The notes beneath the pieces were generated by a model that was not told the origin of the DNA, made no database searches, and saw nothing but the letters and a program-made list of their open reading frames with translations. From Candidatus Woesebacteria bacterium (GTDB taxonomy: Bacteria > Patescibacteriota > Microgenomatia > UBA8517): a stretch of DNA of 64,000 nt. Positions 1 to 64,000 of the stretch are shown here, piece by piece. The stretch lies in NCBI GenBank assembly GCA_963716475.1, contig OY970314.1:628790-692789 (forward strand), read 5' to 3'. How positions within the stretch are numbered: the stretch's first letter is position 1; each line of letters begins with the position of its first letter. A program made the translations under genes and the position numbers.

Positions 1-163
1 CTTGATCGGCACGAAAGTGTCACCCGTACTCTAAAATAATAATATTTAAGCGCCTTTTTCAAGAGCAGGTGGTAGCGACAGGCTATTTTAAAACAACAAA
101 ATAACCAGCCCTCCTACCACCAAGAACTTCTACTTAGCAAACATTGTCAACCAACGGCCATTT

Positions 164-778
164 CTAAAATCCCAGGTTTTCCTTAACCAGAATTACTGTT
201 ACTCTTCCCTGTCTGATTTCTTTATTTACTACCAACAGTTTTGAAACATAGCTTCCGTTCACATTTCCCAAACCCCTTTGCCTTTCGGACTCCTTAAGAA
301 GCGAGTATTCATACACTCTTTTAACCCCCTCATCCCAATTTTTAACAATCTTCTGATACCCGACTACCCAAATTACATGCGGGGAAGAATAAGCATAAGG
401 CCCGAGTTGGCTTCCTGTGTTGCTGGCAATAAAAATATGTCCGTCTGAGCTTACCGCATGAACGCTTCCTATTGTCCACTCGGGAGCGGCACCAAGTTTT
501 TGCATGGCAAGTCCCTGGGTGGCTCTGTCCATTTTCATTAATTTTGCTCTTACGGAAGCGTATTTCCCGGATTCGTTGATTTCTTTTGTCACACCGATTG
601 CCTCAAGGGTTTGCGAAGACATGGTCATTACCTCGGCTCCGATTGGAATCAGTTCCAGCACTTTTTCTTTGGCTTTGCCTCCGTTTTCAACAATAAAAAC
701 TTCAAAATTTTCTTTTTTTAGAGAATCCACTGTTTTTTGAAGTGATTCATCACTTGCCGGGCGTGTCCAGTCTCTCAT
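164..778 (-). CDS. LUD-domain (LutC/YkgG-like) protein
   Basis: 204 aa; overall resemblance to DUF162/LUD family by eye; 4-nt overlap with downstream ORF. Confidence 0.45.
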   Translation of the reverse strand: MRDWTRPASDESLQKTVDSLKKENFEVFIVENGGKAKEKVLELIPIGAEVMTMSSQTLEAIGVTKEINESGKYASVRAKLMKMDRATQGLAMQKLGAAPEWTIGSVHAVSSDGHIFIASNTGSQLGPYAYSSPHVIWVVGYQKIVKNWDEGVKRVYEYSLLKESERQRGLGNVNGSYVSKLLVVNKEIRQGRVTVILVKENLGF

Positions 779-1332
779 TTCCTTTTCTTTTTGAAGATTG
801 TGAAAAAAGTGATTGAGGCAACCGCAAAGGCGTTAATCACAAACCAGCCGATCAGAATATTGCGGCCCAGTTTGTCGATCGTATCTTCCGTCAATTTTAA
901 GGTTCCGCCGGTAACGACATAGCCGGATATAGATCCGTTTGAATATTTATCGACAACCAATGCCTCCCTTATTCCCGGATAAGGCTGCCAGGTAACTTTA
1001 TCCTGCCCGTTACGTACAACCCAGTCGAAAGTTCTCTGAGGAATAGCCGGAACCTCTCCGTCAAGAGTGGCAGAGGTGACAATGACTTTTTTATTTTGAT
1101 CAAGAATAATTACAAAGGGATAAAGACTCTTGGACAGCTCGGTACTTGCCGGAAGCATCAAAGCCCGTGGCGAAACTCCGCTATTTAATTTATTTACGGC
1201 GTCGGACGACAACTGGAGCGGAACATAATTTGCGCTCATTCTTAGCATTTGCTGCGCAGTTCCGTAAACCATGATCGAAATCAGAGTTACAAAACCCACC
1301 GCAAGTGCCGAGAAGATAAAAATACGCTTCAT
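775..1332 (-). CDS. membrane-anchored hypothetical protein (N- and C-terminal TM helices)
   Basis: 185 aa ORF, hydrophobic termini, start overlaps upstream stop. Confidence 0.4.
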   Translation of the reverse strand: MKRIFIFSALAVGFVTLISIMVYGTAQQMLRMSANYVPLQLSSDAVNKLNSGVSPRALMLPASTELSKSLYPFVIILDQNKKVIVTSATLDGEVPAIPQRTFDWVVRNGQDKVTWQPYPGIREALVVDKYSNGSISGYVVTGGTLKLTEDTIDKLGRNILIGWFVINAFAVASITFFTIFKKKRK

Positions 1333-1359
1333 TCTGTTAATTATACTCCCGTAATAAAA

Positions 1360-2022
1360 TCAGCTTTTCAGTTCACCCACAAAACAATAATGCCTTCGGA
1401 CTGAGTCCTGCCAAATATCCGGAATTTTGAAGTCCTTGAATTCCTTTCGTATTAATTCTTTATTGAAAAGGTAATGTATCAATCCTTTTTCTCCCCCCTC
1501 TATCGGAACATAGGTTCTGGAATCGATTACCTTATATTTATATTTTTGGTGGCCATAACCCTCAATTATTGTAGAATTGGGATAAAACTTTCCGAATTTT
1601 CTCTTTCGAACGGTTATAAAAATCATTCCCCCAGGTTTTAGTACCCGGCTAATTTCCCTAACGGATTTGCGAATGTTTTCAATCTTCCCGTGATGAATTG
1701 TATTAGTGGAAATAACCGCATCAAAAGAATTATTTTTGTACGGCAATTTATTATAAATTGAACCGATATTCAAATCCGCCTGCAGTTTTTCGCTTTTCAA
1801 CCACTCTTTTGTAATCTTAATTCCTTGTTCTGCAATATCGATCCCGGAGACTTTAAAACCCTTCCTGGCAAGAAAGATAACGTGTCTTCCCGTACCGCAA
1901 CCCAAATCCAAAATTTTTCTAAAGTTGTGTTTTTTAAATAAATCCGCAACCTTTACCATGTCCTCATGGGGTTCAAGGAAAACTCTGCCTTGTTTTTTAA
2001 ATATCCTATTCCACTGTTTCAT
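1360..2022 (-). CDS. class I SAM-dependent methyltransferase
   Basis: motif I 'ILDLGCGTGRH' (GxGxG SAM-binding loop), 220 aa. Confidence 0.75.
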   Translation of the reverse strand: MKQWNRIFKKQGRVFLEPHEDMVKVADLFKKHNFRKILDLGCGTGRHVIFLARKGFKVSGIDIAEQGIKITKEWLKSEKLQADLNIGSIYNKLPYKNNSFDAVISTNTIHHGKIENIRKSVREISRVLKPGGMIFITVRKRKFGKFYPNSTIIEGYGHQKYKYKVIDSRTYVPIEGGEKGLIHYLFNKELIRKEFKDFKIPDIWQDSVRRHYCFVGELKS

Positions 2023-2064
2023 ACCTGAAGTATACCATTAAGGCTGTTTGAGGTTTTACCGCTA

Positions 2065-2400
2065 CTAGGGTTCAACGATTGGCTGAAGAGGACGGCCTGA
2101 GGCCAATTCTTCTTTCAGGTCTTCTATATATAGATCTACATACAGATCAACAATATCTTTGGGCCAGACTTCTTTCCACCTTTTTCTTCCCGCCTCTATT
2201 GACTCCGGATCTTCATTCGCCACACCAGCTTCAATTAATCTTTGACAGGTGGCAATAATGTCTCCTGACTCTCCACATGATTTTAGATAAACATTTTCTG
2301 CCGGCACATTATTGGCCTCAACCGTATGGGTCGTTCCGAGAGTTACAGGTATCTTTCTATCTTGTTCAGTCATTGCAAGGCGTATTGTATACCGATACAC
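2065..2400 (-). CDS. hypothetical protein
   Basis: 111 aa ORF; no recognised motif. Confidence 0.35.
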   Translation of the reverse strand: MYRYTIRLAMTEQDRKIPVTLGTTHTVEANNVPAENVYLKSCGESGDIIATCQRLIEAGVANEDPESIEAGRKRWKEVWPKDIVDLYVDLYIEDLKEELASGRPLQPIVEP

Positions 2401-2429
2401 AAGTTTTGGGCAAATAACCGGGCAGGAAT

Positions 2430-2810
2430 TTATTTTTCCAAAAGTTCTTTCAGAGGCCCGAGATAATAGGTTTTCCAGCCGTCGGCAATATCAGCCGCTT
2501 CCCCGTCCGGTACGTTTTCCTGAAATAAATCAAGCTCGGTTAATCCTTCTTTCTGCGTAAGAGTAAAGGTTAATTTCGAAGGCGCATCCCATTCTCCGCC
2601 GAACCATTCCTGTACCAACTCTTTATTCTTGATAACTTTAATATTTTTCCCGTGAATATCCCCTCCCCAGAGGGAAAACTCGGTTCCGATCTTCCCGTCC
2701 ATCCGGGCGGGGCCGCCTCCCCACCTGCTTATTATTTTCGGATCGGTGAGTGCCTCCCAGACTTTATTAACAGGAGCTTTTATTTTGTAAACTTGTTTTA
2801 TGGTTTTCAT
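2430..2810 (-). CDS. SRPBCC / AHSA1-like (activator of Hsp90 ATPase homologue) domain protein
   Basis: 126 aa; 'VNKVWEALTDPKIISRW...' pattern typical of SRPBCC ligand-binding fold. Confidence 0.55.
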   Translation of the reverse strand: MKTIKQVYKIKAPVNKVWEALTDPKIISRWGGGPARMDGKIGTEFSLWGGDIHGKNIKVIKNKELVQEWFGGEWDAPSKLTFTLTQKEGLTELDLFQENVPDGEAADIADGWKTYYLGPLKELLEK

Positions 2811-3394
2811 TCAATTTTTTTATACTTCAACAAAGTATCCTCAAATTTACCGTTTCTTACAACTCCACCCGGAAGCAAGCCATAATCAACAAAACCCATT
2901 TTCTCATATAAATTTCTGGCAATTTCATTGGTGGAGAAAACTTCTAAGGTTATAAGTTTTAACCCCGATAATTCTTTTACGGCTTCTTTAATAATCAGAT
3001 CTATCAAAATTTTCCCTATGCCGTCTCCCCTAAAATTTTTTGCTATTGAAATAGCTAAAACTCCGATGTGTTTTTCGGTTTTGTCCATCATGTGAACTTC
3101 GCTTGCACCAACAAGTTCATCGTTATGAAAAACCAGAAGGTGGACAGCCTTTTTGTTTAAAATTGCCTCCAGCCGGCTCTCAAGATATTTCTTTTCACTT
3201 TCCGGTGTTTCTTGCTCACCCTGATACCTAATAAATGTTTTTTCATTTGAGAGCTCATTTATGAAGTTAAGCATTTTTTTCAAATCGCCCGCTTCCGGAT
3301 AACGGATTAAAATCTCTTTCCCGGTATTTGTTTTACCTTGATATATAACTTTCATACGCTTATCGTCTGGGACTATATTAAAACTTTTTACCAT
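2807..3394 (-). CDS. GNAT family N-acetyltransferase
   Basis: acetyl-CoA binding motif 'RGDGIGKILIDLIIKEA', 195 aa, 4-nt overlap with downstream gene. Confidence 0.7.
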   Translation of the reverse strand: MVKSFNIVPDDKRMKVIYQGKTNTGKEILIRYPEAGDLKKMLNFINELSNEKTFIRYQGEQETPESEKKYLESRLEAILNKKAVHLLVFHNDELVGASEVHMMDKTEKHIGVLAISIAKNFRGDGIGKILIDLIIKEAVKELSGLKLITLEVFSTNEIARNLYEKMGFVDYGLLPGGVVRNGKFEDTLLKYKKIE

Positions 3395-3588
3395 GAATTG
3401 AAACTTGCGGGGGGCATATTGCAGTATCTACGCAATTTAATTTATTTTTTTACAACAAAATTAATAACATGATAATGCTTTTTATTCCAGTGGCCCCTGA
3501 GCCTTTATTCATTCCAGCTGTATTCTACAACATTACAATGTAACCCGGGTTCTCTTGACTTTTTCCGATAAGAAACCAATACTAAGGT

Positions 3589-3927
3589 ATGAAATTAATA
3601 GCCAGACTGGCAATTAACGTTTTTGCCCTTTTTGTAGTTGAATACCTGGTACCGGGATTTCATTTGGCCGGCATCTGGACAGCGGTTGTGGCGGCTGTTG
3701 TCATCGGAGTTGTTAATACTTTCATCCGCCCGATTGTTCAGCTTATCGCTCTTCCGATTTCAATACTGACATTCGGTATAGCGGCCTTTCTAATCAACGT
3801 TCTACTTCTTTGGGGAATATCAAAATTTGTTCCGGGATTTACGATTGACAGTTTTACAACAGCCCTTATTGCCTCTATTCTTCTTTCACTCGTCTCCTGG
3901 TTTATGCATAAGCTCGCGAGGGAGTAA
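3589..3927 (+). CDS. phage-holin-4-like (YvlD/PF04020-type) small membrane protein
   Basis: 112 aa, 3-4 TM segments; 'VNTFIRPIVQLIALPISILTFG' matches family consensus by eye. Confidence 0.6.
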   Translation: MKLIARLAINVFALFVVEYLVPGFHLAGIWTAVVAAVVIGVVNTFIRPIVQLIALPISILTFGIAAFLINVLLLWGISKFVPGFTIDSFTTALIASILLSLVSWFMHKLARE

Positions 3928-3986
3928 TCCGTTACCCCACATAATTTTTTAAGGTTTATTTCAGAAAATAATAATATTATTCGGGA

Positions 3987-4322
3987 ATGACAGGTTTAAT
4001 AAAAAAGAGTCTGAATAATCCGGAAGATACTCAGACACCCGAAAAGCTGAAGTCTGAGGTTGTTGTGGTGGATGGCGTTAAGATTCAGCGGGTTACCGTA
4101 GCGCCGGGGTGGCATTGGTCAGAACATTTAAAACCGGTCGTCGGAGGCGACAGCTGTCAGCTGGACCACCTTCTTTACATGCTTTCGGGTAATCTCAGGG
4201 TCAAGATGGAAGACGGAAGTATTGAAGAATTCGGTCCCGGAGATGTAGGAAGAATTCCTCCCGGACACGACGGCTGGAATATCGGGAGTGACGATTTGGT
4301 TTGGCTTGAAATACCGCACTAA
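3987..4322 (+). CDS. cupin-domain protein
   Basis: 111 aa, His-containing cupin motif 'GWHWSEH...', beta-rich. Confidence 0.5.
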   Translation: MTGLIKKSLNNPEDTQTPEKLKSEVVVVDGVKIQRVTVAPGWHWSEHLKPVVGGDSCQLDHLLYMLSGNLRVKMEDGSIEEFGPGDVGRIPPGHDGWNIGSDDLVWLEIPH

Positions 4323-4558
4323 TTGGGGTTTATAGCCGGCTTTTCCAGATTGTGAAGCATTTTGACGGCCTCGCTGACTCTGGATTTTAGTTCAATCTCG
4401 ACTTCATTTTTGAGAGCATCTTTGGTGATTTTTTCAAACACTTTTTTTGTCAAAGGGTCCTCACACGACAGGAAATCATCATAAAGCTTCAATGCGGTAC
4501 TTTGCGCCTCCCAAACCACGGGGTCAAGGTGACTATAAAGTATAAACTCCTTTGCCAT
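4319..4558 (-). CDS. hypothetical protein
   Basis: 79 aa ORF, immediately upstream of mscL on same strand. Confidence 0.35.
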   Translation of the reverse strand: MAKEFILYSHLDPVVWEAQSTALKLYDDFLSCEDPLTKKVFEKITKDALKNEVEIELKSRVSEAVKMLHNLEKPAINPN

Positions 4559-4561
4559 ATC

Positions 4562-4969
4562 TTACTTCCGTTCCAAAATTGAGGTGCAAAACGGGCACCT
4601 TCTTGCGTCAAGAGGAATAATACTCAGGCATTCGGGGCATTTTTTTGTTGTCGGATCAATCGGCTTTTGCTTCTTTGTTAAGGAAATCAGCTTATTCATC
4701 GGAAGCATAACCAGAAAATAAATAACGAAGGCAATAATAAGAAAAGAAATAAGAGCGTTTAAGAAATCTCCTACCAAAAACTGACTGTGATTAATTGTAA
4801 AACTTAATGTCGAAAAATCGGGCTTTCCACCGATTGCGGCAATAATGGGGGTAATTATATCTTTAACCAGCGCTGTAACAACCGTTCCGAAAGCAACACC
4901 GATGACAACACCAACCGCGAGGTCAACCACATTCCCCTTCAAAATGAATTCCTTAAATCCTTTTAACAT
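4562..4969 (-). CDS. mscL: large-conductance mechanosensitive channel MscL with C-terminal zinc-ribbon extension
   Basis: 'LKGFKEFILKGNVVDLAVGVVIGVAFGTVV' canonical MscL N-terminus/TM1; C-terminal 'CPECLS...CPFC'. Confidence 0.8.
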   Translation of the reverse strand: MLKGFKEFILKGNVVDLAVGVVIGVAFGTVVTALVKDIITPIIAAIGGKPDFSTLSFTINHSQFLVGDFLNALISFLIIAFVIYFLVMLPMNKLISLTKKQKPIDPTTKKCPECLSIIPLDARRCPFCTSILERK

Positions 4970-5023
4970 TTATCTAATACGATTATATTGCAAATCCTGA
5001 GAGTTGTCGAAAGATTACAATCG

Positions 5024-5377
5024 TTAGCTTGTCGAAGGACTAACTTCGTCTTCCACAAGACGGAAAGGACCGCTTACCGAGTGGCAGCCAGGCCTATAAG
5101 TATTTGAGTAGTAATCGCAGTCTTCGCTGCGAATAAAAACAAGCATCACTCCGTTGGGTAATTTTTCATAAGAATCCACCATTGAAACATTCTCATGGGG
5201 ATAATCCTGGGGTAATTTCCGTATTTGCTCAGGGGTAATTGTAGGCAACTTTGCTATTTCCCGGGGATCATGAAGAACGGTAACTTCCCGAAAAATATCC
5301 AGTTCACCATTACGGGTTGGCTCATGAATACTAAATACGCTCCTATCCTCCCTGTGTTCAACTTTTTCTATTGTCAT
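5024..5377 (-). CDS. hypothetical protein
   Basis: 117 aa ORF. Confidence 0.4.
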   Translation of the reverse strand: MTIEKVEHREDRSVFSIHEPTRNGELDIFREVTVLHDPREIAKLPTITPEQIRKLPQDYPHENVSMVDSYEKLPNGVMLVFIRSEDCDYYSNTYRPGCHSVSGPFRLVEDEVSPSTS

Positions 5378-5398
5378 ACGTTTATTCCCGGTTTTGGA

Positions 5399-5830
5399 TC
5401 ACTCTTTAATTTTGTATATCTTTGGCTCCCCGTCTTCTATACCGGCCTTTAGTTGATTAGACGTGGAAAAAACAAGGAACTGGGTTTTCAGGTGACCGGA
5501 AAGAAGATATCCTCTCATCATCTGTGCCTTTGGATACTTAAAAGGATAAAGTGGATCGTCCCAGCTCTCTTCATGATCAAGGACAGGCCATTTGACAGAC
5601 GCCTCGCACAAAGCTGCCATTGTGTCCTCCGACCCTGTTTCTCTTAAACGGCTTACATCCTCATACCCCGCGTAAATACCGGCTGTTTTTTGTTCGGGAT
5701 TTATCAATACCTTTATACAGGTTAAATGCCTATCACCCTGATTAAACCGGGCATTAAGGCTCTTCGCCAGATCGTAAGCTGTATCCCAATCGTCATCCCA
5801 CTCAGTTGAGACGTGATTTTCTTCCTTCAT
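5399..5830 (-). CDS. hypothetical protein (leaderless, shares duplicated promoter with next gene)
   Basis: 143 aa ORF; TATAAT 7 nt upstream of ATG. Confidence 0.45.
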   Translation of the reverse strand: MKEENHVSTEWDDDWDTAYDLAKSLNARFNQGDRHLTCIKVLINPEQKTAGIYAGYEDVSRLRETGSEDTMAALCEASVKWPVLDHEESWDDPLYPFKYPKAQMMRGYLLSGHLKTQFLVFSTSNQLKAGIEDGEPKIYKIKE

Positions 5831-5858
5831 GCCTACATTATAGTCTTAAGGGTCAATT
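5823..5858 (-). promoter_or_regulatory. duplicated promoter/5' region copy 1 (cttaagacTATAATgtaggcATGaagga)
   Basis: 36-bp near-identical to 6866..6901; TATAAT hexamer 7 nt before ATG. Confidence 0.45.
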
Positions 5859-5889
5859 TTTGGGCCATATTTCGGTGACTTTCATCAGT

Positions 5890-6873
5890 TCAAAGAGAAG
5901 ACAATAATTTATAGTCCGATATCTCTATTGAACGCGATAAACTAAAGCCGTCGGTTTGATCAACCGGTTTTGACTTAAAATCATAGGTTACATTTTTTCC
6001 GTCATGACTGCATGTAATTCCCATAGCAACTTCTACTTTGTTATCAATATTAATCTCAACTGTATTTTCATTGTGATTGTATCCGTACCCGGCTCTTTCC
6101 AAAAAGTGGACCGCCCTTCCCGGTCCTTTTACTGTTACCGTTTGACCATATTTAATTTTTGAAAGAGCCTCGATAGTCATTGCTTTATCAAAATAAAGTA
6201 TTTTCCTGCGATCTTCGGAATAATCCCCATCGGAAGATGTTTCCGGAGTGTGATATCTGTCGAAAACTAACTCACAGGGGGTTTCTAAATCGTTGAGATT
6301 ACCAAAATTAGGGACAACAGGATCGTTCAGAAAATCATAGACCATGTTTTTGTAGGCGTACTTCAGATTTCTCCTGCACACAAAAAGATCCAAAGATATA
6401 ATAAACCCGTCTATTCCTATTTGCGGCGGGGTATTCCCCCCGTCACTTTTTTCGGCTTTGGGGTCAGTTTCGCTTATTGTAAAAATATGCATATCTTCTC
6501 TTTTTTTGAATCCGAGATGAAGTGAAACCCTCTCGTTATTTCTGTGAAGCTCGCTTCCGTCCTCGCGTCCATAAGGCCAATCCACATAGTCCGTATATCT
6601 ATAGCCCTCAACTTCCGTTTTTCCGAGTTTTATTTCGGATGCTTCCGCATTAAGAATCAAATCGTTTATCGCCTCTGCGGGAAAGGTGTAGTAATCTACG
6701 TCGTGGACGCTTCCTCCTCCGCTTTCGTCAATCGTTCCCGGAGCCATTAAGTAAGTAGCCTTGTTTGCTTCACGATTAACCCGAAGATGTTTCGGATAGG
6801 GGAGGAATTTGTTTATCCCGGCAAGCGCTTCGTCAACGACTGCTCTTTGCCGTTCGGATATTTGCTCCTTCAT
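5890..6873 (-). CDS. hypothetical protein
   Basis: 327 aa ORF; identical 36-bp promoter/5' region as 5399..5830. Confidence 0.5.
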   Translation of the reverse strand: MKEQISERQRAVVDEALAGINKFLPYPKHLRVNREANKATYLMAPGTIDESGGGSVHDVDYYTFPAEAINDLILNAEASEIKLGKTEVEGYRYTDYVDWPYGREDGSELHRNNERVSLHLGFKKREDMHIFTISETDPKAEKSDGGNTPPQIGIDGFIISLDLFVCRRNLKYAYKNMVYDFLNDPVVPNFGNLNDLETPCELVFDRYHTPETSSDGDYSEDRRKILYFDKAMTIEALSKIKYGQTVTVKGPGRAVHFLERAGYGYNHNENTVEINIDNKVEVAMGITCSHDGKNVTYDFKSKPVDQTDGFSLSRSIEISDYKLLSSL

Positions 6874-6901
6874 GCCTACATTATAGTCTTAAGAGTCAAT
6901 T
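6866..6901 (-). promoter_or_regulatory. duplicated promoter/5' region copy 2
   Basis: 1 mismatch vs 5823..5858. Confidence 0.45.
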
Positions 6902-6906
6902 ATGGG

Positions 6907-7353
6907 GTGAGACTTTTGACCGGAGGAAGTTTCCAACCGGCGACGCAATCAAGAGTTCAAATTCGGTTGGCTCCTATTTACACCGATGATAGAATCAGAA
7001 CTGTGGTAGAAACACCGAACTTGTGGAGTCAGGTTGAAAATGTAGAAGGCCCGTTTGGTCCAAGATTGTCGGGCGAACCTGAAATTGTTCACGAAACCCA
7101 GGATTTCCTTAGAGAACAGGGAATACCGATTAGTCGGGCGCAAATACAAATTATTTTGGAAAGTGTCCCCGATGTCTTTCCTGAAGGTTGGTTAGATCCG
7201 GGAACATTTGAACAACTATCTGACAAGCAAAAGGAGGTTGGCTACAAAATAATCGAGGCTAATCCGAAAGTTAGGGTTTATGGGCTCGGGGTCCAAAAGG
7301 TCATCGAATTTGCAGTTTCCTACAGAAATCAGTTTGGACAAAAAACTAAATAG
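6907..7353 (+). CDS. hypothetical protein (start shifted to in-frame GTG to avoid 87-nt antisense overlap)
   Basis: ORF-track ATG at 6787 overlaps 5890..6873; in-frame GTG at 6907 / TTG at 6916. Confidence 0.35.
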   Translation: MRLLTGGSFQPATQSRVQIRLAPIYTDDRIRTVVETPNLWSQVENVEGPFGPRLSGEPEIVHETQDFLREQGIPISRAQIQIILESVPDVFPEGWLDPGTFEQLSDKQKEVGYKIIEANPKVRVYGLGVQKVIEFAVSYRNQFGQKTK

Positions 7354-7386
7354 CTTCTTCAAACTTCTCCGGATATTCTTCAGATT

Positions 7387-7629
7387 TTAAACCTGCTTGC
7401 GGCGGTTAACGGAAGCAATTACTGAAACCAATAAACAAACTGCGGCTGCTCCTATTATCAACAAAATAAAGCCAAGAAAATAAACCGCGCCAATCCCCTT
7501 AATTACCGAAAATTCATTTTGCAGCTCCGGCTTTATTATCATTTCGCACTCTCCCTGGACAAGAAAAAAGCCGATTAAAGAAAGAAACGCCAGCAATAAC
7601 AGTTTGAGAAAGAGTAAGAGTTTGAGCAT
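7387..7629 (-). CDS. small membrane protein
   Basis: 80 aa, two hydrophobic helices. Confidence 0.35.
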   Translation of the reverse strand: MLKLLLFLKLLLLAFLSLIGFFLVQGECEMIIKPELQNEFSVIKGIGAVYFLGFILLIIGAAAVCLLVSVIASVNRRKQV

Positions 7630-7634
7630 CTCTT

Positions 7635-7973
7635 TTAGCGCATTTTATTCCATACCCGGGTTGCAACCCAACCGAATACGTAGCCGACTACAAACGTCAT
7701 GACTACCAAAGCAATCGCGGTTAAGCCGTTAAACGATCTGACTTGTAATGGACTATTAAGGAAATGAAGGCCGAAAATAAAATTCAGCCATCTTTGGGCC
7801 AAGCCGAGAGCTACCATAATGACCCAAACCAGTTCACAAAAACCGATTATAAGTCCGCTATAAAGTCCGACTGTTTTAGGATTAAACTTCATTTTTCTCA
7901 CCGCCTCCCAAGTGAGATAGCTCTTAGAGGAGCATCTCACGGGATCCCGTTGGATGCACGATGTGCTATCCAA
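7635..7973 (-). CDS. membrane protein
   Basis: 112 aa, 3 predicted TM helices. Confidence 0.4.
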   Translation of the reverse strand: MDSTSCIQRDPVRCSSKSYLTWEAVRKMKFNPKTVGLYSGLIIGFCELVWVIMVALGLAQRWLNFIFGLHFLNSPLQVRSFNGLTAIALVVMTFVVGYVFGWVATRVWNKMR

Positions 7974-8044
7974 CTGGGACCTTCTTTCATTTTAAACCAT
8001 GAAGCAACAAATTACCTTGCTTCCCTCAGGAGTATAATTTAGTT

Positions 8045-8515
8045 GTGAAAAGAGAAGCGAAAGATTTGTGGAATATACCGATTAAGGATATACCGACATT
8101 TCTTAATGCTCGGATCGAAAAAGCTGCTAAGTTTGTAGAAAATAAAATCAACTATTACAGGAAACGTCCCGGTTTATTTCGTTCGAATTTAAATTCATTT
8201 TTTTATAGAGCAAAATACAACCTGCAAAATTATATAGATCCACCCCCGCCTCAGGGGAAAAAAGAGCGGACCGATGATTACTTTGACAGAATCGACCCCA
8301 AATATGGCCTTCGGTTTTACAAGACGATGGTCAATATTGCGTTAAATATTGACTTGGGTTACGCCTTGGAGCAAGTTAAAACAGCCTATCGTGATAAGAA
8401 ATCAAGGGATTTAATGAAAGAATTTGTAATAAAGGTGGCGGAAGTCGAGCAAAAAAATAAGGAACAATACCAGAAGTTTTTAATCAGAAGCGAAATTCTG
8501 AAGAACCAGGGTTAA
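8045..8515 (+). CDS. hypothetical protein (GTG start, leaderless: TATAAT 6 nt upstream)
   Basis: 156 aa ORF; its last 35 bp are repeated at 9061..9095. Confidence 0.45.
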   Translation: MKREAKDLWNIPIKDIPTFLNARIEKAAKFVENKINYYRKRPGLFRSNLNSFFYRAKYNLQNYIDPPPPQGKKERTDDYFDRIDPKYGLRFYKTMVNIALNIDLGYALEQVKTAYRDKKSRDLMKEFVIKVAEVEQKNKEQYQKFLIRSEILKNQG

Positions 8516-8654
8516 CTCCTTCTCAAGATTGTCCGCAAATACACCCAAGTCGGAATAATCTTTTGAAACAATTCACTTAACACCTTGAGCCTTAGCACGA
8601 TCGTTGTATTCCGGAACTGACCAATACTTGATTCTATGGTTTAGAATATAAGTA

Positions 8655-8990
8655 ATGGCAATCGAAAACGAAAAGCCGGAAAACGATCCACCGCTTGAGG
8701 GCTTTAATTCAGACTCGAATATGTTCAAATGGGACAGAAATCATCTCGTGAACCCGATAACAACATTTGAACAAACCTTGTTCGACTTGAGACACCCTAG
8801 CTCAAAATTACCTTCTTTGTCCAATCCGAGAATCGGGCCGCCCAGACAAATATCACCAGAAATCGGTTTACAATCTTCAAGTCAAGATTACATAAGGGAA
8901 TGGGATTCCCCGTATTACGACTCTAATGGAAACGTTAAGTATTATGTGCACATCCGCTTCAACTACACAAAAGGGCAATATGAGCCTTAA
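8655..8990 (+). CDS. hypothetical protein
   Basis: 111 aa; TAGAAT 7 nt upstream of ATG. Confidence 0.35.
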   Translation: MAIENEKPENDPPLEGFNSDSNMFKWDRNHLVNPITTFEQTLFDLRHPSSKLPSLSNPRIGPPRQISPEIGLQSSSQDYIREWDSPYYDSNGNVKYYVHIRFNYTKGQYEP

Positions 8991-9060
8991 TTATTTCCCA
9001 AGTCATCACAGAATAGGATTTAAACAGAGTAAGGATTTAAAGAAAAGGATCAAAAATTCT

Positions 9061-9095
9061 TAATCAGGAACGAAATTCTGAAGAACCAGGGTTAA
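9061..9095 (+). pseudogene. relic 3' end of a paralogue of gene 8045..8515 (..KEKDQKFLIRNEILKNQG*)
   Basis: 35-bp direct repeat of 8481..8515 (2 mismatches), in-frame C-terminal peptide preserved, stop upstream. Confidence 0.5.
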
Positions 9096-9493
9096 AACGG
9101 AATGTCTTTCTTTATTGTATCGTGATGGGTAAATTCATCACCAAAATGTCTGTAGTTACACCATTGGCAGTTTTCAGTCTCGGGAGGTGTTGGGCCGGCA
9201 AGAAGTATGTCAATTTTCTTTGCAAACTTTAAAAATCCGGTATCATCTACCGGAACCTCGAGCCAAATTGGAGGAAATGTTAAATTAGCATTGGCATTTT
9301 CAAAATTTACCTGGTCTGGATAAAAAATCAAAAGCCCGAGTCTTGTTATTTTAATGGAATCACCACTTGCCGGATTTTCTAAAGCATACTTATAAGCATT
9401 AAGCTGTGTGCCATATTTATCAATTTTTTCAACATTTGCCTGACTTATTTTAAGATCAACTAAAAGGTGTGAACCATCTCCAAGCTTAACCAA
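9092..9493 (-). pseudogene. PD-(D/E)xK (RecB/Cas4-like) nuclease C-terminal fragment
   Basis: TTG start only; 'GDGSHLLVDLK' (D..D-x-K), 'QLNAYKY' (QxxxY motif), 'CQWCNYRHF'; frame closed 16 codons upstream. Confidence 0.35.
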
Positions 9494-10035
9494 AAGGTAC
9501 CTATTTACCGCTTGTCGCAGAGAAGATAGTTGAATACCGTACTAAAGAAGAGCAGATTCCAAAAACAGCAGAAGACATACAAATTATTGAATCAATTTAT
9601 AACCATTACAAAACCAATCCTTTTGGGTTTGAAAAATGCGCAGCCGAAGTTGTTAAACTTATGGATAAAAATTTTATTTCTTACGACCTAACGAGACCGT
9701 GGTTGGACGGTGGAAGAGACGCGATCGGAAAATACTGCATAGGATCTGAGGAAAATGGAATCAATGTTGACTATGCTATTGAGGCAAAATGCTACAAACT
9801 ATCGGTTGCAGTCGGAGTTAGGGGTACATCCAGATTAATTTCAAGATTAAAATACCGTCAATTCGGGATATTTGTAACAACCTCGTTTGTGCACAAACAA
9901 GCGTATAAAGAAATTAAAGAGGACGGTCACCCGGTACTGATTATTTCATCCCAAGATATTGTCAATATCCTAAAAAGGAATGGGTTCTCTACATTAAATC
10001 AAGTAAGTGAATGGATAAATTCTTTTGAAAAATGA
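9490..10035 (+). pseudogene. Mrr-cat (type IV restriction endonuclease catalytic domain) 5'-truncated fragment
   Basis: open frame from 9490 without start codon; 'FEKCAAEVVKLM', 'DGGRD', 'EAKCY', 'FVTTSF' match Mrr_cat; first ATG (9661) lies inside the domain. Confidence 0.5.
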
Positions 10036-10047
10036 GAAATAGTAGTT

Positions 10048-11871
10048 TCATTTTCTCTTTAAAAAGCCGAACTCCGGCTGAGTTGGTGTACCGACTAAAA
10101 GTGCCCTATCTAAAAATTTATTAAACACTTCACAGCTTGTCTCAGGCAAAAGAGCACACGCGTAACAGGCTGACATATTTAGCGATTCAAAACCCTGACC
10201 GCTGCTCTCGATACATAATGGGTCGTTTGCGCACCACCCTGATGTCTCAGCCATAGATTCCAAGACAGAGGCAAACCTTTCAGGATTAGCTTGTCTTACA
10301 AGTCCGCCTAAAGTGCCATCGGCGTCACCTTCAGCTGTATAAATTAACACACCTTGCATTTTGTTCTCATCTCCAGAGGAATCACAATATATTCGTTCGC
10401 GCAATGAGGCACCAGAATATCCCGATTCGAAACTTAATTGCCTAATTAGTAAGTGGCTGAAAGTATGAAGTAAAACGTATTTTGCTGTAACGGGTTTAAA
10501 ATTTATCTTACGTCTCTTACAGGAAATTTCGTAATTTTTGTTCATCTGTTCAATTCTCTTGATTACAAATTTGTTTTCAGCCCACGATTTTATTTTCTTA
10601 GAATCCAATGCAATAAATATTCCTTCACCCCGAACTTCTACAGCCGGCTTCCAAGTTGCGGGGTGGTTTGGTCTGTCTGTTAATGAGACTAATTCGGAAA
10701 CGTCATGTTCCTCGCCTTCTATAAGTTCTGTATCAGTTTCTTGAGGTCTGAGTCTAGTAAATCCTACGAGAGCCCTTATTTCCCTTAAAGAGCGTACAAG
10801 GAAAATATTTTCGATGCCATAATGAGCATAATCCTCACTCGTTTTTGCCGACACGACGTCAAAATCATATTTATTACTAGATGATGTGTCAAATTTTCCA
10901 TGAAATGCCTGGTATTCATCAAAACGATAATCTTCCTCAGTTTGAGTACCGGAGGATTCTAATAATTCACTCATCTGATTAACACATTTTTTAACTTCAT
11001 CAAAACTTCGGCCAATCTGTTTTGCTATCTCCTCTAAAAATTTATTTTTTATTGTTTGGTCATTTTCTAAAATACCCTCTGCGGTTGTAAGGGCTCGCCA
11101 ATAATCGGTTTCTTGTATGCTTTCAAATAAAGTATCTGTATACGGTGGAATCGTTATTGAGCTTGCAATTCGCGGAAAATAAACGTTACTACCTCCACGT
11201 TGGACGGTAACAATTCTTTCTCCGCATTTCTCTGTATTATTTTCTTTAGACCACGGCATGGCACCCCTGCAGGTATCAGTGAAAATATCGGGGTCGAAGG
11301 CTCCTTGCATTGAACGCGGTTTCGCATCACACTGCATGCATCTTATTTTGGAACCAGAAAGCCCTGCGCCAGCAAGACTTGTGTCGTACTTCAGTGTCGG
11401 ATCCGGACTGCAACCTTCTCCGCGGTGTACCCACCAAACCCAAGGGAAATCGTCAAGGTGACCTTTTCTGCAAGCCACCAGAAAGCTCATCGGAACCAAT
11501 CCTTTTCTGCATATATTACAACGCGGTTGTGTAAGAAATTTTCGTGTATCGTTTATTGTCCATTTCTCGTAAGTTTTTAATAAACGGCACTTGGGACAAA
11601 AAAGCCACCGCGGAAACCTACGGTATGGGAGTCCCTTTGGAAATTCTTCAGATGAAGGAGGCTGACGAAAATATTTTACATTCAGTTGTTTCTGTAATCG
11701 CTCGTCCCGAAGGATGTCTTTATTTCCAGTATTAGGCCAGGAGTCAATCCCCATAGCTATAAAGGTGCCTTGTTCCAAATTGATAAGCGCGCCTGGACCA
11801 AAAGTGGTAATCATTTGTCCCCGCCTAATTTTTGGGCGGGAATCATTTTTATATTTAAAATAATTAATCAT
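10048..11871 (-). CDS. drmB: DUF1998-domain protein, DrmB-like (DISARM)
   Basis: 607 aa; Cys clusters 'FCPKCR','CNICRKG...ACRKGHLDDFPW'; C-terminal 'LLHTFSHLLIRQ...GDADGTLGG...CYACALLPETSC' DUF1998 signature; 8-nt overlap with upstream helicase. Confidence 0.7.
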   Translation of the reverse strand: MINYFKYKNDSRPKIRRGQMITTFGPGALINLEQGTFIAMGIDSWPNTGNKDILRDERLQKQLNVKYFRQPPSSEEFPKGLPYRRFPRWLFCPKCRLLKTYEKWTINDTRKFLTQPRCNICRKGLVPMSFLVACRKGHLDDFPWVWWVHRGEGCSPDPTLKYDTSLAGAGLSGSKIRCMQCDAKPRSMQGAFDPDIFTDTCRGAMPWSKENNTEKCGERIVTVQRGGSNVYFPRIASSITIPPYTDTLFESIQETDYWRALTTAEGILENDQTIKNKFLEEIAKQIGRSFDEVKKCVNQMSELLESSGTQTEEDYRFDEYQAFHGKFDTSSSNKYDFDVVSAKTSEDYAHYGIENIFLVRSLREIRALVGFTRLRPQETDTELIEGEEHDVSELVSLTDRPNHPATWKPAVEVRGEGIFIALDSKKIKSWAENKFVIKRIEQMNKNYEISCKRRKINFKPVTAKYVLLHTFSHLLIRQLSFESGYSGASLRERIYCDSSGDENKMQGVLIYTAEGDADGTLGGLVRQANPERFASVLESMAETSGWCANDPLCIESSGQGFESLNMSACYACALLPETSCEVFNKFLDRALLVGTPTQPEFGFLKRK

Positions 11872-14800
11872 CTTTTATATCAATATTACATTCGGCATCT
11901 ACGTTTCTCATGGAGGTTGGGAATACCCAAAGACCTTTACCAGAATCCCCGGCCCTTCGTGCTATTGGGTTTCCTGCTTTGTCGTTTTTATAAACAACTT
12001 TTCCTTCATTTTCCTTTATAAAATTTTCCCATTGACTGACCAACATCTCGAATTCCTCGAGTGTCGCATCAGCCTCTGTACTGTCTACATCCTTCACTCT
12101 TTGAATAATATAATTCCGTAATTCTGTTATTTTTGGTAATTCGGGCTTGAATAAGGCGGCACCACCTTCCTCTTCAAAATTTAAACCCAACCCGTGACGA
12201 AACATTGCCACAATAACCGCACTTAACGCACGTGCCCTAGCGGGGGCAGAGAAGGGGGTAACACTTGAAGGCTCAACACTTCTGTAGAATGTTTCGTGGT
12301 ATGTTCGAAAACGTTCGTAATGGGCACGGTCTCTAGTCCTTGCAGAATTGTAAAGGGTAATTACTAATCCGGGAAAACGTCTACCTATTCGGCTTGATAC
12401 CTGAATATACTCCGAGGTAAGTTTTGGCTGTCCGCGAATTACCATTAAATCAAGCCTATCTATATCAACACCCACGGACAACATGTTTGTGGCGGCAAGT
12501 ACGTCAATGGCGTTTCTATCAGGGAACGTTACGGATAACTGTTCGAGAATTTCAGGTATTTCTTCGGCACGCTTTCTACTTGTTAATTCTTTTGGTACAG
12601 CAATGTCACGCATAAAGCCACCATACCTCTGTTTTAATACATTCGCATATAAGGGGATATCGTCAGTCAAAAGGGATATAAACCCTCCTAGTTCACGGAT
12701 ACTGTTGAAGTAGTTTACGATTGTCCAATATTTATCTTTTACTTCATCATCTTCCTCAATTGTAAATACAGAATGTAGTAACTCAGCGGTGAGCCGAACG
12801 GCAGCCGTTGTTTGTGTTTTGCCCGAAGGCATAATTCCGAGATACAACCTTCCCAGTTTAATATTAAGCGGCACTTCCTTTGAAAAAAATGAATCGTTAA
12901 TATCAACTCCGGGGGATGGAAATTGCCTTGTCTCTCTATCAAAAAGATTCTTACACTGGTCTGCAGCGCGTCTTATTGTTGCAGTAGATGCTACAATTTT
13001 TGGCCGTACTCCTTTTCTTGAACAAAGAAAGTCAATCACAGTCTCATAAAGTCCAACCATAGTTCCCAATGCCCCTGAAATTAAGTGCAATTCGTCCTGA
13101 ATGATAAGTTCCGGGGGCAGGTTGGGATTATCGTTGTCGGATGCAAATACTCTTGATATACCTTTTTGTAGAGGCATTTGGGCAAACTTATCGACAGTCC
13201 CAAATAACAAAGTGGAGGGATCTCTGTAAATTTCTTCATCAACAATAAGTACTGGAAGTCTTTGATGAAAGGCACAAGTCTTTTCAAGACAAAAAAGATT
13301 GGCTTGTTTAGATTTACTTTTATATCCGCATACTCTATTTCCGTTCGCTTGCTCTATAACTGTTTTAGTTCCACACCAGGGGCACGAAAGTATAGGCGAT
13401 GGATTTTTGTCAGTTTCACCAAAAATAAATTCCTGAAAACCTTTCTCTGCCATCTCCAAACTATTAGGAGTTGAATCTATTCCGACCCAAAGTCCGACTG
13501 ATATCTCCTCGCTTCCCAACTTTCCATTACTGTCTTGTCTGATTTTTTCCATAGCACATATTAGAGTGCATGCTCTCTGAAATTGTTGCGCGGTGAGCAA
13601 ACGCAATGTATATCTCATTATTACGGCTGTACCTCCGGATTCGTTTGGATATTTAAGTCGTCGATAAAAAATTGTGAATGATGAAAGACCAAGATACGCC
13701 TCAGTTTTACCTCCACCCGTGGGAAACCAAATTAAATCAACGATCTCTCTATCCTTGGATTTGTGTTCGGTAATGCCTTTTAATGAAAGCAGGAGGAATG
13801 CTAATTGAAAAGGTCTCCAGCTACGTCTTCCAGTCTTCTCAGATAGATAATCTGGCCATTCTATAGTGCCTTCTCCGGGAGATCTCTTTTGCTTTTGGAG
13901 TTCTGAATGGAGCGATTGCATCAACATGGCCTTATTGGCCAATTGGAAGGATTCCATCACAAGATTGTCAGCGTCAAGCAACCGAACCCCTTCAATCATT
14001 CTAGAGCAAGATTCCTCACACAGCGCAATGTGTTTGTCGACAGTATTAGAGAAATTAGTCGGCAAATTGGTGTTTTCTCTAAGACTGCTTATCCATTGTT
14101 TGTATAAATTACAAAAGATATTAAGTTTGTCTATTATTTCCCCCTTCTTAAGGGTTCCGGTTCCCGAAAGCTCCCTCATGCTAAGTATTAAAGGGTCCAA
14201 ACCCGGTACATCAAAATCGGTTTTTGGAACTTCGAATGCTGGAATAGTCTCTGTATAAACGGAGGATGAATTAATAGCGCCCTCATCACGTGTCCAATTT
14301 GCAGAGCACCCATGTCCGACTGCATAGGTTTTTCTATTTCTATACAAAAGAGCTAAAGACAGTTCTTCCTCATCGTGTTTAAACAATGGAACTGAGGAGT
14401 ACTCTGCAAATATTTCCTTTTGATCACTCGCTGAAGTGACAATCATCGAAACATTAAAAAATACATGTTCCTCGTCCATTCCAACGTGGCCGACCTGATT
14501 TGTATTTTTAAGGGCAAGTGTGAAAAGGGTTAAATTACCCTTATCATCATGTCTTCTTTCACACACCAGTTCTAGGCCCTCCGTTACTCTTTGAGATTTA
14601 AAATCAGCTTTAATAGTTAGATCCGCCGTATCTCCAAGACTTTGCCACTCACCCTGGGATTGCCTGACCGCTTTATAGAGTTGGGGAATAAAATCCTTTT
14701 CATTAGATTTTTCAGATATTTGTTTAGGTATCCCGTAATCGACAACCCCGCGAGTAGACAACTTTCCTTCAGTGAACTCAAAATTTTCTTTAAATTCTTC

Positions 14801-15232
14801 CAAGTCTGCAATGGATTCCGGGATTTTATCAACCTCAACATAATGCTCCCCTGTTTCTAATTTTTGATAAGTCGTCCAGTTAACTTTAACTTTTAAGTTA
14901 GGGCTATTTCCCAAACAGTAAAAGCTTATTCCCATTACGCTGGGAAAGAATGAATTAGCAGATCCCTTATCCGAATCTATAATTTCGCCACCCCCTGTTG
15001 TATCAGCATTATCCTGCTCGTTTACATCACTTTCTTCCGCGATATCTCTACGAGATTCGTAAAGATTTGGGAAAATCATCCCAGCGGAGTACCTGGTGAC
15101 GGGATTTTCCGTAATTCTTTCTTTTCCACTTGCCGGGCCGATAAACTCTGAAAAAACACCATCAACGATACGTGAACGTTCGGTTGCGTAACGATTTTCT
15201 TTTTCATCCATATTCATTGTTTCATTTAACAA
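11864..15232 (-). CDS. drmA: DEAD/DEAH-box SF2 helicase with ~480-aa N-terminal domain, DrmA-like (DISARM)
   Basis: 1122 aa; motif I 'FPTGGGKTEAY', motif II 'IIQDELHLI', motif III 'STATI', motif VI 'QVSSRIGRR'; immediately upstream of DUF1998 gene. Confidence 0.7.
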   Translation of the reverse strand: MLNETMNMDEKENRYATERSRIVDGVFSEFIGPASGKERITENPVTRYSAGMIFPNLYESRRDIAEESDVNEQDNADTTGGGEIIDSDKGSANSFFPSVMGISFYCLGNSPNLKVKVNWTTYQKLETGEHYVEVDKIPESIADLEEFKENFEFTEGKLSTRGVVDYGIPKQISEKSNEKDFIPQLYKAVRQSQGEWQSLGDTADLTIKADFKSQRVTEGLELVCERRHDDKGNLTLFTLALKNTNQVGHVGMDEEHVFFNVSMIVTSASDQKEIFAEYSSVPLFKHDEEELSLALLYRNRKTYAVGHGCSANWTRDEGAINSSSVYTETIPAFEVPKTDFDVPGLDPLILSMRELSGTGTLKKGEIIDKLNIFCNLYKQWISSLRENTNLPTNFSNTVDKHIALCEESCSRMIEGVRLLDADNLVMESFQLANKAMLMQSLHSELQKQKRSPGEGTIEWPDYLSEKTGRRSWRPFQLAFLLLSLKGITEHKSKDREIVDLIWFPTGGGKTEAYLGLSSFTIFYRRLKYPNESGGTAVIMRYTLRLLTAQQFQRACTLICAMEKIRQDSNGKLGSEEISVGLWVGIDSTPNSLEMAEKGFQEFIFGETDKNPSPILSCPWCGTKTVIEQANGNRVCGYKSKSKQANLFCLEKTCAFHQRLPVLIVDEEIYRDPSTLLFGTVDKFAQMPLQKGISRVFASDNDNPNLPPELIIQDELHLISGALGTMVGLYETVIDFLCSRKGVRPKIVASTATIRRAADQCKNLFDRETRQFPSPGVDINDSFFSKEVPLNIKLGRLYLGIMPSGKTQTTAAVRLTAELLHSVFTIEEDDEVKDKYWTIVNYFNSIRELGGFISLLTDDIPLYANVLKQRYGGFMRDIAVPKELTSRKRAEEIPEILEQLSVTFPDRNAIDVLAATNMLSVGVDIDRLDLMVIRGQPKLTSEYIQVSSRIGRRFPGLVITLYNSARTRDRAHYERFRTYHETFYRSVEPSSVTPFSAPARARALSAVIVAMFRHGLGLNFEEEGGAALFKPELPKITELRNYIIQRVKDVDSTEADATLEEFEMLVSQWENFIKENEGKVVYKNDKAGNPIARRAGDSGKGLWVFPTSMRNVDAECNIDIKDD

Positions 15233-16955
15233 AACTGTTGAGTCTATTCTGATACTCAGTTTTTAATTTTTTATCCATAAAAACATATAACTTGTCCTTA
15301 GCCCTCGTCATCGCAACATAATTCGCAGATTCAGAAAACCTTCCAGAAAAAGAATCAACGTCGATATACACAATAATATTATTTTCGAGCCCTTTGAACA
15401 TTTGTGCTGAGGCATACAAAACTTTATCTTTCGGCGGGTTCGAAATGTTTTCCTCATTTGCCTCAGTTACAAAGCGTGGAACCTTCACCCCTGATGTGTA
15501 CAGTGACATTGAACCAGTATTCCTGCTAGTAAGTAAGGTTATAGAAGACGGGGGTACTTCTTCCACGGTAACCAATTTGTTTATTAACTCAACAACCTTC
15601 AGTGCCATATCTTCATCTCCGTTGCATAGATTAAATTCAACTTTGGGGCCCTCAACTCTTGGTTTGCCTGCTGGGAAACCTGAAACAATCGAGGCTTGGG
15701 TCGCTATCTGCAAAGTGTTTCTGACATTTAGGTCAAGTCTATATTCTGGCGCTCCTATACTTTTTAGATAAGTGTAAGATTCGCTACTAAAGCGGTTAAA
15801 AAGTCTTGCTTGTCCGCCGGGATCTAAGAAAATAGCCCAGTTTCCTTCTTTTAGACCATGTTTTAATACGGAGTCTAGAGCAAGTAGGTAATTTTCACTC
15901 AAAAGGTCCTGTGCTTCGTCAATAATCAACCAATCAAATTTTTCCTGGACTGTTTTCTCAGCAGCGTTCATGAATACTGATGGCAGTATTTCGTTATAAA
16001 TCTCATCGGAGGTCTTTCCCAAACTTCTTTTGTCTAGTTCCTTTTCGAACCCAGCTTTTTTAATAACCCCCAAAAAATATCTGTTTATAGAGTTGACCTG
16101 CAGATATGAACTGTCGAGATCGACCGACGAAATCTCATTTCGCAAACAAACCCCTAACAGTTTGTTAAAACATAAGAGAAGGGTTTTTTGCTTGTTAAAA
16201 AATAATCTTCTTGTCTTCTCGACAGCTAATAATGTTTTGCCGGTTCCAGCAGCCCCTGTGAACAATGTTCTTGGGTTTCCCTCCATCTGATCTAATGCCC
16301 TATATTGTTCCTTAGTAAAACTGATTATTTGGTCTTCAGCCCTTACGATATCGCTCCATAAGCGTGTACCTGATTCAAAATCACCTCTTAAATAATCAAC
16401 AATATTAGATTTGGGGATCGGTATCTGCCTTGAAGCCAGATGCGTTTTCCTTTTCCAATAATCAGATAGTCTTTCAACATACTTACTTATAGGACTCGAT
16501 AAGCCATGTACATCGTAGACTATTTCCTTATCCCATTCAGGAGATTCTTCATTAAACTCTATATCTGGAAAAAGAACCCCGTATCCAAAAATGTACCCAT
16601 GATTTTGCCCAAATTTCGATTCTAGGTCACTTTTTAGTGAATACATACCCGAAGAAGCTTGTGCAAAAGGACCTTCCACCTTTTTGTTTTCCTGTCCATA
16701 GCGGTCTTCAAAAATCCATATACCGTCTTTACGGGAAACCCGGCCACCCTTAACTTCCAGGGAAAGTATTAATCCTTTCCCAATCAGAACAAAATCGATT
16801 TCTCCCTGCCTTTTTTGTAGATGTCTGGATAGACCTAAAGAATGTAGACATGTAAATTCTGTAAGATCATCCAGATTATTTAACAATGTAAAAATTTTCC
16901 TCTCGGCATTACTTTTAACATCGGGGTTGATGTAGGACGGAATCATTTTTGCCAT
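15222..16955 (-). CDS. NERD-domain nuclease fused to UvrD/PcrA-like SF1 helicase
   Basis: 577 aa; N-term 'GEIDFVLIGKGLILSLEVKGG' (NERD); 'FTGAAGTGKTLLAV' (Walker A), 'LIIDEAQDLL', C-term 'YVAMTRAKDKLYV' (motif VI). Confidence 0.7.
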   Translation of the reverse strand: MAKMIPSYINPDVKSNAERKIFTLLNNLDDLTEFTCLHSLGLSRHLQKRQGEIDFVLIGKGLILSLEVKGGRVSRKDGIWIFEDRYGQENKKVEGPFAQASSGMYSLKSDLESKFGQNHGYIFGYGVLFPDIEFNEESPEWDKEIVYDVHGLSSPISKYVERLSDYWKRKTHLASRQIPIPKSNIVDYLRGDFESGTRLWSDIVRAEDQIISFTKEQYRALDQMEGNPRTLFTGAAGTGKTLLAVEKTRRLFFNKQKTLLLCFNKLLGVCLRNEISSVDLDSSYLQVNSINRYFLGVIKKAGFEKELDKRSLGKTSDEIYNEILPSVFMNAAEKTVQEKFDWLIIDEAQDLLSENYLLALDSVLKHGLKEGNWAIFLDPGGQARLFNRFSSESYTYLKSIGAPEYRLDLNVRNTLQIATQASIVSGFPAGKPRVEGPKVEFNLCNGDEDMALKVVELINKLVTVEEVPPSSITLLTSRNTGSMSLYTSGVKVPRFVTEANEENISNPPKDKVLYASAQMFKGLENNIIVYIDVDSFSGRFSESANYVAMTRAKDKLYVFMDKKLKTEYQNRLNSFVK

Positions 16956-16957
16956 TA

Positions 16958-19609
16958 TTAGATATTATCAGTTGCCATTAGTTTATTGATTACATCGAAT
17001 GGCACCATTACTTCCTCATCAGATATCTTAGAAACTCTTGCTATCCGGACTTGGGAAGACATTTCGTCAAGTTTATCACGCAATACAGGGTCGTCGATTA
17101 TGCTTTCCGGGGATATGTAGGATTGGGTTATTTTTTTGGCTAAATAACGGCCAATCTTGATTCGTAGAGCATGTATCTTTCTTGTAGCATCCTTCACTTC
17201 CCTTAAATGTGTGTTCAATTCTTTGTTATTTGTCATTCTCGCAATTTTATCAATCGGAGTGTAGTTGTTTTCAGTAGGGCCGATTGTCCCACCCGCAAGC
17301 CAGTTGTTAATTGTTGCCGGATGTCTTTCCACGCCTGCCCTGTCCAGATATACTTTAAGCTGGTCCTGATTCAAATTATTCTCATTGCAGTATGTGATTA
17401 AAGCCGTTCTCCACAACTCTGACATTTTAATCAGGTTAACTATTTCCGGTTTGTGTTCATAAAACTCTACAAGTTCATCGAAAACGGTACCTTTTGCGCT
17501 TAAAAACGCAATTTCATCTCCTTCCAATAATTCACTAATGGTTTTGGTGACAATCTTTTCATTTTTTAAATCCAGTACCCTTATGTTCGTGCCAGGTTGA
17601 AAAAATGAATGTCTGTTGTCAGAAAACAAAACTAGGCGTGCTTTGAATAATTCCGAACGGCCACCGTAGGTATTGGTCGCAGATTTTATCAATGCCGTAG
17701 ACAAAACGCTGTCAATATCAAAAACCTCTTCGTTATCAATTCCATCAGTCTTCTGCTGCGGTAAAGCCTCAAGATTGTTATTTAATACTTGATCAGGAAC
17801 TTTTAAGATACCGGAGCGGTAGGTAAGGCTAGTATATTGACTTAATAAACGCCTTGTCATGTCGAAGGACCGCTCGAGCTCCTGTTTTTGTAACGGGTAC
17901 ACCAAAAGGTAGTTCTTTCCTACACGGGGTTCCAGCATCAGTAAATTCTTTGCCGACGGTTTAAATGTCCATATTATGATATCGTAGCCACCAACAGCTT
18001 CCGTGATGCTATCTGTATAACCCACGCTTGGTACTAACCATCCGTATTCGGCTTTTTCTATTTCTGGGGTAACTAAATTTCTGATAGCATCAATTGTTTG
18101 TGGATATTTTGTGAGGATACACACCCTCCTGTCTTTATTTTCAACAACCAACGCCTCTGCCTGAACGGACTTGGCATAATGTTCCTTAAATTTAGTTACT
18201 GAGTCATCCAAAAGCGAGACGAGTTCTGCCGCGTCGTGGTCAAAATTTTCCGGTACTGCACTCAACCTGAGTGTTTCTATACTATCCCGCAGCAATTTAA
18301 TATCCTCTTCAAGCGTTTTTCCACCAATACCTTGTGCCATCTCGTCAAGCTTGGACACGGAAAGCGGGGATTGGAATATTTTATTCGCTACCCCCGCAGC
18401 ACGAACAGAAAAAAGCAGCAAATCATTATTGTTGTACTCGTTACTCTTGGAAAACATTCCGTGAAGGAGCATTTGAATCTTTTTGTGTGATTCTAGGGAA
18501 ATACCCTGCGGATAGGGTATTTCAACAAAGACATCTTCATAGGCTGCAAGTTTGGGCACTACATTGTTATGCTTGTTAACTAACCCGGAATATTCACTGT
18601 TAGCCGACCCGGTATTGCTTTGACCGGGATTCGTAAATCCGGTCAATCCCTTAAAATCGTTAACATCCCAAATCCATATTTTAAACCCCAGACCCTTTTC
18701 AAGCTTTTCTATCAAGTCCAGCTGACTGTAAGACTGTAGCCAGTAAATATCCTCAATACTGTATTGATTCCTGATTGAAGCTGCCAAACTTATATCACGC
18801 AATGCTTTTCCCTGGGCATCAACAAATAACGTTTTAACCAGGGGTTCTGATTCCAGAACATCGTCCGCTATCGATAAACCCGAAACAAAATAAAACATGT
18901 ATGCCATTTTCCTAACGTCCCTGCTAAGACTTATCCGGTTCCCTTTCGTACATTTCATTGACGGAAATATCTCAAAGAAAGGCTTTCCGTTTAATTCGAT
19001 ATTTTTTAAGATGTTGATTAAATGCGGTCTTTCACTCGATACCAAAAAAGCAGGGTAGCCGGATAGCCCAACCTGCTGACCCTGAAATCCTAAAAGCAAT
19101 CGTAGTACATCCTTTGCGTCTTTTTTCGTTTTATCCGGCTCGTAGGCGTCGGGTATAGTTTTAATGCCGGAATACTTCGATACCGAAGAGAAAAAGTGCA
19201 GCGGTATTGACTCATACGTGTTGTATTTATCGCTATAGCCAAGCCGGAATTTACCTATTTTAGTTGCCGGGTCGGTCGAAACACCTCCGTATTTGGCTAT
19301 CCTACCGTCAAACTCAACAAGTTCGCCGACTTTAAAATCGTTTAGTCTAAGTTTTGAATTCTTAATAATTGCTCCTTTGTAAGCAACAAGCCCCATTATT
19401 ATTAGAAGGTAAACATCAAGCAGGTCATCACCGGGGTGATAAATAGCAATACTATTCTTTGTCTCATCCAATACGTTATTGTGAACTATTAACGCGTTAA
19501 GCATCTCATAGCCTCCGATAGACAAAGGGCTGCCGGCGAGAGAAAGTCGTAATGCCCGAAGCTCCGAGATATCGTCTTTTATGTAATTAATGATTCTGTC
19601 GTTGAACAT
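16958..19609 (-). CDS. large protein of unknown function (candidate DrmE-like defense component)
   Basis: 883 aa, no recognisable catalytic motif except a relaxed P-loop-like 'AQGIGGKT'; translationally coupled between MTase and NERD-helicase. Confidence 0.5.
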   Translation of the reverse strand: MFNDRIINYIKDDISELRALRLSLAGSPLSIGGYEMLNALIVHNNVLDETKNSIAIYHPGDDLLDVYLLIIMGLVAYKGAIIKNSKLRLNDFKVGELVEFDGRIAKYGGVSTDPATKIGKFRLGYSDKYNTYESIPLHFFSSVSKYSGIKTIPDAYEPDKTKKDAKDVLRLLLGFQGQQVGLSGYPAFLVSSERPHLINILKNIELNGKPFFEIFPSMKCTKGNRISLSRDVRKMAYMFYFVSGLSIADDVLESEPLVKTLFVDAQGKALRDISLAASIRNQYSIEDIYWLQSYSQLDLIEKLEKGLGFKIWIWDVNDFKGLTGFTNPGQSNTGSANSEYSGLVNKHNNVVPKLAAYEDVFVEIPYPQGISLESHKKIQMLLHGMFSKSNEYNNNDLLLFSVRAAGVANKIFQSPLSVSKLDEMAQGIGGKTLEEDIKLLRDSIETLRLSAVPENFDHDAAELVSLLDDSVTKFKEHYAKSVQAEALVVENKDRRVCILTKYPQTIDAIRNLVTPEIEKAEYGWLVPSVGYTDSITEAVGGYDIIIWTFKPSAKNLLMLEPRVGKNYLLVYPLQKQELERSFDMTRRLLSQYTSLTYRSGILKVPDQVLNNNLEALPQQKTDGIDNEEVFDIDSVLSTALIKSATNTYGGRSELFKARLVLFSDNRHSFFQPGTNIRVLDLKNEKIVTKTISELLEGDEIAFLSAKGTVFDELVEFYEHKPEIVNLIKMSELWRTALITYCNENNLNQDQLKVYLDRAGVERHPATINNWLAGGTIGPTENNYTPIDKIARMTNNKELNTHLREVKDATRKIHALRIKIGRYLAKKITQSYISPESIIDDPVLRDKLDEMSSQVRIARVSKISDEEVMVPFDVINKLMATDNI

Positions 19610-20770
19610 TTACTCTTTCAAATGAAGATTTATAAATTTATTAACAGATTTTGCTACACCAACAGCGGCTTTGTACGGAACGCCGTTCCCAATTGCCTTG
19701 AACATTTCTGACAAAGTCATCGTATCCGGCAGGACAAATTGTCTGGGTAATGACTGCAGGGAAAGAGCCTCAGCCACTGACAGTCTCCGGGCTTCATAGG
19801 GATGAAGGTGAACCTCGTTATTACCATATGCAACGGTGGGAGAATATTTCCAGCGGTGCAATCTTTTAAATGATTTTTTCGAAACGTCGCCTTCCTTTGT
19901 ATCCCTAAAACGAAGAAGCGCTTGCCGGGGTTTAAAATAATGTTTGGAATTTGGATGAGTTAGTACCCGGTTTTTATTAAACCAGTACTCTACGGTAGTA
20001 TCCTCCGGAATACTTTTCGGTCTTTTTTTCATCGACCCATCATAAAGGTGCTCAACTTTTTTGTATTTACTAAATATTTCCTCCCGTGGGTACTTAACAA
20101 AGTCATTCCAGGGAAATGCCTTCGAATTAAGAAGATGTCCGTCTTTCGGGTCGAGGATTTTATTAGGTATCAGTTTATTATCAAATCCGATAAGAATAAT
20201 CCTGTCCCTGTCTTGTGGTACACCATATTCAATGGCATTAATAAGCCTCTCGGTTATAACATATCCTTCTTTTTGCAATTTTTTCTTTAATTCTTCATAA
20301 AAAAGTCTGTGACTTTTGGTTCTCCACATACCCTTTACGTTCTCAAACAAAAAGAAGTCCGGTTTCTGCTGGCTAATTAAAGTGGTGTATATTGCCGAGA
20401 GTTTTCCATGTTTTCCACATCGGCCTTTATTTTTACCCGCTACGGAAAAATCAGGGCAAGGGGGTCCACCAATAAATCCGACGAGTGAACCTTTTTCCCT
20501 GGCATCCTTAACAAAACCTGATAGTCTTTTCTTCCACAACCCTTTTGTAAGCTCCTTCATGTCCCCTTCGTGGTACCCGTATCTGGGAGCGGGAAGCTTC
20601 ATTTTGACGCGGGCAGTTTTATACGCACCAAGAAAAGAAGAGTTCAGCTCGTTAACAAAAGCTATATCGAAACCGCTGCTTTCAAAACCTAAATCTAAAA
20701 AACCTACACCGGCGAAAAAGGAGAATATTAAATTTTTACTTTTTTCCCCAGAGGCTAAAACTTGTATCAT
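19610..20770 (-). CDS. dcm: DNA (cytosine-5)-methyltransferase (DrmMII-like)
   Basis: motif I 'FFAGVGFLDLGF', motif IV 'GGPPCPDFS', motif VI 'FLFENVKGM', motif X 'AIGNGVPYKAA'. Confidence 0.85.
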   Translation of the reverse strand: MIQVLASGEKSKNLIFSFFAGVGFLDLGFESSGFDIAFVNELNSSFLGAYKTARVKMKLPAPRYGYHEGDMKELTKGLWKKRLSGFVKDAREKGSLVGFIGGPPCPDFSVAGKNKGRCGKHGKLSAIYTTLISQQKPDFFLFENVKGMWRTKSHRLFYEELKKKLQKEGYVITERLINAIEYGVPQDRDRIILIGFDNKLIPNKILDPKDGHLLNSKAFPWNDFVKYPREEIFSKYKKVEHLYDGSMKKRPKSIPEDTTVEYWFNKNRVLTHPNSKHYFKPRQALLRFRDTKEGDVSKKSFKRLHRWKYSPTVAYGNNEVHLHPYEARRLSVAEALSLQSLPRQFVLPDTMTLSEMFKAIGNGVPYKAAVGVAKSVNKFINLHLKE

Positions 20771-20843
20771 CCTGCCTATATGTTATCACTTTTACTACAT
20801 AATCAGTTAAGATCGGAGGAACGAATTTTGTCACACTCCGGGC

Positions 20844-21248
20844 TTACCCTTGACTTATCAGAAGCCTAAATAACCTGTTAATTGCTCTATCTGGGTTTCG
20901 AACTATGTCATTGCCCCAAAAATTAATAATATGCCAGCCCTCTTTACGAAGCGTTCTTTGAACCAGCCTGTCTCGTTTAATATTATTTCCGATTTTTTTA
21001 ATCCAATATTCAGGGGTGGCATTCTTCTTGGTTAAATAATTTTTACCATGCCAAAATTCTCCGTTGATAAATACGGCGACTTTATATTCAGGAAAGGCTA
21101 TGTCAGGTTTCCCTATAACTGGATAATGTTTCTTAAACTTGCAGCCGATTTTTTCCAGCAATTGAAACATTAGCTTCTCAGGTTTTGTATTTTCTGACCT
21201 AATCCGCGACATGTTATAACTTCTTTGTTCCTTAGTTTTTATATCCAT
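20844..21248 (-). CDS. vsr: very-short-patch-repair endonuclease Vsr
   Basis: 'YNMSRIRSENTKPE...GKPDIAFPEYKVAVFINGEFWHG' canonical Vsr; directly upstream of dcm. Confidence 0.8.
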   Translation of the reverse strand: MDIKTKEQRSYNMSRIRSENTKPEKLMFQLLEKIGCKFKKHYPVIGKPDIAFPEYKVAVFINGEFWHGKNYLTKKNATPEYWIKKIGNNIKRDRLVQRTLRKEGWHIINFWGNDIVRNPDRAINRLFRLLISQG

Positions 21249-21292
21249 TCAGGCATATTCTACTATACAAAGCAATTGGCCGATTTTTACGG

Positions 21293-21712
21293 CTAGTCAA
21301 CCGTTCCCTGCTGTTTTTGAGTCTCGTAATGGCATTTTTCGCCGTTACTTAACCCTACAATCGTCAGCTGTACGAAAAACTGTTTCCAAGTCTTTCCGTT
21401 TGCGAGGAGCACGATCTCACCATTTACCGTCTTAACGCCTTCCCACCTGTCATCGTATTTTTTTACTACCACCGTGTTATCGGGACCGTACTTATTTTTA
21501 TAGACCAAGCTTCTCTCATTTACTCCTTTCTTGTACGTTTCCGTGTCCGGTTCGTAAAGAGCAGTCGCAGACATGTGAACACCTTTAACTGCAAAAAAGT
21601 TTGCAAAAAGGATATTCAGCGGAAAATCGGATAGCTCGGGCCTTCCATCCACTTCAAGTTTATTCGGAATAAAACCGAATCTTTGGAGCGGGTTTGCATT
21701 TGTTTCTATCAT
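21293..21712 (-). CDS. hypothetical protein
   Basis: 139 aa ORF. Confidence 0.4.
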   Translation of the reverse strand: MIETNANPLQRFGFIPNKLEVDGRPELSDFPLNILFANFFAVKGVHMSATALYEPDTETYKKGVNERSLVYKNKYGPDNTVVVKKYDDRWEGVKTVNGEIVLLANGKTWKQFFVQLTIVGLSNGEKCHYETQKQQGTVD

Positions 21713-21732
21713 CTTTTATCACCTCCCTTCCA

Positions 21733-21761
21733 ACAAAAAAACCTCTCCGAAAGAGAGGTCA
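21733..21761 (-). terminator. rho-independent terminator (minus strand: gaCCTCTCtttcgGAGAGGttttttt)
   Basis: 6-bp GC-rich stem, 5-nt loop, T7 run on minus strand; downstream of 21911..22249. Confidence 0.4.
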
Positions 21762-21910
21762 AAAGAAAACTTTGCCAAAAAAATCGGCCAAATCTTTCCC
21801 TTCCGGGCTGGATTTAGCACCGTAATAAAAAACTTTTTACCCGGTTGCTGAGTGGATCAAAGGGCCAGTGCCCTAACCACTACTCTTGATTTATTTGCCT
21901 TGCGGAATGA

Positions 21911-22249
21911 TTATAACACAGGTAGAGTGGGAAAAACTTCTTTTACAAACTTATCTGCAAAAGCTTTCATAATTTTATTCCCATTCATATCGGTGCTGTG
22001 ATATAAAACGGTTTTTGGCCAAAATCGGCGTGTCTTATTCTGAACACACAAATCCGCAAGATATTTCATAACATCATCCCCTAATTTCGTGTGATTGAGG
22101 TGAAAATCAAAATCCATACTTTCAATAAATAAGTCTTCCTTCTGAAGCATTATTTCCGCCACTTTCTCTACCCCTTCAATATTTTTGAGGTTAATCCAGC
22201 CTTCCGGAGCTTGCCTCATGTCATCCAGCCAGATTTTTATTGCAGCCAT
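21911..22249 (-). CDS. hypothetical protein
   Basis: 112 aa ORF. Confidence 0.4.
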   Translation of the reverse strand: MAAIKIWLDDMRQAPEGWINLKNIEGVEKVAEIMLQKEDLFIESMDFDFHLNHTKLGDDVMKYLADLCVQNKTRRFWPKTVLYHSTDMNGNKIMKAFADKFVKEVFPTLPVL

Positions 22250-22298
22250 TTTCTGTTAATCGACAAATTAGTTTGTATAAGCGTAACTTGGCATCTTG

Positions 22299-23360
22299 CT
22301 AGTTGTAAAACCAGTCCCAGCCGGGGTTTTCGACAACCTTAATATTGGAACTTTGAAGTTTCAGATTGTTCCCCACTATCCAATAACCTTCGAAATATTT
22401 ATTCATAGTTGTCCCTTCCACCCAGTCTAATGATTGCAGTTTGATATTAATTTTATTTTCGTTTTTCGCGTCGGGTGAGGCTGATATTAGGTAAACCTGG
22501 AGAGTTGTGGCATAACCCTGAATCCACGAATCGAAAGTCTGGGTTTGGCGCATCGGGTCCATCTGGTCATAAGCTTTTCTTAGATCGCGGGCACCGATAT
22601 AAGTATAGAAGGCGTTAACAACCCCGAGAGGGTTTGTGGTGTCGATCTTAATTTTTGCAACTTGCTCATCGGAAAGTCCCAGTATTGAATTTTGAACGGA
22701 AGCGATATCAATAAATTCGGAAAGCCCCGCAACACCCATTGTGTTTACACCTATTACCTCCCCGCATGCATTAACAAGAGGACCTCCGCTCATTCCGGAA
22801 ATTACCGTGGCATCGGTTTTGATATATGAACCCTTGAAAGTATTATCATAAATTGTTCCGGTGTAGGAACCTTTATTGATGATTACTCCCCCTTTAAGTT
22901 CCGATCCAAATGCGTAACCCACAGCATAAACCGGCTCGCCAAAAACCGGATTGGGGGCACTTCCCAATGTTCCAAAATAACCGTAAAAAGGAAGCGGGGT
23001 AAGCTTACGATTTATTTTCAAAACGGCCATATCCTTGGTTTTGTCACCTCGGATGCTTACGGGAGTTTCGATACTACCGTCCGGGAAAACAACTTTAGGG
23101 GTCGCGTCGCCGTCAATTACGTGGAAGTTGGTGAAAATTTCATTTTCCGAAACAGGAAACCCTGACCCTTCTCCCAAACTTCCTTCTATGCGTACTACCT
23201 TCTCGTTCATAGTTTTTTGAATTTCGGCCTGCGAACATTTCAAAAGTTTGGTTCCACCGAAACGTTTTTCCACATTGGAAAGCCGGATGTTGAGATAACC
23301 GATATAGGCGAGAACAGCGGCAATGAGGATAAACTTCAGGAGCTTCATTATGCGTTTCAC
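22299..23360 (-). CDS. secreted trypsin-like (S1) serine protease with C-terminal extra domain
   Basis: N-terminal TM/signal; 'TNFHVIDG' (His), 'DMAVLKI' (Asp), 'GMSGGPLV' (Ser) catalytic triad context. Confidence 0.65.
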   Translation of the reverse strand: MKRIMKLLKFILIAAVLAYIGYLNIRLSNVEKRFGGTKLLKCSQAEIQKTMNEKVVRIEGSLGEGSGFPVSENEIFTNFHVIDGDATPKVVFPDGSIETPVSIRGDKTKDMAVLKINRKLTPLPFYGYFGTLGSAPNPVFGEPVYAVGYAFGSELKGGVIINKGSYTGTIYDNTFKGSYIKTDATVISGMSGGPLVNACGEVIGVNTMGVAGLSEFIDIASVQNSILGLSDEQVAKIKIDTTNPLGVVNAFYTYIGARDLRKAYDQMDPMRQTQTFDSWIQGYATTLQVYLISASPDAKNENKINIKLQSLDWVEGTTMNKYFEGYWIVGNNLKLQSSNIKVVENPGWDWFYN

Positions 23361-23444
23361 CTTAGCCTATATTACCACAGAACTTATCTTTTCTTTACCT
23401 GGTCCGGGCTGAAGGCCGGGGTGCAAAAGTTCAGAAGTAGCGCT

Positions 23445-23996
23445 TCAGGGCATAAAGAAGTAATTGTACTCATCAAAGGTAAAGTGGCCGGAGGGACGAT
23501 TTAATAAAATATCTGCAATCTGCCAGGCATCCATATCCTCGGAAATCCTGTACTCAGCGTTTTTGTCTATCGTTCTGCCTTTATCAACAACGATTGCATT
23601 TTCGCCTGGTGTCACGTCCTTGGTGTGCTCCAAAGCGTAGCGGAAACCGCTTTCATCCCTGATAAAACCGTAATATTTGAGGTTACTGACCAAAGCGTCC
23701 AAAGTTGTAGCGGCGCCGATTCTAAGATCCACCGTTCCGTCAACGCCGGGTTTTGACCTGATGCCGGAAGCTTCCTCAGGGGTCATTCTTAAATTGGCAA
23801 TAAAATAATCTTCAACTTTTTTTGGAGAACTCCATCCCCTTCCGGGTGCCAGAAAATCATCCCGGTCGGGTTCGTGTTCCCCTAGGAAAACAAAAAATCC
23901 GATTAATAAAAGTAAAATAATTCCGCCGATTACATAAGGGCGCTTCCTTAATATTTTCTTCATTACCTTAGATTTTATCACAGCAGTGTCAGTCAT
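23445..23996 (-). CDS. membrane-anchored hypothetical protein
   Basis: 183 aa, single N-terminal TM. Confidence 0.4.
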   Translation of the reverse strand: MTDTAVIKSKVMKKILRKRPYVIGGIILLLLIGFFVFLGEHEPDRDDFLAPGRGWSSPKKVEDYFIANLRMTPEEASGIRSKPGVDGTVDLRIGAATTLDALVSNLKYYGFIRDESGFRYALEHTKDVTPGENAIVVDKGRTIDKNAEYRISEDMDAWQIADILLNRPSGHFTFDEYNYFFMP

Positions 23997-24067
23997 ACTG
24001 CCTATTTCTTTGCTTGCCTAAGAAGACACTTCAATACTTCTTTGCTTCTCCAATGAAACAATATATC

Positions 24068-24097
24068 AAATATTCTTTGCTCGTCCAAAGAATATTT
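24068..24097. promoter_or_regulatory. 30-bp perfect inverted repeat AAATATTCTTTG-n6-CAAAGAATATTT
   Basis: 12-bp arms, 6-bp spacer, ~70 bp upstream of 23445..23996 start; two further TCTTTGCT half-site-like repeats at ~24008 and ~24040. Confidence 0.35.
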
Positions 24098-24285
24098 GGA
24101 AAGAAAAGACGCCACGTGGCCTTTTAACCAGTCATTCCGTTCGCTCATTCATACAAAAGAACTTCTTCGCGTCAAGCGCTCGTCAGACAACTTTTGTTAT
24201 TAATTGAATTCGCTCTCTTCACTTCAGGCTAAAAAGCCAGAGTGGATTTAGGGGGACATGTTGCTAAAAATTTCAGGTGGGTGGT

Positions 24286-24456
24286 TTAAGAGGATTTGCG
24301 GGCTTCGCGCATTTTCAAATATTCGTATCCCGCGATACCGAGAAGTGCAAAGCCTGCGGGAACACTTACTACTGAGGCCACAACTCCGGCTGCCAGAAAT
24401 ACGTTCATTCTGGTTTTGTACATTTTTACTTCCTTGCCTTCGTGTTCCTGTGTCAT
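24286..24456 (-). CDS. unlisted 56-aa small membrane protein (MTQEHEGKEVKMYKTRMNVFLAAGVVASVVSVPAGFALLGIAGYEYLKMREARKSS)
   Basis: ATGA start/stop overlap with upstream gene 24453..24701; one clear TM helix; below the ORF-track length cutoff. Confidence 0.3.
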   Translation of the reverse strand: MTQEHEGKEVKMYKTRMNVFLAAGVVASVVSVPAGFALLGIAGYEYLKMREARKSS

Positions 24457-24701
24457 GACGATATTTTCCTATCCTTATACAAAATTTCTCTTTTTATATA
24501 AAAACCTTCGGTACCGTCGGGTAAAATTTTCGGGCCCGCGGAGATTCTGGGTTGTTGGCCGCTAGGAAATCTTCCCCAATACCAATCTTTGAAACCCTCT
24601 CTGACTAATTCCAATGCCTCAGGAATGGCACTAAGTTTGCCATTATTATCGCGGTGAGGAGCTTCAATAAAAACCTCCTCTATGGTTTCCTTATTCAACA
24701 T
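24453..24701 (-). CDS. hypothetical protein
   Basis: 82 aa; TACAAT 8 nt upstream of ATG. Confidence 0.4.
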   Translation of the reverse strand: MLNKETIEEVFIEAPHRDNNGKLSAIPEALELVREGFKDWYWGRFPSGQQPRISAGPKILPDGTEGFYIKREILYKDRKISS

Positions 24702-24770
24702 TTGAAGCTATTGTAGCACTTTATGGAGTTATCTTAAGCCCTTGTTCGTAAATACAGCGAACTTGGAGCA

Positions 24771-25334
24771 TTAGTGTTTTGAAAAGAATCTGCCGATTTG
24801 CGATCCCATTTGTTCAAACTTTTCCCTTCTCTTTTCGGAATTAACTTTTTTGCGAAGGTCCGACCTTATACCTTTGACAAACGGCTCATCCCTTTCTTCC
24901 AAAAAGGGAAGTGCAGGTTTGCCAATACTTACTACCGTTTCGGCAACAATCTGACAGGACCACAGGCTGTCCGACCGACTTTCCGAACAGTTTCTCATCG
25001 CCTGGGCTTCTTTACCCATGGAGTAGTATTCATGCGCACTTGATTCATAATAAATACCCTTATTTACAAGTTCCGCAACAATTAAGGGCATTGTTTCCGG
25101 TTGTTCTTTAGCCAGTTTCCAAATCTCCTCCTGCGCGGCTTTGGTTTTATTCAAAGATTCCTGATCAATCGCTTCATAGGACATATCATCGGGCGGCACA
25201 TTCCCGTAAGTTTTGGGCGGTTCACCGTCCCGGTATTTTGTACACCTTCTGACCTCCAACCTGCCTACAAGATCGCAAATAACCACGGACATTAATTCGT
25301 TACCTTTCGCAGCCGGACTGTTATCAATTTCCAT
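24771..25334 (-). CDS. hypothetical protein
   Basis: 187 aa; same GCTATTGTAGCACTT promoter motif as 24453..24701. Confidence 0.45.
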   Translation of the reverse strand: MEIDNSPAAKGNELMSVVICDLVGRLEVRRCTKYRDGEPPKTYGNVPPDDMSYEAIDQESLNKTKAAQEEIWKLAKEQPETMPLIVAELVNKGIYYESSAHEYYSMGKEAQAMRNCSESRSDSLWSCQIVAETVVSIGKPALPFLEERDEPFVKGIRSDLRKKVNSEKRREKFEQMGSQIGRFFSKH

Positions 25335-25387
25335 TTGGGGCTATTGTAGCACTTCCTTAATTGACTTTTTGGATTTAATTGAAAACT

Positions 25388-26524
25388 TTAAGGAGTTGGG
25401 GTTGGAACGGTGCAAGTTATGGTTATCGGAGTCCCCGGAAGAAGAGAGGTGTTACCCGTCGGTATATCAATAGGATATGCATAAATTTTGTGCGATTTAC
25501 CGTCTTTGACGCTAATTGGTGTATTAAAAATATATCTGTGTGAGCCGGTTCCGCCGCAGGCGTTAGCGTTTATCAGGTCTTGTCCGAATCTGTTGGCAAT
25601 AGTATTGCCTATGTATGTTCCCGACCCGACCGGACCGTCGGCATAAAAATTAACCGTCAGTGCCTGATTGTAATTGTCCTGGTCACAAGTCCAGCCCCAG
25701 CTGCTGCTGCAGTTCGCACCATCCTGCCAGCCGGTAGGAGGATACTTTGAACTTAAAGTAGGCGTCGCTGTGGGTGCGGGTGTTATGGTTGGTTTAACGG
25801 TTGGCATTGGGGTTGGGACAGGTGTCGGGACCGGTGTTGGCGAAGTTGTCGGTTTAGCAGTCGGTATCGGAGTTGATTTATTTATGACAAGATTTATTCC
25901 GGTAGCAGTTGTATTAAAAACTGAATGATCAAGTGCAATTATCTGGATCCCGGAACCGACAAATGTAATAGTTGTAGACACGTTTTGTGATGAAGTATTC
26001 GAGTTAAAGGTTAAGTCGGCAACCTGAAACACCCCCGAGGGAGGAGCAGCCGATAGAGCCGGATCTGCACCTGAAACCACTGAGACTTTACCGGTTGTGT
26101 TGGCTTCTGCCATCGACGTAACTTTTATATTTTTTGTCAGACCACCCTTGAGAACAATCTCGTTTGTCATTTTGATAAGCTTCGGGTCAAATGAGAGTTC
26201 AATATCGGAATAAATCACGGGAGAATTCGAATTTATCCAAATACCAAAAGTGCTCTGGGGCGGAAGATCCCAGGACGCCAGCTGAAAAGAAACGGATGCC
26301 TGATGTGTATCGGCACTGGTACTTAAAGTTTGCCTCTTTTGGGCTGCAGCAACAATCAGGAAAATCGCAATTGCCGGAACGACAACAAGAAAATACTTTA
26401 TAAAGTTCCTGCCGCGGTTTCCAAACTTAGACAGTTTAGTCTTAAATTTTGAAAAGAGGCCTCCTCCCCGACCGGCCCCTGCCTTCTTTGACTGAATAAA
26501 TATTTCCTTTATTCTCACGTCCAT
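25388..26524 (-). CDS. secreted protein with Pro/Thr-rich linker and C-terminal ~110-aa Cys-containing domain shared with next gene
   Basis: N-terminal TM; 'PTPVPTPVPTPMPT' linker; C-terminal 'GWQDGANCSSSWGWTCDQDNYNQ...'. Confidence 0.55.
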   Translation of the reverse strand: MDVRIKEIFIQSKKAGAGRGGGLFSKFKTKLSKFGNRGRNFIKYFLVVVPAIAIFLIVAAAQKRQTLSTSADTHQASVSFQLASWDLPPQSTFGIWINSNSPVIYSDIELSFDPKLIKMTNEIVLKGGLTKNIKVTSMAEANTTGKVSVVSGADPALSAAPPSGVFQVADLTFNSNTSSQNVSTTITFVGSGIQIIALDHSVFNTTATGINLVINKSTPIPTAKPTTSPTPVPTPVPTPMPTVKPTITPAPTATPTLSSKYPPTGWQDGANCSSSWGWTCDQDNYNQALTVNFYADGPVGSGTYIGNTIANRFGQDLINANACGGTGSHRYIFNTPISVKDGKSHKIYAYPIDIPTGNTSLLPGTPITITCTVPTPTP

Positions 26525-26525
26525 T

Positions 26526-28187
26526 TCATTTACCGTAATTTGTAAACCAATATGAATAATCTATACCATCAACTTTTCCATCGTTATTGAAGTCCCCGCC
26601 GGCATACCCCGCGGGAACGGGCACTAATCCAAAATGTGTGCGCCAAATTGTATAATCAGCCGCATCAACTTTTCCGTCTCCGTTTGCATCCCCCATCTTT
26701 AATACCGGAGTCGGCGTTGGTGTAGGGACCGGCGTGGATGTGGAGGTAACGGGAGCACAGGTAATAGTTTTTGTACCTCCGGGAACGGGAACGCTATCGC
26801 CCGACGGTACATTTATGGCATAAGCATATATTGTATGCGACTTACCGTCTTTTACGCTGACGGGTGTATTAAAAATAAATCTGTGTGCACCCGTTCCCCC
26901 GCAGACATTAGCATTCACTAAATCTTGCCCGAATGTCTTGGCAGGGGCTGAACCTATGTATATTCCGCCGCCGCCGTAAGGCCCGTCAACAAAAAAATCA
27001 ACGTTTAGCGGCTGATTATAATTATCAGCGTCACAAATCCAACCCCAGCTGCTGCTGCAGTTCGCACCGTCATACCAACCCTTAGGAATATTATTTCCAC
27101 CTGTAGGACTGCCGGGCGGAGGAGCCGGTGTCGGAATAAGAACTTGCGACAGAGCATTGATTTTTTTGGTACCTTCAGACAAGGTCGGAACAAGCCATCC
27201 GCCTTCATCATTTTCGTTCCAGGCATAAATAAGAATAAGCTTTGACGGATCGGTTGAGGCATTATTTGCCGTCCAGGTAATGGCATTCTGTAAATGATTT
27301 CTTAACTCCTGGGGAGTAGCCTGCTGATAGTACAAATCTATACCGGGACAGTTTTGCTGACACGTTTCCCACGGTCCGGGATTTTGCACCCTGGGCCGGC
27401 GGTCATAACCGGCCATAACCAAGGGAACAACTGCGGCACCTGAGTTTTTTTGTTTAACCCAAATACCCTCTGCATCAGCCGCAAGATTTATGTAAGGCGT
27501 ACCGTTTCCTGGGTTGCCAACCAAATAAGTGCTAATTGCATCCGCCCCAAGGGTTACTGCCGCCGCCTTAGCATTTTGATAGCTAAAATCCTGAATAATG
27601 ATATATGGGTTTCCGAGACCCGCCTGCTGGACCCGACTGCGGAAAGCATCAACAGTAACTTTCATTGAAGCGCTTGCTGTAGCGGCCGGGAAAAACCAGA
27701 TTGGCCGGTTATTAAGTACTTTTTGATAGCTGGGCTCTTTCATAAGAGAAAGAAATCTATCACTATCGAAGTTGCCCAAATTTGAGTGTATCGCAAAATT
27801 AATATCACTTTTGTGGGTGCTTGACAGATAATAGTTAAGCGCGTCGTCCATGTGATAGTAATCAGGCTTGTAATAATCAAAGGCCCAATAACTAAGACCG
27901 GCTTGTTTGGCATAGGCTATTTCCTGATCTACAACCTGTTGGGAATATCCCCAAGATACCGCTGTATCCGAAATAATCTTTCCGAAAAATGGCACCCGAT
28001 ACTGCCACTGTTTGGGACCAAGCGCCAAAATTGTAGCGCGGCCGATTATATCCAGATCGCCGTACCAGTCATCCCATCTGATTGCGCCGACTATCGGCTT
28101 GGTTTGGGCTTTAACCGGAAGCGCGAAAAAAATAGAGAAGAAAAGAAGGGTTAAAACAAAGGATCCGGACAGGATAAATTTTTTCAT
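26526..28187 (-). CDS. secreted glycoside-hydrolase-like protein with shared Cys domain and C-terminal dockerin-like repeats
   Basis: signal peptide; (beta/alpha)-barrel-like N-domain (assignment uncertain); 'GDANGDGKVDAADYTIW...GDFNNDGKVDGIDYSYW' dockerin type-I-like pair. Confidence 0.5.
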   Translation of the reverse strand: MKKFILSGSFVLTLLFFSIFFALPVKAQTKPIVGAIRWDDWYGDLDIIGRATILALGPKQWQYRVPFFGKIISDTAVSWGYSQQVVDQEIAYAKQAGLSYWAFDYYKPDYYHMDDALNYYLSSTHKSDINFAIHSNLGNFDSDRFLSLMKEPSYQKVLNNRPIWFFPAATASASMKVTVDAFRSRVQQAGLGNPYIIIQDFSYQNAKAAAVTLGADAISTYLVGNPGNGTPYINLAADAEGIWVKQKNSGAAVVPLVMAGYDRRPRVQNPGPWETCQQNCPGIDLYYQQATPQELRNHLQNAITWTANNASTDPSKLILIYAWNENDEGGWLVPTLSEGTKKINALSQVLIPTPAPPPGSPTGGNNIPKGWYDGANCSSSWGWICDADNYNQPLNVDFFVDGPYGGGGIYIGSAPAKTFGQDLVNANVCGGTGAHRFIFNTPVSVKDGKSHTIYAYAINVPSGDSVPVPGGTKTITCAPVTSTSTPVPTPTPTPVLKMGDANGDGKVDAADYTIWRTHFGLVPVPAGYAGGDFNNDGKVDGIDYSYWFTNYGK

Positions 28188-28242
28188 TTACTAAGCTCAA
28201 AAATTGTCTACCAATACATTATAGATAAAAAATAAACTAATG

Positions 28243-28623
28243 TCAGTGCTCGGGGGAGGGTTTAAAAGTCAGAGCAAGCGAGTTGATACAATAGCGAAGG
28301 CCGGTGGGCGCGGGGCCGTCGTCAAAAACGTGACCCAGGTGGGCGCCGCAGTGGGCGCAGAGGACTTCCGTCCTTGGAATTATCATACTTCTGTCCGTTT
28401 CCTTTTTGATTACGGAAGGATCCGCCATATCCCAAAATGCCGGCCAGCCGGTTCCCGAATCATATTTTGTATCGGATGAAAACAATTTCTGCCCGCAGGA
28501 AACACAGCGATAGGTACCGGGTTCAAAATGTTTGTAATACTTGCCCGACCCGGGAGGTTCTGTCCCTTTGAGAAAACAAATATTATATTGTTCTTTGGTT
28601 AATTTATTTAACTTTACGGACAT
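28243..28623 (-). CDS. msrB: peptide-methionine (R)-S-oxide reductase MsrB
   Basis: 'CVSCGQKLFSSDTKYDSGTGWPAFW...CAHCGAHLGHVFDDGP' canonical SelR/MsrB. Confidence 0.85.
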   Translation of the reverse strand: MSVKLNKLTKEQYNICFLKGTEPPGSGKYYKHFEPGTYRCVSCGQKLFSSDTKYDSGTGWPAFWDMADPSVIKKETDRSMIIPRTEVLCAHCGAHLGHVFDDGPAPTGLRYCINSLALTFKPSPEH

Positions 28624-28679
28624 ATCGGTCTCTTATAACAAAAGTTGCTGAAAAGAAGTTGAAGATCCCGGCAGGATAG

Positions 28680-29069
28680 TTATTTTCTTCTGCCCCAGGC
28701 TACGCAATACTTGTGTTTAACCCTACCTGCCACATCGTCTAAAATTTTAGTTGCCTTAGCGTCCATCTTTTCGAATCCGCAACCTCTATAGAAATTATTA
28801 TTCCAAAATAAAGTTAAAGCGATCAGAGTATCCCCCGGGTTAAGATGGTTGAATGCCTCGTCAACCAACCTTCTGCCTATACCGCATTTTCTATATTCCT
28901 TATCAACCGCAAGTGATTGTAAATAAACGTTATTTCCCCTTCTTTCAACTCCGGCGTAGCCAATGATCAGCCCTTCAGGGTTTTCTACAACCCAACCTGT
29001 ATCATATTTATCAATATCTTCCGTGGACAACTTGGCATTCTCAACCACTTCTTTTATACGTTCCTGCAT
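28680..29069 (-). CDS. GNAT family N-acetyltransferase
   Basis: 'RKCGIGRRLVDEA' acetyl-CoA motif; 129 aa. Confidence 0.7.
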   Translation of the reverse strand: MQERIKEVVENAKLSTEDIDKYDTGWVVENPEGLIIGYAGVERRGNNVYLQSLAVDKEYRKCGIGRRLVDEAFNHLNPGDTLIALTLFWNNNFYRGCGFEKMDAKATKILDDVAGRVKHKYCVAWGRRK

Positions 29070-29131
29070 ACGCGCGAGTATTATATTTCTTTATATAAAA
29101 AATTCAAATCCGAAGGTCAATTTGACTTCTT

Positions 29132-29362
29132 TTGAATTGGGAGGACAATGTATTTGTAAGAAGATATTTTATGGAACTCTCAACAAGTCTTATCATTTTT
29201 GCTGCAATTGTTATATCCGTTAATAATTTCGTGTTGTTCTATGCCATTAAAAACAACGGGATACATTCGAAAGTACACTCGCCTGGTATGATGATATTTT
29301 TGATTAGTCTTATTGAAATAGTAGCAATTGTAATTTGGGCTTATATCCACTTAAGAAAATAG
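29132..29362 (+). CDS. small 2-TM membrane protein
   Basis: 76 aa, two hydrophobic helices. Confidence 0.3.
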   Translation: MNWEDNVFVRRYFMELSTSLIIFAAIVISVNNFVLFYAIKNNGIHSKVHSPGMMIFLISLIEIVAIVIWAYIHLRK

Positions 29363-29396
29363 ATTCTAACATCTTCTATCCCGGGGAGCCAGGAGT

Positions 29397-29807
29397 TTAG
29401 GCGAGGCTGAAGTATTTATCCAAGGCTTTAAAATAATCACTTCCGTCGTCCAACTCTTTGTAGTTGTCCTTATTGGCCCATTTATATTTATTATGTTCGT
29501 CGCTGATTTTTACTACACCAGATTTATATTTACATTTATATCCTATTAAGAACACTTTCTTACCAGCATTTCTATGATTTGGTCCAAATTCAAAATACCA
29601 CCTGGTAAATACGTCTCCAACCTCTATTTCCAAAGTCGTTTCCTCCCTTACTTCTCTTTTTAGTGCCTCATTAAAGTCACTTTCACCCTCTTGAATTTTT
29701 CCTCCTGGATAATCCAATCCTAATATGGGATCAAAAAGCACTAAAACTTCACCGTCTTTATCAATAAATGCTTTTTGACCTACGTAGAAAAGTTTGTCTT
29801 CAGCCAT
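29397..29807 (-). CDS. NUDIX hydrolase
   Basis: Nudix box 'GESDFNEALKREVREETTLEIEV'; TAGAAT 6 nt upstream of ATG. Confidence 0.75.
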   Translation of the reverse strand: MAEDKLFYVGQKAFIDKDGEVLVLFDPILGLDYPGGKIQEGESDFNEALKREVREETTLEIEVGDVFTRWYFEFGPNHRNAGKKVFLIGYKCKYKSGVVKISDEHNKYKWANKDNYKELDDGSDYFKALDKYFSLA

Positions 29808-29970
29808 ATCTAGATTCTACCATAATAGGTTCTGAACCTGTCTATTGGTTGATCCCGAATCCAAAGACAAACATTCTCCATTGGCTAGTCATAGTAGACA
29901 CTTTAGTATCCGAGGCACATGGACACAACTAGGATCGTTGTAGTTATCAAATAGAATAAAAAAATGTACT

Positions 29971-30534
29971 TTACGATGTTCCAGTCCTGTCACCCCAATC
30001 ATCACTCGAAGGTTCAATATGATGCCAAGGCGCACTTATATATGCTTTTGCGAGTATTTCGTCGACTTTATATTTATCTATCCAATCATTTTTTTCTAAT
30101 CGACTATCACCAATAGATATCGCTTCAGATTCGGCATTCACATCTACACGTATCGTGAAGTAATCTGTTCCCTGAATATTCTTATTAAAATCAACCCAAA
30201 AACCCTTCCCCCATACCAGGGTCACATTGCCTTTTGAGAGATTGGACACAATATCATGACGCTCATAATTACCCGACAGAAGTTCGTTATTTATTCTTGA
30301 TAACCCGTCAAGAATACCGCTCTCTTTTAATACTTTATCTGTTTGCTGCAGCACAAATTGCTCTCTTTCCCCTTTTGTTCTTTCCACTTCCTCTTTTGCC
30401 AACTTCTCTTTTCCAGTCGCAACACCCCTTTCTGTTTTCTCTATTGCAACCTGCACCGATTGGGCTTGTTGCATTTGTTTAATTCTCTCTGTTACTGACA
30501 TCTTGACTGCGAGTGTATCACTTTTAGGCTCCAT
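29971..30534 (-). CDS. hypothetical coiled-coil protein
   Basis: 187 aa; TATAAT 5 nt upstream of ATG. Confidence 0.4.
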   Translation of the reverse strand: MEPKSDTLAVKMSVTERIKQMQQAQSVQVAIEKTERGVATGKEKLAKEEVERTKGEREQFVLQQTDKVLKESGILDGLSRINNELLSGNYERHDIVSNLSKGNVTLVWGKGFWVDFNKNIQGTDYFTIRVDVNAESEAISIGDSRLEKNDWIDKYKVDEILAKAYISAPWHHIEPSSDDWGDRTGTS

Positions 30535-30597
30535 GTCAAATTATAGGATAGAGTAATAGCTTCTGAATCTGTCTATTGGTTGATCCCAAATCCGAAG

Positions 30598-30670
30598 CCC
30601 AACCCGTATCATATTTATCAATATCTTCCATGGACAATCCGGCATTCTCGACAACCTCTTTTATACGCTC
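30598..30670 (-). pseudogene. duplicated 5' fragment (~codons 1-25) of the GNAT gene 28680..29069
   Basis: 73 bp ~88% identical to 28991..29063; encodes '..ERIKEVVENAGLSMEDIDKYDTGW' with no start codon. Confidence 0.5.
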
Positions 30671-30688
30671 ATTGATGGAGAAATAAAA

Positions 30689-31267
30689 TTAACCCTGCGT
30701 TATTACACCAGCCGGTCCAGGGGGTTTAGTAGCCCAATCTATAACATTAGCCATAATTTTAACCAATATTTCTTGGGGATCTGTTCCAGCCATCCCACCA
30801 CCTAAACTTGCATGCTCCCAGTATGTACCCTTCCAGTCCTTCGGATCACCCTGAACTGTATATTCCGTCTGAGAATAATTGTTTAAAAAAGGATGAAAAT
30901 GCGTTTCAATACGAATATTTTTACCAAGAAGTGATACTTCATGTACTTTAGGTTCCTGAATTTTATTAGAATATTCCAAGCTTTCCTTTGAATGAACTAC
31001 CAGCCAATTTTCGTCTTTAGTTATTAAAAGTCTCGCACCCTTTTCCGCCATATCCTTTAAAAATACAGGATATTTTTTTAAATCCTTTACTTCTTTTCTG
31101 ACTTTTGCAGACGCCGGATTATCGAAGAACGGTTTCATATCCCCCTCTAAAAAACGATACGGGGTTCTAATAACTTGCCCGTCTCCTTTAAATAGATCAC
31201 CCTGAACTTTTATAGATACAACCAATGAGTCCAAAAACTCGGAACCCTTTGAATGTTCTCTGTGCAT
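30689..31267 (-). CDS. hypothetical protein
   Basis: 192 aa ORF. Confidence 0.4.
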   Translation of the reverse strand: MHREHSKGSEFLDSLVVSIKVQGDLFKGDGQVIRTPYRFLEGDMKPFFDNPASAKVRKEVKDLKKYPVFLKDMAEKGARLLITKDENWLVVHSKESLEYSNKIQEPKVHEVSLLGKNIRIETHFHPFLNNYSQTEYTVQGDPKDWKGTYWEHASLGGGMAGTDPQEILVKIMANVIDWATKPPGPAGVITQG

Positions 31268-31309
31268 ATCTAAGCGAGGACTTTATCACCTGAAACGTCG
31301 ATTTGCAAG

Positions 31310-31954
31310 TTAATTCGCTTTTGTTTTTACGGGTTTGAGATACACGTAAATTATGGAGCCGAGGAAAAGAACAAACGGGATTAGTACAATAAGGAAATAA
31401 ATATGGTGACCCCCGAAAAGCTGCACTGTTTTAATGCCTATCCTTTGCCCCAGTCCGAGATATAAAGGAATCCAGAGAATAACGGATATAAAGGTACTGA
31501 TGATAAAAGTTTTATAAGAAACCTTGGATATGCCGGAAAATACGGTAACCGGAATCCTGAATCCCGGAATATGACGGCCTAAAATAATTACAATCGGCCC
31601 GTATTTTTTAAAATTCGCCTCAACCAGGGCTATTTTTTTGGTATCCAGATGCATCAGACGGCCGAATTTGGTTACAATTTTATCGCCAAACTTTGAGGAC
31701 AAATAAAAAAGAAAAGATGAACCGATTAGAACCGAAATAAGGATAAGTATAAAGGCAAAAATATACGGGAACGTTCCGGTGGACACCTCATAACCCGTAT
31801 AGGCGATAATAAAATCCCCGGGAACAGGGAGCGGAATCCCCGCCTCCTCCAATATAATAAGAAAAATAGGCGCGAGTGCTCCGCTATGGGTAGCAAACGT
31901 CTCAACTACATCAGTGAATGGATCAACAATATAATTGGCAAAGAAATTAAACAT
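31310..31954 (-). CDS. DedA/SNARE-associated family membrane protein
   Basis: 214 aa polytopic; 'GIPLPVPGDFIIAYTGY' DedA-like motif. Confidence 0.5.
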   Translation of the reverse strand: MFNFFANYIVDPFTDVVETFATHSGALAPIFLIILEEAGIPLPVPGDFIIAYTGYEVSTGTFPYIFAFILILISVLIGSSFLFYLSSKFGDKIVTKFGRLMHLDTKKIALVEANFKKYGPIVIILGRHIPGFRIPVTVFSGISKVSYKTFIISTFISVILWIPLYLGLGQRIGIKTVQLFGGHHIYFLIVLIPFVLFLGSIIYVYLKPVKTKAN

Positions 31955-32013
31955 TTCTCCGTATCTAGAAGTAGTTTATCACCTTGAGATCAAATGACTG
32001 AAAGGAAAGACTG

Positions 32014-32556
32014 TTAATCTTTATTCGCTAAGGTAAAAATGTTACTTTCGGGGTCTCTTTCCAAACGTCTTATATTTATCTGGTCAACTTGATAATTTTG
32101 AGGCGACAAGGTGTCCAAAATGACATACCCGTTATGGGTATGCTTTTTTGCAAAATAAATTATATCCTCTACCTTTTCGGAATCCGACGTTAACATACTA
32201 AAGTCAAACTGCCGGTAATCTTCACCAAGCGCTCTTACCGATTCTACAAAAAGCCAAACCTCATGCGGACCGATAACCAGATCTTTAAAGTCTCCGTCTG
32301 TACCCGGTTTTTTTAAGCAATTTTCAAGCCCGTACCACACTTCTTTCGGAGAATGTTTTCTTAAAGAAGAATATATTTCAAATGCATAATTCTGCCAATA
32401 ATCAGGTGACGGATTAAAATCCGTCATGTCAAATTCTTCTTTAACAGGTTCTGTTTTCTTGGCTATAGTCTGCAGACGCAAAAAAACCTCTTCCGGATTC
32501 ATACACCAACCGGCTTCCAATTCCTGCTTCCAATGTTGCTCCAATTGCTCCTTCAT
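32014..32556 (-). CDS. hypothetical protein
   Basis: 180 aa ORF. Confidence 0.4.
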   Translation of the reverse strand: MKEQLEQHWKQELEAGWCMNPEEVFLRLQTIAKKTEPVKEEFDMTDFNPSPDYWQNYAFEIYSSLRKHSPKEVWYGLENCLKKPGTDGDFKDLVIGPHEVWLFVESVRALGEDYRQFDFSMLTSDSEKVEDIIYFAKKHTHNGYVILDTLSPQNYQVDQINIRRLERDPESNIFTLANKD

Positions 32557-32598
32557 ATTATAGGTAATGGTATTTTACTCCATTTGTCAAATAAATGC

Positions 32599-33306
32599 CT
32601 ATTTATCGGCTATTTTGTCCAAAACGGGGGTATTTGTCCGGGATAAACGTCCGGCTGCGGTTCTAAGGGCAGCTTGCCCCATAAAGTGCACCGTATCGGC
32701 GATAACCGTCAGATCCCTCCAGAGTGATGCGTTATAAACATACTCCATATCAATCTCTGCCTTTTTCGGAAAATCATTATCACCCAAGGCACGCTGCACA
32801 CGCGGGTTGACCGAAAATCCAGGCAATGCCGAGAAAATAGCTGATTCCCACTCAGGAAAGATTTCCGGAAAATCATTTTTTAATTTTTGCAGATCCTCTT
32901 TCGGATACGGACGGGGGCCGACTATACTCATTTCACCGGCAAGAACGTTGAGCAATTGCGGTATTTCGTTTGCTCCGATGCTCCGAAAACAGATTTTCTT
33001 ATAAACCGAAAGAACACGCGGATCATCGTCTTCCCGCTCTTTGCCGCCAAGCAGAATCTGTTTTTGCGCAAGCTCGGATTGTTCCGCACCGACACTCATG
33101 GTTTCAAACTTACGCATTCTAAACTCGGTTTTGTTGAGTCCCAGTCTCTGAAATTGATACAACACGGGTAACTGATATGAACGGTTAATACCATAAACTA
33201 TGGGCCATATTGGGCACGTAAGGCCCAGCCCCCCTGAGGCTACCGCAATATCCAGTGTGCGTTTGGCCGGGCTATGCAGATATGGTGACGGCTCTCTTTC
33301 AATCAT
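32599..33306 (-). CDS. sugar transferase (polyprenyl-phosphate glycosyl-1-phosphate transferase, Bac_transf family)
   Basis: 'KRTLDIAVASGGL...KFETM...ANEIPQLLNVLAGEMSIVGPRP' family consensus. Confidence 0.7.
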   Translation of the reverse strand: MIEREPSPYLHSPAKRTLDIAVASGGLGLTCPIWPIVYGINRSYQLPVLYQFQRLGLNKTEFRMRKFETMSVGAEQSELAQKQILLGGKEREDDDPRVLSVYKKICFRSIGANEIPQLLNVLAGEMSIVGPRPYPKEDLQKLKNDFPEIFPEWESAIFSALPGFSVNPRVQRALGDNDFPKKAEIDMEYVYNASLWRDLTVIADTVHFMGQAALRTAAGRLSRTNTPVLDKIADK

Positions 33307-33418
33307 GTTCCAAAATATTCGAACCTGTGATCATACCATATAATTGTTTAAATTTCACATTATAGGTAGAAACGCGCGATAATTGGGGGTATACGCTATT
33401 GGGGCTCGTAAGAACTAT

Positions 33419-33766
33419 TTACAAACCCAGATTTTGGTAACTGTTAATCTGTGAGTTTACCGCCGTGTTTATTTGGTTAACCCAGCCGGTTAAAAGCCAT
33501 GTGGTAATAACCACCGAAATAATGGTCAAAATTATTGCAATAGCACCGATTGTTTTGGCAGTTTTAGCGTTTTGTCTTAAATATTTTACTCCGGGCCAAA
33601 GACCCAGTGGCGGAAGGAAAATACTGGTTGCATAGATTCCGATCTGTGTCAGTACCGAAGTAGAAGCCGGTGCCGGTTTAAGGTTTTTCCCGCAATTCGG
33701 GCAAAAATAATAGGAGTCTGCCACCGGGTTATGACAGGTAGGACAAAGTTTTTGTTCCGGATTCAT
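33419..33766 (-). CDS. zinc-ribbon membrane protein
   Basis: 'CPTCHN...CPNCG' + two TM helices. Confidence 0.4.
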   Translation of the reverse strand: MNPEQKLCPTCHNPVADSYYFCPNCGKNLKPAPASTSVLTQIGIYATSIFLPPLGLWPGVKYLRQNAKTAKTIGAIAIILTIISVVITTWLLTGWVNQINTAVNSQINSYQNLGL

Positions 33767-33843
33767 TGACTAAGCATCTCACTCCGACTAAAACATTGTC
33801 AAGCCGGATAGAATGGTATGATATATCAACCTTACGGTACAAA

Positions 33844-34152
33844 ATGATTGTTTTAAAGGTTAAACTCTACTCGAGCATAAAAGACCGTACTATCGGACTT
33901 ATTGGTCATAAAAATCCGGAACCGGTAATGTTTTTGACAAGATTCGGAATCCACACTTTCGGGGTAGGGTTTCCTTTGGATATTGTTGTACTGAATAATA
34001 AAAACGTAGTTGTAAAACTTGAGAAGGAGCTTAAACCGAACCGTTTTTTCTTCTGGCCGGTAAAATATAAGAAAGTTCTCGAACTTCCGTCAGGGTATAT
34101 TGTCAAGAACGGGATTAAATGCGGAAGTGAAATAGACCTGACTATACTTTAG
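33844..34152 (+). CDS. DUF192-domain protein (start moved to internal Met)
   Basis: 'FLTRFGIHTFGVGFPLDIVVLNNKNVVVKLEKELKP' DUF192 consensus; ORF-track start 33766 abuts divergent gene. Confidence 0.5.
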   Translation: MIVLKVKLYSSIKDRTIGLIGHKNPEPVMFLTRFGIHTFGVGFPLDIVVLNNKNVVVKLEKELKPNRFFFWPVKYKKVLELPSGYIVKNGIKCGSEIDLTIL

Positions 34153-34415
34153 TCGTCTTCCCCGCCCCTGACTCCGTTTATTGAAGGAACCACAGTTGGA
34201 GACCGTACCGGTACGCCGGTCGGTGTGAGAGTTGGTGTAGGAGAATCTGTAGAGCCGGGTGTTTCGGAATTTGCCGGCAAGGTTGCGGCGGCACCGGCTA
34301 CCTGTTCATTCCCCTCTTTATCAAATCCTCCGCGCTCAAAAATCATAAACCCAGAAGCAACCAGCAAAAAAATAACTATCGCATATGGTATAAACCTCAC
34401 AAAATCTTTTTTCAT
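34149..34415 (-). CDS. small membrane-anchored Pro/Thr-rich protein
   Basis: 88 aa, TM + 'PTPTLTPTGVP'. Confidence 0.3.
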   Translation of the reverse strand: MKKDFVRFIPYAIVIFLLVASGFMIFERGGFDKEGNEQVAGAAATLPANSETPGSTDSPTPTLTPTGVPVRSPTVVPSINGVRGGEDD

Positions 34416-34478
34416 TTAGTCCTCTTCACCGGAATGATATTAAACCAAACTTAATTTGAGCTGAAACAAAAAGAGAGG

Positions 34479-35090
34479 TTATCTGATTTGCCTATATATC
34501 TCGTACCAATTCTTGGTTATCTCCTGCTGCGCCTGAGTTAGAGTTATATTCCCGGCACAAATCTGCGCATGAAGATAGTTTTCCACTTTATCCTTTTCAT
34601 TAACAGACGGGTGAGGTTCCGGCCAGAGGTTTGCAGGATCTTTGGGACTACCGCCAAGCTCGAGAGAAATAAAATGGTCTTCTTCATAATCGCTCATGTT
34701 GGCGTCTATATATCCGTAGTCAACGATCTGTTGTTTTTTCAGAGCATTGGTATATGAAACGGACGGACGTACTGTTTGTGTGTACCCCGAGCGGCATATT
34801 GTTATTGCAATATTATCCTGTGTTACACCTGAATCGATTACTCCGGGAGTACATAAAGGGTCCGGAAGAAAAGATTGCGGATCCGAAGAGTCAACCTGAA
34901 ATGCATGGCATTTACCTGAATTTGATGATGTACCCAAAATACTGTTTTCCGGGGCAGGTGAAGGAGAAACCGAAACATTCTGAATTAATTGCTCCCTACC
35001 GAATAAATAGAATAACGTTCCGATAACTACAGCACTTAGAATAATAAAAGAGAGCGGGTTTTGCCTGAATTTATATGATGGCGGATTCAT
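34479..35090 (-). CDS. secreted hypothetical protein
   Basis: 203 aa; N-terminal TM/signal. Confidence 0.4.
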   Translation of the reverse strand: MNPPSYKFRQNPLSFIILSAVVIGTLFYLFGREQLIQNVSVSPSPAPENSILGTSSNSGKCHAFQVDSSDPQSFLPDPLCTPGVIDSGVTQDNIAITICRSGYTQTVRPSVSYTNALKKQQIVDYGYIDANMSDYEEDHFISLELGGSPKDPANLWPEPHPSVNEKDKVENYLHAQICAGNITLTQAQQEITKNWYEIYRQIR

Positions 35091-35115
35091 TTTTTTTCAT
35101 AGCAACCGCAATTTA

Positions 35116-35508
35116 TTATTTTGAAGGACACGCTGCGCTTACTGCAGTTTTAACTGCTTCCGGAATCTTGCCGGAGGAGTGATACTCCATATAAAGCTTT
35201 GCCAGGTCCGCGTCAGAATAGTGTGCACCCAAATAATCGGCCGCGCATGAACATTCCGAGGTGCTACCGTAGCCGAGAGTTTTGACACAGTCACTCATAA
35301 AATCTGACCTTACTTTGGCCCGATAGGCAGCCGTAATGCCTGTCGTACTTGCCTCCGGACTCGGGCTTTGGGTCGGAGAAGCAGTTTGTGAAGGGTTAAT
35401 CGCCGGGTGTGTTGGGGAATTGTTTTTGGCAATTAAAAAACCAACGACGGCGGTAACAAATATTACAACTACTATAACTATTCCTAAATTGCGGCCGGAT
35501 ATTTTCAC
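35116..35508 (-). CDS. membrane-anchored hypothetical protein with Pro/Ser/Thr linker
   Basis: 130 aa. Confidence 0.4.
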   Translation of the reverse strand: MKISGRNLGIVIVVVIFVTAVVGFLIAKNNSPTHPAINPSQTASPTQSPSPEASTTGITAAYRAKVRSDFMSDCVKTLGYGSTSECSCAADYLGAHYSDADLAKLYMEYHSSGKIPEAVKTAVSAACPSK

Positions 35509-35614
35509 GCTGTTTCAGAAGTATGTTAACGTTAATCTACTCATTTTACAATATAGGGATTTACCTACTTTTAGCCGGACACAATAGGACTGTCAAAAGC
35601 GTATAATTATCCTC

Positions 35615-35989
35615 ATGAAACCGAAGGAATATATTGATAAGCTTATTGCGGGGTTAACCGATTGGCGCGGAAAGACAATGGCCGGGATCCGGAGGGTCAT
35701 CCTTACTGCAGATCCGGAGATCGTCGAGGAATGGAAATGGATGGGCACTCCAACCTGGTCACATGGCGGAATAGTTTGTCTGGCCAATCCCTTTAAAGAT
35801 AAGGTGAAGCTGACGTTTCCCGAAGGTGCGAGTATCGCGGACCCGGATAAGCTCTTCAATAACGGCCTGACAGGCAAGAAGTGGAGGACAATCGACTATT
35901 TCAAAGACAATAAAATTAAAGAGAGGGAACTTACGGTCTTGGTTCGCTCCGCCGTCGCCCACAACCTTACTAAGAAATCAGCAAAATAA
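35615..35989 (+). CDS. DUF1801 (YdhG-like) domain protein
   Basis: 124 aa; family-like pattern; TATAAT 7 nt upstream of ATG. Confidence 0.5.
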   Translation: MKPKEYIDKLIAGLTDWRGKTMAGIRRVILTADPEIVEEWKWMGTPTWSHGGIVCLANPFKDKVKLTFPEGASIADPDKLFNNGLTGKKWRTIDYFKDNKIKERELTVLVRSAVAHNLTKKSAK

Positions 35990-36414
35990 TCTACGGGGTT
36001 ATGCCGGACACCTTGGACTATATTGGATCTTTATATCTTCGCCAATACGTCAGATCCCGCGATAGTAGAAAGAGTGGAATACATTTCGATGGATGTCAAT
36101 CACAGATCGCTCCACTTGGGCAACAACAAGGACCCACCTTGCACATCGTTAAATATTCACCCTTTTTACACCTTTTTATTATTTGTTGGTTAAGAGAGTC
36201 AGAATTAATTCTGCAAGATAGAAGGACCGAAAAAAAACCAAGAACTAAACAAATTACAACTAACAATGGTTTCATTTTCTGCATCATACCTAGAATACCT
36301 TATTCTATAATCAAAAAATGCTTTGTGTCAAATTGATCTTTTTGGCGGTTTATACGAATAACTGATTTTAGGCTAAAATTCCGGGCTGGACACCTGGGAC
36401 TATATTGGAACTTA

Positions 36415-36663
36415 TTATTTGACTTTACCGATATTATCAACAATAAATTGAAAAGTTTGGAGTTGAAAATTCCATAAATCTCCCAAATTGCCTCCTTGCC
36501 AAATAAATTCACCTATGGATCTAATACCCAGCTCTCTTTGTGAAGAAGAAAGTTCTGCAATAACCCTTTGACGCGATTCCGTTGCCGGTTGTCCCAGAGT
36601 TACCTTAACCCCCATACTTTTTGCCTGGCTGTCTTTAATTGAAAAAAGTTCTCTTTCTTCCAT
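36415..36663 (-). CDS. hypothetical protein
   Basis: 82 aa ORF downstream of repeated element copy 1. Confidence 0.35.
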   Translation of the reverse strand: MEERELFSIKDSQAKSMGVKVTLGQPATESRQRVIAELSSSQRELGIRSIGEFIWQGGNLGDLWNFQLQTFQFIVDNIGKVK

Positions 36664-36789
36664 TTATGGGAAGATAATACCTTCATTTAAATTATCTGTC
36701 AATTTAATCACAAATTCAGAACCTATTTTTGTCGTCCATTACCCCTTGTTACGATTTTCTTGGATAACGAGCGTGTGGTCACATGGCCA

Positions 36790-36893
36790 CCCGTGTTGGC
36801 TGGCATCATGGTCTAGGACCATTCGATCCTATAAGCGTAGCTTGGCACTGCTCTGAGCATTGTAACCGCTTAAGAGTGGTGTATCACCCTAAG
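36790..36893 (-). repeat. conserved intergenic element copy 1 (putative cis-regulatory 5' leader / ncRNA)
   Basis: blocks GGTCTnGGACCATTC..ATAAGC and TGTATCA..AGGC..AATGAGACA..GACATTATAAA shared with 39389..39470; 43-bp extra insert in copy 1. Confidence 0.4.
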
Positions 36894-37023
36894 GCTAAAT
36901 GAGACATTATAAAAATGGTGTCCTATGTTTGAGGCTAATAACTTATGGGTAGAGTAATAGAGTTTGTTAGGAATCTTTTTGTTTGCTACAACGATCAGTG
37001 AAATATCACTTTTTAATTCTTTA

Positions 37024-38514
37024 TCATTGTGAATATAACTTAAAATCTTTTCTATACTCACCGATGGTTATTGTTCTCAAGAACCGCCAATGAAACTGAT
37101 TAATCAGAGCGGCGCAAAAGTTGTCATCCTCATCGCTACTGTATTTACATATATTTATTGACTTTTGAGATTCAAGTTCAATCTGACCACTGTAAGCGGG
37201 AAGTGAGAATGTATTTTCTTTTCTGAAAAAATACCAAATTGAACGGCTATCCCAAAAAGGGGGAGAAGAGTTTTTCGTCATAGTAAAACTATAATTTGGA
37301 TAATCTTGCTTTAATAGGATGGAGAGTTTTTGATAGGTTTGAAGGTTCTCACCTAGGCCAATTGTAGTCAGAGCCTGCAAATCATTGGCGCCAATAAAGA
37401 AGAAGCTTGCAAAAAAAATGATTAGAAAAAGGAGGTTCCGTTTATTTTTAGACCCCAAACTCAATTGTAAAAATGAGCCGATTACCAGAAAGTAGAAAGG
37501 TGCAAGTAAAATGAGGTAATGTGGAAACGGATCCTTTTTTAGACAAAATAAGATGACGTGATAGTAAAAAATAAAGAGGAAGGAAATAAAGAACACTGGT
37601 GATTTTTTTCTAAAAACAAAGTAAATGCTCAGTAATATATAAAAGGCGACAGCAATAGTTGTTCGATTTGGGAATATATTAACGAGTTGACTTAAGGCTG
37701 TTTGTTGGATGTCTTGCAAACGAATCGAACCTCGCAATCCAATTGGGTTGTACTTGTTCAAACCAAATAGATCAAGGAGTCGCCCATTCAAAATGAGAGG
37801 GGAGAAAAAGATGAAAAAACTAAACGCTGAAAAAATAAGAAAAAGGCATAACATATAAAACGATCTTTTACTTTTATGTGAATTTATAAGAATAATCAAT
37901 CCGTAAATAGGCAAAAAAAGCAATGCACCATAAAAGAAAGTTGAGGCGAAAACAAGCAGCATCACGCCTAACAGTAAAAATTTTATTTTCGCATCCATGA
38001 CAAATGAAATAAAGAAAAATAAAGAAATCAAAAAGATCAACAATCCAAAATATGCACTTTGAGGAAATAAGCTCACACTAATCATAAACGGTGATACTGC
38101 GTATAAGAATGCGACGCATCCAGCACTTAACTTTGAATAAAGTTTTTTACCTATAAAATAAATAACAATCACTGATAAAGCGTGGAAAAAGATAAACGCT
38201 CCTCCAATAAACTCGGGTGTGTCAGATACGGTGTCCAACGCGGCGACAAAATAATAATAGTAGGGAGGGTAAACAAAATTGATTCCCGAGTTCCAGTGTC
38301 CATAAAGTGTGTTCTGCGCTTGATGACTGATTAGGTAGCCAGCCAAAAAATCTCTTCCTGTATCAGCATTCCAAACAATCCTATTCGGAAAATTGTAGAA
38401 ACGAAAAAATAGACTCGTGAGGACTAAAAAAACAAGGAAAATAAATTCAATAGTTTTTCCCCGCCTTAATAAAGACTTATTGGTATGACGGTCGGAACTC
38501 ATAGGAATTTGCAT
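37024..38514 (-). CDS. polytopic membrane protein, putative GT-C glycosyltransferase (ArnT/PMT-like)
   Basis: 496 aa, >10 TM helices; assignment by architecture only. Confidence 0.4.
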   Translation of the reverse strand: MQIPMSSDRHTNKSLLRRGKTIEFIFLVFLVLTSLFFRFYNFPNRIVWNADTGRDFLAGYLISHQAQNTLYGHWNSGINFVYPPYYYYFVAALDTVSDTPEFIGGAFIFFHALSVIVIYFIGKKLYSKLSAGCVAFLYAVSPFMISVSLFPQSAYFGLLIFLISLFFFISFVMDAKIKFLLLGVMLLVFASTFFYGALLFLPIYGLIILINSHKSKRSFYMLCLFLIFSAFSFFIFFSPLILNGRLLDLFGLNKYNPIGLRGSIRLQDIQQTALSQLVNIFPNRTTIAVAFYILLSIYFVFRKKSPVFFISFLFIFYYHVILFCLKKDPFPHYLILLAPFYFLVIGSFLQLSLGSKNKRNLLFLIIFFASFFFIGANDLQALTTIGLGENLQTYQKLSILLKQDYPNYSFTMTKNSSPPFWDSRSIWYFFRKENTFSLPAYSGQIELESQKSINICKYSSDEDDNFCAALINQFHWRFLRTITIGEYRKDFKLYSQ

Positions 38515-38674
38515 TTACAGATTTATCATTGTGGTCACTTGCCATTCGATGCTTGAATATAGATAAGCTTAAATCCCAACGGTCTAATTTTACTTAATTA
38601 TATAAATTTAACCAAAACATTACTTCTTTTTGGATTTTAGTAATTGTAAGTTAAAATTCAGCTCGGGGACAGTT

Positions 38675-39295
38675 TCAGTTTGTAAACTTAAAAGTGGAGA
38701 GAATTTGATTTACCATCTCCAAATCTTGGTTGTCTACGTCTTTTTCTGAAAAACTAGTTGCGATAATCAAAATTTTATTAGTGCTTTTATTTTCTACAAA
38801 CATAGTTGATTCGCGCAGATAGTTATTTACGAGAGAGTATGATAATCCTTCTTGATTACCAATTTTGGCCACTTCAATGGGGGAAAATCTGGCATCACTT
38901 CCTGAATAAATACTCTCCTGCTCATCCAAATATTTTTTTGCAACTCCGTTAACTGTATTTTCATTTTGATACATATTTTCGTATATATCAATTAAAATTT
39001 GGACAGATTTGTCTTTTGTAGCTTCCCTAATAAATCCTATATATCCCGAAGAATCCTTTTTAACACTCTGTTTAAATTCCGATGGATATTTTAAGGTAAC
39101 TTTCCACTCATTGTCTGTAAATGTTCCCCAATTTGCAATCGGGTCAGTGGTTACAATAGCAATTGGATCAGGTGAATAAGGTCCCAGAATCGTTCCCTTT
39201 GGACCAATATGGCTTTTGTAAACAAAATATCCAACAGTCCCCAATATGGCAACTACCAGAATAATAATTATTGGAGCAAAGCCCTTTTGTTTCAC
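38675..39295 (-). CDS. membrane-anchored hypothetical protein
   Basis: 206 aa, N-terminal TM; downstream of repeated element copy 2. Confidence 0.45.
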   Translation of the reverse strand: MKQKGFAPIIIILVVAILGTVGYFVYKSHIGPKGTILGPYSPDPIAIVTTDPIANWGTFTDNEWKVTLKYPSEFKQSVKKDSSGYIGFIREATKDKSVQILIDIYENMYQNENTVNGVAKKYLDEQESIYSGSDARFSPIEVAKIGNQEGLSYSLVNNYLRESTMFVENKSTNKILIIATSFSEKDVDNQDLEMVNQILSTFKFTN

Positions 39296-39388
39296 AATTC
39301 AGTATCTAGTATCAAAATATGAAAAGCAATAATTGAGGCTATCCTTCGACTTTGCTCAGGATCTCGTCGTGCTCGAGATGAGCAGTGT

Positions 39389-39470
39389 GGTCTCGGACCA
39401 TTCAGACCCATAGCTGATTACTCCAAGTGTATCATCTTGAGGCCGAATGAGACAAATGGGACATTATAAA
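39389..39470 (-). repeat. conserved intergenic element copy 2
   Basis: see 36790..36893; minus-strand reading starts with TATAAT then conserved blocks. Confidence 0.4.
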
Positions 39471-39490
39471 GGATTTGTCTCAAGTTGCAC

Positions 39491-39820
39491 CTATTGGATG
39501 TATTCAGAGCCACTTTCAGATAGATCATCCAACAATATTTCAGTGCCGATATCTAAATAATGAATTTTCCTATCTTCTAGAAGTTTTTTAAACTCGCCCT
39601 CTATTGGATAATCGGAAACAACCGATGTAACCTCAATCTTTCCCGACTCAAGAAGCTTTTGGGCCTCTTCAATTGTAGATACATCCATCCAATTATCCGC
39701 CCAATCCCAGAAAGTATATTCACCTGTCGAAAATGGGGAAATTGATAGCTGTACAGGTTTGCTTAAATCTGGTGCATACCTAGGTGAAGTTTCCCAAAAA
39801 CTATTATGTTCCTTAGACAT
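39491..39820 (-). CDS. hypothetical protein
   Basis: 109 aa ORF. Confidence 0.4.
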   Translation of the reverse strand: MSKEHNSFWETSPRYAPDLSKPVQLSISPFSTGEYTFWDWADNWMDVSTIEEAQKLLESGKIEVTSVVSDYPIEGEFKKLLEDRKIHYLDIGTEILLDDLSESGSEYIQ

Positions 39821-39980
39821 CGGTTTATTCTACCATATCAAAAAACTGGCTCCAGAAAAGAGATTCGAACGGAGGGTTTTTGAGGGTAAAGGACGGTTAT
39901 AATCCTCATCTTTCAAAATAGCACTTTAGGAGGAAAACATGGGCTATTCGAGACACTCGGGTCACTAGGGGTGCATATGC

Positions 39981-40054
39981 TGGCTGCGGGACAGGGATTT
40001 GAACCCCGATACCAGCCTCCAGAGGGCCGTGTCCTACCGTTAGACGATCCCGCA
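39981..40054 (-). tRNA. tRNA-Gln (anticodon CUG), CCA encoded
   Basis: minus strand TGCGGGA-tc-GTCtaacggtagGAC-a-CGGCC-cuCUGga-GGCTG-gtat-CGGGGttcaaatCCCTG-TCCCGCA-G-CCA; 7-bp acceptor, TΨC loop TTCAAAT. Confidence 0.8.
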
Positions 40055-40093
40055 TTATTTCTTCAAAGAGCAGGCTAACGGCCAAGCTCCGCT

Positions 40094-40115
40094 TACCGTT
40101 AGACGATCCCGCATT
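40094..40115 (-). repeat. 22-bp direct repeat of tRNA-Gln 5' end (copy of 40035..40056)
   Basis: identical 'taccgttagacgatcccgcatt' 59 bp upstream of the tRNA on the same strand; no T-arm/3' acceptor follows. Confidence 0.45.
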
Positions 40116-40168
40116 GTGTCGGAAGCACGCCTATTATACCATTCCTAGCTTGACGTTTGAGGCGGTGA

Positions 40169-41323
40169 TTAATCGGACCTTTGGAACGTTTTGAGAGTGA
40201 GGGCGCCAAGACCTGTCCAGAGGACGACAAGTCCGATTAGAAATCCGACTATCGGAATCGCCCTCAAAATAAATATTGTCAAAAGTCCGAATGCAGACGC
40301 ACCATAAGTTGATGATTTCCAATTAAACTTCCGGAAAATCCAATTCCCCAACGGCAAACTAACCACAATTTTTGCCAGATAAAAATAAAGAAGAAGCATT
40401 AAAAACGCCAAACCCGCAAGAGGTATTCCGACTACGGTAATAAGTAAAACAATTAAACCGGGAACGAATGCTATGGTTACTAAAAATCCGACTCCCAAGC
40501 TTTTCCAAAATGAACCGGAGACGATGCCCGATGTTTCTGTAAAATGCCTGCCAAACAGTTTAAAGTAAAGAAATCCCACTATTAGTGAGCCTATTAGGAA
40601 AATGATTGAGCCGCCGAATTTTGCGGCGTTAAAAATGGCGGGAATATTCTTTTTTGTAGCTTCTAAGCCGGCGCTTGCTGTTGCCGTTTTTGCTTCGGAT
40701 TTATAAACGCTTCCTGCAATCTTGGCTCCCGCTGCTATATTTGCCTGTCCCTGTCCGTTTCCCGCGGCATAGTATAAATCCTTACCGATTTTAGTATCGC
40801 TTCCGATTGTCAAAGATTCGGTTCCTGCATAGACGCTGCGTTTTACCTGTGAGTCTATTGAGAGTGTCCCCACTCCCGCAAGAACTGAGCCGCCGATAAC
40901 GGAATCTTTATCAATATTAACTGTTGCTGCCCCGATAAGGAGAGATCCGCCAATTGAAGCAGAACTTACCAAAACATTTTGGGCGCCGACATATACATTT
41001 CCTTTCACCGTACCGCCAAGATCAACAGAATTTGCTCCTATGTGCAAATTTCCGTTAATAATACCGGAGATTTTTACGGTCTGGGCACCGATAAATACGT
41101 CCCCGTTAACTGTTCCCGCAATCTCAACTATCTGGGCACCGATGAAAAGATCGTCATTAACAACCTCGGTTTTTGCAATGGTTACGTTTCCCTTATCGTT
41201 TGCAATTGCTTTTGCAGAAACGGTTCCCACGGAAAAAACAAAGAAAGTAAATACAAAAATCAGAAACGAGGTAACAACTCTTCGCATAACAGATTCATTA
41301 TATCTCAACTGTGTAAATTTCAA
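40169..41323 (-). CDS. beta-helix repeat (bactofilin/polymer-forming-like) protein with C-terminal polytopic membrane domain
   Basis: repeats 'GTVNGDVFIGAQTVKISG','GNLHIGANSVDLGG','GNVYVGAQNV'; C-terminal 4-5 TM. Confidence 0.45.
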   Translation of the reverse strand: MKFTQLRYNESVMRRVVTSFLIFVFTFFVFSVGTVSAKAIANDKGNVTIAKTEVVNDDLFIGAQIVEIAGTVNGDVFIGAQTVKISGIINGNLHIGANSVDLGGTVKGNVYVGAQNVLVSSASIGGSLLIGAATVNIDKDSVIGGSVLAGVGTLSIDSQVKRSVYAGTESLTIGSDTKIGKDLYYAAGNGQGQANIAAGAKIAGSVYKSEAKTATASAGLEATKKNIPAIFNAAKFGGSIIFLIGSLIVGFLYFKLFGRHFTETSGIVSGSFWKSLGVGFLVTIAFVPGLIVLLITVVGIPLAGLAFLMLLLYFYLAKIVVSLPLGNWIFRKFNWKSSTYGASAFGLLTIFILRAIPIVGFLIGLVVLWTGLGALTLKTFQRSD

Positions 41324-41382
41324 TAGACGAAATGTTGTTAAAAAAAGGTTTTCTTAAAAGGTTATTATATAATCTCAGATAT

Positions 41383-43149
41383 ATGAAAAACATTTTCAAA
41401 ATTATCCGGGTGTCAAAACCTTTATATAAGATTCTGGGGGTCATTGCCTTTTTAATATTAATAAGTGCCCTCCTCGGGCTTGCTACTCCCCTTGTTTCCA
41501 AATTAATCGTCGATGACATTGTGGCACAAACCAACGGAGCAAAAGGCAATTTAAATAATTTGGTTCTCCTGATCGCCTTAACCTTTGGCATAAACCTTAT
41601 CGGAATTATTGTTTCGGGTCTTTCGGACCGCATCGGGGACCACTTTGCAGGCGAACAAAGAAAACTCTTAACCGAAAAATTCTACAACAAAGTTCTGACT
41701 TTACCCCAAACATATTTTGACACCGAAGTTTCCGGAAAAATGATAAACCAGCTAAGCCGGGGTATTGCCACAATCCAAAATTTCACCAACGCTGCAACCA
41801 ACTTTATTCTTCCTTCGTTTTTACAAAGCATTTTTATTATTATTGTCCTTGCCCGTTACAACCCCCTTATCTCCCTTTTGGTGTTTATTCTTTTTCCCAT
41901 TTATCTGGCTCTCTCCTACTATTCATCAATCAGGTGGGGAGTTGCTGAAGTTAAGAAAAATAAAATTGAGGATACCCTGCGCGGCAGGATACAGGAGGTA
42001 ATCGGTAATATTAGAATCGTAAAAGGTTTTCTGACGGAAAAGACGGAATTTTTGTTTTCTTCAAAGAAACTTACGGAAATTAATAGAATTTACGCCAAAC
42101 AGAGTTCAACATATCATTGGATCGATTTTGCCAGAAACCTGAGCCTTATCATTATCCTTCTGGGAATAAATATTCTGATTTTTTATCAAACTTTTACTGG
42201 AGTTATGACAATAGGAGTCATGGTTCTTATTATCCAGCTTGTTATGCAGGCCAGGGCGCCCCTATTCGGAATGTCATTTATATTGACCCAGCTCCAGAAC
42301 GCGGAGAGCGGATCCAAAGAATTTTTTGAAATTTTGGATCTTCCGGGAATGGAAAACTTCAGTAAAACCGGTATTTCCAAAAAATTTGTTGCTCCCTCAA
42401 TCCAATTTAAAAATGTTTCTTTTAAATACCCCGAATCCGGGAATGTTTTAAACGGCGTAACTTTTACAATCAATCCGAAAGAGAAAATAGCACTTGTAGG
42501 GCATTCCGGGGCAGGTAAAACCACTATTACAAATTTGATACTTAAATTATACGAACCGACCCGCGGAGATATATTCATTTCCGGTAAAAACTACAAGAAA
42601 CTTAAATTTACCGATGTCCGTCAAAATATTGCCCTGGTTTTTCAGGAAAATGAACTTTTTTCCACAAGCGTCAGGGAAAATGTAGCTTACGGAACTAATG
42701 CAACCGAAGCCGAAATTGTTTCCGCCATAAAGTCGGCTAACGCCTGGAGTTTTGTTCAAAAACTTCCCCACGGAATCGATTCGGAAATCGGCGAACGCGG
42801 AGTACGTCTTTCCGGCGGACAAAAACAAAGAATTCAAATCGCCCGGGCTATTCTAAAAAATGCCCCTATTTTGATTTTGGATGAAGCCACAAGCAGTCTG
42901 GATGCAAAAAGCGAAATGGAAGTCCAGGATGCACTTGAAAAACTGATGAAGGATAAACTGGTTATTATAATTGCCCACAGATTTTCAACTCTCCAAAATG
43001 TTGACCACGTTATAGTTCTTGATCGCGGAAAGATTACACAAAAAGGAACCCCAAGAGAATTGGCAAAGGAAAAGGGAGTTTACTCCGATCTTCTCAAATA
43101 TCAGATAGCAGGCAATAAGAAGTTACTGGAAGGATTTGAACTGGTTTAA
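41383..43149 (+). CDS. ABC exporter, fused permease/ATP-binding (MsbA-like)
   Basis: 6 TM + 'GHSGAGKTT' Walker A, 'LSGGQKQRIQIARA' signature, 'ILILDEATSSLD' Walker B; start moved to Met18 (TATAAT 7 nt upstream). Confidence 0.8.
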   Translation: MKNIFKIIRVSKPLYKILGVIAFLILISALLGLATPLVSKLIVDDIVAQTNGAKGNLNNLVLLIALTFGINLIGIIVSGLSDRIGDHFAGEQRKLLTEKFYNKVLTLPQTYFDTEVSGKMINQLSRGIATIQNFTNAATNFILPSFLQSIFIIIVLARYNPLISLLVFILFPIYLALSYYSSIRWGVAEVKKNKIEDTLRGRIQEVIGNIRIVKGFLTEKTEFLFSSKKLTEINRIYAKQSSTYHWIDFARNLSLIIILLGINILIFYQTFTGVMTIGVMVLIIQLVMQARAPLFGMSFILTQLQNAESGSKEFFEILDLPGMENFSKTGISKKFVAPSIQFKNVSFKYPESGNVLNGVTFTINPKEKIALVGHSGAGKTTITNLILKLYEPTRGDIFISGKNYKKLKFTDVRQNIALVFQENELFSTSVRENVAYGTNATEAEIVSAIKSANAWSFVQKLPHGIDSEIGERGVRLSGGQKQRIQIARAILKNAPILILDEATSSLDAKSEMEVQDALEKLMKDKLVIIIAHRFSTLQNVDHVIVLDRGKITQKGTPRELAKEKGVYSDLLKYQIAGNKKLLEGFELV

Positions 43150-43154
43150 ATAGG

Positions 43155-43400
43155 ATGTACTTTATTTATATTCTTTTGTGTACAGACGGGAGTTATTACA
43201 TCGGCTCTACAAACAATGTGGAGAAACGTTTCAAAGATCACCTGGATGGTAAAGGTGCACGGTATACCAAAAGTCATCAACCCAAAAAAGTGGTTTACCA
43301 GGAAAAGTTCTCCACAAAATCAGAGGCTCTGAGGCGTGAAGCAGAACTTAAGAAATGGACTAAAGCGCAAAAGCAAGCTTTAATTAACGGAGAGGTCTAA
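43155..43400 (+). CDS. GIY-YIG nuclease family protein (UPF0213-like)
   Basis: 'FIYILLCTDGSYYIGSTNNVEKRFKDH' GIY-YIG motif, 81 aa. Confidence 0.7.
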   Translation: MYFIYILLCTDGSYYIGSTNNVEKRFKDHLDGKGARYTKSHQPKKVVYQEKFSTKSEALRREAELKKWTKAQKQALINGEV

Positions 43401-43402
43401 AT

Positions 43403-43825
43403 CTATTTTTTATATAGTTTTGCGAGGCTAACAATCCCTGTAACCAGTAAGATAAGAATAACCGTCCGAATGATACTTAACATAATCGGTTGAATCAGAA
43501 ATATTCCAACTTCTTTAAAAAATGGTATCTGCAAGCTCGCCATGCAAACAAAGGTGGACTGAATTGCAAATATTATTAACCCAAAAACTATAAAGCTTAA
43601 GGATTTACCGATTTTCCCCTGCACAAAAAGGTCGATATCGGATATAAGGTAAAAAAGCCAAAAAATAACCAAAAGGTTCAAAATTTCCAAAAAATAGATT
43701 ACTATGCCGTTCATTGTATGAAACGCAGGATCATTTCTTGCCAAAACAAAGGGAACAACCACAAATAAAACACCTATCGCTATCAATGAATATTTTTTAA
43801 TGCTCCTAATTTTTTCTATCTTCAT
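43403..43825 (-). CDS. membrane protein
   Basis: 140 aa, 4 TM. Confidence 0.4.
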   Translation of the reverse strand: MKIEKIRSIKKYSLIAIGVLFVVVPFVLARNDPAFHTMNGIVIYFLEILNLLVIFWLFYLISDIDLFVQGKIGKSLSFIVFGLIIFAIQSTFVCMASLQIPFFKEVGIFLIQPIMLSIIRTVILILLVTGIVSLAKLYKK

Positions 43826-44463
43826 GGTGTTTTATATACTGATGTAAATTTTATATCAGGATACTTAACCAAAACAACTTGGGCTGCATAAAGGGCCGGT
43901 TTACCAAAGGCATCTACATAAACTTCGACCACTTTTTCAATATCAGAAAACGGGTCTTTAGTTAAAACTCCAATTTTCCCCGATTCGTCTATATCAAGTC
44001 CGGATTTTTTTGCTACTTTTATACAAAACGGTCTTCCCAAAATGTCACATTCATTCTTGATAATTTCATTAACTATCTTTTTTATATCATACCGGCTGGA
44101 GATTTCAACGCCGATAGCCTTCTGAAGTGGATGGGTAGAAACATCAACCTTATTAAAATTCGCGGGCGCATTAATTGCTTCATTAAAATAAATTAGCTTC
44201 AAAAACGGTTCCCCGAGACTGACCAGAAAAAGAGAGGCACCAAAAACTGTAGCACCGATCCCTATAATATATTTAAAGGGATCCGGAGATAAATTCTTTA
44301 ATATGTAACCTCCGATAAACAAAGAAGAAACGCCAATTAACGCAATGGGTAGATAGACCAAACAATAATAGAGAAATGCTTTAACCTTTATATTTGACGG
44401 TTCGCTTGATAAGCGGTTAAACATCATCATCTTTATCAATATCATTATATATTCTGCCCGCAA
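43822..44463 (-). CDS. membrane protein
   Basis: 213 aa; 4-nt overlap with downstream gene. Confidence 0.4.
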   Translation of the reverse strand: MRAEYIMILIKMMMFNRLSSEPSNIKVKAFLYYCLVYLPIALIGVSSLFIGGYILKNLSPDPFKYIIGIGATVFGASLFLVSLGEPFLKLIYFNEAINAPANFNKVDVSTHPLQKAIGVEISSRYDIKKIVNEIIKNECDILGRPFCIKVAKKSGLDIDESGKIGVLTKDPFSDIEKVVEVYVDAFGKPALYAAQVVLVKYPDIKFTSVYKTP

Positions 44464-44526
44464 TTTTTGAAGTCTTAAGTCTTAGCCCCTGTTACTGGAG
44501 GCAAAAATTTGCTATATTTTTAACTT

Positions 44527-45183
44527 GTGGGAATACTTACATCGCTAATTAATTTCATTCTTCATATTGATACCCATTTGGGGCAAATTATTGCGGGCTA
44601 CGGAACATTGACCTATATATTTATGTTTGCAGTTATTTTTGCCGAAACGGGTTTTGTTTTTACTCCGTTTTTGCCCGGGGACTCGCTTATTTTTGCAGCC
44701 GGGGCTTTCGCGGCAATCGGCTCTTTTAATGTGGTCTTCCTTATTCTTCTTTTTTGGTCCGCCGCTTTTTTGGGCGATACCGCTAACTACTGGATCGGGC
44801 ACTTCTTCGGTCAAAAAATAATCGACAACCCCAAGCTTCCCATCAATCAGAATCACATCGATAAAACCCGGAAATTTTATGATAAATACGGGGGCAAAAC
44901 TATATTTCTGTCGCGCTTCGTTCCGATAGTCAGAACTTTTGCACCGTTTGTAGCCGGTATCGGAAAAATGGAGTATAAAAAGTTTATTACCTATAACGCC
45001 ACAGGAGGTCTGACCTGGGTATGCGCATTCACACTTCTGGGTTACTTCTTCGGCAACCTCCCCGGAGTTAAAGAAAATTTTTCGTTAGTAGTTTTGGCTA
45101 TCATCGTCCTGTCCATCTCCCCGATCTTAATTGAATTTGCTAAAGCAAGACTAAAAAAAGGAAGTTCGTCCTCTCAAATCTAA
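44527..45183 (+). CDS. DedA family membrane protein
   Basis: 'AVIFAETGFVFTPFLPGDSLIFAAGAF' DedA consensus; GTG start with TATATT 8 nt upstream. Confidence 0.7.
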   Translation: MGILTSLINFILHIDTHLGQIIAGYGTLTYIFMFAVIFAETGFVFTPFLPGDSLIFAAGAFAAIGSFNVVFLILLFWSAAFLGDTANYWIGHFFGQKIIDNPKLPINQNHIDKTRKFYDKYGGKTIFLSRFVPIVRTFAPFVAGIGKMEYKKFITYNATGGLTWVCAFTLLGYFFGNLPGVKENFSLVVLAIIVLSISPILIEFAKARLKKGSSSSQI

Positions 45184-45809
45184 GGCGGACCGCGTTCAAT
45201 TCTGAGAATATTTGCTTCCACCTCATCCCAATTAATCACATTCGTCCAAGCTTTTATATATTCGTCTCTCCTATTCTGGTATTTCAAATAGTAAGCGTGC
45301 TCCCAAACATCAATCCCAAGTATGGGAATTTGTCCTGCAGAAATGGGCGAGTCCTGGTTTGAAGTCGTTACAATATCAAGATCTGGTTGGTTATTAAGTG
45401 CAACCAACCAGGCCCACCCCGACCCGAATATTCCAACTGACCTTTTTGTAAACTCTTCCAAAAATCGTTCAAGATTGTCCCACTTAGTCCCAATCATTTG
45501 ATATGTTAATTCGCCGGGGGTAGTTTTTTCCGGAGTCATTATCTTCCAGAAAAAACTATGGTTAACATGCCCCCCGGCAAAATTAACGACAGGCTGCCTG
45601 ATCTCAGGACTGATCGTTCCAAGATTAGCGAGCATGTATTCAGCTGTAACACCTTTCAGACTTGCATCTTTCCCGATAATGAGGTTTAATTTGTCGATAT
45701 ACCCCTGATGATGTTTCAGGTAGTGGATTTCCATAGTTTTCTTATCTATATATGGTTCCAATGCATCGAATGAATATTTAAGTTGCGGTAGTTTAAACAT
45801 CATAGTCAA
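45180..45809 (-). CDS. sod: Fe/Mn superoxide dismutase
   Basis: 'LPQLKYSFDALEPYIDKKTMEIHYLKHHQGYI', 'DVWEHAYYLKYQNRR' canonical Sod_Fe motifs. Confidence 0.85.
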   Translation of the reverse strand: MTMMFKLPQLKYSFDALEPYIDKKTMEIHYLKHHQGYIDKLNLIIGKDASLKGVTAEYMLANLGTISPEIRQPVVNFAGGHVNHSFFWKIMTPEKTTPGELTYQMIGTKWDNLERFLEEFTKRSVGIFGSGWAWLVALNNQPDLDIVTTSNQDSPISAGQIPILGIDVWEHAYYLKYQNRRDEYIKAWTNVINWDEVEANILRIERGPP

Positions 45810-45859
45810 GATTATGAATTATTTAGGATCCCGGTTCTGTAATAAATCTAACAAAATGT

Positions 45860-46534
45860 ATGACTGAACAGGAATTTTTTACCAAAAATGGGTCGAGGTT
45901 AAGATTCAAAAAGGGTGATATTTTAATCAGGAGTGAGGAAGAGCCTGCAGGAATTTATTTCCTGAAATCCGGCATTATTAAAATGAGCACTTTTTTTAGC
46001 AACGGAACCGAAATAACTTTTAACTTTTTTAAACCCGGATCCTTTTTCCCAATGATGCTGGTTCTCTCCAAAGCCAAAAATTCCTATGATTTTCAGGCAG
46101 TAACGGACGCCGTCACCTACAGAGTTTCCCAAAAAGAGGTCCTGGAGTTTCTGGAAAGTGAAGGTGCGGTCTACTCCGATCTGGTCAGAAGAATTCTAAT
46201 AGGTTTCGCCGGACTTCTGGGTAGTCTACCCTACTTATTGTCCGGGAACTCGACCAAAAGGGTTGCCGCGGCAATTCTTTTTCTTGAACGCCGTTTTGGG
46301 CAAAAGACCAAAGATGGTCTAACCCTGAGCATCAGAGTCCGGCATGAAGATCTGGCCGGAATGGCAGCCTTGACCCGCGAAACAGTAAGTCTGGTAATTG
46401 AGAAGCTGGAAAGAAAAAAGATTATTCAACAAAAAAACAGGTTTATTATAATTAAACAGCCTGAAGAGCTTAAAACTCTGGCCGGCATGGAAGAACCGTC
46501 AGATCCATCTTTAACAAAAGACATAATCATCTAA
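45860..46534 (+). CDS. Crp/Fnr family transcriptional regulator
   Basis: N-terminal cNMP-binding-like beta-roll, C-terminal HTH 'TRETVSLVIEKLERKKII'. Confidence 0.65.
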   Translation: MTEQEFFTKNGSRLRFKKGDILIRSEEEPAGIYFLKSGIIKMSTFFSNGTEITFNFFKPGSFFPMMLVLSKAKNSYDFQAVTDAVTYRVSQKEVLEFLESEGAVYSDLVRRILIGFAGLLGSLPYLLSGNSTKRVAAAILFLERRFGQKTKDGLTLSIRVRHEDLAGMAALTRETVSLVIEKLERKKIIQQKNRFIIIKQPEELKTLAGMEEPSDPSLTKDIII

Positions 46535-46564
46535 CGGGCTATCAGGGGCAAATAACCTCAATTC

Positions 46565-49030
46565 CTATATCTTCTGCCAATGATATTGACCCACGGCGGT
46601 GTCCGGGACGATGGTAATGTGATCACCGGGATTAATCTTGCCTTCCAAAACTCCCTTTCCAACAATATCGGACAAATTTAAATCTATAATCCGGCGCATC
46701 GGACGGGCTCCTGATGCAGGATTATAACCTTCTTTAGCCAATTTTTGGCAAAGACCGGAATTAATTTCAAACGAAATGTTTTTGGCAAGAAGATTTCTCC
46801 TAAAGTCCTCCAACTGAAGTCTGGCCACTTCAACCATGTTTTCTGCAGAAAGAGGCTCATAAACAACTACCCCGTCGAAACGGTTGAGAAATTCGGGAGA
46901 AAAATAGCCTTCTGTTTGAACATTATCAATAACATCTTTTTGAAGAGCTTCACCTTTAACCCCCTTGGAAACCAACTGGCGTATATGCTCGGCTCCCGCG
47001 TTGGAAGTAGCAATAACAAATAAATGGCGGCAATTAACTCTTTCACCGGAAGCATCCGTAATGTATCCCTCATCCAATAACGTTAAGAAAAAATTAAATA
47101 TTTCGGGCGGACTTTTCTCTATTTCATCGAGCAGCAACAGACTTGAGGGGTGACTTTTAATGGCAGTTGTCAGCGCTCCCGGTTCATTTTTATCGACAGA
47201 GCCGATTAGCCGGGTAACGCCTTCAGAACCCACAAATTCAGCCATGTCAAAACGGATAATAGCATCCTCACTGCCGTAGTAAACCTGTGCCAAAACTTTG
47301 GCCGTCTGGGTTTTACCTACTCCCGTCGGCCCCAGGAAAAGAAAACTGCCTACGGGCTTTTCCTCACTTTTCCCGCCGACAGTTCTACCCCGAAGACTTT
47401 TGGCAATCAAAGAAACCGCATTTTCCTGGTCGATCAGATTCTTATGAATTATTTCCTCAAGATTAGAAAGTTTTGTTTGCGATTCTCCTGTCAGCCCGGT
47501 CAAAGATATTCCTGTTTTTTCAGTCAGCACCCGGTTGACATCGTCGACAGAAATAGGAGTCGTACCGCTCCTGGCGATAACAACTTCCTCAAGAAGCTCA
47601 AGGGTTTTTTCGGGAAACGGGGTATCGGTAATATACTTATCGCTTCCCTCCAAAACGCGTCTGAGAGCGGGCGAGGTAATAATAATCTTTTTCTCTATTT
47701 CAAGTTTTTGGGCAAAGGCAACCAGTATTGACAAAGCCTCATCTTTACCCGGCGGGGTAACTTCTATCGTCTCAAAATATTTTCTTATTCTGGCATCTTT
47801 AGCCAAAAATTTTTCATAATCGACAGTGGAGGTAACAGCAATAATCTTTAATTTACCGGGTTCAAGAGCTTTTTCTATTACATCCGTAAAATCCAATCCC
47901 TCAACTAATGATGAGGTCAGTCGCTGGATATCCTTTATCACCAAAATTACATTTCCGGCACGACCGGCTTCCTCGATAAGATCGGCGAGTTTGACTTTCT
48001 TTTGGCTCAAATCACTTGAGCCGGAAAGAATCGCCTGGTAATTCAAATCCAAAACACGGCAATAGGATAAAGAAGAATCCAGTTCACCTTTCCAAGCCCG
48101 ATGAACAAACTCATGAATGACAGTCTTCCTACCGACCCCGGGCTGGCCTTCCAGAATAACGCTCTTGCCGGTTTGAAGAACATGGGCCATTCTCATAACA
48201 ACATCCCTTCTTCCCACCAGATGACTGGAGAAAGACGGCATATAGCTAAAATTTTCAGAATAATTATCGAGACCGGGGGTATAGCCGGTCAAAAGTTCAG
48301 AACCGATTCCGGGAAAATCAAACGATGACGTGTTAGACTGTCCGTTATTAAGTGAAGTTTTTCGGAAGTCCCAGCAGTAGGCCGCCAAAAAAATATCTTC
48401 CTTGGTTAAAGACAAAGGACGGAGTTTAGCTTCAACATCCGGATTCACTGAAAAAAGCCATTTAATCAGATCTTCATAGGATTTTACCGAAAGACCGGCT
48501 GAGGCAGCCGGCTCAACTTTTAATCCGGAAATGATAGGGTTAATGTCCACACCCAAATGGGAAAGCAAATACCGGCCGGCTTCGTTTTGGAAAATAGTAT
48601 CAATAGCACGATCCGGATGGCCTTTAATTTTATGCAAAAGATTTTCAATAAGACTGGCCTGACTGCTTTGGTACTTAACATAATCCGGCAAACTCAAAGG
48701 AAAAACGGGGATCCAGATTACAAGCAAAATTAAGCCAAATACTACATCCCCAATCAGAGCTACAAGGCAGAAAACTATCAAAAATAAACGAACTATGGCT
48801 CCGATTGCTCTTGATATCAAATTAAAAGTTATTTCCTGAAAAAATTTGGTGAAATTAAAAATTGACCTTTGCTCAACAGCCAATCTTTTCCACGGGGCAA
48901 AAAAAGATTTGATTAAAACCGGCAGGGCGAAGTAATGAACTATTTTCCGAAAAGAAAGAATCCACCTTTTAAGATAAAGCGGAATGCCATAGAGAAAATG
49001 CCACAGTAAGAAATTCATGGTTAATCTCAA
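46565..49030 (-). CDS. membrane-anchored Clp/Hsp100-type AAA+ ATPase (two AAA modules)
   Basis: ~110-aa N-terminal TM region; 'EGQPGVGRKTV' and 'FLGPTGVGKTQTAKVLA' Walker A motifs; ClpA/B-like D2 'GARPMRRII'. Confidence 0.7.
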   Translation of the reverse strand: MRLTMNFLLWHFLYGIPLYLKRWILSFRKIVHYFALPVLIKSFFAPWKRLAVEQRSIFNFTKFFQEITFNLISRAIGAIVRLFLIVFCLVALIGDVVFGLILLVIWIPVFPLSLPDYVKYQSSQASLIENLLHKIKGHPDRAIDTIFQNEAGRYLLSHLGVDINPIISGLKVEPAASAGLSVKSYEDLIKWLFSVNPDVEAKLRPLSLTKEDIFLAAYCWDFRKTSLNNGQSNTSSFDFPGIGSELLTGYTPGLDNYSENFSYMPSFSSHLVGRRDVVMRMAHVLQTGKSVILEGQPGVGRKTVIHEFVHRAWKGELDSSLSYCRVLDLNYQAILSGSSDLSQKKVKLADLIEEAGRAGNVILVIKDIQRLTSSLVEGLDFTDVIEKALEPGKLKIIAVTSTVDYEKFLAKDARIRKYFETIEVTPPGKDEALSILVAFAQKLEIEKKIIITSPALRRVLEGSDKYITDTPFPEKTLELLEEVVIARSGTTPISVDDVNRVLTEKTGISLTGLTGESQTKLSNLEEIIHKNLIDQENAVSLIAKSLRGRTVGGKSEEKPVGSFLFLGPTGVGKTQTAKVLAQVYYGSEDAIIRFDMAEFVGSEGVTRLIGSVDKNEPGALTTAIKSHPSSLLLLDEIEKSPPEIFNFFLTLLDEGYITDASGERVNCRHLFVIATSNAGAEHIRQLVSKGVKGEALQKDVIDNVQTEGYFSPEFLNRFDGVVVYEPLSAENMVEVARLQLEDFRRNLLAKNISFEINSGLCQKLAKEGYNPASGARPMRRIIDLNLSDIVGKGVLEGKINPGDHITIVPDTAVGQYHWQKI

Positions 49031-49260
49031 TATATCATAGCCACCACCCGGTATCTACGGGACCCCGGTTTTGTGGTATAATAGGACATAGATAATAATT
49101 TTTCGTTAAACAAACTCGTAGCGACTCTCCTCAAAAAAGGCGGGCACGTCAATAAGTATTACCTTCAGGAATGGAACAAAAATAAACACGCCATTGTGTT
49201 TCTTAACGGCTGGGTTTCCGGAAAAAACATCCGTGAGGCCATAACTAAGGCTTTATCATA

Positions 49261-49512
49261 ATGATTACGAGGAACACCAGTATCTGTATCGAATGCGGCA
49301 AACAAAGAATTGTAGTGGGTACGTATGAAGAAAAAGTCGGCAACAGCGTTGTAGTTTATAAAGAGACAATTTGCCCCGATCCCGAGTGTCAAAAAAAGGT
49401 TGAGAAAATACTTGCCAAGGAACTTGAAAAAAGGCAGCAATCTGCACTAAATCAAAAACTAAGGATTGAGGGAAGAAAAATGGCAAAACTTCAGGAAATA
49501 AGAAACATCTAG
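49261..49512 (+). CDS. small zinc-ribbon protein
   Basis: 'CIECG...CPDPEC' ; chosen over antisense ORF 49165..49440. Confidence 0.35.
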   Translation: MITRNTSICIECGKQRIVVGTYEEKVGNSVVVYKETICPDPECQKKVEKILAKELEKRQQSALNQKLRIEGRKMAKLQEIRNI

Positions 49513-49514
49513 GG

Positions 49515-50549
49515 TCAGCCCGTTATTACCTTCAGTTTAGGAATTTTGTGAAGAACAAAGGCGATTAAAAAAGATACGCTAACGGTGACTCCAAAAAATA
49601 GCGGGTCAAAAAGTAATTTACTGAATGTATTTCCGCTAAAGAACATGAATAAGCTTTTTCCGAATAATGTCCATGATATCTCGAGAATAATTACATGAAT
49701 GAGAAAAACAAGAAAGGAAAGTTTGGAGAATTTATCCGTCAGGGAAAATTGAAACTCCTTTTTTTCAAAGAGAAAGAAAAGAACCAAGCCAATAAGAGTC
49801 GTGTAAATTAGCGTGCTGGGACGCCACTGGGAATAATAGTAAAAAGTATTTCCCGTTACCAAAAAACGGCTAAAACCTTCCCAATAAACATAAATTCCTG
49901 CCAACATTGCAGCGGGAAACAGAAAATATTTCCATTTATTTACGACCGCTTGTATCCGGTCTTTATTACGCGCAGCGATAATACCGGTTACAAAAAAGAA
50001 GTAAGCAAGTATTGCGATATGAATGGGATCGGCAAATTTAAATTCCGTTACATAATAGTCAATGTATAAAAGCAAGGTCTGGGAAATAAGAAGCAAAGCA
50101 TAAACCCATTTGTTGGAAATAATTTTGTAAATTCTGTGCAGGAACGGAAAAATCAGATAAAAAATACAAAGTGTGGGAATAAAATACAGCTGATATGAAG
50201 CATCCCCTTTAGCAAGCACCAGGAAAAAATTTTCCCGGTTTTGGCTGTAAATAAACAGGTAGTATATAGCACTCCAAAAAACATAGGGGACAAAAATTCT
50301 TGAGAATCTTTTTTTAAAATAAGAAACATAACCCGAGATCCGGTCAAAACTGATCTCGAGAACAAATCCGGACATCATAAAGAAAAGGGGCACGGCAAAT
50401 CTGGCGATCTGGTTCAGAAATAAAGTTACGGGGAAACCCGCCAAATTAAATTTCGCGGCCTCAAGGGTTCGCGTTGTTGTGTGAATAAGGATAACTGCCA
50501 AAATAGAAAGTGTCCTTATGGAATCGATCGATTTTACATACTGCTTCAT
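49515..50549 (-). CDS. acyltransferase family 3 membrane protein
   Basis: 344 aa, ~10 TM, OatA-like architecture. Confidence 0.6.
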   Translation of the reverse strand: MKQYVKSIDSIRTLSILAVILIHTTTRTLEAAKFNLAGFPVTLFLNQIARFAVPLFFMMSGFVLEISFDRISGYVSYFKKRFSRIFVPYVFWSAIYYLFIYSQNRENFFLVLAKGDASYQLYFIPTLCIFYLIFPFLHRIYKIISNKWVYALLLISQTLLLYIDYYVTEFKFADPIHIAILAYFFFVTGIIAARNKDRIQAVVNKWKYFLFPAAMLAGIYVYWEGFSRFLVTGNTFYYYSQWRPSTLIYTTLIGLVLFFLFEKKEFQFSLTDKFSKLSFLVFLIHVIILEISWTLFGKSLFMFFSGNTFSKLLFDPLFFGVTVSVSFLIAFVLHKIPKLKVITG

Positions 50550-50558
50550 ATCCGGAGA

Positions 50559-51596
50559 TTATTTCAGATAGCGGTTAAAAAAGTCAATTGTTCTTTTCAT
50601 GGCCAAGTCAAAATCCTGATTTATGTCGTGGTTGCTACCGGGGTATTTGTAATACTCGATCTTTTTACCCAATATTTTCAGCTCATCATAAAGTACTTCC
50701 GAAAAAACGGGCGGAACCTGATTATCGGCTAGTCCTACATCTATTTGAACAGGAGCCAAAACATCATTCAAAAAATATGTAGGATCACAAGAGTTCCAAA
50801 AATCAGGATTTGTAGCCGGAGTACCATAAAGACCGATCAGAACATCCTTATTCTTATTTCGTAACATCAGATCTTCTGCATCGGGTTTATAAGTAACTTT
50901 ATTTTCCCAATTATAGATTATGTCATTGTACGAACTAACTACCCCTCCCCAAATTACTGCAGCTTTAATATCAGTCGTATCGATTACAAGATCCCGAAGG
51001 GTAATTGCGCCCCCCATTGAGTGGCCCCAAACTCCTATCCTGGTCGGATCGGCTGCAAAATATTTCTTTACAGAGGCAATGGCGTTCAAATCATCCACTG
51101 TATAATCGGGAGAGTAAAATGCACTGGTCGGGCTTCCTTCAGACTTCCCGTTACCCCGATAGTTTGGCTTAAAAACTATATAGCCGTTTTTAGCAAAGGC
51201 ATCAGCCTGGGGAATGTAGTTGCCGTCCGGCGTATATTTTTCCGGGATGATATAGCCGTGATTTAAAATAATTACCGGCCAGCCCTGGGCCGGTTTAACT
51301 CCTTTGGGAACAAGAAGGAGGGCATAAATCTTTAGGCCGTCCGATTTATACGATGAAATATAGCGGTTGTAGCTACTCGCAGGTGATAGCGTCTCTTCAA
51401 TTACAATATTACTTCCGGGGTAATCCCAGCCTCTCATCGCCTGAATAGTTAAAGGGTTAAGGGCAGCAGAAGTTTGTTGAATGGCTACCGGTTGGGGGGA
51501 ATGAAAAATCCCGGTGATAAGGGCAATAAACGCCAGAAAATTGGAAATTATATATTGGGCAGTTTCCACTTCTTGATTATATATCAAGAAATACAC
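50559..51596 (-). CDS. secreted alpha/beta hydrolase (S9 peptidase/esterase-like)
   Basis: 'GVWGHSMGGAI' GxSxG nucleophile elbow; C-terminal 'GSNHD' His. Confidence 0.6.
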   Translation of the reverse strand: MYFLIYNQEVETAQYIISNFLAFIALITGIFHSPQPVAIQQTSAALNPLTIQAMRGWDYPGSNIVIEETLSPASSYNRYISSYKSDGLKIYALLLVPKGVKPAQGWPVIILNHGYIIPEKYTPDGNYIPQADAFAKNGYIVFKPNYRGNGKSEGSPTSAFYSPDYTVDDLNAIASVKKYFAADPTRIGVWGHSMGGAITLRDLVIDTTDIKAAVIWGGVVSSYNDIIYNWENKVTYKPDAEDLMLRNKNKDVLIGLYGTPATNPDFWNSCDPTYFLNDVLAPVQIDVGLADNQVPPVFSEVLYDELKILGKKIEYYKYPGSNHDINQDFDLAMKRTIDFFNRYLK

Positions 51597-51683
51597 ACTA
51601 ATGCGTGTATACTGATTGAATTGAATACAAGTAGTGCCCTTTATTGGTTTGGCGGAAAATTGGTAAAAGTTTATTCAAAAATA

Positions 51684-52280
51684 ATGCTTCGGATGAGTGT
51701 AGTTTCACACTTCCCCATGCCCACCGGGGCCAAAATAATTGTTGCCAACCACCCGACAGGAACTGATCCTTTTGTAATATTTTCAATTATGAAAGTTAAG
51801 GTGAGTATACTTATTGTCAATCTTGCTTTTAAAGTCCCTATATTCGGCAGATATATTGATTACATCGGACATATTCCTGTGAATAATAAAAAGGCGTATT
51901 TGGCTTTTAAAAAGGCGCTTAAAATTTTAAAAGACGGCGGAACTGTTGTAATTTTCATTGAGGGCGGCATAAGTCCCTTTGCCGACGTTTTTTTAAAACC
52001 GAGGACCGGTCCCGTTCGTTTAGCACTCGAAACGGGTGCTTCAATTGTACCAATCGGAATAGGAATCAAATATGCAAATATCAGAAATATATCTGCAACG
52101 ATTTCTGATGTTAATGCCTTCGGCAAATGGTACTTTCACGGTCCTTATGCTGTTACCATCGGCAAATCGATAAAATTATCAGGAAATGTTAAAAATAGGT
52201 CTCTCGTAAGAAATTTGTCCAACCGTATTATGGGCAGAATAAAAAAATTGGCCACAGAAAGCTCGTCCAGAGTTGCATAG
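51684..52280 (+). CDS. 1-acyl-sn-glycerol-3-phosphate acyltransferase (PlsC-like)
   Basis: 'ANHPTGTDPF' (HxxxxD-type), 'FIEGGIS', 'PVRLAL'; start moved to internal Met to avoid overlap with 50559..51596. Confidence 0.55.
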   Translation: MLRMSVVSHFPMPTGAKIIVANHPTGTDPFVIFSIMKVKVSILIVNLAFKVPIFGRYIDYIGHIPVNNKKAYLAFKKALKILKDGGTVVIFIEGGISPFADVFLKPRTGPVRLALETGASIVPIGIGIKYANIRNISATISDVNAFGKWYFHGPYAVTIGKSIKLSGNVKNRSLVRNLSNRIMGRIKKLATESSSRVA

Positions 52281-52298
52281 TGGTGGTAGGATAATTAT

Positions 52299-52739
52299 AT
52301 GGAAGCAAAAGACTTTGAGCTACCAGATCAGGACGGAAAAATTCATAAATTGTCCGATTACAAGGGTAAATGGGTAGTGCTTTATTTTTACCCCAAGGAC
52401 GATACGCCCGGTTGCACTAAAGAGGCGTGCAATTTCAGAGATTCAATCGCTAAATTTCAGAAACTTGGGGTAGTTATTTTGGGCGTTTCCAAAGATTCGG
52501 TAGCCTCGCATAAAAAATTCGCAGAAAAATACCATCTGAACTTCCCGATTTTATCCGATGAGTCGAAAAATGTAATAAAAGAATACAAGTCCTGGGGAAT
52601 AAAAAAATTCATGGGCAGGCAGTTTGAAGGAACAATCCGGAATACTTATTTGATAGATCCCAAAGGCAAGATAAATAAAGTTTATGAAAAGGTCAATCCG
52701 CTCTCCCACTCCGAACAAATCCTGAAAGATTTAGAATAG
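52299..52739 (+). CDS. bcp: peroxiredoxin Bcp (thiol peroxidase)
   Basis: 'FYPKDDTPGCTKEACNFRD' peroxidatic Cys motif. Confidence 0.8.
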   Translation: MEAKDFELPDQDGKIHKLSDYKGKWVVLYFYPKDDTPGCTKEACNFRDSIAKFQKLGVVILGVSKDSVASHKKFAEKYHLNFPILSDESKNVIKEYKSWGIKKFMGRQFEGTIRNTYLIDPKGKINKVYEKVNPLSHSEQILKDLE

Positions 52740-52751
52740 ACCGTCTTGACG

Positions 52752-53006
52752 CTAGGAAATATCCTTTTTCATATCCAAAAACTCTTTTTTGGTGATTTCG
52801 CCTTTTGCATATCTTTTCTTCAAAATATCCAAGGGACTTCCTATATTATCCTCGCCGTCAATTTCTTCCTTATCTCTTCCGCTTTTGACAAACCATTTGA
52901 TAAGGCCCACGACGACAAAAACTACAAGGATCCAAAAAATAAGGCCGAAGACCCAGCCGAAAGCCAACATCGGCCTGTATGTATTCCATCCATAGTAACC
53001 CATCAT
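52752..53006 (-). CDS. membrane protein with C-terminal SHOCT domain
   Basis: one TM; 'LDILKKRYAKGEITKKEFLDMKKDI' SHOCT consensus. Confidence 0.55.
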   Translation of the reverse strand: MMGYYGWNTYRPMLAFGWVFGLIFWILVVFVVVGLIKWFVKSGRDKEEIDGEDNIGSPLDILKKRYAKGEITKKEFLDMKKDIS

Positions 53007-53109
53007 AATCTTCTCACTTCCTTTGACTGCAAATTCTAAATAAATAATCTGAGAATATCCTTAAGATATTGCTTAATTTTTCAGATACTGTTAAGTTATT
53101 CGTATTACT

Positions 53110-53694
53110 GTGAGAGTAATTACTATTAAAAAGAAAGTATTCGGCGATTTAGACGTACGCGGGAATGATTATTCAGATACTACATTCCGTTCCTGCAAAT
53201 TCATAGGCTTGACTTTTAAATTTTGCAATTTCAGCGGTTGCGTTTTTGAAAATTGCGATTTTTCCGAAAGTATTTTTGAATCGGTGGGATTCTCCAACTG
53301 TAAATTTCCTTCGAGTAAACTAAGCAACATTGATTTCGGAAGCACCACAGTTACTGCCTGTGATTTTACAACGGCAGTTTCCGAAAATTGCGTTTTCCAA
53401 AAGTTAAAAGGAGGCAGCAAAAGCGAGAGGAAAAATTTGGATTTAAGACTCAGTAATTTTGAGGGTGCCAATTTAAGCGGAACCATATTTGTTATGTGTA
53501 ACTTGAAAAAGGTTAATTTCCAGAAGTCAGTTCTTGAAAACGCTGTTTTTGAAAGATGTAATCTTGAAGAAAGTGATTTCACTCAAGCGAGAGTCGCCGG
53601 CTGCGGATTCACAGACTGCCAAATCAAAAAAACTTATCTGGACATGAACGGTTTTTTAGACTACGGAAGCTCCAAGGGATTTGAATTAAGGTAA
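53110..53694 (+). CDS. pentapeptide-repeat protein
   Basis: tandem A(D/N)LxX-like pentapeptides, e.g. 'CDFSESIFESVGFSNCKF', 'ANLSGTIFVMCNLKKVNFQKSVLENAVF'. Confidence 0.65.
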   Translation: MRVITIKKKVFGDLDVRGNDYSDTTFRSCKFIGLTFKFCNFSGCVFENCDFSESIFESVGFSNCKFPSSKLSNIDFGSTTVTACDFTTAVSENCVFQKLKGGSKSERKNLDLRLSNFEGANLSGTIFVMCNLKKVNFQKSVLENAVFERCNLEESDFTQARVAGCGFTDCQIKKTYLDMNGFLDYGSSKGFELR

Positions 53695-53697
53695 CGT

Positions 53698-53723
53698 TTA
53701 CTAATTCATCGATGAATTAGTAA
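53698..53723. promoter_or_regulatory. 26-bp perfect palindrome TTACTAATTCATCGATGAATTAGTAA (putative operator)
   Basis: perfect dyad, 37 bp upstream of TrpR/YerC-like gene start. Confidence 0.45.
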
Positions 53724-53760
53724 TAGATACAACGGGATACATCGACTAGAATAGATTGTC

Positions 53761-54213
53761 ATGGCTAGAGTCTCAAAAGTAATAATTGACAAAAATCTTG
53801 AGAAAGAAATTTTTAGTCAATTTTGGAATTCACTCGCAAAAATAAACGATTCAGGTAAAACATCCGAATTTTTCTCCGATCTATTATCTGAGACAGAAAA
53901 GCTAATGCTCGCTAAAAGATTTACCACCGCCATTCTCATCGTAAGGGGTAGGTCGGCTACAGAAATTAGAAACGCAATTCATCTGTCTTACTCAACCATT
54001 GGAACGGTTGCCGCTTGGGTCAAAAACGGAAAACCTACCACAAAAGGGATACTTAATAAAATTTCAACTGAGAAAAATTGGGAATCGGTATTAGACAAAA
54101 TAGATGAAATCTTGGATAAAATTCCGCCCAGAAGACACTCGGATTGGAAGAAAGAATATGCAATGAAAAGAGAAAGAACAAATCAAAGACTTACTAGAAA
54201 ATCCCTTCGCTAA
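53761..54213 (+). CDS. TrpR/YerC-like (Trp-repressor family) DNA-binding protein
   Basis: 'KLMLAKRFTTAILIVRGRSATEIRNAIHLSYSTIGTVAA' HTH typical of TrpR/YerC family; TAGAAT 8 nt upstream of ATG. Confidence 0.5.
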   Translation: MARVSKVIIDKNLEKEIFSQFWNSLAKINDSGKTSEFFSDLLSETEKLMLAKRFTTAILIVRGRSATEIRNAIHLSYSTIGTVAAWVKNGKPTTKGILNKISTEKNWESVLDKIDEILDKIPPRRHSDWKKEYAMKRERTNQRLTRKSLR

Positions 54214-54219
54214 TCAACC

Positions 54220-54241
54220 ATCAATTCATCGATGAATTGAT
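54220..54241. promoter_or_regulatory. 22-bp perfect palindrome ATCAATTCATCGATGAATTGAT (second copy of the AATTCATCGATGAATT core)
   Basis: 7 bp after stop of 53761..54213, between convergent genes; no flanking U-run. Confidence 0.4.
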
Positions 54242-54266
54242 ACTAAAACCGAAAAGTAAAAAATAA

Positions 54267-54659
54267 TTAGCGGTGGTCGTAAAAATCTATTGCAAATCTT
54301 TTAGCTAAATCTATCTGGTCCTCGGTAGCATCTGTGTCGCCGGAGATAATCCCCTTTAAGCCCTTTTTAATGTCCTCTATTTTTTCAAATTTATGTCCCA
54401 ATTCCAAAAATTCTAATGCATTATCGAGATGCCTTGAACCGGGGTAGGGGTGTAGAATCCCCTGTTTCAGATCACTGAAAAATTTCCTGCCTTGATCTTT
54501 GCCCTTTATTACTGAATCGAAATATCCATCAACGGATGAAAGAATGTCTCCGTCCGGAGGATAAAATGCCTCACCCGCTTTATTTTTGGATGTTTTACCG
54601 AGGATCACGCGATCGTAAAGCAAACCTTGCGAGAGACTAGCTTCTAATTCTGGTGCCAC
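54267..54659 (-). CDS. hypothetical protein
   Basis: 130 aa ORF. Confidence 0.4.
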   Translation of the reverse strand: MAPELEASLSQGLLYDRVILGKTSKNKAGEAFYPPDGDILSSVDGYFDSVIKGKDQGRKFFSDLKQGILHPYPGSRHLDNALEFLELGHKFEKIEDIKKGLKGIISGDTDATEDQIDLAKRFAIDFYDHR

Positions 54660-54702
54660 GAGCTGATTCTATGCCTTTTAATAAAGTTGTCAACGACCGT
54701 GC

Positions 54703-55902
54703 CTATTCATACTTCAGGGCCTCGATAGGGTTAAGCTTGCTTGCACGGGCGGCCGGAGCAACTCCAAAAATTATTCCTATTGCCGCCGAAACCCCGAAGG
54801 CCAGAGCTACCGACCAAAAAGTAACCGTTGTGGTAATAAACTGATTAATCACAAGAGATCCCAAAAATCCGATTGCAACACCGATCCCTCCACCGGAGAC
54901 AGACAAGGCAACCGATTCAATAAGGAATTGAACCAAGATGTCGCGGGGTTTAGCTCCGACCGCTTTTCTAAGCCCGATTTCGCGAGTTCTTTCGGTAACG
55001 CTTACCAGCATAATATTCATAATTCCGACGCCACCTACCACGAGAGAAATTGCCGCGATTCCCCCAAGGGCAAAGGTCACAACCCCCAAAATTTGGTTAA
55101 TTGTTGCAACAAGTGATGAAGAGTCAACTACGGAAAACTCATCTTCTTTCAGACGTTTACCCAGTTCCTTTTTAACCAGGGTCGTTGCTAATGCGATACT
55201 GTCTTTATCCGTAACCTTGACTGCTATCGCCTGAACACTTTTCATCCCGAAAAGTTGTTGCGCAGTTGTTAGGGGAAGTACTACAAAACTATTGATGTCA
55301 ATTCCGAGTCCGCCCGAAGCGATTTTACTCAAAACCCCGACCACTTGAAATTTTTGTTTACCCATCGTTACCTGCTTACCGATCGGATTTGACCCGCCAA
55401 AAAGTGAGTCAACAAGTCCGGGACCAATATCCGCAACATTTCGTCCTACCGTATTATCCGAATCGGATATCATACGCCCTTCAGATACCGACAAATTTCT
55501 CATTTTCTGATATTCGGCAGTCACCCCGGCCGCGGTCGTATATTTCGACTTTCCTAAATATGAAACCGTCATTGGCATTTCAATCCCGGCTCCGACCGAT
55601 TCGATTACCCCATCCAAGCGTTGCAATTTATCAACGTCCGATAGCGTCAGCTTACTACCCGCTAAGTTCGGGCCTGTAATGGCTCCTCCCTGGCCCACTT
55701 TTCCGGGGATAACCATAATCAAGTTGCTTCCCAGCATTTCGAACTGTTGGGTGATGTAGCTTTGCAAACCCTGTCCGATAGAAACAAGAAGTATAACCGC
55801 AGAAACTCCGATAATAATTCCGAGCATGGTCAGAATTGACCTGCTTTTATTGCGGAGTAAACTTCTGACCGCGAGCCTTGTAATTTCGCTTATCGGTATC
55901 AT
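54703..55902 (-). CDS. ABC transporter permease, FtsX/MacB family
   Basis: N-terminal TM, large periplasmic domain, C-terminal 3 TM with 'ERTREIGLRKAVGA' FtsX motif. Confidence 0.8.
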   Translation of the reverse strand: MIPISEITRLAVRSLLRNKSRSILTMLGIIIGVSAVILLVSIGQGLQSYITQQFEMLGSNLIMVIPGKVGQGGAITGPNLAGSKLTLSDVDKLQRLDGVIESVGAGIEMPMTVSYLGKSKYTTAAGVTAEYQKMRNLSVSEGRMISDSDNTVGRNVADIGPGLVDSLFGGSNPIGKQVTMGKQKFQVVGVLSKIASGGLGIDINSFVVLPLTTAQQLFGMKSVQAIAVKVTDKDSIALATTLVKKELGKRLKEDEFSVVDSSSLVATINQILGVVTFALGGIAAISLVVGGVGIMNIMLVSVTERTREIGLRKAVGAKPRDILVQFLIESVALSVSGGGIGVAIGFLGSLVINQFITTTVTFWSVALAFGVSAAIGIIFGVAPAARASKLNPIEALKYE

Positions 55903-56588
55903 TATGTTTTTTTGTCGGAAATAATCAGACCGTCTTTAATTTCGACGATTCTTTCGGCTTCTTCGGCAATTTCTCTTTCATGAGTAACAACAACAATCGT
56001 ATTTCCTTTTTTGTTCAAATCTTTAAGGAGATCTATTATTTCCTCCCCCGCGCGGCTGTCCAAGTTTCCCGTCGGTTCATCAGCCAGAATCAGACTTGGC
56101 CGGGTTACCAATGCCCGGGCAATGGCAACTCTTTGCTGTTGGCCTCCGGAAAGCTGTGCAGGAGTGTGATTAATGCGCTCCTCGAGTCCGACGGTTCGCA
56201 AAGCCTCTTCGGCTCTTTTTCTTCTTTCGCTTGCTGATATATTTGAATAAATCAAAGGCAGTTCAACATTCTCCAGTGCCGAAGTTTTGGGCAGTAAATT
56301 AAAAGCCTGAAAGACAAATCCTATATGTTTATTCCGAAGCTCAGCCAATTTTTCTTCCGGAAGTTTCTCCACATCACTCCCTTCAAGTTTAACCACACCG
56401 GTTGATGGCTGATCCAGAATTCCGATAATATGCATCAGCGTTGATTTACCCGACCCGGAAGGACCTATTATTGCCACAAATTCTCCTTCCTTTATTTCAA
56501 TGTCTATCCCTCTTAACGCGGAAACTTCAACGTCATCCCCCAATTTATAAGTTTTTGTAACTTTTGAAAGAGAAATTAAAGAAGTCAT
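55902..56588 (-). CDS. ABC transporter ATP-binding protein (MacB/LolD type)
   Basis: '[10 protein letters not shown]' Walker A, '[15 protein letters not shown]', '[11 protein letters not shown]'. Confidence 0.85.
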
Positions 56589-57736
56589 ACAGATACTTTC
56601 TGGTTATCTTTGAGTAAGGCCGGCGGCTGAGAAATAACAGTCTGACCTTCGCTTACACCCGACTTAATCTCCGTCTCGTCATTATTTTGACCGCCTATTT
56701 CGACTACTGTTTTTTTGGCACGGCCTCCCTCAATTACCCAGACGTAATCTTTTGAATCCGTCACAACCGCAGAAGCCGGAACTTTCAGAACATTTTCAAT
56801 TTTATTAAATATAATCTCGATATCTCCGCCCATTCCCACTTTAAATTTCATGGCAGAATTGTCGGGGAGAGAAATCCGGACGTGGTAGGCATTTCCGCCC
56901 GTACTTGAAGTAAAGGCAACCATACCGATATTGGTCACCGTTCCGGTATAAGTGTCATCGGGGTATGCATCCAACTTTATATTTACGGTTTGACTGACAT
57001 TAACACGGGGAAGGTCCGTTTCTTCAACTTCGGCATCAAAATAAACCGAATTCGGATTAACAACCGTGTAGTTTGCCGCACCGGGCAGGACGTTTATTCC
57101 GGGAGAGCTCGGGACGGCGCTATCGATAATTCCGGTAAACGGAGCATAAATTGTTGCATTTCTCAAATTATCCTGAGCGGCAAGCAGCGCATTATAAGAA
57201 TTGTCCCGATTTACTTCCGCTGTGGTTCTTGTCGCTTTTTGGGAAAATGTTTCGGTTGTATCGTTTCCTTTAACCGTATCCAAGACATTTTCAGCTACAG
57301 CCTGGTAATTTCTGTAATTATTCAGTGCCTGTTCATAAGCAGCATTTAAGGGGATTGCATCAAGCTGTGCAATTCCCTGGCCTTTTACAACTTTCTGCCC
57401 GACTTTCACTCCAACCCAGGCAACTAAACCTCCTGAGGGAAAAGTAAGCTGGGAGTACTGATCCGCCTTGACGGTACCTGAAGTTGAAACCGATTCGGTA
57501 AGCTCGCCGCGGCTAACTTGGGCTACCTGAACTTTGGTAGTTTTATTTGCCGAAACAATAACCCTCCAAACCACAATCAAAACAACCACCAAAACAACCC
57601 AAAACCACTTCCCCAATTTCTGCCGGAAATTATTTACCGAACTTGTTATTTTTTTCACACCAACCGTAGATTTTACTCCTAAAGTATAGCCTGCCGCAAG
57701 CCTCAGTGGAATAACTTCCTTACAATAAGGCTCCAC
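56585..57736 (-). CDS. efflux periplasmic adaptor (HlyD/MacA-like)
   Basis: N-terminal TM, coiled-coil and beta-barrel pattern; operon with MacB-type ABC genes. Confidence 0.6.
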   Translation of the reverse strand: MEPYCKEVIPLRLAAGYTLGVKSTVGVKKITSSVNNFRQKLGKWFWVVLVVVLIVVWRVIVSANKTTKVQVAQVSRGELTESVSTSGTVKADQYSQLTFPSGGLVAWVGVKVGQKVVKGQGIAQLDAIPLNAAYEQALNNYRNYQAVAENVLDTVKGNDTTETFSQKATRTTAEVNRDNSYNALLAAQDNLRNATIYAPFTGIIDSAVPSSPGINVLPGAANYTVVNPNSVYFDAEVEETDLPRVNVSQTVNIKLDAYPDDTYTGTVTNIGMVAFTSSTGGNAYHVRISLPDNSAMKFKVGMGGDIEIIFNKIENVLKVPASAVVTDSKDYVWVIEGGRAKKTVVEIGGQNNDETEIKSGVSEGQTVISQPPALLKDNQKVSV

Positions 57737-58005
57737 AAAGATTTGGGTCTTTTGTAATTTTCAAAGATCCGGCGGGACCAGACGGAGAGAATTAACCACT
57801 GCCTTCTCTCATTCTGCCTGGCAACAACCTCAATTTGGTTCCCTCCGTAATTGCGACGGTAAATCCAGGATCCCGGAACTGTTCCTTTTTTCGAATTCCC
57901 GGGGTTTCTCCAGGTTACCCAGGCATCCCCCTGCTTAATGCCACGCTGCCTTAATCTGTCAAGCGCATGGTCCGTCCAGATTACTCCTCCAAAATTTCTA
58001 TCCAT
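57703..58005 (-). CDS. DUF4258-like small protein (possible toxin-like)
   Basis: 'WTDHALDRLRQRGI' resembles DUF4258 'HAxxRMxERGI'; start moved to internal Met to remove 59-nt overlap. Confidence 0.3.
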   Translation of the reverse strand: MDRNFGGVIWTDHALDRLRQRGIKQGDAWVTWRNPGNSKKGTVPGSWIYRRNYGGNQIEVVARQNERRQWLILSVWSRRIFENYKRPKSLWSLIVRKLFH

Positions 58006-58018
58006 AAATACAATATAA

Positions 58019-58351
58019 TTATAATGCCGAAGACTTGATTTCCTTAAGAAGATCCGACCCAAGGTCGGCAAGATCACGCTTCAAATCATCTTCGATACTC
58101 TTACCCGCTTTTTGCTTCAGATACCCAAAAATGACCTGTTCGTCATGCGGGTATTTATGGAAAAGTTCCAAAAATTCTTCATGATGCACCCGGGGCAGTT
58201 TGTCCAACACTTTTCCCAAAACTTTATGGGTTACAATACTGTCAACCAGTTTCCAAAGTTCTTCCTGCTCCTCTTTAGAAGATGCGGTTTTTTTAATTTC
58301 AATTTCCACTTCTTCCAGATAAATTAAGTGATCGAAGAATAATTTGCTCAT
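58019..58351 (-). CDS. hypothetical protein
   Basis: 110 aa acidic ORF. Confidence 0.4.
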   Translation of the reverse strand: MSKLFFDHLIYLEEVEIEIKKTASSKEEQEELWKLVDSIVTHKVLGKVLDKLPRVHHEEFLELFHKYPHDEQVIFGYLKQKAGKSIEDDLKRDLADLGSDLLKEIKSSAL

Positions 58352-58354
58352 ATA

Positions 58355-59293
58355 TTAAACCTCCATCATTGTAACCCCGAGTGCCTCAACATCATTATAA
58401 TCTACAGGTCCCAAAGGTACCTGGTTTTTCGGATCGTCAACAAAAAATACGATAACCGGGCCTTTTTTATATCTCGGACCGCCCAGGTAATTCATAACCT
58501 CCGGGCTTCCGCCAAATTGTTTTCCCGTCCAGGCGGCGGGGCCGGCGTCGGCAATATCTGCAACGACCGCATTTCCGTTCACCGTATTTACTATCAATAC
58601 CTTTCTGAATTTATACCAATTACTTAAGTACGGCTGGCGTTTCGCCCAATCGGGAAGATATAAAGTTTGTACCACCGCATACCATTTTTCTTCGTCTGCC
58701 GGAACATACCCCCAAGCTCCAAGACCCGAAGCCATTCCCTCATCCGATTGTGGAATCTTAGGATGAACACTCATCCTGTCTCCCGAGTAGCGGGCTAAAT
58801 GCTGCTCGGCTCCTATATATCCATAAGTAGCATTAAGATGCTCGCCTTCGAGATTCGCTTTTGTATCGACTCCGATATTCCCCTTGAAAACCTGTTCCAA
58901 AGTTTTTTCCTGATTGCGATCCAACGGGCCAACTTTCTGCGGTAAGATCTGCTTCAGTGAAGAAAGAAGTATTTCCTGCCGGGGAACCGCAGGTTCCTCT
59001 CCTTCAAAATCAGACAAACTTTTAACAATATTCGCAATCGCCGGTACATTTTTTGCAACCATTGGCGGGGTAAAAAGAAGTGTACTGGTTATGGCGCCTG
59101 TTGTTATTATTTTTGCAGAATGCTCACGGATCTTTGAAAGATCAAGTCCCTTATCGGCAAAAAATTTCTCAACGTGGGGGTATTTTTCAAAAAGAGAGCG
59201 CTTCGTTTCTAAACTCTTAAGTTTGAGCTTATTGCGCAAAAACTCCGTATCTTTGTTTATTAAATCGCTTGTTCCGGCAGGATCATGAGCCAT
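58355..59293 (-). CDS. hypothetical protein
   Basis: 312 aa ORF. Confidence 0.45.
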   Translation of the reverse strand: MAHDPAGTSDLINKDTEFLRNKLKLKSLETKRSLFEKYPHVEKFFADKGLDLSKIREHSAKIITTGAITSTLLFTPPMVAKNVPAIANIVKSLSDFEGEEPAVPRQEILLSSLKQILPQKVGPLDRNQEKTLEQVFKGNIGVDTKANLEGEHLNATYGYIGAEQHLARYSGDRMSVHPKIPQSDEGMASGLGAWGYVPADEEKWYAVVQTLYLPDWAKRQPYLSNWYKFRKVLIVNTVNGNAVVADIADAGPAAWTGKQFGGSPEVMNYLGGPRYKKGPVIVFFVDDPKNQVPLGPVDYNDVEALGVTMMEV

Positions 59294-59294
59294 A

Positions 59295-60608
59295 TTAATC
59301 CAAAACTTTCTTAATTCTTTTCAAACTTTCTTCTTTTCCCAAAATTCCTATTGATTCGTTAATCGGGGGTGTAAATTTACTTCCGGTTACTGCGATTCGG
59401 AGATCCATAAAGAAGTCCCCGACTTTGAAATTATTATCTTTTGGAACCTGATCGAGTGGAACCCCTTCTTCGATTGCTTCGATAGCTTTTTCCAAGTGCT
59501 TTCGATAATCTTTGCCGAAAAGTTTCGCATCAACACTTTTTCTCTCGAAAAAAAATCCTGCGAAAGAATCAAAGTCTGAAAGTTTTTTAATTCTATCTTT
59601 AACAAGTGGAATTACTTTCTTTAACTTTTCCCCGTCTATTTTCTCCTTAATGAAAGGTTCAAGTAAATTTAAAAGTTCTGCATCTGATTTTTGGCGGATG
59701 TAGTAACCATTAAACCAATCGAGTTTATCGGTCAGAAACCTGGGATTTGCCTCCTGAAAACCGTTTATGTCAAAATGTTCAACAAACTCCGGCAAAGTAA
59801 AAAGTTCACGGTTGTCTTTAGGCGCCCAACCCAGAAGCATTACAAAATTCAGAAGTGCTTCGGGCAGGTACCCCTCCTTCAGAAACTGCTCTACAAAAAC
59901 CGAATCCCTGCGTTTTGACAGTTTTTTTCCGGTCTCGGCGGAAAGAATATCGGTTACATGACCAATTTCAGGCCTTCTTCCACCTAAAAAGCCAAAAACC
60001 AAAAGATGAATAGGAGTGGAGGGCAGCCAATCGTGCCCGCGCAGGATATGTGTAACCTTCATATCAAGGTCATCAACGGCAACAGCCAGGTGGTAAGTGG
60101 GAAATCCGTCGGATTTGAGAAGTGTAGCATCATAAACCGTATCGGTGTTCCAGGAAATTTCTTTCTTGTGTACAAAATCAACGTAAGAAACAATTTTGCC
60201 GTCCGGAACCCGGAGTTTAATGGCCCCCGATGTTAGCCCTTTATCACGGCAGGGATCCCTTGGCTCGGTAGAAAAACCTTCCTCCCTTGCGTTTTTTGGC
60301 TTACATTGGCAATAAAAAGCATGGCCCTCACTTACCAACTTCTCTGCTGCTTTCTTATATAAACCTTTTTCCTGTCTTTCCGACTGGACGTAATATTCAT
60401 CCCAGATCAAACCAAATTTTTTCAAAGTCTCTTTAAGGGCTTCAGTTGCGCCCTCAACCACCCGTTTCTGATCGGTATCCTCGATTCTAAGCAAGAAATC
60501 TCCACCTTCATGTTTTGCCAAGGCGTATGCATAAAGAGCAGTTCTGAGGCCTCCAATATGCAAAAAACCGGTTGGAGATGGGGCAAATCGGGTCCGGATT
60601 TTGGTCAT
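59295..60608 (-). CDS. gltX: glutamate--tRNA ligase
   Basis: 'RFAPSPTGFLHIGGLRTALYAYA' HIGH motif region, class I; 'KLSKR' KMSKS-type motif. Confidence 0.85.
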   Translation of the reverse strand: MTKIRTRFAPSPTGFLHIGGLRTALYAYALAKHEGGDFLLRIEDTDQKRVVEGATEALKETLKKFGLIWDEYYVQSERQEKGLYKKAAEKLVSEGHAFYCQCKPKNAREEGFSTEPRDPCRDKGLTSGAIKLRVPDGKIVSYVDFVHKKEISWNTDTVYDATLLKSDGFPTYHLAVAVDDLDMKVTHILRGHDWLPSTPIHLLVFGFLGGRRPEIGHVTDILSAETGKKLSKRRDSVFVEQFLKEGYLPEALLNFVMLLGWAPKDNRELFTLPEFVEHFDINGFQEANPRFLTDKLDWFNGYYIRQKSDAELLNLLEPFIKEKIDGEKLKKVIPLVKDRIKKLSDFDSFAGFFFERKSVDAKLFGKDYRKHLEKAIEAIEEGVPLDQVPKDNNFKVGDFFMDLRIAVTGSKFTPPINESIGILGKEESLKRIKKVLD

Positions 60609-60721
60609 AATAATCGAATTTTACAACACATTCCGATATGGTGCTATAAGTTGCCACATAAAACAACTTATACAATATAATGCATTGAACAGGAAGCTTT
60701 GTAACGATATACTGATTTGGT

Positions 60722-61774
60722 ATGACTTCACTGACCCGAATTGCTATTACGGCAAGAAAGATAATCAGATATGGTATTTTTCTTATTGTTTTTCTGATCG
60801 TCGGCAAGATTTTACTTGACGCCGGTATCTCGATTTACAAAAAAGCCTTTCCTTCACCCCCTCCCCCTCCAACAGTTAACTACGGAAAGCTTACTAAAAT
60901 TCCTTTCCCCGATAACGGTATTACCGCCAAGCTTACTTATACGCTCGAAACACCGGAGGGCGGGCTTCCGACTAAAATTCCGGGACAGGCGAAAGTATTT
61001 TTTATGCCAAAAGTAAGTCCAAACTTGCTTTCCCTGGATACAGCCAAGACAATCGCGCAAGGCTTGGGTTTTACAGTTAATCCCCAAAAAGTTTCAGACA
61101 TTATGTATATATTCAACAGTACGAAATACCCCGTCTCCCTGCAAATGAATATTGTTACCGAAACTTTTTCAATCAGCTACAACCTTGCTCAAGACAAAAG
61201 TCCGCTAAATGCCAAGTCCCCCATTGCCGAAGTTGCCGCATCGGAATTCCGAGGCTTTCTTTCAGGCGCCGGCACCCTTCCTGCTGACTTAACCGGGCCG
61301 ACCACAAATAAATACTTAAAGCTCAGTAACGGACAACTTACTGACGCTCTCTCACTATCCGAAGCCGATATGGTAAAAGTTAACCTCTTCAGGAAGGATT
61401 ATGATAAATTACCAAGCGTTACGGGGACACCCGACCAGGCTAACGTCTGGGCAATAATCGACGGTTCAAACCAGCCCGGGCAGTCCGTTATTGCAGCTGA
61501 ATACCATTATTTCCCGGTTGATGAAACCCAGTATGCTACCTACCCTATCAAAACCCCGGCTGAAGCCTTTGCCGAACTCCAGGCAAATCAGGCCTACACC
61601 GCCGCACTGGGACTTAATAAAGACGGAGACAGTCTAAAAATCAGGCGGATGTATCTTGCCTACTTTGACCCGGCGTCTCCTACCGAATTTTACCAACCGG
61701 TTTACGTTTTTGAAGGCGACAACGGATTTACGGCCTATCTTCCCGCAGTTACTTCAGCATATTACGCAGAGTAA
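60722..61774 (+). CDS. secreted hypothetical protein
   Basis: 350 aa, N-terminal TM/signal; TATACT 8 nt upstream of ATG. Confidence 0.45.
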   Translation: MTSLTRIAITARKIIRYGIFLIVFLIVGKILLDAGISIYKKAFPSPPPPPTVNYGKLTKIPFPDNGITAKLTYTLETPEGGLPTKIPGQAKVFFMPKVSPNLLSLDTAKTIAQGLGFTVNPQKVSDIMYIFNSTKYPVSLQMNIVTETFSISYNLAQDKSPLNAKSPIAEVAASEFRGFLSGAGTLPADLTGPTTNKYLKLSNGQLTDALSLSEADMVKVNLFRKDYDKLPSVTGTPDQANVWAIIDGSNQPGQSVIAAEYHYFPVDETQYATYPIKTPAEAFAELQANQAYTAALGLNKDGDSLKIRRMYLAYFDPASPTEFYQPVYVFEGDNGFTAYLPAVTSAYYAE

Positions 61775-61776
61775 AT

Positions 61777-62703
61777 TCAGGGAAGTTTAACTTCTTGCCA
61801 CTGATAATTTGTAAATATCCAGTCAATAAGTTCCTTTGTTTCCCCAAACCGATCCTGACTGCCGAGAAGTGCAATCATAACTTTGTGTCCGTCTCGTTCC
61901 ATGTAAGTCACAAGATTTTCCCTGGCATTTTCGGTCCATCCGGTTTTTATCCCAAGTACTCCGGGAACCACACCTAAAAGTTCATTTATATTTTTAAGAT
62001 TATATTTTGTTTTTCCGGATATGTCAGTAAAACTGACCACCTTAGTGCCGACTATTTTTGCAAACTCAGGATCTCTTATCGCAATTTCAGAAACCCGAAT
62101 TAAATCCTCTGCAGTTGTAATCTGGTTTAATCCGTCAAGTCCGGCCGGATTTTGAAAATTAGTATTAATCATTGAAAGATCTTTTGCTTTCGTATTCATA
62201 GCGGCAATAAACGCATCGTAACCGCCGGGAAAATTATCTGCTAACGCTATTGCCGCGTCGTTTGCTGAATAAACCAAAAGTCCATAAAGCAAATTTTCGA
62301 CGGCTACTTGCTCCCCCTGAAAAAGACCCATTTTTTGGCCAACAACATTTATCCTGCCGATCGTAACAATTTGATCAAGTGGGTATGAATCAAGAGCTAC
62401 AAGTGCGGTTACTATCTTTGTAGTTGAGGCCGGAAGGAGTTTCGTGTCGGGATTTTTTTCATACAGGCTTACTCCCGAATCCAGGTCCACCGCCAGAGCC
62501 CCTTGAGCGGAAAGAATGGGGAATGAACTGCTTGCACCCAAAACGGGATTTGGGGGAAACGTTTTTGATACAGGACGTAATAAATTGATCAACTTTTGAT
62601 CCGGCAAGATCCGGCCGGAAATAGCCATTCCCGACGTGGAAATAAAAACAAATGTCAAAATGACTAAATACAAAAAACGGTTTTTTTTATTAAAGAATTT
62701 CAT
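61777..62703 (-). CDS. D-alanyl-D-alanine carboxypeptidase (peptidase S11, PBP5-like)
   Basis: 'PASTTKIVTAL' SxxK, 'YSANDAA' SxN; signal peptide. Confidence 0.7.
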   Translation of the reverse strand: MKFFNKKNRFLYLVILTFVFISTSGMAISGRILPDQKLINLLRPVSKTFPPNPVLGASSSFPILSAQGALAVDLDSGVSLYEKNPDTKLLPASTTKIVTALVALDSYPLDQIVTIGRINVVGQKMGLFQGEQVAVENLLYGLLVYSANDAAIALADNFPGGYDAFIAAMNTKAKDLSMINTNFQNPAGLDGLNQITTAEDLIRVSEIAIRDPEFAKIVGTKVVSFTDISGKTKYNLKNINELLGVVPGVLGIKTGWTENARENLVTYMERDGHKVMIALLGSQDRFGETKELIDWIFTNYQWQEVKLP

Positions 62704-64000
62704 CGAGAGAACCTAAAGTCTACTCTTTCCATATCCCTCGGGAAAAGTGAAGCCTCCCTGACATTACCGAGATTTAAAAGTTTCATGGTAATTCTTTCAA
62801 GGCCGAAAGAAAAACCGCCCTCCGGAGGCATCCCGTATTTAAAAGCCTGGAGATACATCTCAAAATTTTTCGGATCCATCCCCCTATCCTTTATTGCCTC
62901 AACCAATTTATCATAATCGCTGACCCTCTGACTCCCGCTTAAAATTTCAAGTCCTTTAAAAAGAAGATCGTAGCTTAGTGAAAATTCCGGGTCTTCAGGA
63001 TCCGGCATGGTATAAAATGCCCTTTTTTTGGTAGGATAATGCGTAATTGTGACCAGATCGGAATCTTTTTCTTCAAGCGCCCATTTGGAAATCTCTTTCT
63101 CATCTTCAGGATCCAGATCTTTTTCGTTGGTATGATCAACTCCTGTACGCTCCAAAATAATTTTTTGGGCCTCTCTCATTGTTAATCTGGGAACCTTCAC
63201 CGGCAACTTTAGCTTCGGGGTACCGAAATCCTCGAGAACTTTTTTCTGTCTTTCCTCGACATACTTCAATGTATTAATAGCAACAGATTCCAATGCATCC
63301 ATTAGTCCGGTAAAATCTATAAAACCGATTTCGCAATCCATTTGAGTAGCTTCCGAAAGGTGTCTTGTCGTAACTGACGGTTCGGCCCTATATGCTTTTG
63401 CAATTGTGAAAACTCTCTCAAGGGAGGGGATCATCATTTGTTTATACAGTTGGGGGGATTGGGTCATAAAAGCTTTGTGCCCGTAGTAATCGACCGTAAA
63501 AACTTCCGCCCCACCCTCCGTGGCTGATGCAGAAATTGTCGGGACCGTGACTTCAATACAACCCAAATCTTGGGCGGCTTTTCTAAATCCTTCCAAAATT
63601 GTCGCCTGGATTTTAAAAATCTCTTTGATTTTGGGGTGCCTCAAAACTAAAGTACGATAATCCAGAAGTGTCGGAAGTTCCAGATTAAGTTCATCCGCAC
63701 CCATGTCAAAAGGCATTTCTTCAGATTTTGCCAAAACACTTACTTTTTCGGCAGATAGTTCTACTGACCCGGTCTCAATTTTATCGTTGACCATCTGCGG
63801 AGGCCTTTTGTTTACAATCCCTTCAATTTCAACCGCATACTGAGGTCTCAAATCAGCAATTTCCAGTCCTCCGACAACCTGTAAAACCCCACTCCTGTCT
63901 ATAATATCGGCAAAGGCAATTTTTCCATGGGCACGGACAACGTGCACATAACCTTCAACTTTTACTTTTTCTCCGATTTTTTTGACCGTGTCTGCAATTA
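62700..64000 (-). CDS. aspS: aspartate--tRNA ligase, archaeal/eukaryotic type (5' end runs off window)
   Basis: class II motifs 'FRAEPSVTTRHLSE', 'GGFSFGLERITM'; GTG at 63947 but frame stays open to window edge ('..VKVEGYVHVVRAHG'). Confidence 0.75.
   Translation of the reverse strand, partial: IADTVKKIGEKVKVEGYVHVVRAHGKIAFADIIDRSGVLQVVGGLEIADLRPQYAVEIEGIVNKRPPQMVNDKIETGSVELSAEKVSVLAKSEEMPFDMGADELNLELPTLLDYRTLVLRHPKIKEIFKIQATILEGFRKAAQDLGCIEVTVPTISASATEGGAEVFTVDYYGHKAFMTQSPQLYKQMMIPSLERVFTIAKAYRAEPSVTTRHLSEATQMDCEIGFIDFTGLMDALESVAINTLKYVEERQKKVLEDFGTPKLKLPVKVPRLTMREAQKIILERTGVDHTNEKDLDPEDEKEISKWALEEKDSDLVTITHYPTKKRAFYTMPDPEDPEFSLSYDLLFKGLEILSGSQRVSDYDKLVEAIKDRGMDPKNFEMYLQAFKYGMPPEGGFSFGLERITMKLLNLGNVREASLFPRDMERVDFRFSR

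Follow-up and report, generated by a model that had tools for sequence, protein, structure and literature searches.

We analysed a cassette of six genes on the minus strand of the window, the whole 64,000-nucleotide stretch of DNA under study. All six open reading frames were found exactly at the coordinates originally given for them, in the order Vsr, m5C methyltransferase, DrmE, NERD plus SF1 helicase fusion (NERD-helicase), DrmA and DrmB. The features, in order of transcription, are as follows.

21740..21760, minus strand: terminator-like hairpin and T-run (9-bp stem with 4 GC pairs, then TTTTTGTT)
20844..21248, minus strand: vsr, very-short-patch repair endonuclease (PF03852 1.2e-24; TIGR00632 119 bits, cutoff 98)
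19610..20770, minus strand: C5-cytosine DNA methyltransferase, DrmMII-like (PF00145 9.4e-50; TIGR00675 dcm 148 bits)
16958..19609, minus strand: DrmE-family protein, 883 aa (PF24957 1.7e-14; NF038316 DrmE_fam 265, cutoff 80)
15222..16955, minus strand: fusion of NERD (PD-(D/E)xK nuclease) and SF1 helicase, 577 aa (PF08378 8e-8; ResIII, SLFN-g3_helicase, AAA_19, UvrD_C_2)
16566-16955, minus strand: NERD domain within NERD-helicase (~aa 1-130)
15225-16343, minus strand: helicase core within NERD-helicase (~aa 205-577)
11864..15232, minus strand: DrmA, short-form DISARM SF2 (YprA-type) helicase (NF038325 DISARM_DrmAS 981 bits, cutoff 950)
10048..11871, minus strand: DrmB, DUF1998/MZB zinc-binding partner of DrmA (NF038324 DrmB_fam 497 bits, cutoff 240)

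The genes had been described as packed with gaps or overlaps of 0 to 11 nt, which is true of four junctions but not of vsr and the methyltransferase gene, separated by 73 nt. The methyltransferase stop codon abuts the DrmE ATG (0 nt), DrmE and NERD-helicase are spaced by 2 nt and drmA overlaps drmB by 8 nt (-8 nt, ATGATTAA), an overlap also present in the gene calls of five out of six relatives. From NERD-helicase to DrmA the spacing is either -11 nt with a TTG start or 4 nt from the invariant Met6; this ATG at 15217, 4 nt past the NERD-helicase stop, is probably the true DrmA start. An independent gene caller picked later starts for DrmE, DrmA and DrmB, so with other starts the spacings would change. 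Judged by its sequence, the hairpin at 21740..21760 is likely the upstream limit of the transcription unit, and no comparable intergenic minus-strand terminator was found between the six genes. The ORF between hairpin and vsr (21293-21712) had no homolog in any related locus.

Profile searches against Pfam and PADLOC upheld every domain assignment of the original prediction. The SF2 helicase and DUF1998 pair passes the curated DrmA and DrmB thresholds (NF038325, NF038324). DrmA further matched PADLOC DrmA (6e-233) and the DrmA structure PDB 7S9V (1.2e-156), and its Walker A motif GGGKT (506-510), DELH (713-716) and M6 are invariant, while DrmB matched PADLOC DrmB (5e-90) and PF09369 (2.5e-7). 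The 883-aa protein had been listed as unknown; it belongs to the DrmE family (PF24957, NF038316 DrmE_fam), although it scores below the canonical DISARM_DrmE equivalog, and is predicted to be a degenerate SF2 helicase-like scaffold. With DrmA, DrmB, DrmE and the m5C methyltransferase all above curated thresholds, the gene identities of a DISARM-type locus are directly established. The methyltransferase, proposed as the self-marking component of the cassette, matched PADLOC MTase_II at 1e-154 and DrmMII models down to 1.8e-31. Vsr is its companion, and the two genes adjoin in three related loci and are fused in four others. Their place at the head of the cassette had been considered a distinguishing trait, yet relatives vary freely in methyltransferase position and strand.

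These assignments leave very little probability for a DNA-repair module (a MrfAB-like YprA helicase with Vsr mismatch repair) that has no defence role. A repair function is known for YprA/MrfA relatives (10.1101/2025.09.15.676423), as it is for Vsr, but DrmA falls within the DISARM equivalog and not MrfA, and the split DrmA/DrmB arrangement is the signature of DISARM. Moreover, the cassette is accompanied by a methyltransferase, integrases or resolvases adjoin it in relatives, plasmid copies lie beside DarT, PIN toxins and transposases, and its distribution is patchy.

The remaining gene encodes a NERD domain and a UvrD-like SF1 helicase, as first claimed. Its best PADLOC match was RTasNERD-Hel (1e-52 over the full length). 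Scored over 75-118 homologs, the catalytic motifs are intact, with invariant nuclease residues E52, D54, E67 and K69 and invariant ATPase residues G234-G239-K240-T241, D346-E347, R412 and R551. An AF2 model (pLDDT 87) gave SLFN11/14, Upf1 and UvrD as top Foldseek matches, and the fold also resembles the helicase-nucleases Dna2 and AdnAB, among generic SF1 matches.

Conserved synteny ties this gene to DISARM. In all seven close homolog contexts (86-38% identity) DrmE, NERD-helicase, DrmA and DrmB occur in the same order. The survey of drmA-drmB neighbourhoods suggested with the original prediction showed NERD-helicase directly beside drmA/drmB in 26 of 66 species-level DrmA loci (21 directly upstream of drmA, 5 directly downstream of drmB), with ten or more phyla represented. 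Conversely, when metagenome loci were collected by way of NERD-helicase, 57 or more of the 62 informative ones carried DrmA/DrmB; in many metagenome loci the gene likewise follows drmB, and on annotated plasmids the pairing is retained at 27-28% identity. DrmA and NERD-helicase distances were correlated (Mantel r = 0.69; none of 1000 permutations as high), and the architecture tracks deep DrmA clades. A search for Rosetta-stone proteins gave no fusion of NERD-helicase to DrmA, DrmB or DrmE. An independent system lying next to DISARM would have spoken against the original reading; the opposite was found, with NERD-helicase an integral, co-inherited operon component and no inserted stranger.

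It is very unlikely, then, that NERD-helicase is a self-sufficient single-gene defence nested in DISARM operons. Single-protein nuclease-helicase defences such as Nhi exist (10.1101/776245). DrmAB is missing beside a small number of NERD-helicase homologs, and the best PADLOC model of the family comes from another, reverse-transcriptase-associated context (DRT), so the NERD-helicase module is not exclusive to DISARM. However, in at least ten phyla and at identities as low as 27%, DrmA/B adjoin the gene, as they do in over 90% of informative loci, NERD-helicase co-evolves with DrmA, and the 2 nt and 4 nt spacings together with the absence of an intergenic promoter or terminator place it inside the operon. 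The Nhi model itself covers only the Walker A region of NERD-helicase (3e-6).

We confirmed that the locus holds no PLD-domain gene. Neither a HxKx4D scan, which detected the DrmC of L088 as positive control, nor phmmer and tblastn searches with bona fide DrmC found a PLD/DrmC gene in the 64-kb window; two loose HxKx4D motif matches at 58-64 kb lie inside unrelated genes. The proposal that NERD-helicase stands in place of DrmC is nevertheless too strong. DrmC was found in none of 86 related short-DrmA loci, including whole clades also without NERD-helicase, and published work describes it as dispensable and often absent (PMC9142583; 10.1101/2021.12.28.474362), so its absence here is neither new nor specifically compensated. 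Further, NERD-helicase lies between drmE and drmA in the window rather than after drmB. Sister clades represented by eight loci have DrmE, DrmA and DrmB with neither DrmC nor NERD-helicase, which indicates that DrmAB systems can exist without any in-operon nuclease, and NERD-helicase may be auxiliary to DrmAB.

The dispensability of DrmC would also suit an ordinary class 2 DISARM lacking drmC, with NERD-helicase as a non-essential accessory without specific mechanistic role. DrmA passes the NCBI DISARM equivalog, and accessory genes of DrmAB are diverse (UvrD-type helicases, TmtA-like giant proteins, Mrr-like nucleases, trypsin-like proteases). We nonetheless think this very unlikely, because strict catalytic-residue conservation, retention in deep clades and co-evolution with DrmA point to selection for joint function, and a DrmE below the canonical DISARM_DrmE equivalog indicates a clade diverged as a whole, which goes beyond the mere loss of a single gene.

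We favour, with a probability of roughly 0.6, an anti-phage system that resembles class 2 DISARM, has the short form of DrmA at its core and includes the fusion of NERD nuclease and SF1 helicase as an integral fifth component, acting as nuclease on DrmAB-engaged DNA. In this mechanism, the m5C methyltransferase would mark host DNA as self. Vsr would repair T:G mismatches resulting from 5-methylcytosine deamination, its role in established Dcm/Vsr biology. As was shown for class 1 DrmAB, DrmA and DrmB would form an SF2 helicase complex that is powered by ATP and binds incoming unmodified DNA at its single-stranded ends, with DrmE as a putative catalytically dead SF2-like scaffold. NERD-helicase would be synthesised in step with DrmA, and its SF1 motor would hold the PD-(D/E)xK nuclease on DrmAB-engaged DNA, which it would cut or degrade, giving the nuclease activity not provided by DrmC. 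We infer in this way a physical association with DrmAB, a nuclease-effector role and an anti-phage function in the host. Published work showed that DrmAB needs ATPase activity and ssDNA binding and that DrmC does not co-purify with DrmAB, and recruitment of another nuclease was proposed (Bravo et al. 2022, PMC9142583). Class 2 DISARM depends on DrmE. Because the N-terminal ~227 aa of the short DrmA gave no alignment to the class 1 EVE/trigger-loop region, activation may proceed differently here than in class 1.

Alternatively, NERD-helicase could act upstream of DrmAB as an AddAB/RecBCD-like sensor or end-processor that, by resection or unwinding of incoming DNA ends, makes the ssDNA overhang for DrmAB loading, the effector being a replication block by DrmAB/DrmE. 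DrmAB binds only ssDNA overhangs of at least 7 nt and may physically block replication without a nuclease (PMC9142583), nuclease-free DrmE, DrmA, DrmB systems exist, NERD-helicase is upstream of drmA in most loci, and the modelled resemblance to Dna2 and AdnAB, among generic SF1 matches, would fit as well. This alternative is possible but doubtful. The gene position is not fixed (after drmB in 5/66 species-level and many metagenome loci), and an extra Mrr-type nuclease after drmB in some relatives could be the effector instead; computation cannot separate end-processing from the effector role that we prefer.

No description of a DISARM system with built-in NERD-helicase was found in the searchable literature, which leaves the original designation as an undescribed variant standing while its DrmC stand-in part was overstated. 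The class-2-like variant with integral nuclease-helicase is widespread, occurring in at least ten bacterial phyla, and NERD-helicase is a candidate DNA-cutting enzyme of the kind so far lacking from DISARM.

Among known nuclease-helicase defences, Gabija (GajA/GajB), Hachiman (HamA/HamB) and Nhi likewise join a helicase motor to a nuclease, of PD-(D/E)xK or related type, that degrades invader DNA. The NERD-helicase C-terminus is weakly similar to GajB (PDB 8JQB E = 0.005; PADLOC GajB 3e-10), but what it has in common with GajB and Nhi does not go beyond generic SF1 motifs, the locus lacks a GajA or HamA partner and, unlike in all three systems, the nuclease-helicase forms part of a DrmAB system based on methylation. 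PADLOC RTasNERD-Hel shares the two-domain architecture in a full-length match. Its partners are defence reverse transcriptases, none of which turned up among the genes scanned around the cassette, to about 5 kb beyond its downstream end and 10 kb beyond its upstream end, whereas the partners in the clade of this locus are DrmA, DrmB and DrmE.

[quoted passage not shown] This combination of SF2 YprA motor, nuclease-tagged SF1 motor and methyltransferase is an independent analogue that speaks for the favoured mechanism. It differs in several respects: the ARMADA YprA is one Druantia-like polypeptide with fused nuclease, the ArmD N-terminal domain is RelE-like instead of NERD, and the partners are a BrxHII-like helicase and PglX-like m6A methyltransferase instead of DrmE and an m5C methyltransferase (10.1101/2025.09.15.676423). 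TALON also combines a YprA-family helicase with a NERD-type PD-(D/E)xK nuclease, but is rare, mostly confined to Chloroflexota, and contains an ARMADA-like YprA with TPR-CSD and TBP proteins (10.1101/2025.09.15.676423); its NERD is not described as SF1-helicase fusion, and DrmB split, DrmE and m5C methyltransferase are absent.

Within DISARM, class 1 (Serratia sp. SCBI; 7S9V/7S9W, PMC9142583) shares a homologous DrmA helicase core (1e-156 to 7S9V, ATPase motifs kept) and DrmB. The locus differs from it in lacking DrmD (SNF2) and DrmMI (m6A methyltransferase) and in a short DrmA without alignable N-terminal EVE-like domain and trigger loop. Class 2, of the Bacillus paralicheniformis type, comprises DrmE, DrmA, DrmB, DrmC and DrmMII (Ofir et al. 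2018, as summarised in 10.1101/2021.12.28.474362 and PMC9252829). The locus lacks the PLD nuclease DrmC, would thus fall outside the PADLOC type II rule (A, B, C, E and MII required), and has a diverged DrmE (family model yes, canonical equivalog no) and a Vsr gene with its methyltransferase. With class 2 it shares the split DrmA and DUF1998 DrmB, a DrmE family gene immediately upstream, an m5C self-marker and a single operon, into which an extra conserved NERD plus SF1 helicase gene is set between drmE and drmA.

All six minus-strand ORFs of the original prediction are present exactly where it had placed them, and profile searches back their identities:

20844-21248, minus strand: vsr, Vsr endonuclease (PF03852 1e-24; TIGR00632 above cutoff)
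19610-20770, minus strand: C5-cytosine methyltransferase (PF00145 9e-50; PADLOC DrmMII models 1.8e-31)
16958-19609, minus strand: DrmE-family protein (PF24957 1.7e-14; NF038316 DrmE_fam 265 bits, cutoff 80)
15222-16955, minus strand: NERD-helicase (N-terminal PF08378 8e-8; SF1 core with ResIII, SLFN-g3_helicase, AAA_19 and UvrD_C_2)
11864-15232, minus strand: DrmA (NF038325 DISARM_DrmAS equivalog 981 bits, cutoff 950; PADLOC DrmA 6e-233)
10048-11871, minus strand: DrmB (NF038324 497 bits, cutoff 240; PF09369 2.5e-7)

The SF2 helicase and the DUF1998 protein had been read as DrmA and DrmB, which is borne out by the curated cutoffs that both proteins pass (NF038325 and NF038324). The cassette DrmA retains GGGKT and DELH motifs and matched the Serratia DrmA structure 7S9V at 1.2e-156 in a PDB sequence search. 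Its first ~227 residues gave no alignment to the class 1 EVE/trigger-loop region. No informative relative was returned by the PDB sequence search for the NERD-helicase or DrmE. The 883-aa protein, originally called unknown, belongs to the DrmE family as indicated by PF24957 and NF038316. Its score for the canonical DISARM_DrmE equivalog NF038323 lies below the cutoff (54 vs 250 bits), and it is predicted to be a diverged DrmE. In case of the methyltransferase, the generic MTase_II and DruM models of PADLOC outscore the DrmMII models. Four DISARM-type loci encode Vsr and the methyltransferase as a single ORF with Vsr at the N-terminus (related loci L013:5732-7282, L016:5723-7336, L030:5817-7361 and L098:8571-10328), which ties Vsr to the modification rather than the restriction side of the system.

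The nuclease residues of the NERD-helicase (E52, D54, E67 and K69 of the PD-(D/E)xK site) are invariant across 75-118 homologs, as are Walker A (G234...G239-K240-T241), Walker B (D346-E347), R412 and R551 of the motor. Judged by this invariance, both nuclease and motor look intact. An AF2 model (pLDDT 87) yielded generic SF1 matches in Foldseek, namely SLFN11/14, Upf1, Sen1, UvrD, RecD2 and Dna2, which are too generic to separate SF1A from SF1B polarity.

The six genes had been described as packed with gaps or overlaps of 0-11 nt throughout. This is correct for four junctions and wrong for vsr and the methyltransferase, which are 73 nt apart. Spacing is 0 nt between the methyltransferase and DrmE genes, 2 nt between the DrmE and NERD-helicase genes, and 4 nt between the NERD-helicase gene and drmA when counted from the invariant Met6 start (-11 from an upstream TTG). 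DrmA and DrmB overlap by 8 nt (ATGATTAA), and five of six relatives share this overlap according to their gene calls. A clean terminator-like hairpin lies upstream of the cassette at 21760-21740, and none was found between any of the six genes. Scanning 9-24.2 kb for promoters gave 24 sigma-70-like matches, below the level of shuffled sequences (34.9 +/- 6.1), so that the scan neither supports nor denies an internal promoter. Two neighbouring candidates, an ORF at 21293-21712 and a cREC_REC gene upstream of the cassette (21911-22249, minus strand, PF20274 1e-10), were rejected as parts of the system since the related loci contain no homolog of either. The methyltransferase-first gene order was likewise rejected as a defining trait, since position and strand of the methyltransferase vary among relatives.

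By synteny and co-evolution, the NERD-helicase is clearly part of the DISARM operon and not of an independent adjacent system, a possibility raised in the original prediction. Its homologs number 4541 at E <= 1e-10, and contexts sampled at 86, 65, 55, 42, 39 and 38% identity all showed the order DrmE, NERD-helicase, DrmA, DrmB, in hosts including WWE3, Melainabacteria and Verrucomicrobiae. An independent assembly of the cassette locus (L090) has the same gene order, and the loci most closely related to the cassette come from WWE3, Gottesmanbacteria, L051 and other Patescibacteria. We further surveyed drmA-drmB neighbourhoods with a DrmA alignment, using one genome per species. Among the best 80 of at least 588 relatives, 66 loci had adequate flanks; drmA is directly preceded by the NERD-helicase gene in 21 of these and drmB directly followed by it in 5, which places it beside the pair in ~39% of the nearest species-level loci with a short-form DrmA. 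The hosts span Proteobacteria, Acidobacteriota, Bacteroidota, Actinomycetota, Chloroflexota, Bacillota, Patescibacteria, Desulfobacterota and others. In a neighbour-joining tree of DrmA, the architecture with the NERD-helicase upstream fills deep clades, and pairwise distances of DrmA and NERD-helicase are correlated (Mantel r = 0.69, a value reached in 0 of 1000 permutations). Given this conservation and co-evolution, we consider it unlikely that the NERD-helicase is a self-sufficient defence nested within the operon, an accessory the system could dispense with, or a repair module.

The pairing was also seen from the side of the NERD-helicase. Among 80 loci (63-28% identical) kept from more than 460 metagenomic relatives, DrmA/DrmB were present in 57 loci, partial Drm fragments in 8 further loci with short flanks, and DrmA/DrmB were missing from only 5 informative loci. 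Annotated plasmids at 27-28% identity keep the pairing, with the order NERD-helicase, DrmA, DrmB in Deinococcus and UvrD, DrmA, DrmB, NERD-helicase in Azospirillum; PGAP names these DrmA proteins just 'helicase-related protein', leaving the systems unrecognised. In the rare loci without DrmAB, the NERD-helicase is solitary beside transposase or metabolic genes or has other partners, such as a WYL regulator with a dynamin-like GTPase (L158) or a large SF2 helicase (L172). No fusion of the NERD-helicase with DrmA, DrmB or DrmE was found. In the IMG/VR viral-contig collection, three of four NERD-helicase matches (L171, L173 and L174) have cassettes of DrmA, DrmB and NERD-helicase; some systems may travel on mobile elements such as prophages or satellites, unless these contigs were wrongly classed as viral.

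The absence of a PLD gene noted in the original prediction stands. An HxKx4D scan as well as phmmer and tblastn searches with a genuine DrmC were all blank within the window, and the control DrmC, from a Microvirga class 1 DISARM plasmid (L088), was detected by the same scan. None of 86 related loci yielded a DrmC in the same tests. The result covers the window and these loci; a PLD gene may still be encoded elsewhere in the genome. Within the window, the cassette thus lacks the DrmC member of the DISARM core triplet. The further claim that the NERD-helicase sits in DrmC's place is too strong, because the neighbouring short-DrmA clades lack DrmC altogether, the slot of the NERD-helicase in the window differs from that of DrmC, and absence of DrmC is already documented. 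Several loci carry only DrmE, DrmA and DrmB without DrmC (L008, L011, L013-16, L030 and the L. plantarum plasmid L089). Both classes that have been tested can do without DrmC, which is often absent (PMC9142583; 10.1101/2021.12.28.474362); purified DrmAB did not bring it along, and where the DNA degradation comes from has been called 'a mystery' (Bravo et al. 2022, PMC9142583).

Next to drmB and convergent with it lies a 124-aa Mrr_cat ORF (9661-10035, plus strand) that matches PADLOC mREase_II at 8e-53 over model positions 268-388 of 393 and is what remains, in decayed form, of the C-terminus of an Mrr-like, methyl-directed restriction enzyme of ~390 aa. Homologs of 48-59% identity are encoded in related loci (L021:15268-16446, L086:15255-16511, L036:16312-17478 and L085:3-1079). 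In L021 and L086, the intact genes have the orientation of drmB and start ~26 nt past its stop codon, in the canonical DrmC slot, so the subtype seems to include a second PD-(D/E)xK nuclease as an optional module. Beyond the remnant is a 133-aa Cas4-like PD-(D/E)xK fragment (9092-9493, minus strand, PF12705 7e-5) with no homolog near related cassettes. On the other side, ~1 kb upstream of the cassette, a trypsin-like serine protease is encoded (22299-23360, minus strand, PF13365 5.5e-24). Homologs of ~33% identity directly follow drmB at L001:12038-13324 (3-nt gap) and L002:15493-16779 (4-nt overlap), and another lies near the cassette of the Patescibacteria locus L051:3271-4674. The protease may serve the system as an accessory in some lineages, or shared ancestry may have placed it there by coincidence. 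The wider surroundings are chromosomal, with tRNA-Gln (39981-40054), a Clp ATPase (46565-49030), GltX (59295-60608), a non-discriminating AspRS (62700-63947), ABC transporters and many small genes without family match. The source contig is 982,852 bp long; its size and the nearest relatives hint loosely at a Patescibacteria-like host. In a CPR bacterium, an 11-kb defence operon would exceed 1% of the genome.

DISARM is widespread, with DrmC as the sole annotated nuclease. In class 1, DrmA and DrmB form a complex that depends on ATP and loads onto unmodified DNA at 5' ssDNA overhangs. Class 2 requires DrmA, DrmB and DrmE, and recruitment of a nuclease by DrmAB has been proposed (PMC9142583; 10.1101/2021.12.28.474362). 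In the best-supported model, all of whose subtype-specific steps are inferred, self DNA would be marked by the methyltransferase, Vsr would keep the mutagenic cost of 5-methylcytosine low, and unmodified invader DNA would be engaged by DrmAB with DrmE as scaffold. The NERD-helicase, made in step with DrmA, would provide a motor-driven PD-(D/E)xK nuclease that cuts or degrades the invader DNA. In the main rival reading, which we regard as less likely, it would instead act earlier and process DNA ends into the ssDNA that DrmAB needs. Taking the NERD-helicase as nuclease effector, DrmA, DrmB and NERD-helicase may form a distinct, phylum-spanning 'class 3' of DISARM, a dual-motor machine with a DrmE scaffold comparable to RecBCD/AddAB; we put the probability of this reading at roughly one in three. 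If correct, it would explain DNA destruction by DISARM without DrmC, and the optional modules (Mrr-type nuclease in the DrmC slot, trypsin-like protease) would make the system a modular effector platform. An intact-looking PD-(D/E)xK nuclease and SF1 motor inside the operon offer a concrete candidate, open to mutation, either for the missing effector or for a sensor that processes DNA ends; the compact six-gene cassette makes the effector question directly testable.

In the full-text literature outside subscription journals, DISARM, DrmA, DrmE or DUF1998 occur together with NERD only in the 2025 preprint on the YprA family and its CoCoNuT predecessor, and neither describes a DrmAB arrangement with a NERD/SF1 helicase. 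The preprint speaks of 'many uncharacterized DISARM-like classes' but reports NERD solely from the rare, unrelated TALON system (10.1101/2025.09.15.676423); its supplements in text form mention neither NERD nor DrmE nor DISARM-like classes. The NERD/SF1 helicase thus appears to be new as a conserved partner of DrmAB. The cassette itself is not categorically new and is a widespread subtype of DISARM, large, cross-phylum and missed by current annotation, which detection tools that require DrmC will miss or mislabel.

Compared with known systems, the cassette has DrmA and a separate DrmB directly after drmA as in the DISARM core. Since DrmC is absent, it falls outside the original core-triplet definition and the PADLOC type II rule. 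It shares four of five genes with class 2 and would resemble it in working, with DrmC missing and DrmE diverged, where class 2 is taken as summarised in 10.1101/2021.12.28.474362, PMC9142583 and PMC9252829. The class 1 markers DrmD (SNF2) and DrmMI (N6-adenine methyltransferase) were not found in the six genes or the scanned neighbours. The NERD-helicase matches PADLOC RTasNERD-Hel (PDLC03813) at 1.1e-52, with residues 1-565 on model positions 1-516 of 519. DRT-associated NERD-helicases have an RT partner, whereas genes scanned at ~5.0-31.3 kb of the window contain no RT domain and the NERD-helicases of the related loci L001-L006 have Drm neighbours. Gabija GajB matches weakly and partially (PADLOC 2.8e-10; PDB E = 0.005 over the C-terminal 55 residues), and searches of the cassette proteins gave no match to GajA. 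The Nhi model of PADLOC covers only residues 229-262 around Walker A (3e-6), with no full-length match. ARMADA has a single-chain YprA helicase with BrxHII-like and PglX-like partners, whereas DrmA and DrmB are split in the cassette; TALON has TPR-CSD and TBP partners, and partner domains of either system were absent from the scanned neighbours. Actinobacterial short-DrmA loci (L028:3391-10004; L029, L039, L042, L046 and others) carry two other proteins upstream of drmA/drmB in place of DrmE and NERD-helicase: a giant protein of ~1570-1640 aa that is TmtA-like at its N-terminus and ends in an SF2 helicase, and a ~640-aa plain UvrD-type SF1 helicase without NERD domain (GajB-like, 1e-34). These loci seem to represent a further DrmAB architecture not yet covered by annotation. 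The closest functional analogue of the cassette is ARMADA type II, which pairs a YprA-family SF2 helicase with a nuclease-tagged SF1 helicase. The cassette extends this independently seen pattern. Together with the actinobacterial UvrD pairing, it suggests that DrmAB generally tends to have an SF1 helicase as partner.

Follow-up and report, generated by a model that had tools for sequence, protein, structure and literature searches.

The DISARM-type operon in a 64,000-nt stretch of Candidatus Woesebacteria DNA (GCA_963716475.1 OY970314.1:628790-692789, hereafter the window) contains, between drmE and drmA, a gene encoding a predicted NERD nuclease domain and a compact SF1 helicase in a single polypeptide chain, referred to here as the NERD-helicase. 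We consider it probable, with moderate confidence, that class 2 DISARM has a distinct subtype with this protein as an integral, fifth subunit, where it replaces the absent DrmC as the supplier of the nuclease.

The gene is an ORF with an ATG start at 15222-16955 of the window, coding for 577 aa. The preliminary description had located it correctly, and only its strand needed correction to minus; a plus-strand reading of the same interval was ruled out, its translation being riddled with stop codons. A protein search gave 4635 homologues at E ≤ 1e-3 and, in a representative library, 1242 clusters (50 % identity) matched at E ≤ 1e-30, and thus this is a real gene and no chance ORF. The PADLOC model RTasNERD-Hel matched residues 1-565 with its positions 1-516 of 519 (E = 1.1e-52), and the AF2 model was a confident one, with a pLDDT of 87.7. 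The architecture proposed earlier, NERD followed by an SF1 helicase, was borne out by Pfam, PADLOC, the AF2 models and Foldseek. The region between the two annotated domains (aa 118-209) has near-invariant 'FGYGVxFPDI...SPEW' and 'LRGDFE' motifs in the alignments. One distant match was obtained in a phage database, giving no sign of a phage-borne gene.

Pfam NERD (PF08378) matched the N-terminal part with 33.2 bits against a gathering score of 22.1 (E = 8e-8), and the signature 'GEIDFVLIGKG...ILSLEVKGG' reported previously is present at aa 51-71. In an alignment of 95 homologues E18, D54, E67-x-K69 and Q99 were invariant; a NERD region devoid of conserved catalytic residues, which the preliminary description had named as the observation that would speak against it, was thus not what the alignment revealed. 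All of these residues are kept in every copy linked to DrmAB, and they are lost in some unlinked relatives. The best Foldseek matches of the nuclease-domain model were all PD-(D/E)xK nucleases, yet weak. Based on the Pfam score and the catalytic signature, the N-terminal domain is predicted to be a NERD / PD-(D/E)xK nuclease domain.

In the helicase part, the motifs noted before ('GAAGTGKT', 'IIDEAQD' and 'VAMTRAK') were all found. GAAGTGKT, IDEAQD, NVRNT, KGLE and YVAMTRA are invariant among the aligned homologues and the linked loci, and the ATPase residues were likewise invariant among homologues. Of the Pfam models, ResIII passed its cut-off, while UvrD_C_2 (20.2 against 27.4), SLFN-g3_helicase (23.4 against 24) and AAA_19 stayed below theirs. 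Foldseek with the AF2 model gave a probability of 1.00 for SLFN11, Upf1, UvrD, PcrA, Rep, RecD2 and Dna2. The best solved folds for the core were SLFN11 (E = 2e-17) and SLFN14 as well as Upf1, with UvrD and PcrA ranking lower, and Sen1 and IGHMBP2 were also among the structural neighbours. A sequence search of solved structures matched the helicase to SLFN11, UvrD1, PcrA and GajB. The core is accordingly modelled as two RecA-like domains with SF1 topology. The earlier term 'UvrD-like' is a loose one, as there was no match to PF00580 and no UvrD Pfam model reached its threshold. UvrD and PcrA have approximately 650-720 aa, whereas the helicase part has here only about 370 aa and is without the 1B/2B accessory domains. 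Judged from the models, the helicase is nearer to the SF1 cores of the Schlafen-group-III/Upf1 type than to UvrD.

Table 1. Features of the operon and of the NERD-helicase, with positions counted from the first nucleotide of the window
Feature	Position	Strand	Basis
DrmB, DUF1998/MZB protein, 607 aa, 8-nt overlap with drmA	10048..11871	-	NF038324, PADLOC
DrmA, SF2 YprA-family helicase, 1122 aa from TTG, directly downstream of the NERD-helicase gene	11864..15232	-	NF038325, PADLOC
NERD-SF1 helicase gene, 577 aa and TGA stop (15222-15224)	15222..16955	-	ORF list, Pfam NERD and ResIII
Compact SF1 helicase core, aa 210-577	15225..16328	-	Invariant motifs, Foldseek, sequence match to solved structures
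Motif VI YVAMTRA ('VAMTRAK' = aa 547-553)	15300-15320	-	Alignment
Helicase motif KGLE	15384-15395	-	Alignment
Helicase motif NVRNT	15714-15728	-	Alignment
Motif II IDEAQD ('IIDEAQD' = aa 344-350)	15906-15923	-	Alignment
Walker A 'GAAGTGKT', aa 234-241	16233-16256	-	Alignment
End of nuclease domain and helical linker, aa 118-209	16329..16604	-	Alignments, model secondary structure
Predicted NERD / PD-(D/E)xK nuclease domain, aa 16-117	16605..16910	-	Pfam PF08378
Predicted catalytic Q99	16659-16661	-	Alignment
Predicted catalytic E67-V-K69	16749-16757	-	Alignment
Predicted catalytic D54	within 16791-16802	-	Alignment
Predicted catalytic E18	16902-16904	-	Alignment
DrmE-family protein, 883 aa, directly upstream of the NERD-helicase gene	16958..19609	-	NF038316, Pfam DrmE_C
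C5 cytosine methyltransferase (DrmMII role), abuts drmE	19610..20770	-	Pfam DNA_methylase PF00145 9e-50; PADLOC MTase_II, DrmMII
Vsr very-short-patch repair endonuclease	20844..21248	-	Pfam Vsr 1e-24

The operon is packed on the minus strand in the order Vsr, Dcm (DrmMII), DrmE-family protein, NERD-helicase, DrmA and DrmB. DrmA scored 981 bits with NF038325 (cut-off 950; PADLOC DrmA 6e-233), DrmB 497 bits with NF038324 (cut-off 240; PADLOC DrmB 5e-90) and the DrmE-family protein 265 bits with NF038316 (DrmE_fam, cut-off 80), against 54 bits with the equivalog NF038323, which has a cut-off of 250. With these three at NCBIfam cut-offs and a C5 methylase beside them, the DISARM-like operon recognized in the preliminary description is confirmed. 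Two details of the gene junctions were revised. The 2-nt overlap claimed with the 883-aa gene is in fact a 2-nt spacer, the junction reading TAA-ta-ATG. The 11-nt overlap claimed with drmA holds for a drmA start at TTG (15232), but not if the start is a later in-frame ATG located 4 nt past the stop codon of the NERD-helicase gene. Vsr is the customary partner of a Dcm-type methylase, and 9 related loci also have a vsr gene in the vicinity of the module. A terminator-like hairpin lies at 21740-21760, upstream of the cluster; the promoter and terminator scan was otherwise uninformative. The base composition gave no island signal.

As recounted in later papers, class 2 DISARM was defined as drmE-drmA-drmB-drmC-drmMII, with the PLD nuclease DrmC as part of the original drmABC core triplet (Ofir et al. 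2018, via 10.1101/2021.12.28.474362, PMC9142583). The operon described here resembles it in having co-oriented and tightly packed genes for DrmA, DrmB, a DrmE-family protein and a C5 methylase, but it differs in having no DrmC, in the additional NERD-SF1 helicase gene between drmE and drmA, and in a DrmE that matches the family-wide model but misses the equivalog one. Neither DrmC nor another PLD protein was detected by Pfam or PADLOC in the operon genes or their neighbours, and an HKD-motif regular expression applied to all ORFs of the window matched only a tRNA synthetase and an ORF without family match. On sequence criteria the operon would thus be assigned to class 2 by DrmA and DrmB, DrmMII and DrmE, with DrmC missing. 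With Pfam and PADLOC, no reverse transcriptase domain was found in the operon or the scanned neighbours.

The same association recurs in other genomes. The loci were sampled with short patterns derived from the alignment, from up to 600 candidate stretches of genomes and metagenomes, and are mostly distant relatives; the sample is therefore biased and not a census. Among the matches listed, DrmA-DrmB adjoins the gene in at least 30 loci, i.e. in 30 of the 40 with enough flanking DNA, while 10 were unlinked and a further 27 were too short to be judged. The linked loci span CPR, Melainabacteria, Actinomycetota, Bacillota, Deinococcota and Pseudomonadota. At 39-86 % identity every context examined was DrmE-NERD-helicase-DrmA-DrmB with a C5 methylase, and DrmAB was still adjacent to relatives of 27-34 % identity found on plasmids and in MAGs. 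In the linked loci the gene is invariably an immediate neighbour of DrmA or DrmB, overlapping it or separated from it by 0-30 nt. It precedes drmA in 22 of the 30 linked loci and in 7 it is directly 3' of drmB, the slot of DrmC. Pfam, the annotation of the records and the HKD regular expression run on all ORFs of the linked loci revealed no PLD/HKD protein beside the linked modules: with the window included, the motif matches were tRNA synthetase, ORFs without family match and chance matches inside genes, and three candidate HKD ORFs were checked by Pfam. A pair of genes (about 310 and 500 aa) upstream of the NERD-helicase gene in loci L011 and L028, with a similar layout in L016, was considered as a possible split DrmE, for which Pfam and NCBIfam gave no support.

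The pairwise identities of the NERD-helicase and those of DrmA were correlated (r = 0.93; none of 5000 Mantel permutations reached this value), which is about as close as the correlation between DrmA and DrmB (r = 0.96); such co-divergence could stem from transfer of the cassette as a unit. In a neighbour-joining tree the linked copies do not form one clade. Those of the ten DrmAB-less loci that were checked had unrelated neighbourhoods, the gene being apparently alone in L013 and L017, and no reverse transcriptase was present among ten neighbours scanned in five such loci. These loci, together with the occurrence of a related cluster beside UG34 reverse transcriptases, indicate that the family can work outside DISARM. 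Conversely, some class 2-type operons, such as the one in L. plantarum pMK02, have neither DrmC nor a NERD-helicase, and hence a built-in nuclease is not obligatory in operons of this type.

Arrangements with similar parts are known from other systems. ArmD of ARMADA type II, which is found beside the YprA-family ArmC, combines a RelE-like RNase and a UvrD helicase of GajB-like type in one fusion protein (10.1101/2025.09.15.676423). The present operon shares with ARMADA type II a YprA-family SF2 helicase, a methyltransferase and, as a second helicase, an SF1 enzyme bearing a nuclease at its N-terminus. However, the nuclease is NERD/PD-(D/E)xK instead of RelE and is followed by a smaller SF1 core, the YprA helicase is of the DISARM clade and split into DrmA and DrmB, and the methylase is a C5 Dcm rather than PglX-like. 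TALON, which is rare and largely found in Chloroflexota, consists of a YprA homologue, a NERD endonuclease, TPR-CSD and TBP (10.1101/2025.09.15.676423). There too a NERD-type nuclease accompanies a YprA-family helicase, but the TALON YprA is ARMADA-like, its NERD is not described as fused to SF1 and the partner genes differ. The NERD-helicase 'cluster 485', with N-terminal NERD and C-terminal helicase, adjoins UG34 reverse transcriptases (Mestre et al. 2022, PMC9226505). It belongs to the same two-domain family, as the full-length HMM match shows, but the partners are here DrmAB and DrmE with no reverse transcriptase in the operon, and the role of UG34 is itself only putative.

The antiviral proteins SLFN11 and SLFN14 also combine an N-terminal nuclease with a C-terminal SF1 helicase. 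The nuclease fold of Schlafen group III is, however, unrelated, and with ~14 % identity and a TM of about 0.45 the Schlafen / DUF2075-type resemblance is one of analogy and a shared minimal SF1 core, not orthology. An SF1 motor combined with a nuclease is likewise found in Gabija GajA/GajB, Nhi, Dna2 and AddAB/RecB, whose nucleases act on DNA ends or replication intermediates. Dna2, a Foldseek match, also has its PD-(D/E)xK nuclease N-terminal to the helicase. In contrast to this group, the protein described here has no iron-sulphur cluster domain in addition to its short helicase lacking 1B/2B domains. The GajB and Nhi HMMs matched only stretches of 35-60 residues corresponding to individual motifs (E 3e-10 to 3e-6), and by the full-length match expected of a member the protein would belong to neither family. 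No earlier description of a NERD-helicase in DISARM was found in the published YprA-family census and its supplements, the paper on embedded defence genes or the DISARM and NERD literature searched; the supplement of the original DISARM paper (PMC5739279) may mention one. None of the models in PADLOC (v2.0.0) or NCBIfam (release 20.0) labels the NERD-helicase as a DISARM component, and consequently operons of this kind probably appear in annotations as DISARM that is generic or incomplete.

For the proposed subtype, with the order DrmMII(+Vsr) - DrmE - NERD-helicase - DrmA - DrmB, we suggest that the nuclease is supplied by a single chain in which the PD-(D/E)xK (NERD) domain is joined to a compact SF1 ATPase/translocase. 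As in class 2 DISARM, DrmMII would methylate the host cytosines. DrmAB would load on unmethylated invader DNA having single-stranded 5' ends and thereby become activated, as loading and activation on such ends have been demonstrated for a class 1 DrmAB (PMC9142583). The NERD-helicase could then be recruited to DrmAB, or work beside it, and its domains and conserved catalytic residues suggest that it may move along the DNA driven by ATP while the nuclease domain degrades it. The system would thereby have a step devoted to DNA degradation, much as with Dna2 or AddAB. The preliminary description had proposed the protein as a stand-in for DrmC in DNA degradation. Its DrmAB linkage, the lack of PLD proteins and the seven loci with the gene in the DrmC slot give comparative support to the replacement, whereas the role as DNA-degrading effector is one that we infer from the sequence. 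In those DISARM systems that have been tested to date, DrmC proved dispensable (PMC9142583), and thus a role of DrmC is itself only presumed.

Other explanations were considered. The gene could be an independent single-gene defence module embedded in DISARM, sensing and degrading invader nucleic acid alone and sharing only regulation with its neighbours. Operons of DISARM, BREX and type I RM frequently harbour nested defence genes (10.1101/2024.01.29.577857), and the ten loci without DrmAB and the cluster accompanying UG34 would fit such a module. We nevertheless regard it as unlikely, as the DrmAB linkage persists from 86 % to about 27 % identity in several phyla, the gene is always immediately adjacent to DrmA or DrmB, and its divergence follows theirs as closely as they follow each other. 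PDC models of embedded candidates also match the protein weakly at most, and the absence of DrmC from all linked loci suggests complementarity rather than random insertion. That the gene is a housekeeping repair nuclease-helicase and a chance neighbour of DISARM is scarcely credible: DNA repair commonly involves SF1 helicases and PD-(D/E)xK nucleases, but linkage to DrmAB in at least 30 loci, plasmids among these, a patchy distribution with several pseudogenised copies, and neighbours such as integrases, transposases, Vsr/Dcm and further defence genes all argue against it.

Enzymes of the Dna2 type are end-resection machines, and the Foldseek match to Dna2 would be in agreement with a member of the system that acts upstream, as a sensor or loader. 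Such a protein could resect or nick invader ends to make single-stranded 5' tails, which would open the trigger loop of DrmA, or it could sense ends like GajB, whose models match weakly and partially. For binding and activation, DrmAB indeed requires 5' ssDNA overhangs of 7 nt or more (PMC9142583), and the gene mostly precedes drmA. Gene order is, however, a poor guide to order of action, and the seven loci with the gene after drmB do not follow it. We consider a sensor or loader rather unlikely, although nothing in the present evidence separates it from an effector. An RNA-targeting, Schlafen-like or toxin-like abortive effector, cleaving phage or host RNA after DrmAB has detected the infection, appears very unlikely. 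It would be in line with the closest solved folds (SLFN11/SLFN14, Upf1, Sen1 and IGHMBP2), which are RNA-acting enzymes, with the RelE-RNase-UvrD fusion that ARMADA type II couples to a YprA helicase, and with the NERD domain of ZwsA, reported as an RNA endonuclease (10.64898/2026.04.06.716636). Against this, the structural likeness is confined to the generic SF1 core and the Schlafen nuclease domain folds differently. Enzymes with PD-(D/E)xK folds are overwhelmingly DNases. The system itself is based on methylation, with a DrmAB that binds to DNA.

It is conceivable, and we put it forward only tentatively, that DrmA-DrmB and the NERD-helicase form a physically coupled three-protein machine and a new DISARM class, in which two motors drive one PD-(D/E)xK nuclease along unmethylated invader DNA. 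In that case the SF2 DrmA and the SF1 helicase would possibly be of opposite polarity, as in RecBCD, and the NERD-helicase would be essential, unlike DrmC, and be the activity, long missing from DISARM, that degrades DNA. Target specificity would then be set by the upstream partner, which varies (DrmE, a UvrD-like helicase or others).

DISARM is widespread. Its sole candidate nuclease has been DrmC, which is missing from many systems and fails to co-purify with DrmAB (PMC9142583). The NERD-helicase is a good candidate for the so far missing DNA-cutting part. Among the loci sampled, a recurrent subtype pairs DrmAB with a nuclease-helicase having intact active sites and never with DrmC, which makes the candidate testable. 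Experiments are feasible as there are orthologues in cultivable Bacillota (Virgibacillus, Desulforamulus and Alkaliphilus), and Rhodococcus, Deinococcus, Rhizobium and Azospirillum have plasmid-borne ones. The orthologues of Virgibacillus doumboii and Desulforamulus hydrothermalis have 42-44 % identity; a Rhodococcus copy is that of R. opacus pROB02, and in Rhizobium there is a version with the order UvrD-DrmA-DrmB-NERD-helicase. The finding suggests that a nuclease together with an SF1 motor may be what DISARM depends on, as ARMADA type II and Gabija do.

The NERD-helicase gene is a minus-strand ORF that starts with ATG and encodes 577 aa, which corrects the preliminary description as to strand; a plus-strand reading was ruled out, the translation being riddled with stop codons. 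The motifs quoted there are all present (GEIDFVLIGKG/ILSLEVKGG at aa 51-71, Walker A GAAGTGKT at 234-241, IIDEAQD at 344-350 and VAMTRAK at 547-553), and Pfam places above threshold both a NERD domain at aa 16-117 (33.2 bits, gathering score 22.1) and a ResIII-type helicase ATPase in the C-terminal two thirds (30.3 bits against 22.5). PhoH, SLFN-g3_helicase, UvrD_C_2 and AAA_19 are among the matches below it. In an alignment of 95 full-length homologues of 35-86 % identity, the nuclease residues E18, H38, E52, D54, E67, K69 and Q99 are invariant, and the expectation of conserved NERD catalytic residues was thus borne out; E18, D54, E67-x-K69 and Q99 make up the canonical E...D...ExK...Q set of PD-(D/E)xK nucleases. 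Equally invariant are the helicase residues G234/G239/K240, D346-E347-x-Q349-D350, N410-x-R412-N413, K521-G522-x-E524 and Y546...R551.

An AlphaFold model built from the same alignment was confident (mean pLDDT 87.7). The closest solved structures to the full model were human SLFN11 and SLFN14 (E = 2e-17 to 1e-13), followed by Upf1, Sen1 and IGHMBP2 and then by UvrD, PcrA, Rep, AdnAB, Dna2 and RecD2, and a profile search of solved-structure sequences gave only partial matches, to SLFN11, UvrD1, PcrA, GajB and Upf1. The motor is therefore a compact SF1 core, some 370 residues long, without the UvrD/Rep accessory domains. By Pfam's definition it falls outside the UvrD family, and with UvrD ranking behind the Schlafens and Upf1 the earlier term 'UvrD-like' was abandoned. 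Residues 1-205 modelled alone (pLDDT 84) had their helices and strands in the order that a restriction-endonuclease fold would show; the top Foldseek matches were the PD-(D/E)xK nucleases Bax1, McrC, Can2, Hjc and R2 endonuclease, all weak (E of at least 4e-3), and a close solved relative is therefore absent.

The gene lies within a co-oriented, tightly packed cluster, and the NCBIfam scores of its DrmA, DrmB and DrmE-family products, together with the C5 methylase, confirm the DISARM-like operon that had been proposed. The 11-nt overlap between the helicase gene, which ends in TGA, and drmA holds as previously described if drmA starts at a possible TTG (an in-frame ATG lies 4 nt past the stop); the supposed 2-nt overlap with drmE is a 2-nt spacer, TAA-ta-ATG. 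The drmA and drmB genes overlap by 8 nt. Neither Pfam nor PADLOC detected a PLD-family (DrmC) gene in or beside the operon. Two ORFs with HKD-like motifs elsewhere in the window were rejected as DrmC, one being a class II tRNA synthetase and the other having no family match. A terminator-like hairpin is a possible marker of where the transcription unit begins.

Features of the window and of the loci fetched for comparison (L handles)
Locus	Feature	Position	Strand	Evidence or remark
Window	Trypsin-like protease	22299-23360	-	Membrane-anchored; 1 kb upstream of cluster
Window	Hairpin	21740-21760	-	9 pairs then T-run; just upstream of 139-aa ORF
Window	139-aa ORF	21293-21712		Precedes vsr
Window	Vsr	20844-21248	-	Pfam Vsr
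Window	C5 cytosine methylase	19610-20770	-	Pfam, PADLOC
Window	DrmE-family protein	16958-19609	-	NF038316, 265 bits (cut-off 80); equivalog NF038323 only 54 (cut-off 250)
Window	NERD-helicase	15222-16955	-	ORF, Pfam NERD + ResIII
Window	DrmA	11864-15232	-	NF038325, 981 bits (cut-off 950)
Window	DrmB	10048-11871	-	NF038324, 497 bits
Window	124-aa ORF	9661-10035	+	Convergent on drmB end; PADLOC 8e-53, Pfam Mrr_cat
Window	133-aa ORF	9092-9493	-	CxxC motif
L001	Trypsin_2 gene	12038-13324		Directly after drmB
L002	Trypsin_2 gene	15493-16779		Directly after drmB
L002	DrmE or DrmA in two ORFs	5918-8535
L011	MzaE-like AIPR protein	5457-7592		NCBIfam 1e-90; upstream, abutting module
L011	ORF pair before NERD-helicase	7595-10004
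L016	ORF pair before NERD-helicase	7525-10013
L016	NERD-helicase in three ORFs	10001-11741
L028	ORF pair before NERD-helicase	6585-9013
L030	DarT-family ssDNA ADP-ribosyltransferase	14804-15406		Directly after NERD-helicase
L045	Tandem DrmA-DrmB modules	18-15904		NERD-helicase in between
L092	Dcm - DrmE-like - DrmA - DrmB	3183-12264		L. plantarum pMK02; class 2-type

Beyond drmB, the 124-aa ORF covers only the C-terminal third (268-388 of 393) of the model for a methyl-directed Mrr-type restriction enzyme and, because no N-terminal part was found upstream, appears to be what is left of a truncated type IV restriction gene. The 133-aa ORF, which matches the C-terminal part of PDDEXK_1/Cas4-like nucleases, is apparently another nuclease fragment. 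On the other side, the protease is 33 % identical to the L001 Trypsin_2 product, and two PADLOC models, RT-Protease_XI and LmuA, match it in their protease domains. It could be either a CPR-lineage accessory gene or a case of shared synteny.

The NERD-helicase family is large, with 4635 matches in a word-indexed search and 1242 clusters (50 % identity) at E <= 1e-30 in a representative library. The order DrmE - NERD-helicase - DrmA - DrmB with a C5 methylase was found in all five distinct contigs examined (homologues of 39-86 % identity), which came from a WWE3/CPR bacterium, a Melainabacteria MAG, a MAG deposited as Verrucomicrobiae, an unassigned metagenome and a contig on which a nearby WhiB-family gene suggests an actinobacterium. 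DrmA and DrmB still adjoin relatives of only 27-34 % identity, including those on complete plasmids of Deinococcus gobiensis, Rhodococcus opacus, Burkholderia aenigmatica, Azospirillum ramasamyi and Rhizobium ruizarguesonis. When every fetched locus was annotated with HMMs built for DrmA, DrmB, DrmE and NERD-helicase, 67 distinct loci held a high-scoring copy: 30 were linked (DrmA or DrmB within 3 kb), 10 were unlinked (with 2.5 kb or more of flanking DNA on each side) and 27 were too short to judge. Among the informative loci sampled, three in four have DrmAB as the partner. The DISARM context is not accidental. No PLD gene adjoined any linked module according to Pfam, record annotation and motif scans, three candidate ORFs having been checked with Pfam.

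Ten of the linked loci have the window's arrangement, and in 12 other genes precede NERD-helicase - DrmA - DrmB. In seven the order is DrmA - DrmB - NERD-helicase, with a UvrD-type helicase before drmA in the copies examined; the gene thus occupies the drmC slot of canonical DISARM, as drmC does in the Planktothrix class 1 operon (drmD...drmA-drmB-drmC). An operon type with a UvrD-type helicase of about 590-930 aa followed by DrmA, DrmB and NERD-helicase was noted in L012, L024, L030, L032, L037, L045 and L048, the last lacking the operon start. Some of these loci have no nearby methylase, the Azospirillum and Rhizobium plasmid copies having no methyltransferase in the annotated region, and such operons may represent a methylase-less DrmAB-based system. 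One locus has the gene between two DrmAB modules; in L045 a TerB-UvrD helicase lies ahead of the tandem modules and a short SF1 helicase without NERD domain behind them. L011, L016 and L028 lack a recognisable DrmE, and their ORF pair of conserved length (about 310 and about 500 aa) is possibly a DrmE-like partner that is split or of another kind; both L011 ORFs and the 507-aa ORF of L028 were scanned and matched nothing in Pfam or NCBIfam. Besides the split genes of L016 and L002, signs of decay were seen in L008 (DrmE or DrmA in two ORFs), L039 (every gene fragmented) and L029 (DrmAB interrupted by an IS3 element). The L092 operon, with an 801-aa DrmE-like protein, has neither DrmC nor NERD-helicase, so DISARM cores without an encoded nuclease exist.

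DrmAB is an SF2 helicase complex kept inactive by a trigger loop and activated by unmethylated DNA with a 5' single-stranded overhang; DISARM's route of DNA degradation "has remained a mystery", since DrmC is dispensable, often missing and does not co-purify with DrmAB (PMC9142583; 10.1101/2021.12.28.474362). On the most parsimonious interpretation, this DISARM subtype brings its own nuclease, joined to its own SF1 motor. DrmAB would first engage the invader DNA, and the NERD-helicase would then translocate along it and degrade it. The comparisons show the architecture, the intact sites, the linkage and the lack of DrmC, and from them we infer recruitment, substrate and phenotype. The data do not distinguish this reading from an upstream role, in which the protein would make or sense the single-stranded ends needed by DrmAB. 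An RNA-directed, Schlafen-like abortive effector is a less likely candidate, prompted by the structural neighbours and by the ZwsA NERD domain, which is reported to cut RNA; a housekeeping repair enzyme is very unlikely.

The gene might also be an autonomous defence gene embedded in DISARM, as defence genes in general nest inside such operons and relatives without a DrmAB link exist. Against this, linkage is broad and tight, and in a comparison of 13 loci the NERD-helicase pairwise identities follow those of DrmA (r = 0.93, reached by 0 of 5000 Mantel permutations) and DrmB (r = 0.94) about as strongly as those of DrmA and DrmB follow each other (0.96). Every linked copy keeps all nuclease and helicase catalytic residues; the unlinked L021, L022 and L026 have lost the nuclease residues (E18/D54/E67/K69) and kept every helicase motif. 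Since linked copies do not form one clade in the neighbour-joining tree, the association is either ancient with losses or gained more than once. The neighbours of five unlinked loci scanned were heterogeneous (DUF3800; a methylase with a DEAD-box helicase; peptidases; a phosphatase-type toxin). Among PADLOC models, RTasNERD-Hel fitted the window protein best (E = 1.1e-52, full length); it corresponds to the NERD-helicase cluster beside 7 of 17 UG34 reverse transcriptases (PMC9226505). NERD-helicase is thus a modular component recruited by several defence systems. To the extent that sequence evidence can tell, the preliminary proposal of an effector in DrmC's place is supported, and it is strengthened by the linkage, the co-divergence and the absence of DrmC.

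In every feature tested the window operon agrees with class 2 DISARM, save that DrmC is missing, and it carries an additional conserved gene, that of NERD-helicase. ARMADA type II is the nearest analogue in layout and TALON pairs a YprA homologue with a NERD endonuclease; Gabija, Nhi, Dna2 and AddAB, which combine SF1 motors and nucleases, gave only short motif-level matches. No NCBIfam or PADLOC DISARM model covers the orthologues, named generically by NCBI 'nuclease-related domain-containing DEAD/DEAH box helicase', and in the literature searched, the original DISARM paper aside, we found no description of NERD-helicase as a DISARM component. What appears to be new is a DISARM subtype in which a dedicated PD-(D/E)xK nuclease-SF1 helicase replaces DrmC, NERD-helicase being a candidate for the missing DISARM nuclease.

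What the first reader, a model, noticed from the sequence alone, without database searches (positions are those of the whole stretch)
16958..19609. 883-aa operon-embedded protein with no recognisable domains (DrmE-like placeholder?)
It sits between the m5C MTase and the NERD-helicase with a 0-2 nt spacing on both sides, so it is almost certainly co-expressed and part of the system. I see no Walker B, nuclease or methylase motifs. There is only a relaxed P-loop-like 'AQGIGGKT'. Class-2 DISARM DrmE is likewise a large protein of unknown function. This protein could be DrmE-like or a new component such as a specificity or sensor subunit.
Basis: inference. Interest (0 to 1): 0.6.

Follow-up and report, generated by a model that had tools for sequence, protein, structure and literature searches.

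The report
DrmE-family subunit of DISARM defence operon
The 883-residue protein is a member of the already catalogued DrmE family, the essential but unexplained subunit of class 2 DISARM anti-phage systems; structure prediction suggests it is a helicase look-alike that has lost its ATP-burning motifs.

Summary
The ORF is real: 16958..19609, minus strand, 883 aa, 0 nt from the m5C methylase gene and 2 nt from the NERD-helicase gene. The claim of no recognisable domains no longer holds. The protein matches NCBIfam NF038316 "DrmE family protein" end to end (265 bits, cut-off 80) and Pfam DrmE_C (54 bits, cut-off 27). It misses the model for canonical Bacillus-type DrmE (54 bits, cut-off 250). In all 14 distinct related loci with downstream DNA the gene heads a drmA-drmB cassette. 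In 10 of them a NERD/SF1 helicase sits between DrmE and DrmA, as here. No PLD nuclease (DrmC) gene was found in the operon or by a motif scan of the window.

Two AlphaFold2 models (best pLDDT 83, pTM 0.71) match almost only SF2 helicases: RIG-I, Hef, XPF, XPB, Dicer, Mfd and Snf2. None of 140 family members has a Walker A at the expected site.

My best reading is that DrmE is a non-catalytic, DNA-binding pseudo-helicase adaptor or sensor for DrmAB and the NERD helicase-nuclease. Family identity is secure. The mechanism is inferred. DrmE is the fastest-diverging subunit.

The parts
16958..19609 (-). DrmE-family protein, 883 aa (the finding)
   Evidence: ORF. NCBIfam NF038316 265.5 bits against cut-off 80, aa 29-877. 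Pfam DrmE_C. PADLOC DrmE. 15 full-length homologues.
18632..19462 (-). aa 50-326: predicted RecA1-like domain with a beta-rich insert (aa 93-146). The motif I site reads I-x-H-P-G-D (aa 54-61, no GKT). The motif II site reads LFVDA (D264).
   Evidence: Secondary structure of the AF2 model. Foldseek hits are to SF2 helicases. Motif columns.
17780..18544 (-). aa 356-610: predicted RecA2-like domain interrupted by an all-helical insertion (aa 372-492, nt 18134-18496). This is the most variable part of the protein. It carries the conserved 'YPLQK' (aa 571-575).
   Evidence: 35-36% identity here against 56-62% in RecA1 and the C-terminal domain. for YPLQK.
18314..18337 (-). 'AQGIGGKT' (aa 425-432): not a P-loop
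   Evidence: It lies between helices of the insertion domain. It is not conserved in A1. A relaxed Walker A pattern matches at this alignment position only in this protein (both database copies, P0001 and P0165) and, as 'AFISEGKS', in P0013.
17123..17641 (-). aa 657-829: DrmE_C domain, a five-strand beta barrel (aa 654-703) followed by a helical part carrying W733 and W770 (invariant in A2) and P778 (>=90% conserved)
   Evidence: Pfam PF24957 54.3 bits. Conservation in A2. Secondary structure. A Tudor-domain hit, 6yhz, over 74 columns.
19610..20770 (-). C5-cytosine DNA methyltransferase (DrmMII-type role)
   Evidence: PF00145 9.4e-50. TIGR00675. PADLOC MTase_II 1.2e-154, DrmMII 1.8e-31.
20844..21248 (-). 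Vsr very-short-patch repair endonuclease, companion of the m5C methylase
   Evidence: PF03852 1.2e-24. TIGR00632 119 bits against cut-off 97.85. Also present beside the MTase in L001, L002, L005, L008 and L021.
15222..16955 (-). NERD (PD-(D/E)xK) + SF1 helicase fusion, 577 aa, with intact motifs; no PLD nuclease DrmC accompanies it in this operon
   Evidence: PF08378 NERD, ResIII, UvrD_C_2. PADLOC RTasNERD-Hel 1.1e-52. Motifs GAAGTGKT at 234, DEAQ at 346 and D54...E67-V-K69. Conserved immediately after DrmE in 10 of 14 loci.
11864..15232 (-). DrmA (short form), SF2 helicase
   Evidence: NF038325 DISARM_DrmAS 981 bits against cut-off 950. PADLOC DrmA 6e-233.
10048..11871 (-). DrmB (DUF1998/MZB)
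   Evidence: NF038324 497 bits against cut-off 240. PADLOC DrmB 5e-90. PF09369.

Best explanation
The ORF encodes the DrmE-family subunit of a class-2-type DISARM restriction-modification-associated defence operon: Vsr, m5C methylase, DrmE, NERD/SF1 helicase-nuclease, DrmA, DrmB.

Shown here: family membership, and conserved gene order with drmA/drmB.

Predicted here: DrmE has the fold of an SF2 helicase, namely two RecA-like domains, a helical bundle inserted at the start of the second as in RIG-I/Hef/XPF/Dicer, and a C-terminal DrmE_C domain made of a small beta barrel plus a helical part. It has none of the ATP-binding or hydrolysis motifs.

Inferred: DrmE does not burn ATP. It acts as a DNA-binding pseudo-helicase, comparable to the dead helicase-like domain of XPF. 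It recognises incoming DNA (an end, fork or unmodified stretch) and couples or licenses the DrmAB motor and, in this variant, the NERD helicase-nuclease effector. The methylase marks self DNA, and Vsr repairs the T:G mismatches that 5mC deamination causes.

The confidence figure covers the whole statement. Identity as a DrmE-family DISARM subunit is about 0.95, the SF2-like dead-helicase fold about 0.7, and the adaptor/sensor role about 0.4.
For: Family: NF038316 265.5 bits against 80, full length. PF24957. PADLOC DrmE. All 51 diverse relatives in A2 hit NF038316.

Context: DrmA (NF038325, above cut-off) and DrmB (NF038324) are in the same tightly packed operon. In 14 distinct related loci with downstream DNA, DrmE is followed by NERD-helicase then DrmA-DrmB (10 loci) or directly by DrmA-DrmB (4 loci). 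An m5C methylase is present in every locus with enough flank.

Fold: two independent AF2 runs (pLDDT 75/pTM 0.55, and pLDDT 83/pTM 0.71). Both give almost exclusively SF2 helicases against PDB. Hits include RIG-I E 2.4e-7 prob 1.00 over ~670 columns, Hef TM 0.44, XPF, XPB, Dicer, Mfd and Chd1. The viral library BFVD also returned only SF2 helicases among its named top hits. The beta-loop-helix at aa 54-62 and the strand ending in D264 sit where motifs I and II would be.

Loss of catalysis: 0 of 140 full-length relatives have GxGK[ST] at the motif I site (consensus hhhhHPxG/D). The motif II Asp is present in only 19 of 51.

Literature: deleting drmE abolishes class 2 DISARM defence and its function is unknown (10.1101/2021.12.28.474362, citing Ofir 2018). 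DrmC is dispensable and often absent (PMC9142583).

Fast evolution: DrmE is 41-51% identical between loci where NERD-helicase is 59-70%, DrmA 58-62%, DrmB 58-66% and MTase 64-73%. The variation is concentrated in RecA2 and the helical insertion. This fits a recognition or arms-race surface.
Confidence: 0.55

Rival explanations
1. DrmE belongs functionally to the modification side. It reads the methylation state or the target motif, and directs or restrains the m5C methylase (a specificity or regulatory subunit) rather than working with the helicases.
For: In the window it is translationally abutted to the methylase gene (0 nt). Every sampled locus has an m5C methylase. The variable RecA2/insertion region could carry specificity. 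The short class 2 DrmA (NF038325 'DrmAS') lacks the N-terminal EVE-like modified-base reader described for class 1 DrmA (10.1101/2025.09.15.676423), so some other subunit may read modification.
Against: The methylase moves around: upstream in the window and L001-L003, at the far end in L008/L009 and L022, and separated or on the other strand in L012 and L014. DrmE always sits directly 5' of the helicase genes. C5 methylases of this type carry their own target-recognition domain (general knowledge). This rival overlaps with the main explanation rather than excluding it.
Confidence: 0.2
2. DrmE is an active motor or NTPase with non-canonical motifs, a functional counterpart of the SNF2 helicase DrmD of class 1 DISARM.
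For: The fold hits include Snf2, Chd1, RapA and Mfd. DrmE holds the 5'-proximal operon position that DrmD holds in class 1 (10.1101/2021.12.28.474362). D264 at the motif II site is invariant in the close clade.
Against: No Walker A lysine or threonine in any of 140 relatives. The motif II Asp is not conserved family-wide. No motif VI arginines; the site reads YPLQK. PADLOC DrmD models did not match.
Confidence: 0.07
3. The helicase-like fold is a prediction or search artefact, and the N-terminal 600 residues are a novel fold of unknown activity.
For: TM-scores are low, there is no sequence-level support, and several segments have moderate pLDDT.
Against: Two models from alignments of different depth and two structure libraries (three searches) return the same superfamily almost exclusively, at probability 0.99-1.00 over 450-800 aligned columns. 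A generic alpha/beta artefact would give mixed families.
Confidence: 0.12
4. The gene is an unrelated or housekeeping gene that merely sits inside the operon.
For: None found.
Against: Curated DrmE-family hits. Synteny with drmA/drmB is conserved down to 17-24% identity. No homologue was found away from drmAB in any locus sampled.
Confidence: 0.01

Closest known systems
DrmE of class 2 DISARM (Bacillus paralicheniformis type; NCBIfam NF038323, PADLOC PDLC02635)
   Same: Same operon role and position, 5' of drmA-drmB and alongside an m5C methylase. Similar size (785-790 against 883 aa). The C-terminal ~230 aa are homologous (NF038323 7.4e-15, PADLOC 1.4e-11, Pfam DrmE_C). Function is unknown, but it is essential in the Bacillus system.
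   Different: It scores 54 bits against the equivalog cut-off of 250, and the N-terminal ~600 aa do not align to that model. This operon has a NERD/SF1 helicase and no PLD DrmC. I could not align it directly to the B. paralicheniformis protein, because no canonical sequence was retrievable.
NCBIfam NF038316 'DrmE family protein'
   Same: Full-length match (aa 29-877 to profile 8-837 of 838, 265.5 bits). All 61 relatives tested belong to it.
   Different: None at family level. The window protein belongs to a small, mostly metagenomic sub-clade: 16 clusters at >=41% identity, including Gottesmanbacteria and WWE3 MAGs.
XPF/Hef/FANCM and RIG-I/Dicer group of SF2 helicases
   Same: Predicted two-RecA core with a helical insertion domain. 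These are the best structural matches. The XPF helicase-like domain sets a precedent for a catalytically dead SF2 module used for DNA or protein binding (general knowledge).
   Different: No detectable sequence homology. DrmE has an extra beta-rich insert in RecA1 and its own DrmE_C domain. It has no nuclease, CARD or RNase III modules. This is a resemblance of fold, not membership.
DrmD (SNF2-like helicase) of class 1 DISARM
   Same: An accessory SF2-fold protein encoded 5' of drmABC in the sister class. Snf2-type structures are among the fold hits.
   Different: DrmD has intact ATPase motifs (pfam00176). DrmE has none. No PADLOC DrmD hit.

Membership tests
DrmE family (NCBIfam NF038316) | Whole-protein score at or above the curated cut-off (80 bits) with end-to-end coverage | tested here: met
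   265.5 bits, E 1.1e-78, aa 29-877 against profile 8-837/838
DrmE family (Pfam DrmE_C, PF24957) | C-terminal domain at or above the gathering score (27 bits) | tested here: met
   54.3 bits, aa 657-829
Canonical DISARM DrmE (NCBIfam equivalog NF038323) | Score at or above 250 bits | tested here: not met
   54.1 bits, C-terminal aa 639-866 only. None of 61 relatives tested reaches it.
DrmE family | Encoded next to drmA and drmB | tested here: met
   The window operon. In 12 of 12 related loci long enough to show it, drmA follows; 2 more contigs end inside the NERD-helicase gene.
Class 2 DISARM system | DrmA helicase present | tested here: met
   NF038325 981 bits against cut-off 950
Class 2 DISARM system | DrmB (DUF1998/MZB) present | tested here: met
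   NF038324 497 bits against cut-off 240
Class 2 DISARM system | C5-cytosine methylase DrmMII present | tested here: met
   PF00145 170 bits. PADLOC DrmMII models 1.8e-31, although generic type II MTase models score higher.
Class 2 DISARM system | PLD-domain nuclease DrmC present (required by the PADLOC type II definition, PMC9252829) | tested here: not met
   No PLD Pfam hit in any operon gene or in the immediate flanks tested. No HxKxxxxD...G[ST]xN motif in any ORF of 100 aa or more in the window. A NERD/SF1 helicase-nuclease is present instead.
Class 2 DISARM system | Protects against phage; drmE required | not testable with these tools
   Known only for the Bacillus system, from the literature
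Active SF2 helicase | Walker A (motif I, GxGK[ST]) after the first strand of RecA1 | tested here: not met
   The site reads IAIYHPGDD. 0 of 140 relatives have the motif there.
Active SF2 helicase | Walker B (motif II, DExx) and motif VI arginines | tested here: not met
   LFVDAQ. The Asp is present in 19 of 51 relatives, with no acidic second residue. The motif VI site reads YPLQK.
SF2 helicase fold | Two tandem RecA-like domains | tested here: inconclusive

The most novel reading that the evidence does not exclude
DrmE-family proteins are catalytically dead, RIG-I/Hef-like SF2 'pseudo-helicases' that act as the foreign-DNA recognition subunit of class 2 DISARM. The MTase - DrmE - NERD/SF1 helicase-nuclease - DrmA - DrmB layout found here is a distinct, so far undescribed DISARM subtype, in which a PD-(D/E)xK helicase-nuclease replaces the PLD nuclease DrmC as effector.
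Probability: 0.3. Interest if true: 0.6.

Novelty: new member of a known kind. Interest (0 to 1): 0.35.

Why it matters
DrmE is required for class 2 DISARM defence, yet the papers I could search assign it no fold, activity or partner. Calling this ORF a DrmE-family member is routine annotation. Two things found on the way are testable leads. First, the family is predicted to be an SF2 helicase that has lost ATP hydrolysis. That gives concrete experiments: no ATPase activity, binding to DNA ends or forks, and complex formation with DrmAB. Second, a recurrent operon variant carries a NERD/SF1 helicase-nuclease where the dispensable PLD nuclease DrmC is expected. This bears on the open question of how DISARM destroys DNA. 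Both are properties of the family and not of this locus, and both rest on prediction.

Tried and rejected
1. P-loop reading of 'AQGIGGKT': rejected. It lies between helices and is not conserved.
2. Sequence search of PDB with the protein and with the family profile: nothing.
3. Profile-profile comparison of the DrmE family with DrmA, to test shared SF2 ancestry: probability 0.2, no signal.
4. Recurrent weak Pfam hits across 51 members at E<=1: no helicase families. Only sporadic Hint/intein (6 members), DUF6471 (6) and CarD_TRCF_RID (2).
5. A Cro/C1-type helix-turn-helix at aa 748-780 ('AGVxRxxxTIxNWLxGxxIxP'): no support from Pfam scans of isolated segments or from hhalign against four Xre-type proteins. 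It stays a visual resemblance only.
6. Fusion clues from long family members (1016-1182 aa): the N-terminal extensions carry no informative domain.
7. Search for a canonical DrmE among 61 relatives, for direct alignment: all are NF038316 and none is NF038323.
8. A second word-index protein search with the broad alignment returned only the same 16 proteins.
With the close alignment it found only 2 loci, and the metagenome scan found 6.
10. No homologue in the plasmid or phage collections.
12. Window flanking ORFs (139-aa ORF, 23445-26524, 8045-9493, Mrr fragment, cREC): none is conserved in the related loci.
13. Ofir et al. 2018 (PMC5739279) is not held. Its results are cited second-hand.
Full report
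**1. The observation**

- The window has an ATG-started ORF of 883 codons at 16958..19609 on the minus strand.
The methylase stop TAA is followed at once by the ATG of this ORF, with AAAGAG just upstream. Its own TAA is 2 nt from the ATG of the next gene.
- The following genes overlap: 11 nt between the NERD-helicase and DrmA, and 8 nt between DrmA and DrmB. The block reads as one operon.
- 'AQGIGGKT' is at aa 425-432.
- The gene is not a chance ORF. Fifteen full-length homologues share 41-52% identity with it. A profile search of 1.84 billion cluster representatives finds 820 relatives at E<=1e-3, most of them 830-900 aa long.
- The NCBI gene call for the identical protein starts at M36 (848 aa). 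Residues 1-35 are conserved in 13 of 15 homologues, so the longer start is right.

**2. What it is**

The statement 'no recognisable domains' does not hold against current libraries.

| Library model | Result | Region matched |
|---|---|---|
| NCBIfam NF038316 'DrmE family protein' | 265.5 bits (cut-off 80) | aa 29-877 to profile 8-837/838 |
| Pfam PF24957 DrmE_C | 54.3 bits (cut-off 27) | aa 657-829 |
| PADLOC DrmE | E 1.4e-11 | aa 607-866 |
| NCBIfam NF038323, canonical DISARM DrmE equivalog | 54 bits (cut-off 250), not met | C-terminal ~230 aa only |

None of 61 relatives tested reaches the NF038323 cut-off. The protein is therefore a member of a sister family that shares the C-terminal domain with Bacillus-type DrmE.

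The neighbours are:

- DrmA short form (NF038325, 981 bits against 950).
- DrmB (NF038324, 497 against 240).
- A C5 methylase (PF00145).
- Vsr.
- A 577-aa NERD + SF1 helicase fusion with intact GAAGTGKT, DEAQ and D...EVK motifs.

No PLD nuclease (DrmC) is in the operon, and a motif scan of the window's ORFs of 100 aa or more found none.

**3. Context elsewhere**

I collected 14 distinct related loci with DNA downstream of the DrmE homologue.

- In 10 loci the next gene is the NERD/SF1 helicase, followed by DrmA and DrmB where the contig allows. These are L001, L002, L003, L005, L006, L007, L008, L010, L016 and L018, covering DrmE identities from 51% down to 22%.
- In 4 loci DrmE is followed directly by DrmA-DrmB. 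These are L012, L014, L021 and L022, at 17-19% identity.
- An m5C methylase is present in every locus with enough flank, but its position varies: upstream, at the far end, or on the other strand.
- Vsr often accompanies the methylase.
- None of the sampled operons has a PLDc_2 DrmC next to drmB. L012 and L014 have an NgoFVII-type restriction enzyme beside the methylase, and a lone PLDc_2 ORF lies about 9 kb upstream in L001.

The invariant core is therefore DrmE + DrmA + DrmB + m5C methylase.

**4. Fold**

- Two AlphaFold2 runs were made, one from the 16-sequence alignment (pLDDT 75, pTM 0.55) and one from a 51-sequence alignment reaching 16% identity (pLDDT 83.3, pTM 0.71). They give the same secondary-structure map.
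- Foldseek against PDB returns almost only SF2 helicases for both models. Hits include RIG-I (E 2.4e-7, prob 1.00, ~670 aligned columns), the Hef helicase domain (TM 0.42-0.44), the XPF helicase-like domain, XPB, Dicer/DCL1, Mfd, RapA and Chd1/Snf2.
- The named top hits in the viral library BFVD are likewise only SF2/SNF2-like helicases.
- By secondary-structure order, aa ~50-326 form a RecA1-like domain with a beta-rich insert (93-146).
- Strand 358-363 together with 496-610 forms a RecA2-like domain. It is interrupted by an all-helical bundle (372-492).
- From general knowledge, that arrangement is typical of the Hel2i insertion of the RIG-I/Hef/Dicer/XPF group. I could not inspect coordinates, so this topology is inferred.
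- The C-terminal DrmE_C region is a five-strand barrel (654-703; one Tudor-domain hit), followed by helices carrying W733 and W770 (invariant in A2) and the near-invariant P778.

**5. Catalytic motifs**

- At the beta-loop-helix where motif I should be, the protein reads IAIYHPGDD. The family consensus is hhhhHPxG/D, and none of 140 full-length relatives has GxGK[ST] there.
- The strand where motif II should end reads LFVDA. The Asp is invariant in the close clade but present in only 19 of 51 broader relatives.
- The motif VI position reads YPLQK and has no arginines.
- 'AQGIGGKT' lies between two helices of the insertion domain. Among the homologues, only this protein has that string.

If the fold prediction is right, DrmE is a dead helicase.

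**6. Limits of the fold claim**

- Global TM-scores are low (0.2-0.44).
- No sequence method supports the link. hhalign against DrmA gives probability 0.2. There are no recurrent helicase Pfam hits. There is no PDB sequence hit.
- A suspected Cro-like HTH at aa 748-780 received no support.
- The N-terminal extensions of longer family members are uninformative.

**7. Evolutionary rate**

| Subunit | Identity to the window protein, five complete close loci | Identity at greater distance |
|---|---|---|
| DrmE | 41-51% | 22-24% |
| NERD-helicase | 59-70% | about 40% |
| DrmA | 58-62% | about 45% |
| DrmB | 58-66% | about 45% |
| Methylase | 64-73% | not compared |

Within DrmE the RecA2 and helical-insertion region is the most variable (35-36% identity), and RecA1 and the C-terminal domain are the most conserved (56-62%). 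DrmE is the fastest-diverging subunit. This fits a recognition surface under an arms race, but it also fits looser constraint on a non-enzyme.

**8. Mechanism**

- Literature: class 2 DISARM loses all protection when drmA, drmB or drmE is deleted. DrmE has no known function (10.1101/2021.12.28.474362).
- DrmC is dispensable, does not co-purify with DrmAB and is often absent. DrmAB loads on 5'-overhang ssDNA (PMC9142583).
- Class 1 DrmA carries an N-terminal EVE-like reader of modified bases (10.1101/2025.09.15.676423). The DrmA here is the short form.
- My best-supported reading is that DrmE is a non-catalytic SF2-fold DNA-binding subunit. It recognises incoming DNA and couples or licenses DrmAB and, in this variant, the NERD helicase-nuclease. 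The methylase and Vsr take care of self DNA.

Only family membership and synteny are shown. The fold is predicted and the role is inferred.

Rivals:

- A methylation or specificity reader tied to the methylase (0.2). This overlaps with the main reading.
- An unconventional active motor (0.07).
- A fold artefact (0.12).
- An unrelated gene (0.01).

**9. Comparison and novelty**

- The protein is a new member of an already curated family.
- The operon fails one defining feature of class 2 DISARM as PADLOC defines it, namely DrmC (PMC9252829). It is better described as a class-2-like variant with a NERD/SF1 helicase-nuclease.
- I found no description of this variant, or of a fold for DrmE, in the searchable literature. 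Subscription papers, including Ofir 2018, were not available.

**10. Verdict**

It is ordinary as an annotation. The side results, a predicted pseudo-helicase fold and a recurrent NERD-helicase variant, are modestly interesting leads. Interest 0.35.

Noticed in passing
window 15222-16955 (-); L001 12651-14384, L002 12616-14358, L008 6837-8600, L010 12563-14308: A 577-587-aa NERD (PD-(D/E)xK) + SF1 helicase fusion with intact motifs is inserted between DrmE and DrmA in 10 of 14 related loci. No PLD DrmC accompanies it in those operons. Its best PADLOC match is the NERD-helicase associated with defence reverse transcriptases (RTasNERD-Hel, 1.1e-52). It looks like a swappable effector module.
   Followed up: partly
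window 21911-23360 (-); L001 20144-21433, L003 19654-20844, L002 21861-22619: A Trypsin_2 serine protease gene lies beside the system. In the window it has a small cREC_REC-domain gene next to it. Homologues at 32-33% identity lie just after drmB in two related loci (L001, L003), and a third locus (L002) has a Trypsin_2 gene call near the end of the contig. PADLOC matches only the protease part of RT-Protease_XI/LmuA. This may be an accessory or a separate defence gene.
   Followed up: partly
window 9661-10035 (+) and 9092-9493 (-): Directly after drmB there is a 124-aa ORF that matches only the C-terminal third (profile 268-388 of 393) of a methyl-directed Mrr-like restriction enzyme. It is probably a gene remnant. 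A small PD-(D/E)xK/Cas4-like ORF follows it.
   Followed up: partly
window 19505-19609 (-), first 35 codons of the target: The public NCBI gene call for the identical protein (P0001) starts at M36 (848 aa). The upstream 35 residues are conserved in 13 of 15 homologues, and a Logan assembly aa (P0165).
   Followed up: yes
window 20844-21248 (-) against L001 9588-9998, L002 9532-9936, L008 15343-15759, L021 8583-9008: Vsr travels with the m5C methylase but changes place. It is upstream of the methylase in the window, between methylase and DrmE in most close relatives, and after the methylase at the operon end in L008/L009.
   Followed up: partly
L001 3646-8190, L002 1-2708, L003 2847-7443: The closest homologous systems lie next to type IV secretion/conjugation genes (TrbC, T4SS pilin/TrbL, VirB4-like DUF87). 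The named relatives come from candidate-phyla MAGs (Gottesmanbacteria, WWE3). The window's own flanks share nothing with these loci, and the more distant genes tested look like housekeeping genes (tRNA synthetases, ClpB, MscL, MsrB).
   Followed up: partly
L012 10307-12436; L014 21222-22625; L022 945-2897: In distant DrmE-DrmA-DrmB loci the m5C methylase is paired with a type II restriction enzyme gene (NgoFVII-type in L012 and L014, EcoO109I-type in L022). There DISARM genes sit against a complete classical R-M pair.
   Followed up: no
L021 858-6956: A DUF1156 protein and a HEPN_Swt1/DUF499 protein lie immediately upstream of the MTase-Vsr-DrmE-DrmA-DrmB block. This is probably another defence module in the same island.
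   Followed up: no
window 21293-21760 (-): An unknown 139-aa ORF with no Pfam hit and no counterpart in related loci lies upstream of Vsr. It is preceded by a strong terminator-like hairpin (21760-21740). That hairpin may mark the 5' boundary of the transcription unit.
   Followed up: partly
window 13866-14258 (+), 15394-15771 (+), 20316-20810 (+): ORFs of 125-164 aa lie antisense to DrmA, the NERD-helicase and the methylase. They sit wholly or largely inside well-supported genes and are most likely shadow ORFs.
   Followed up: no
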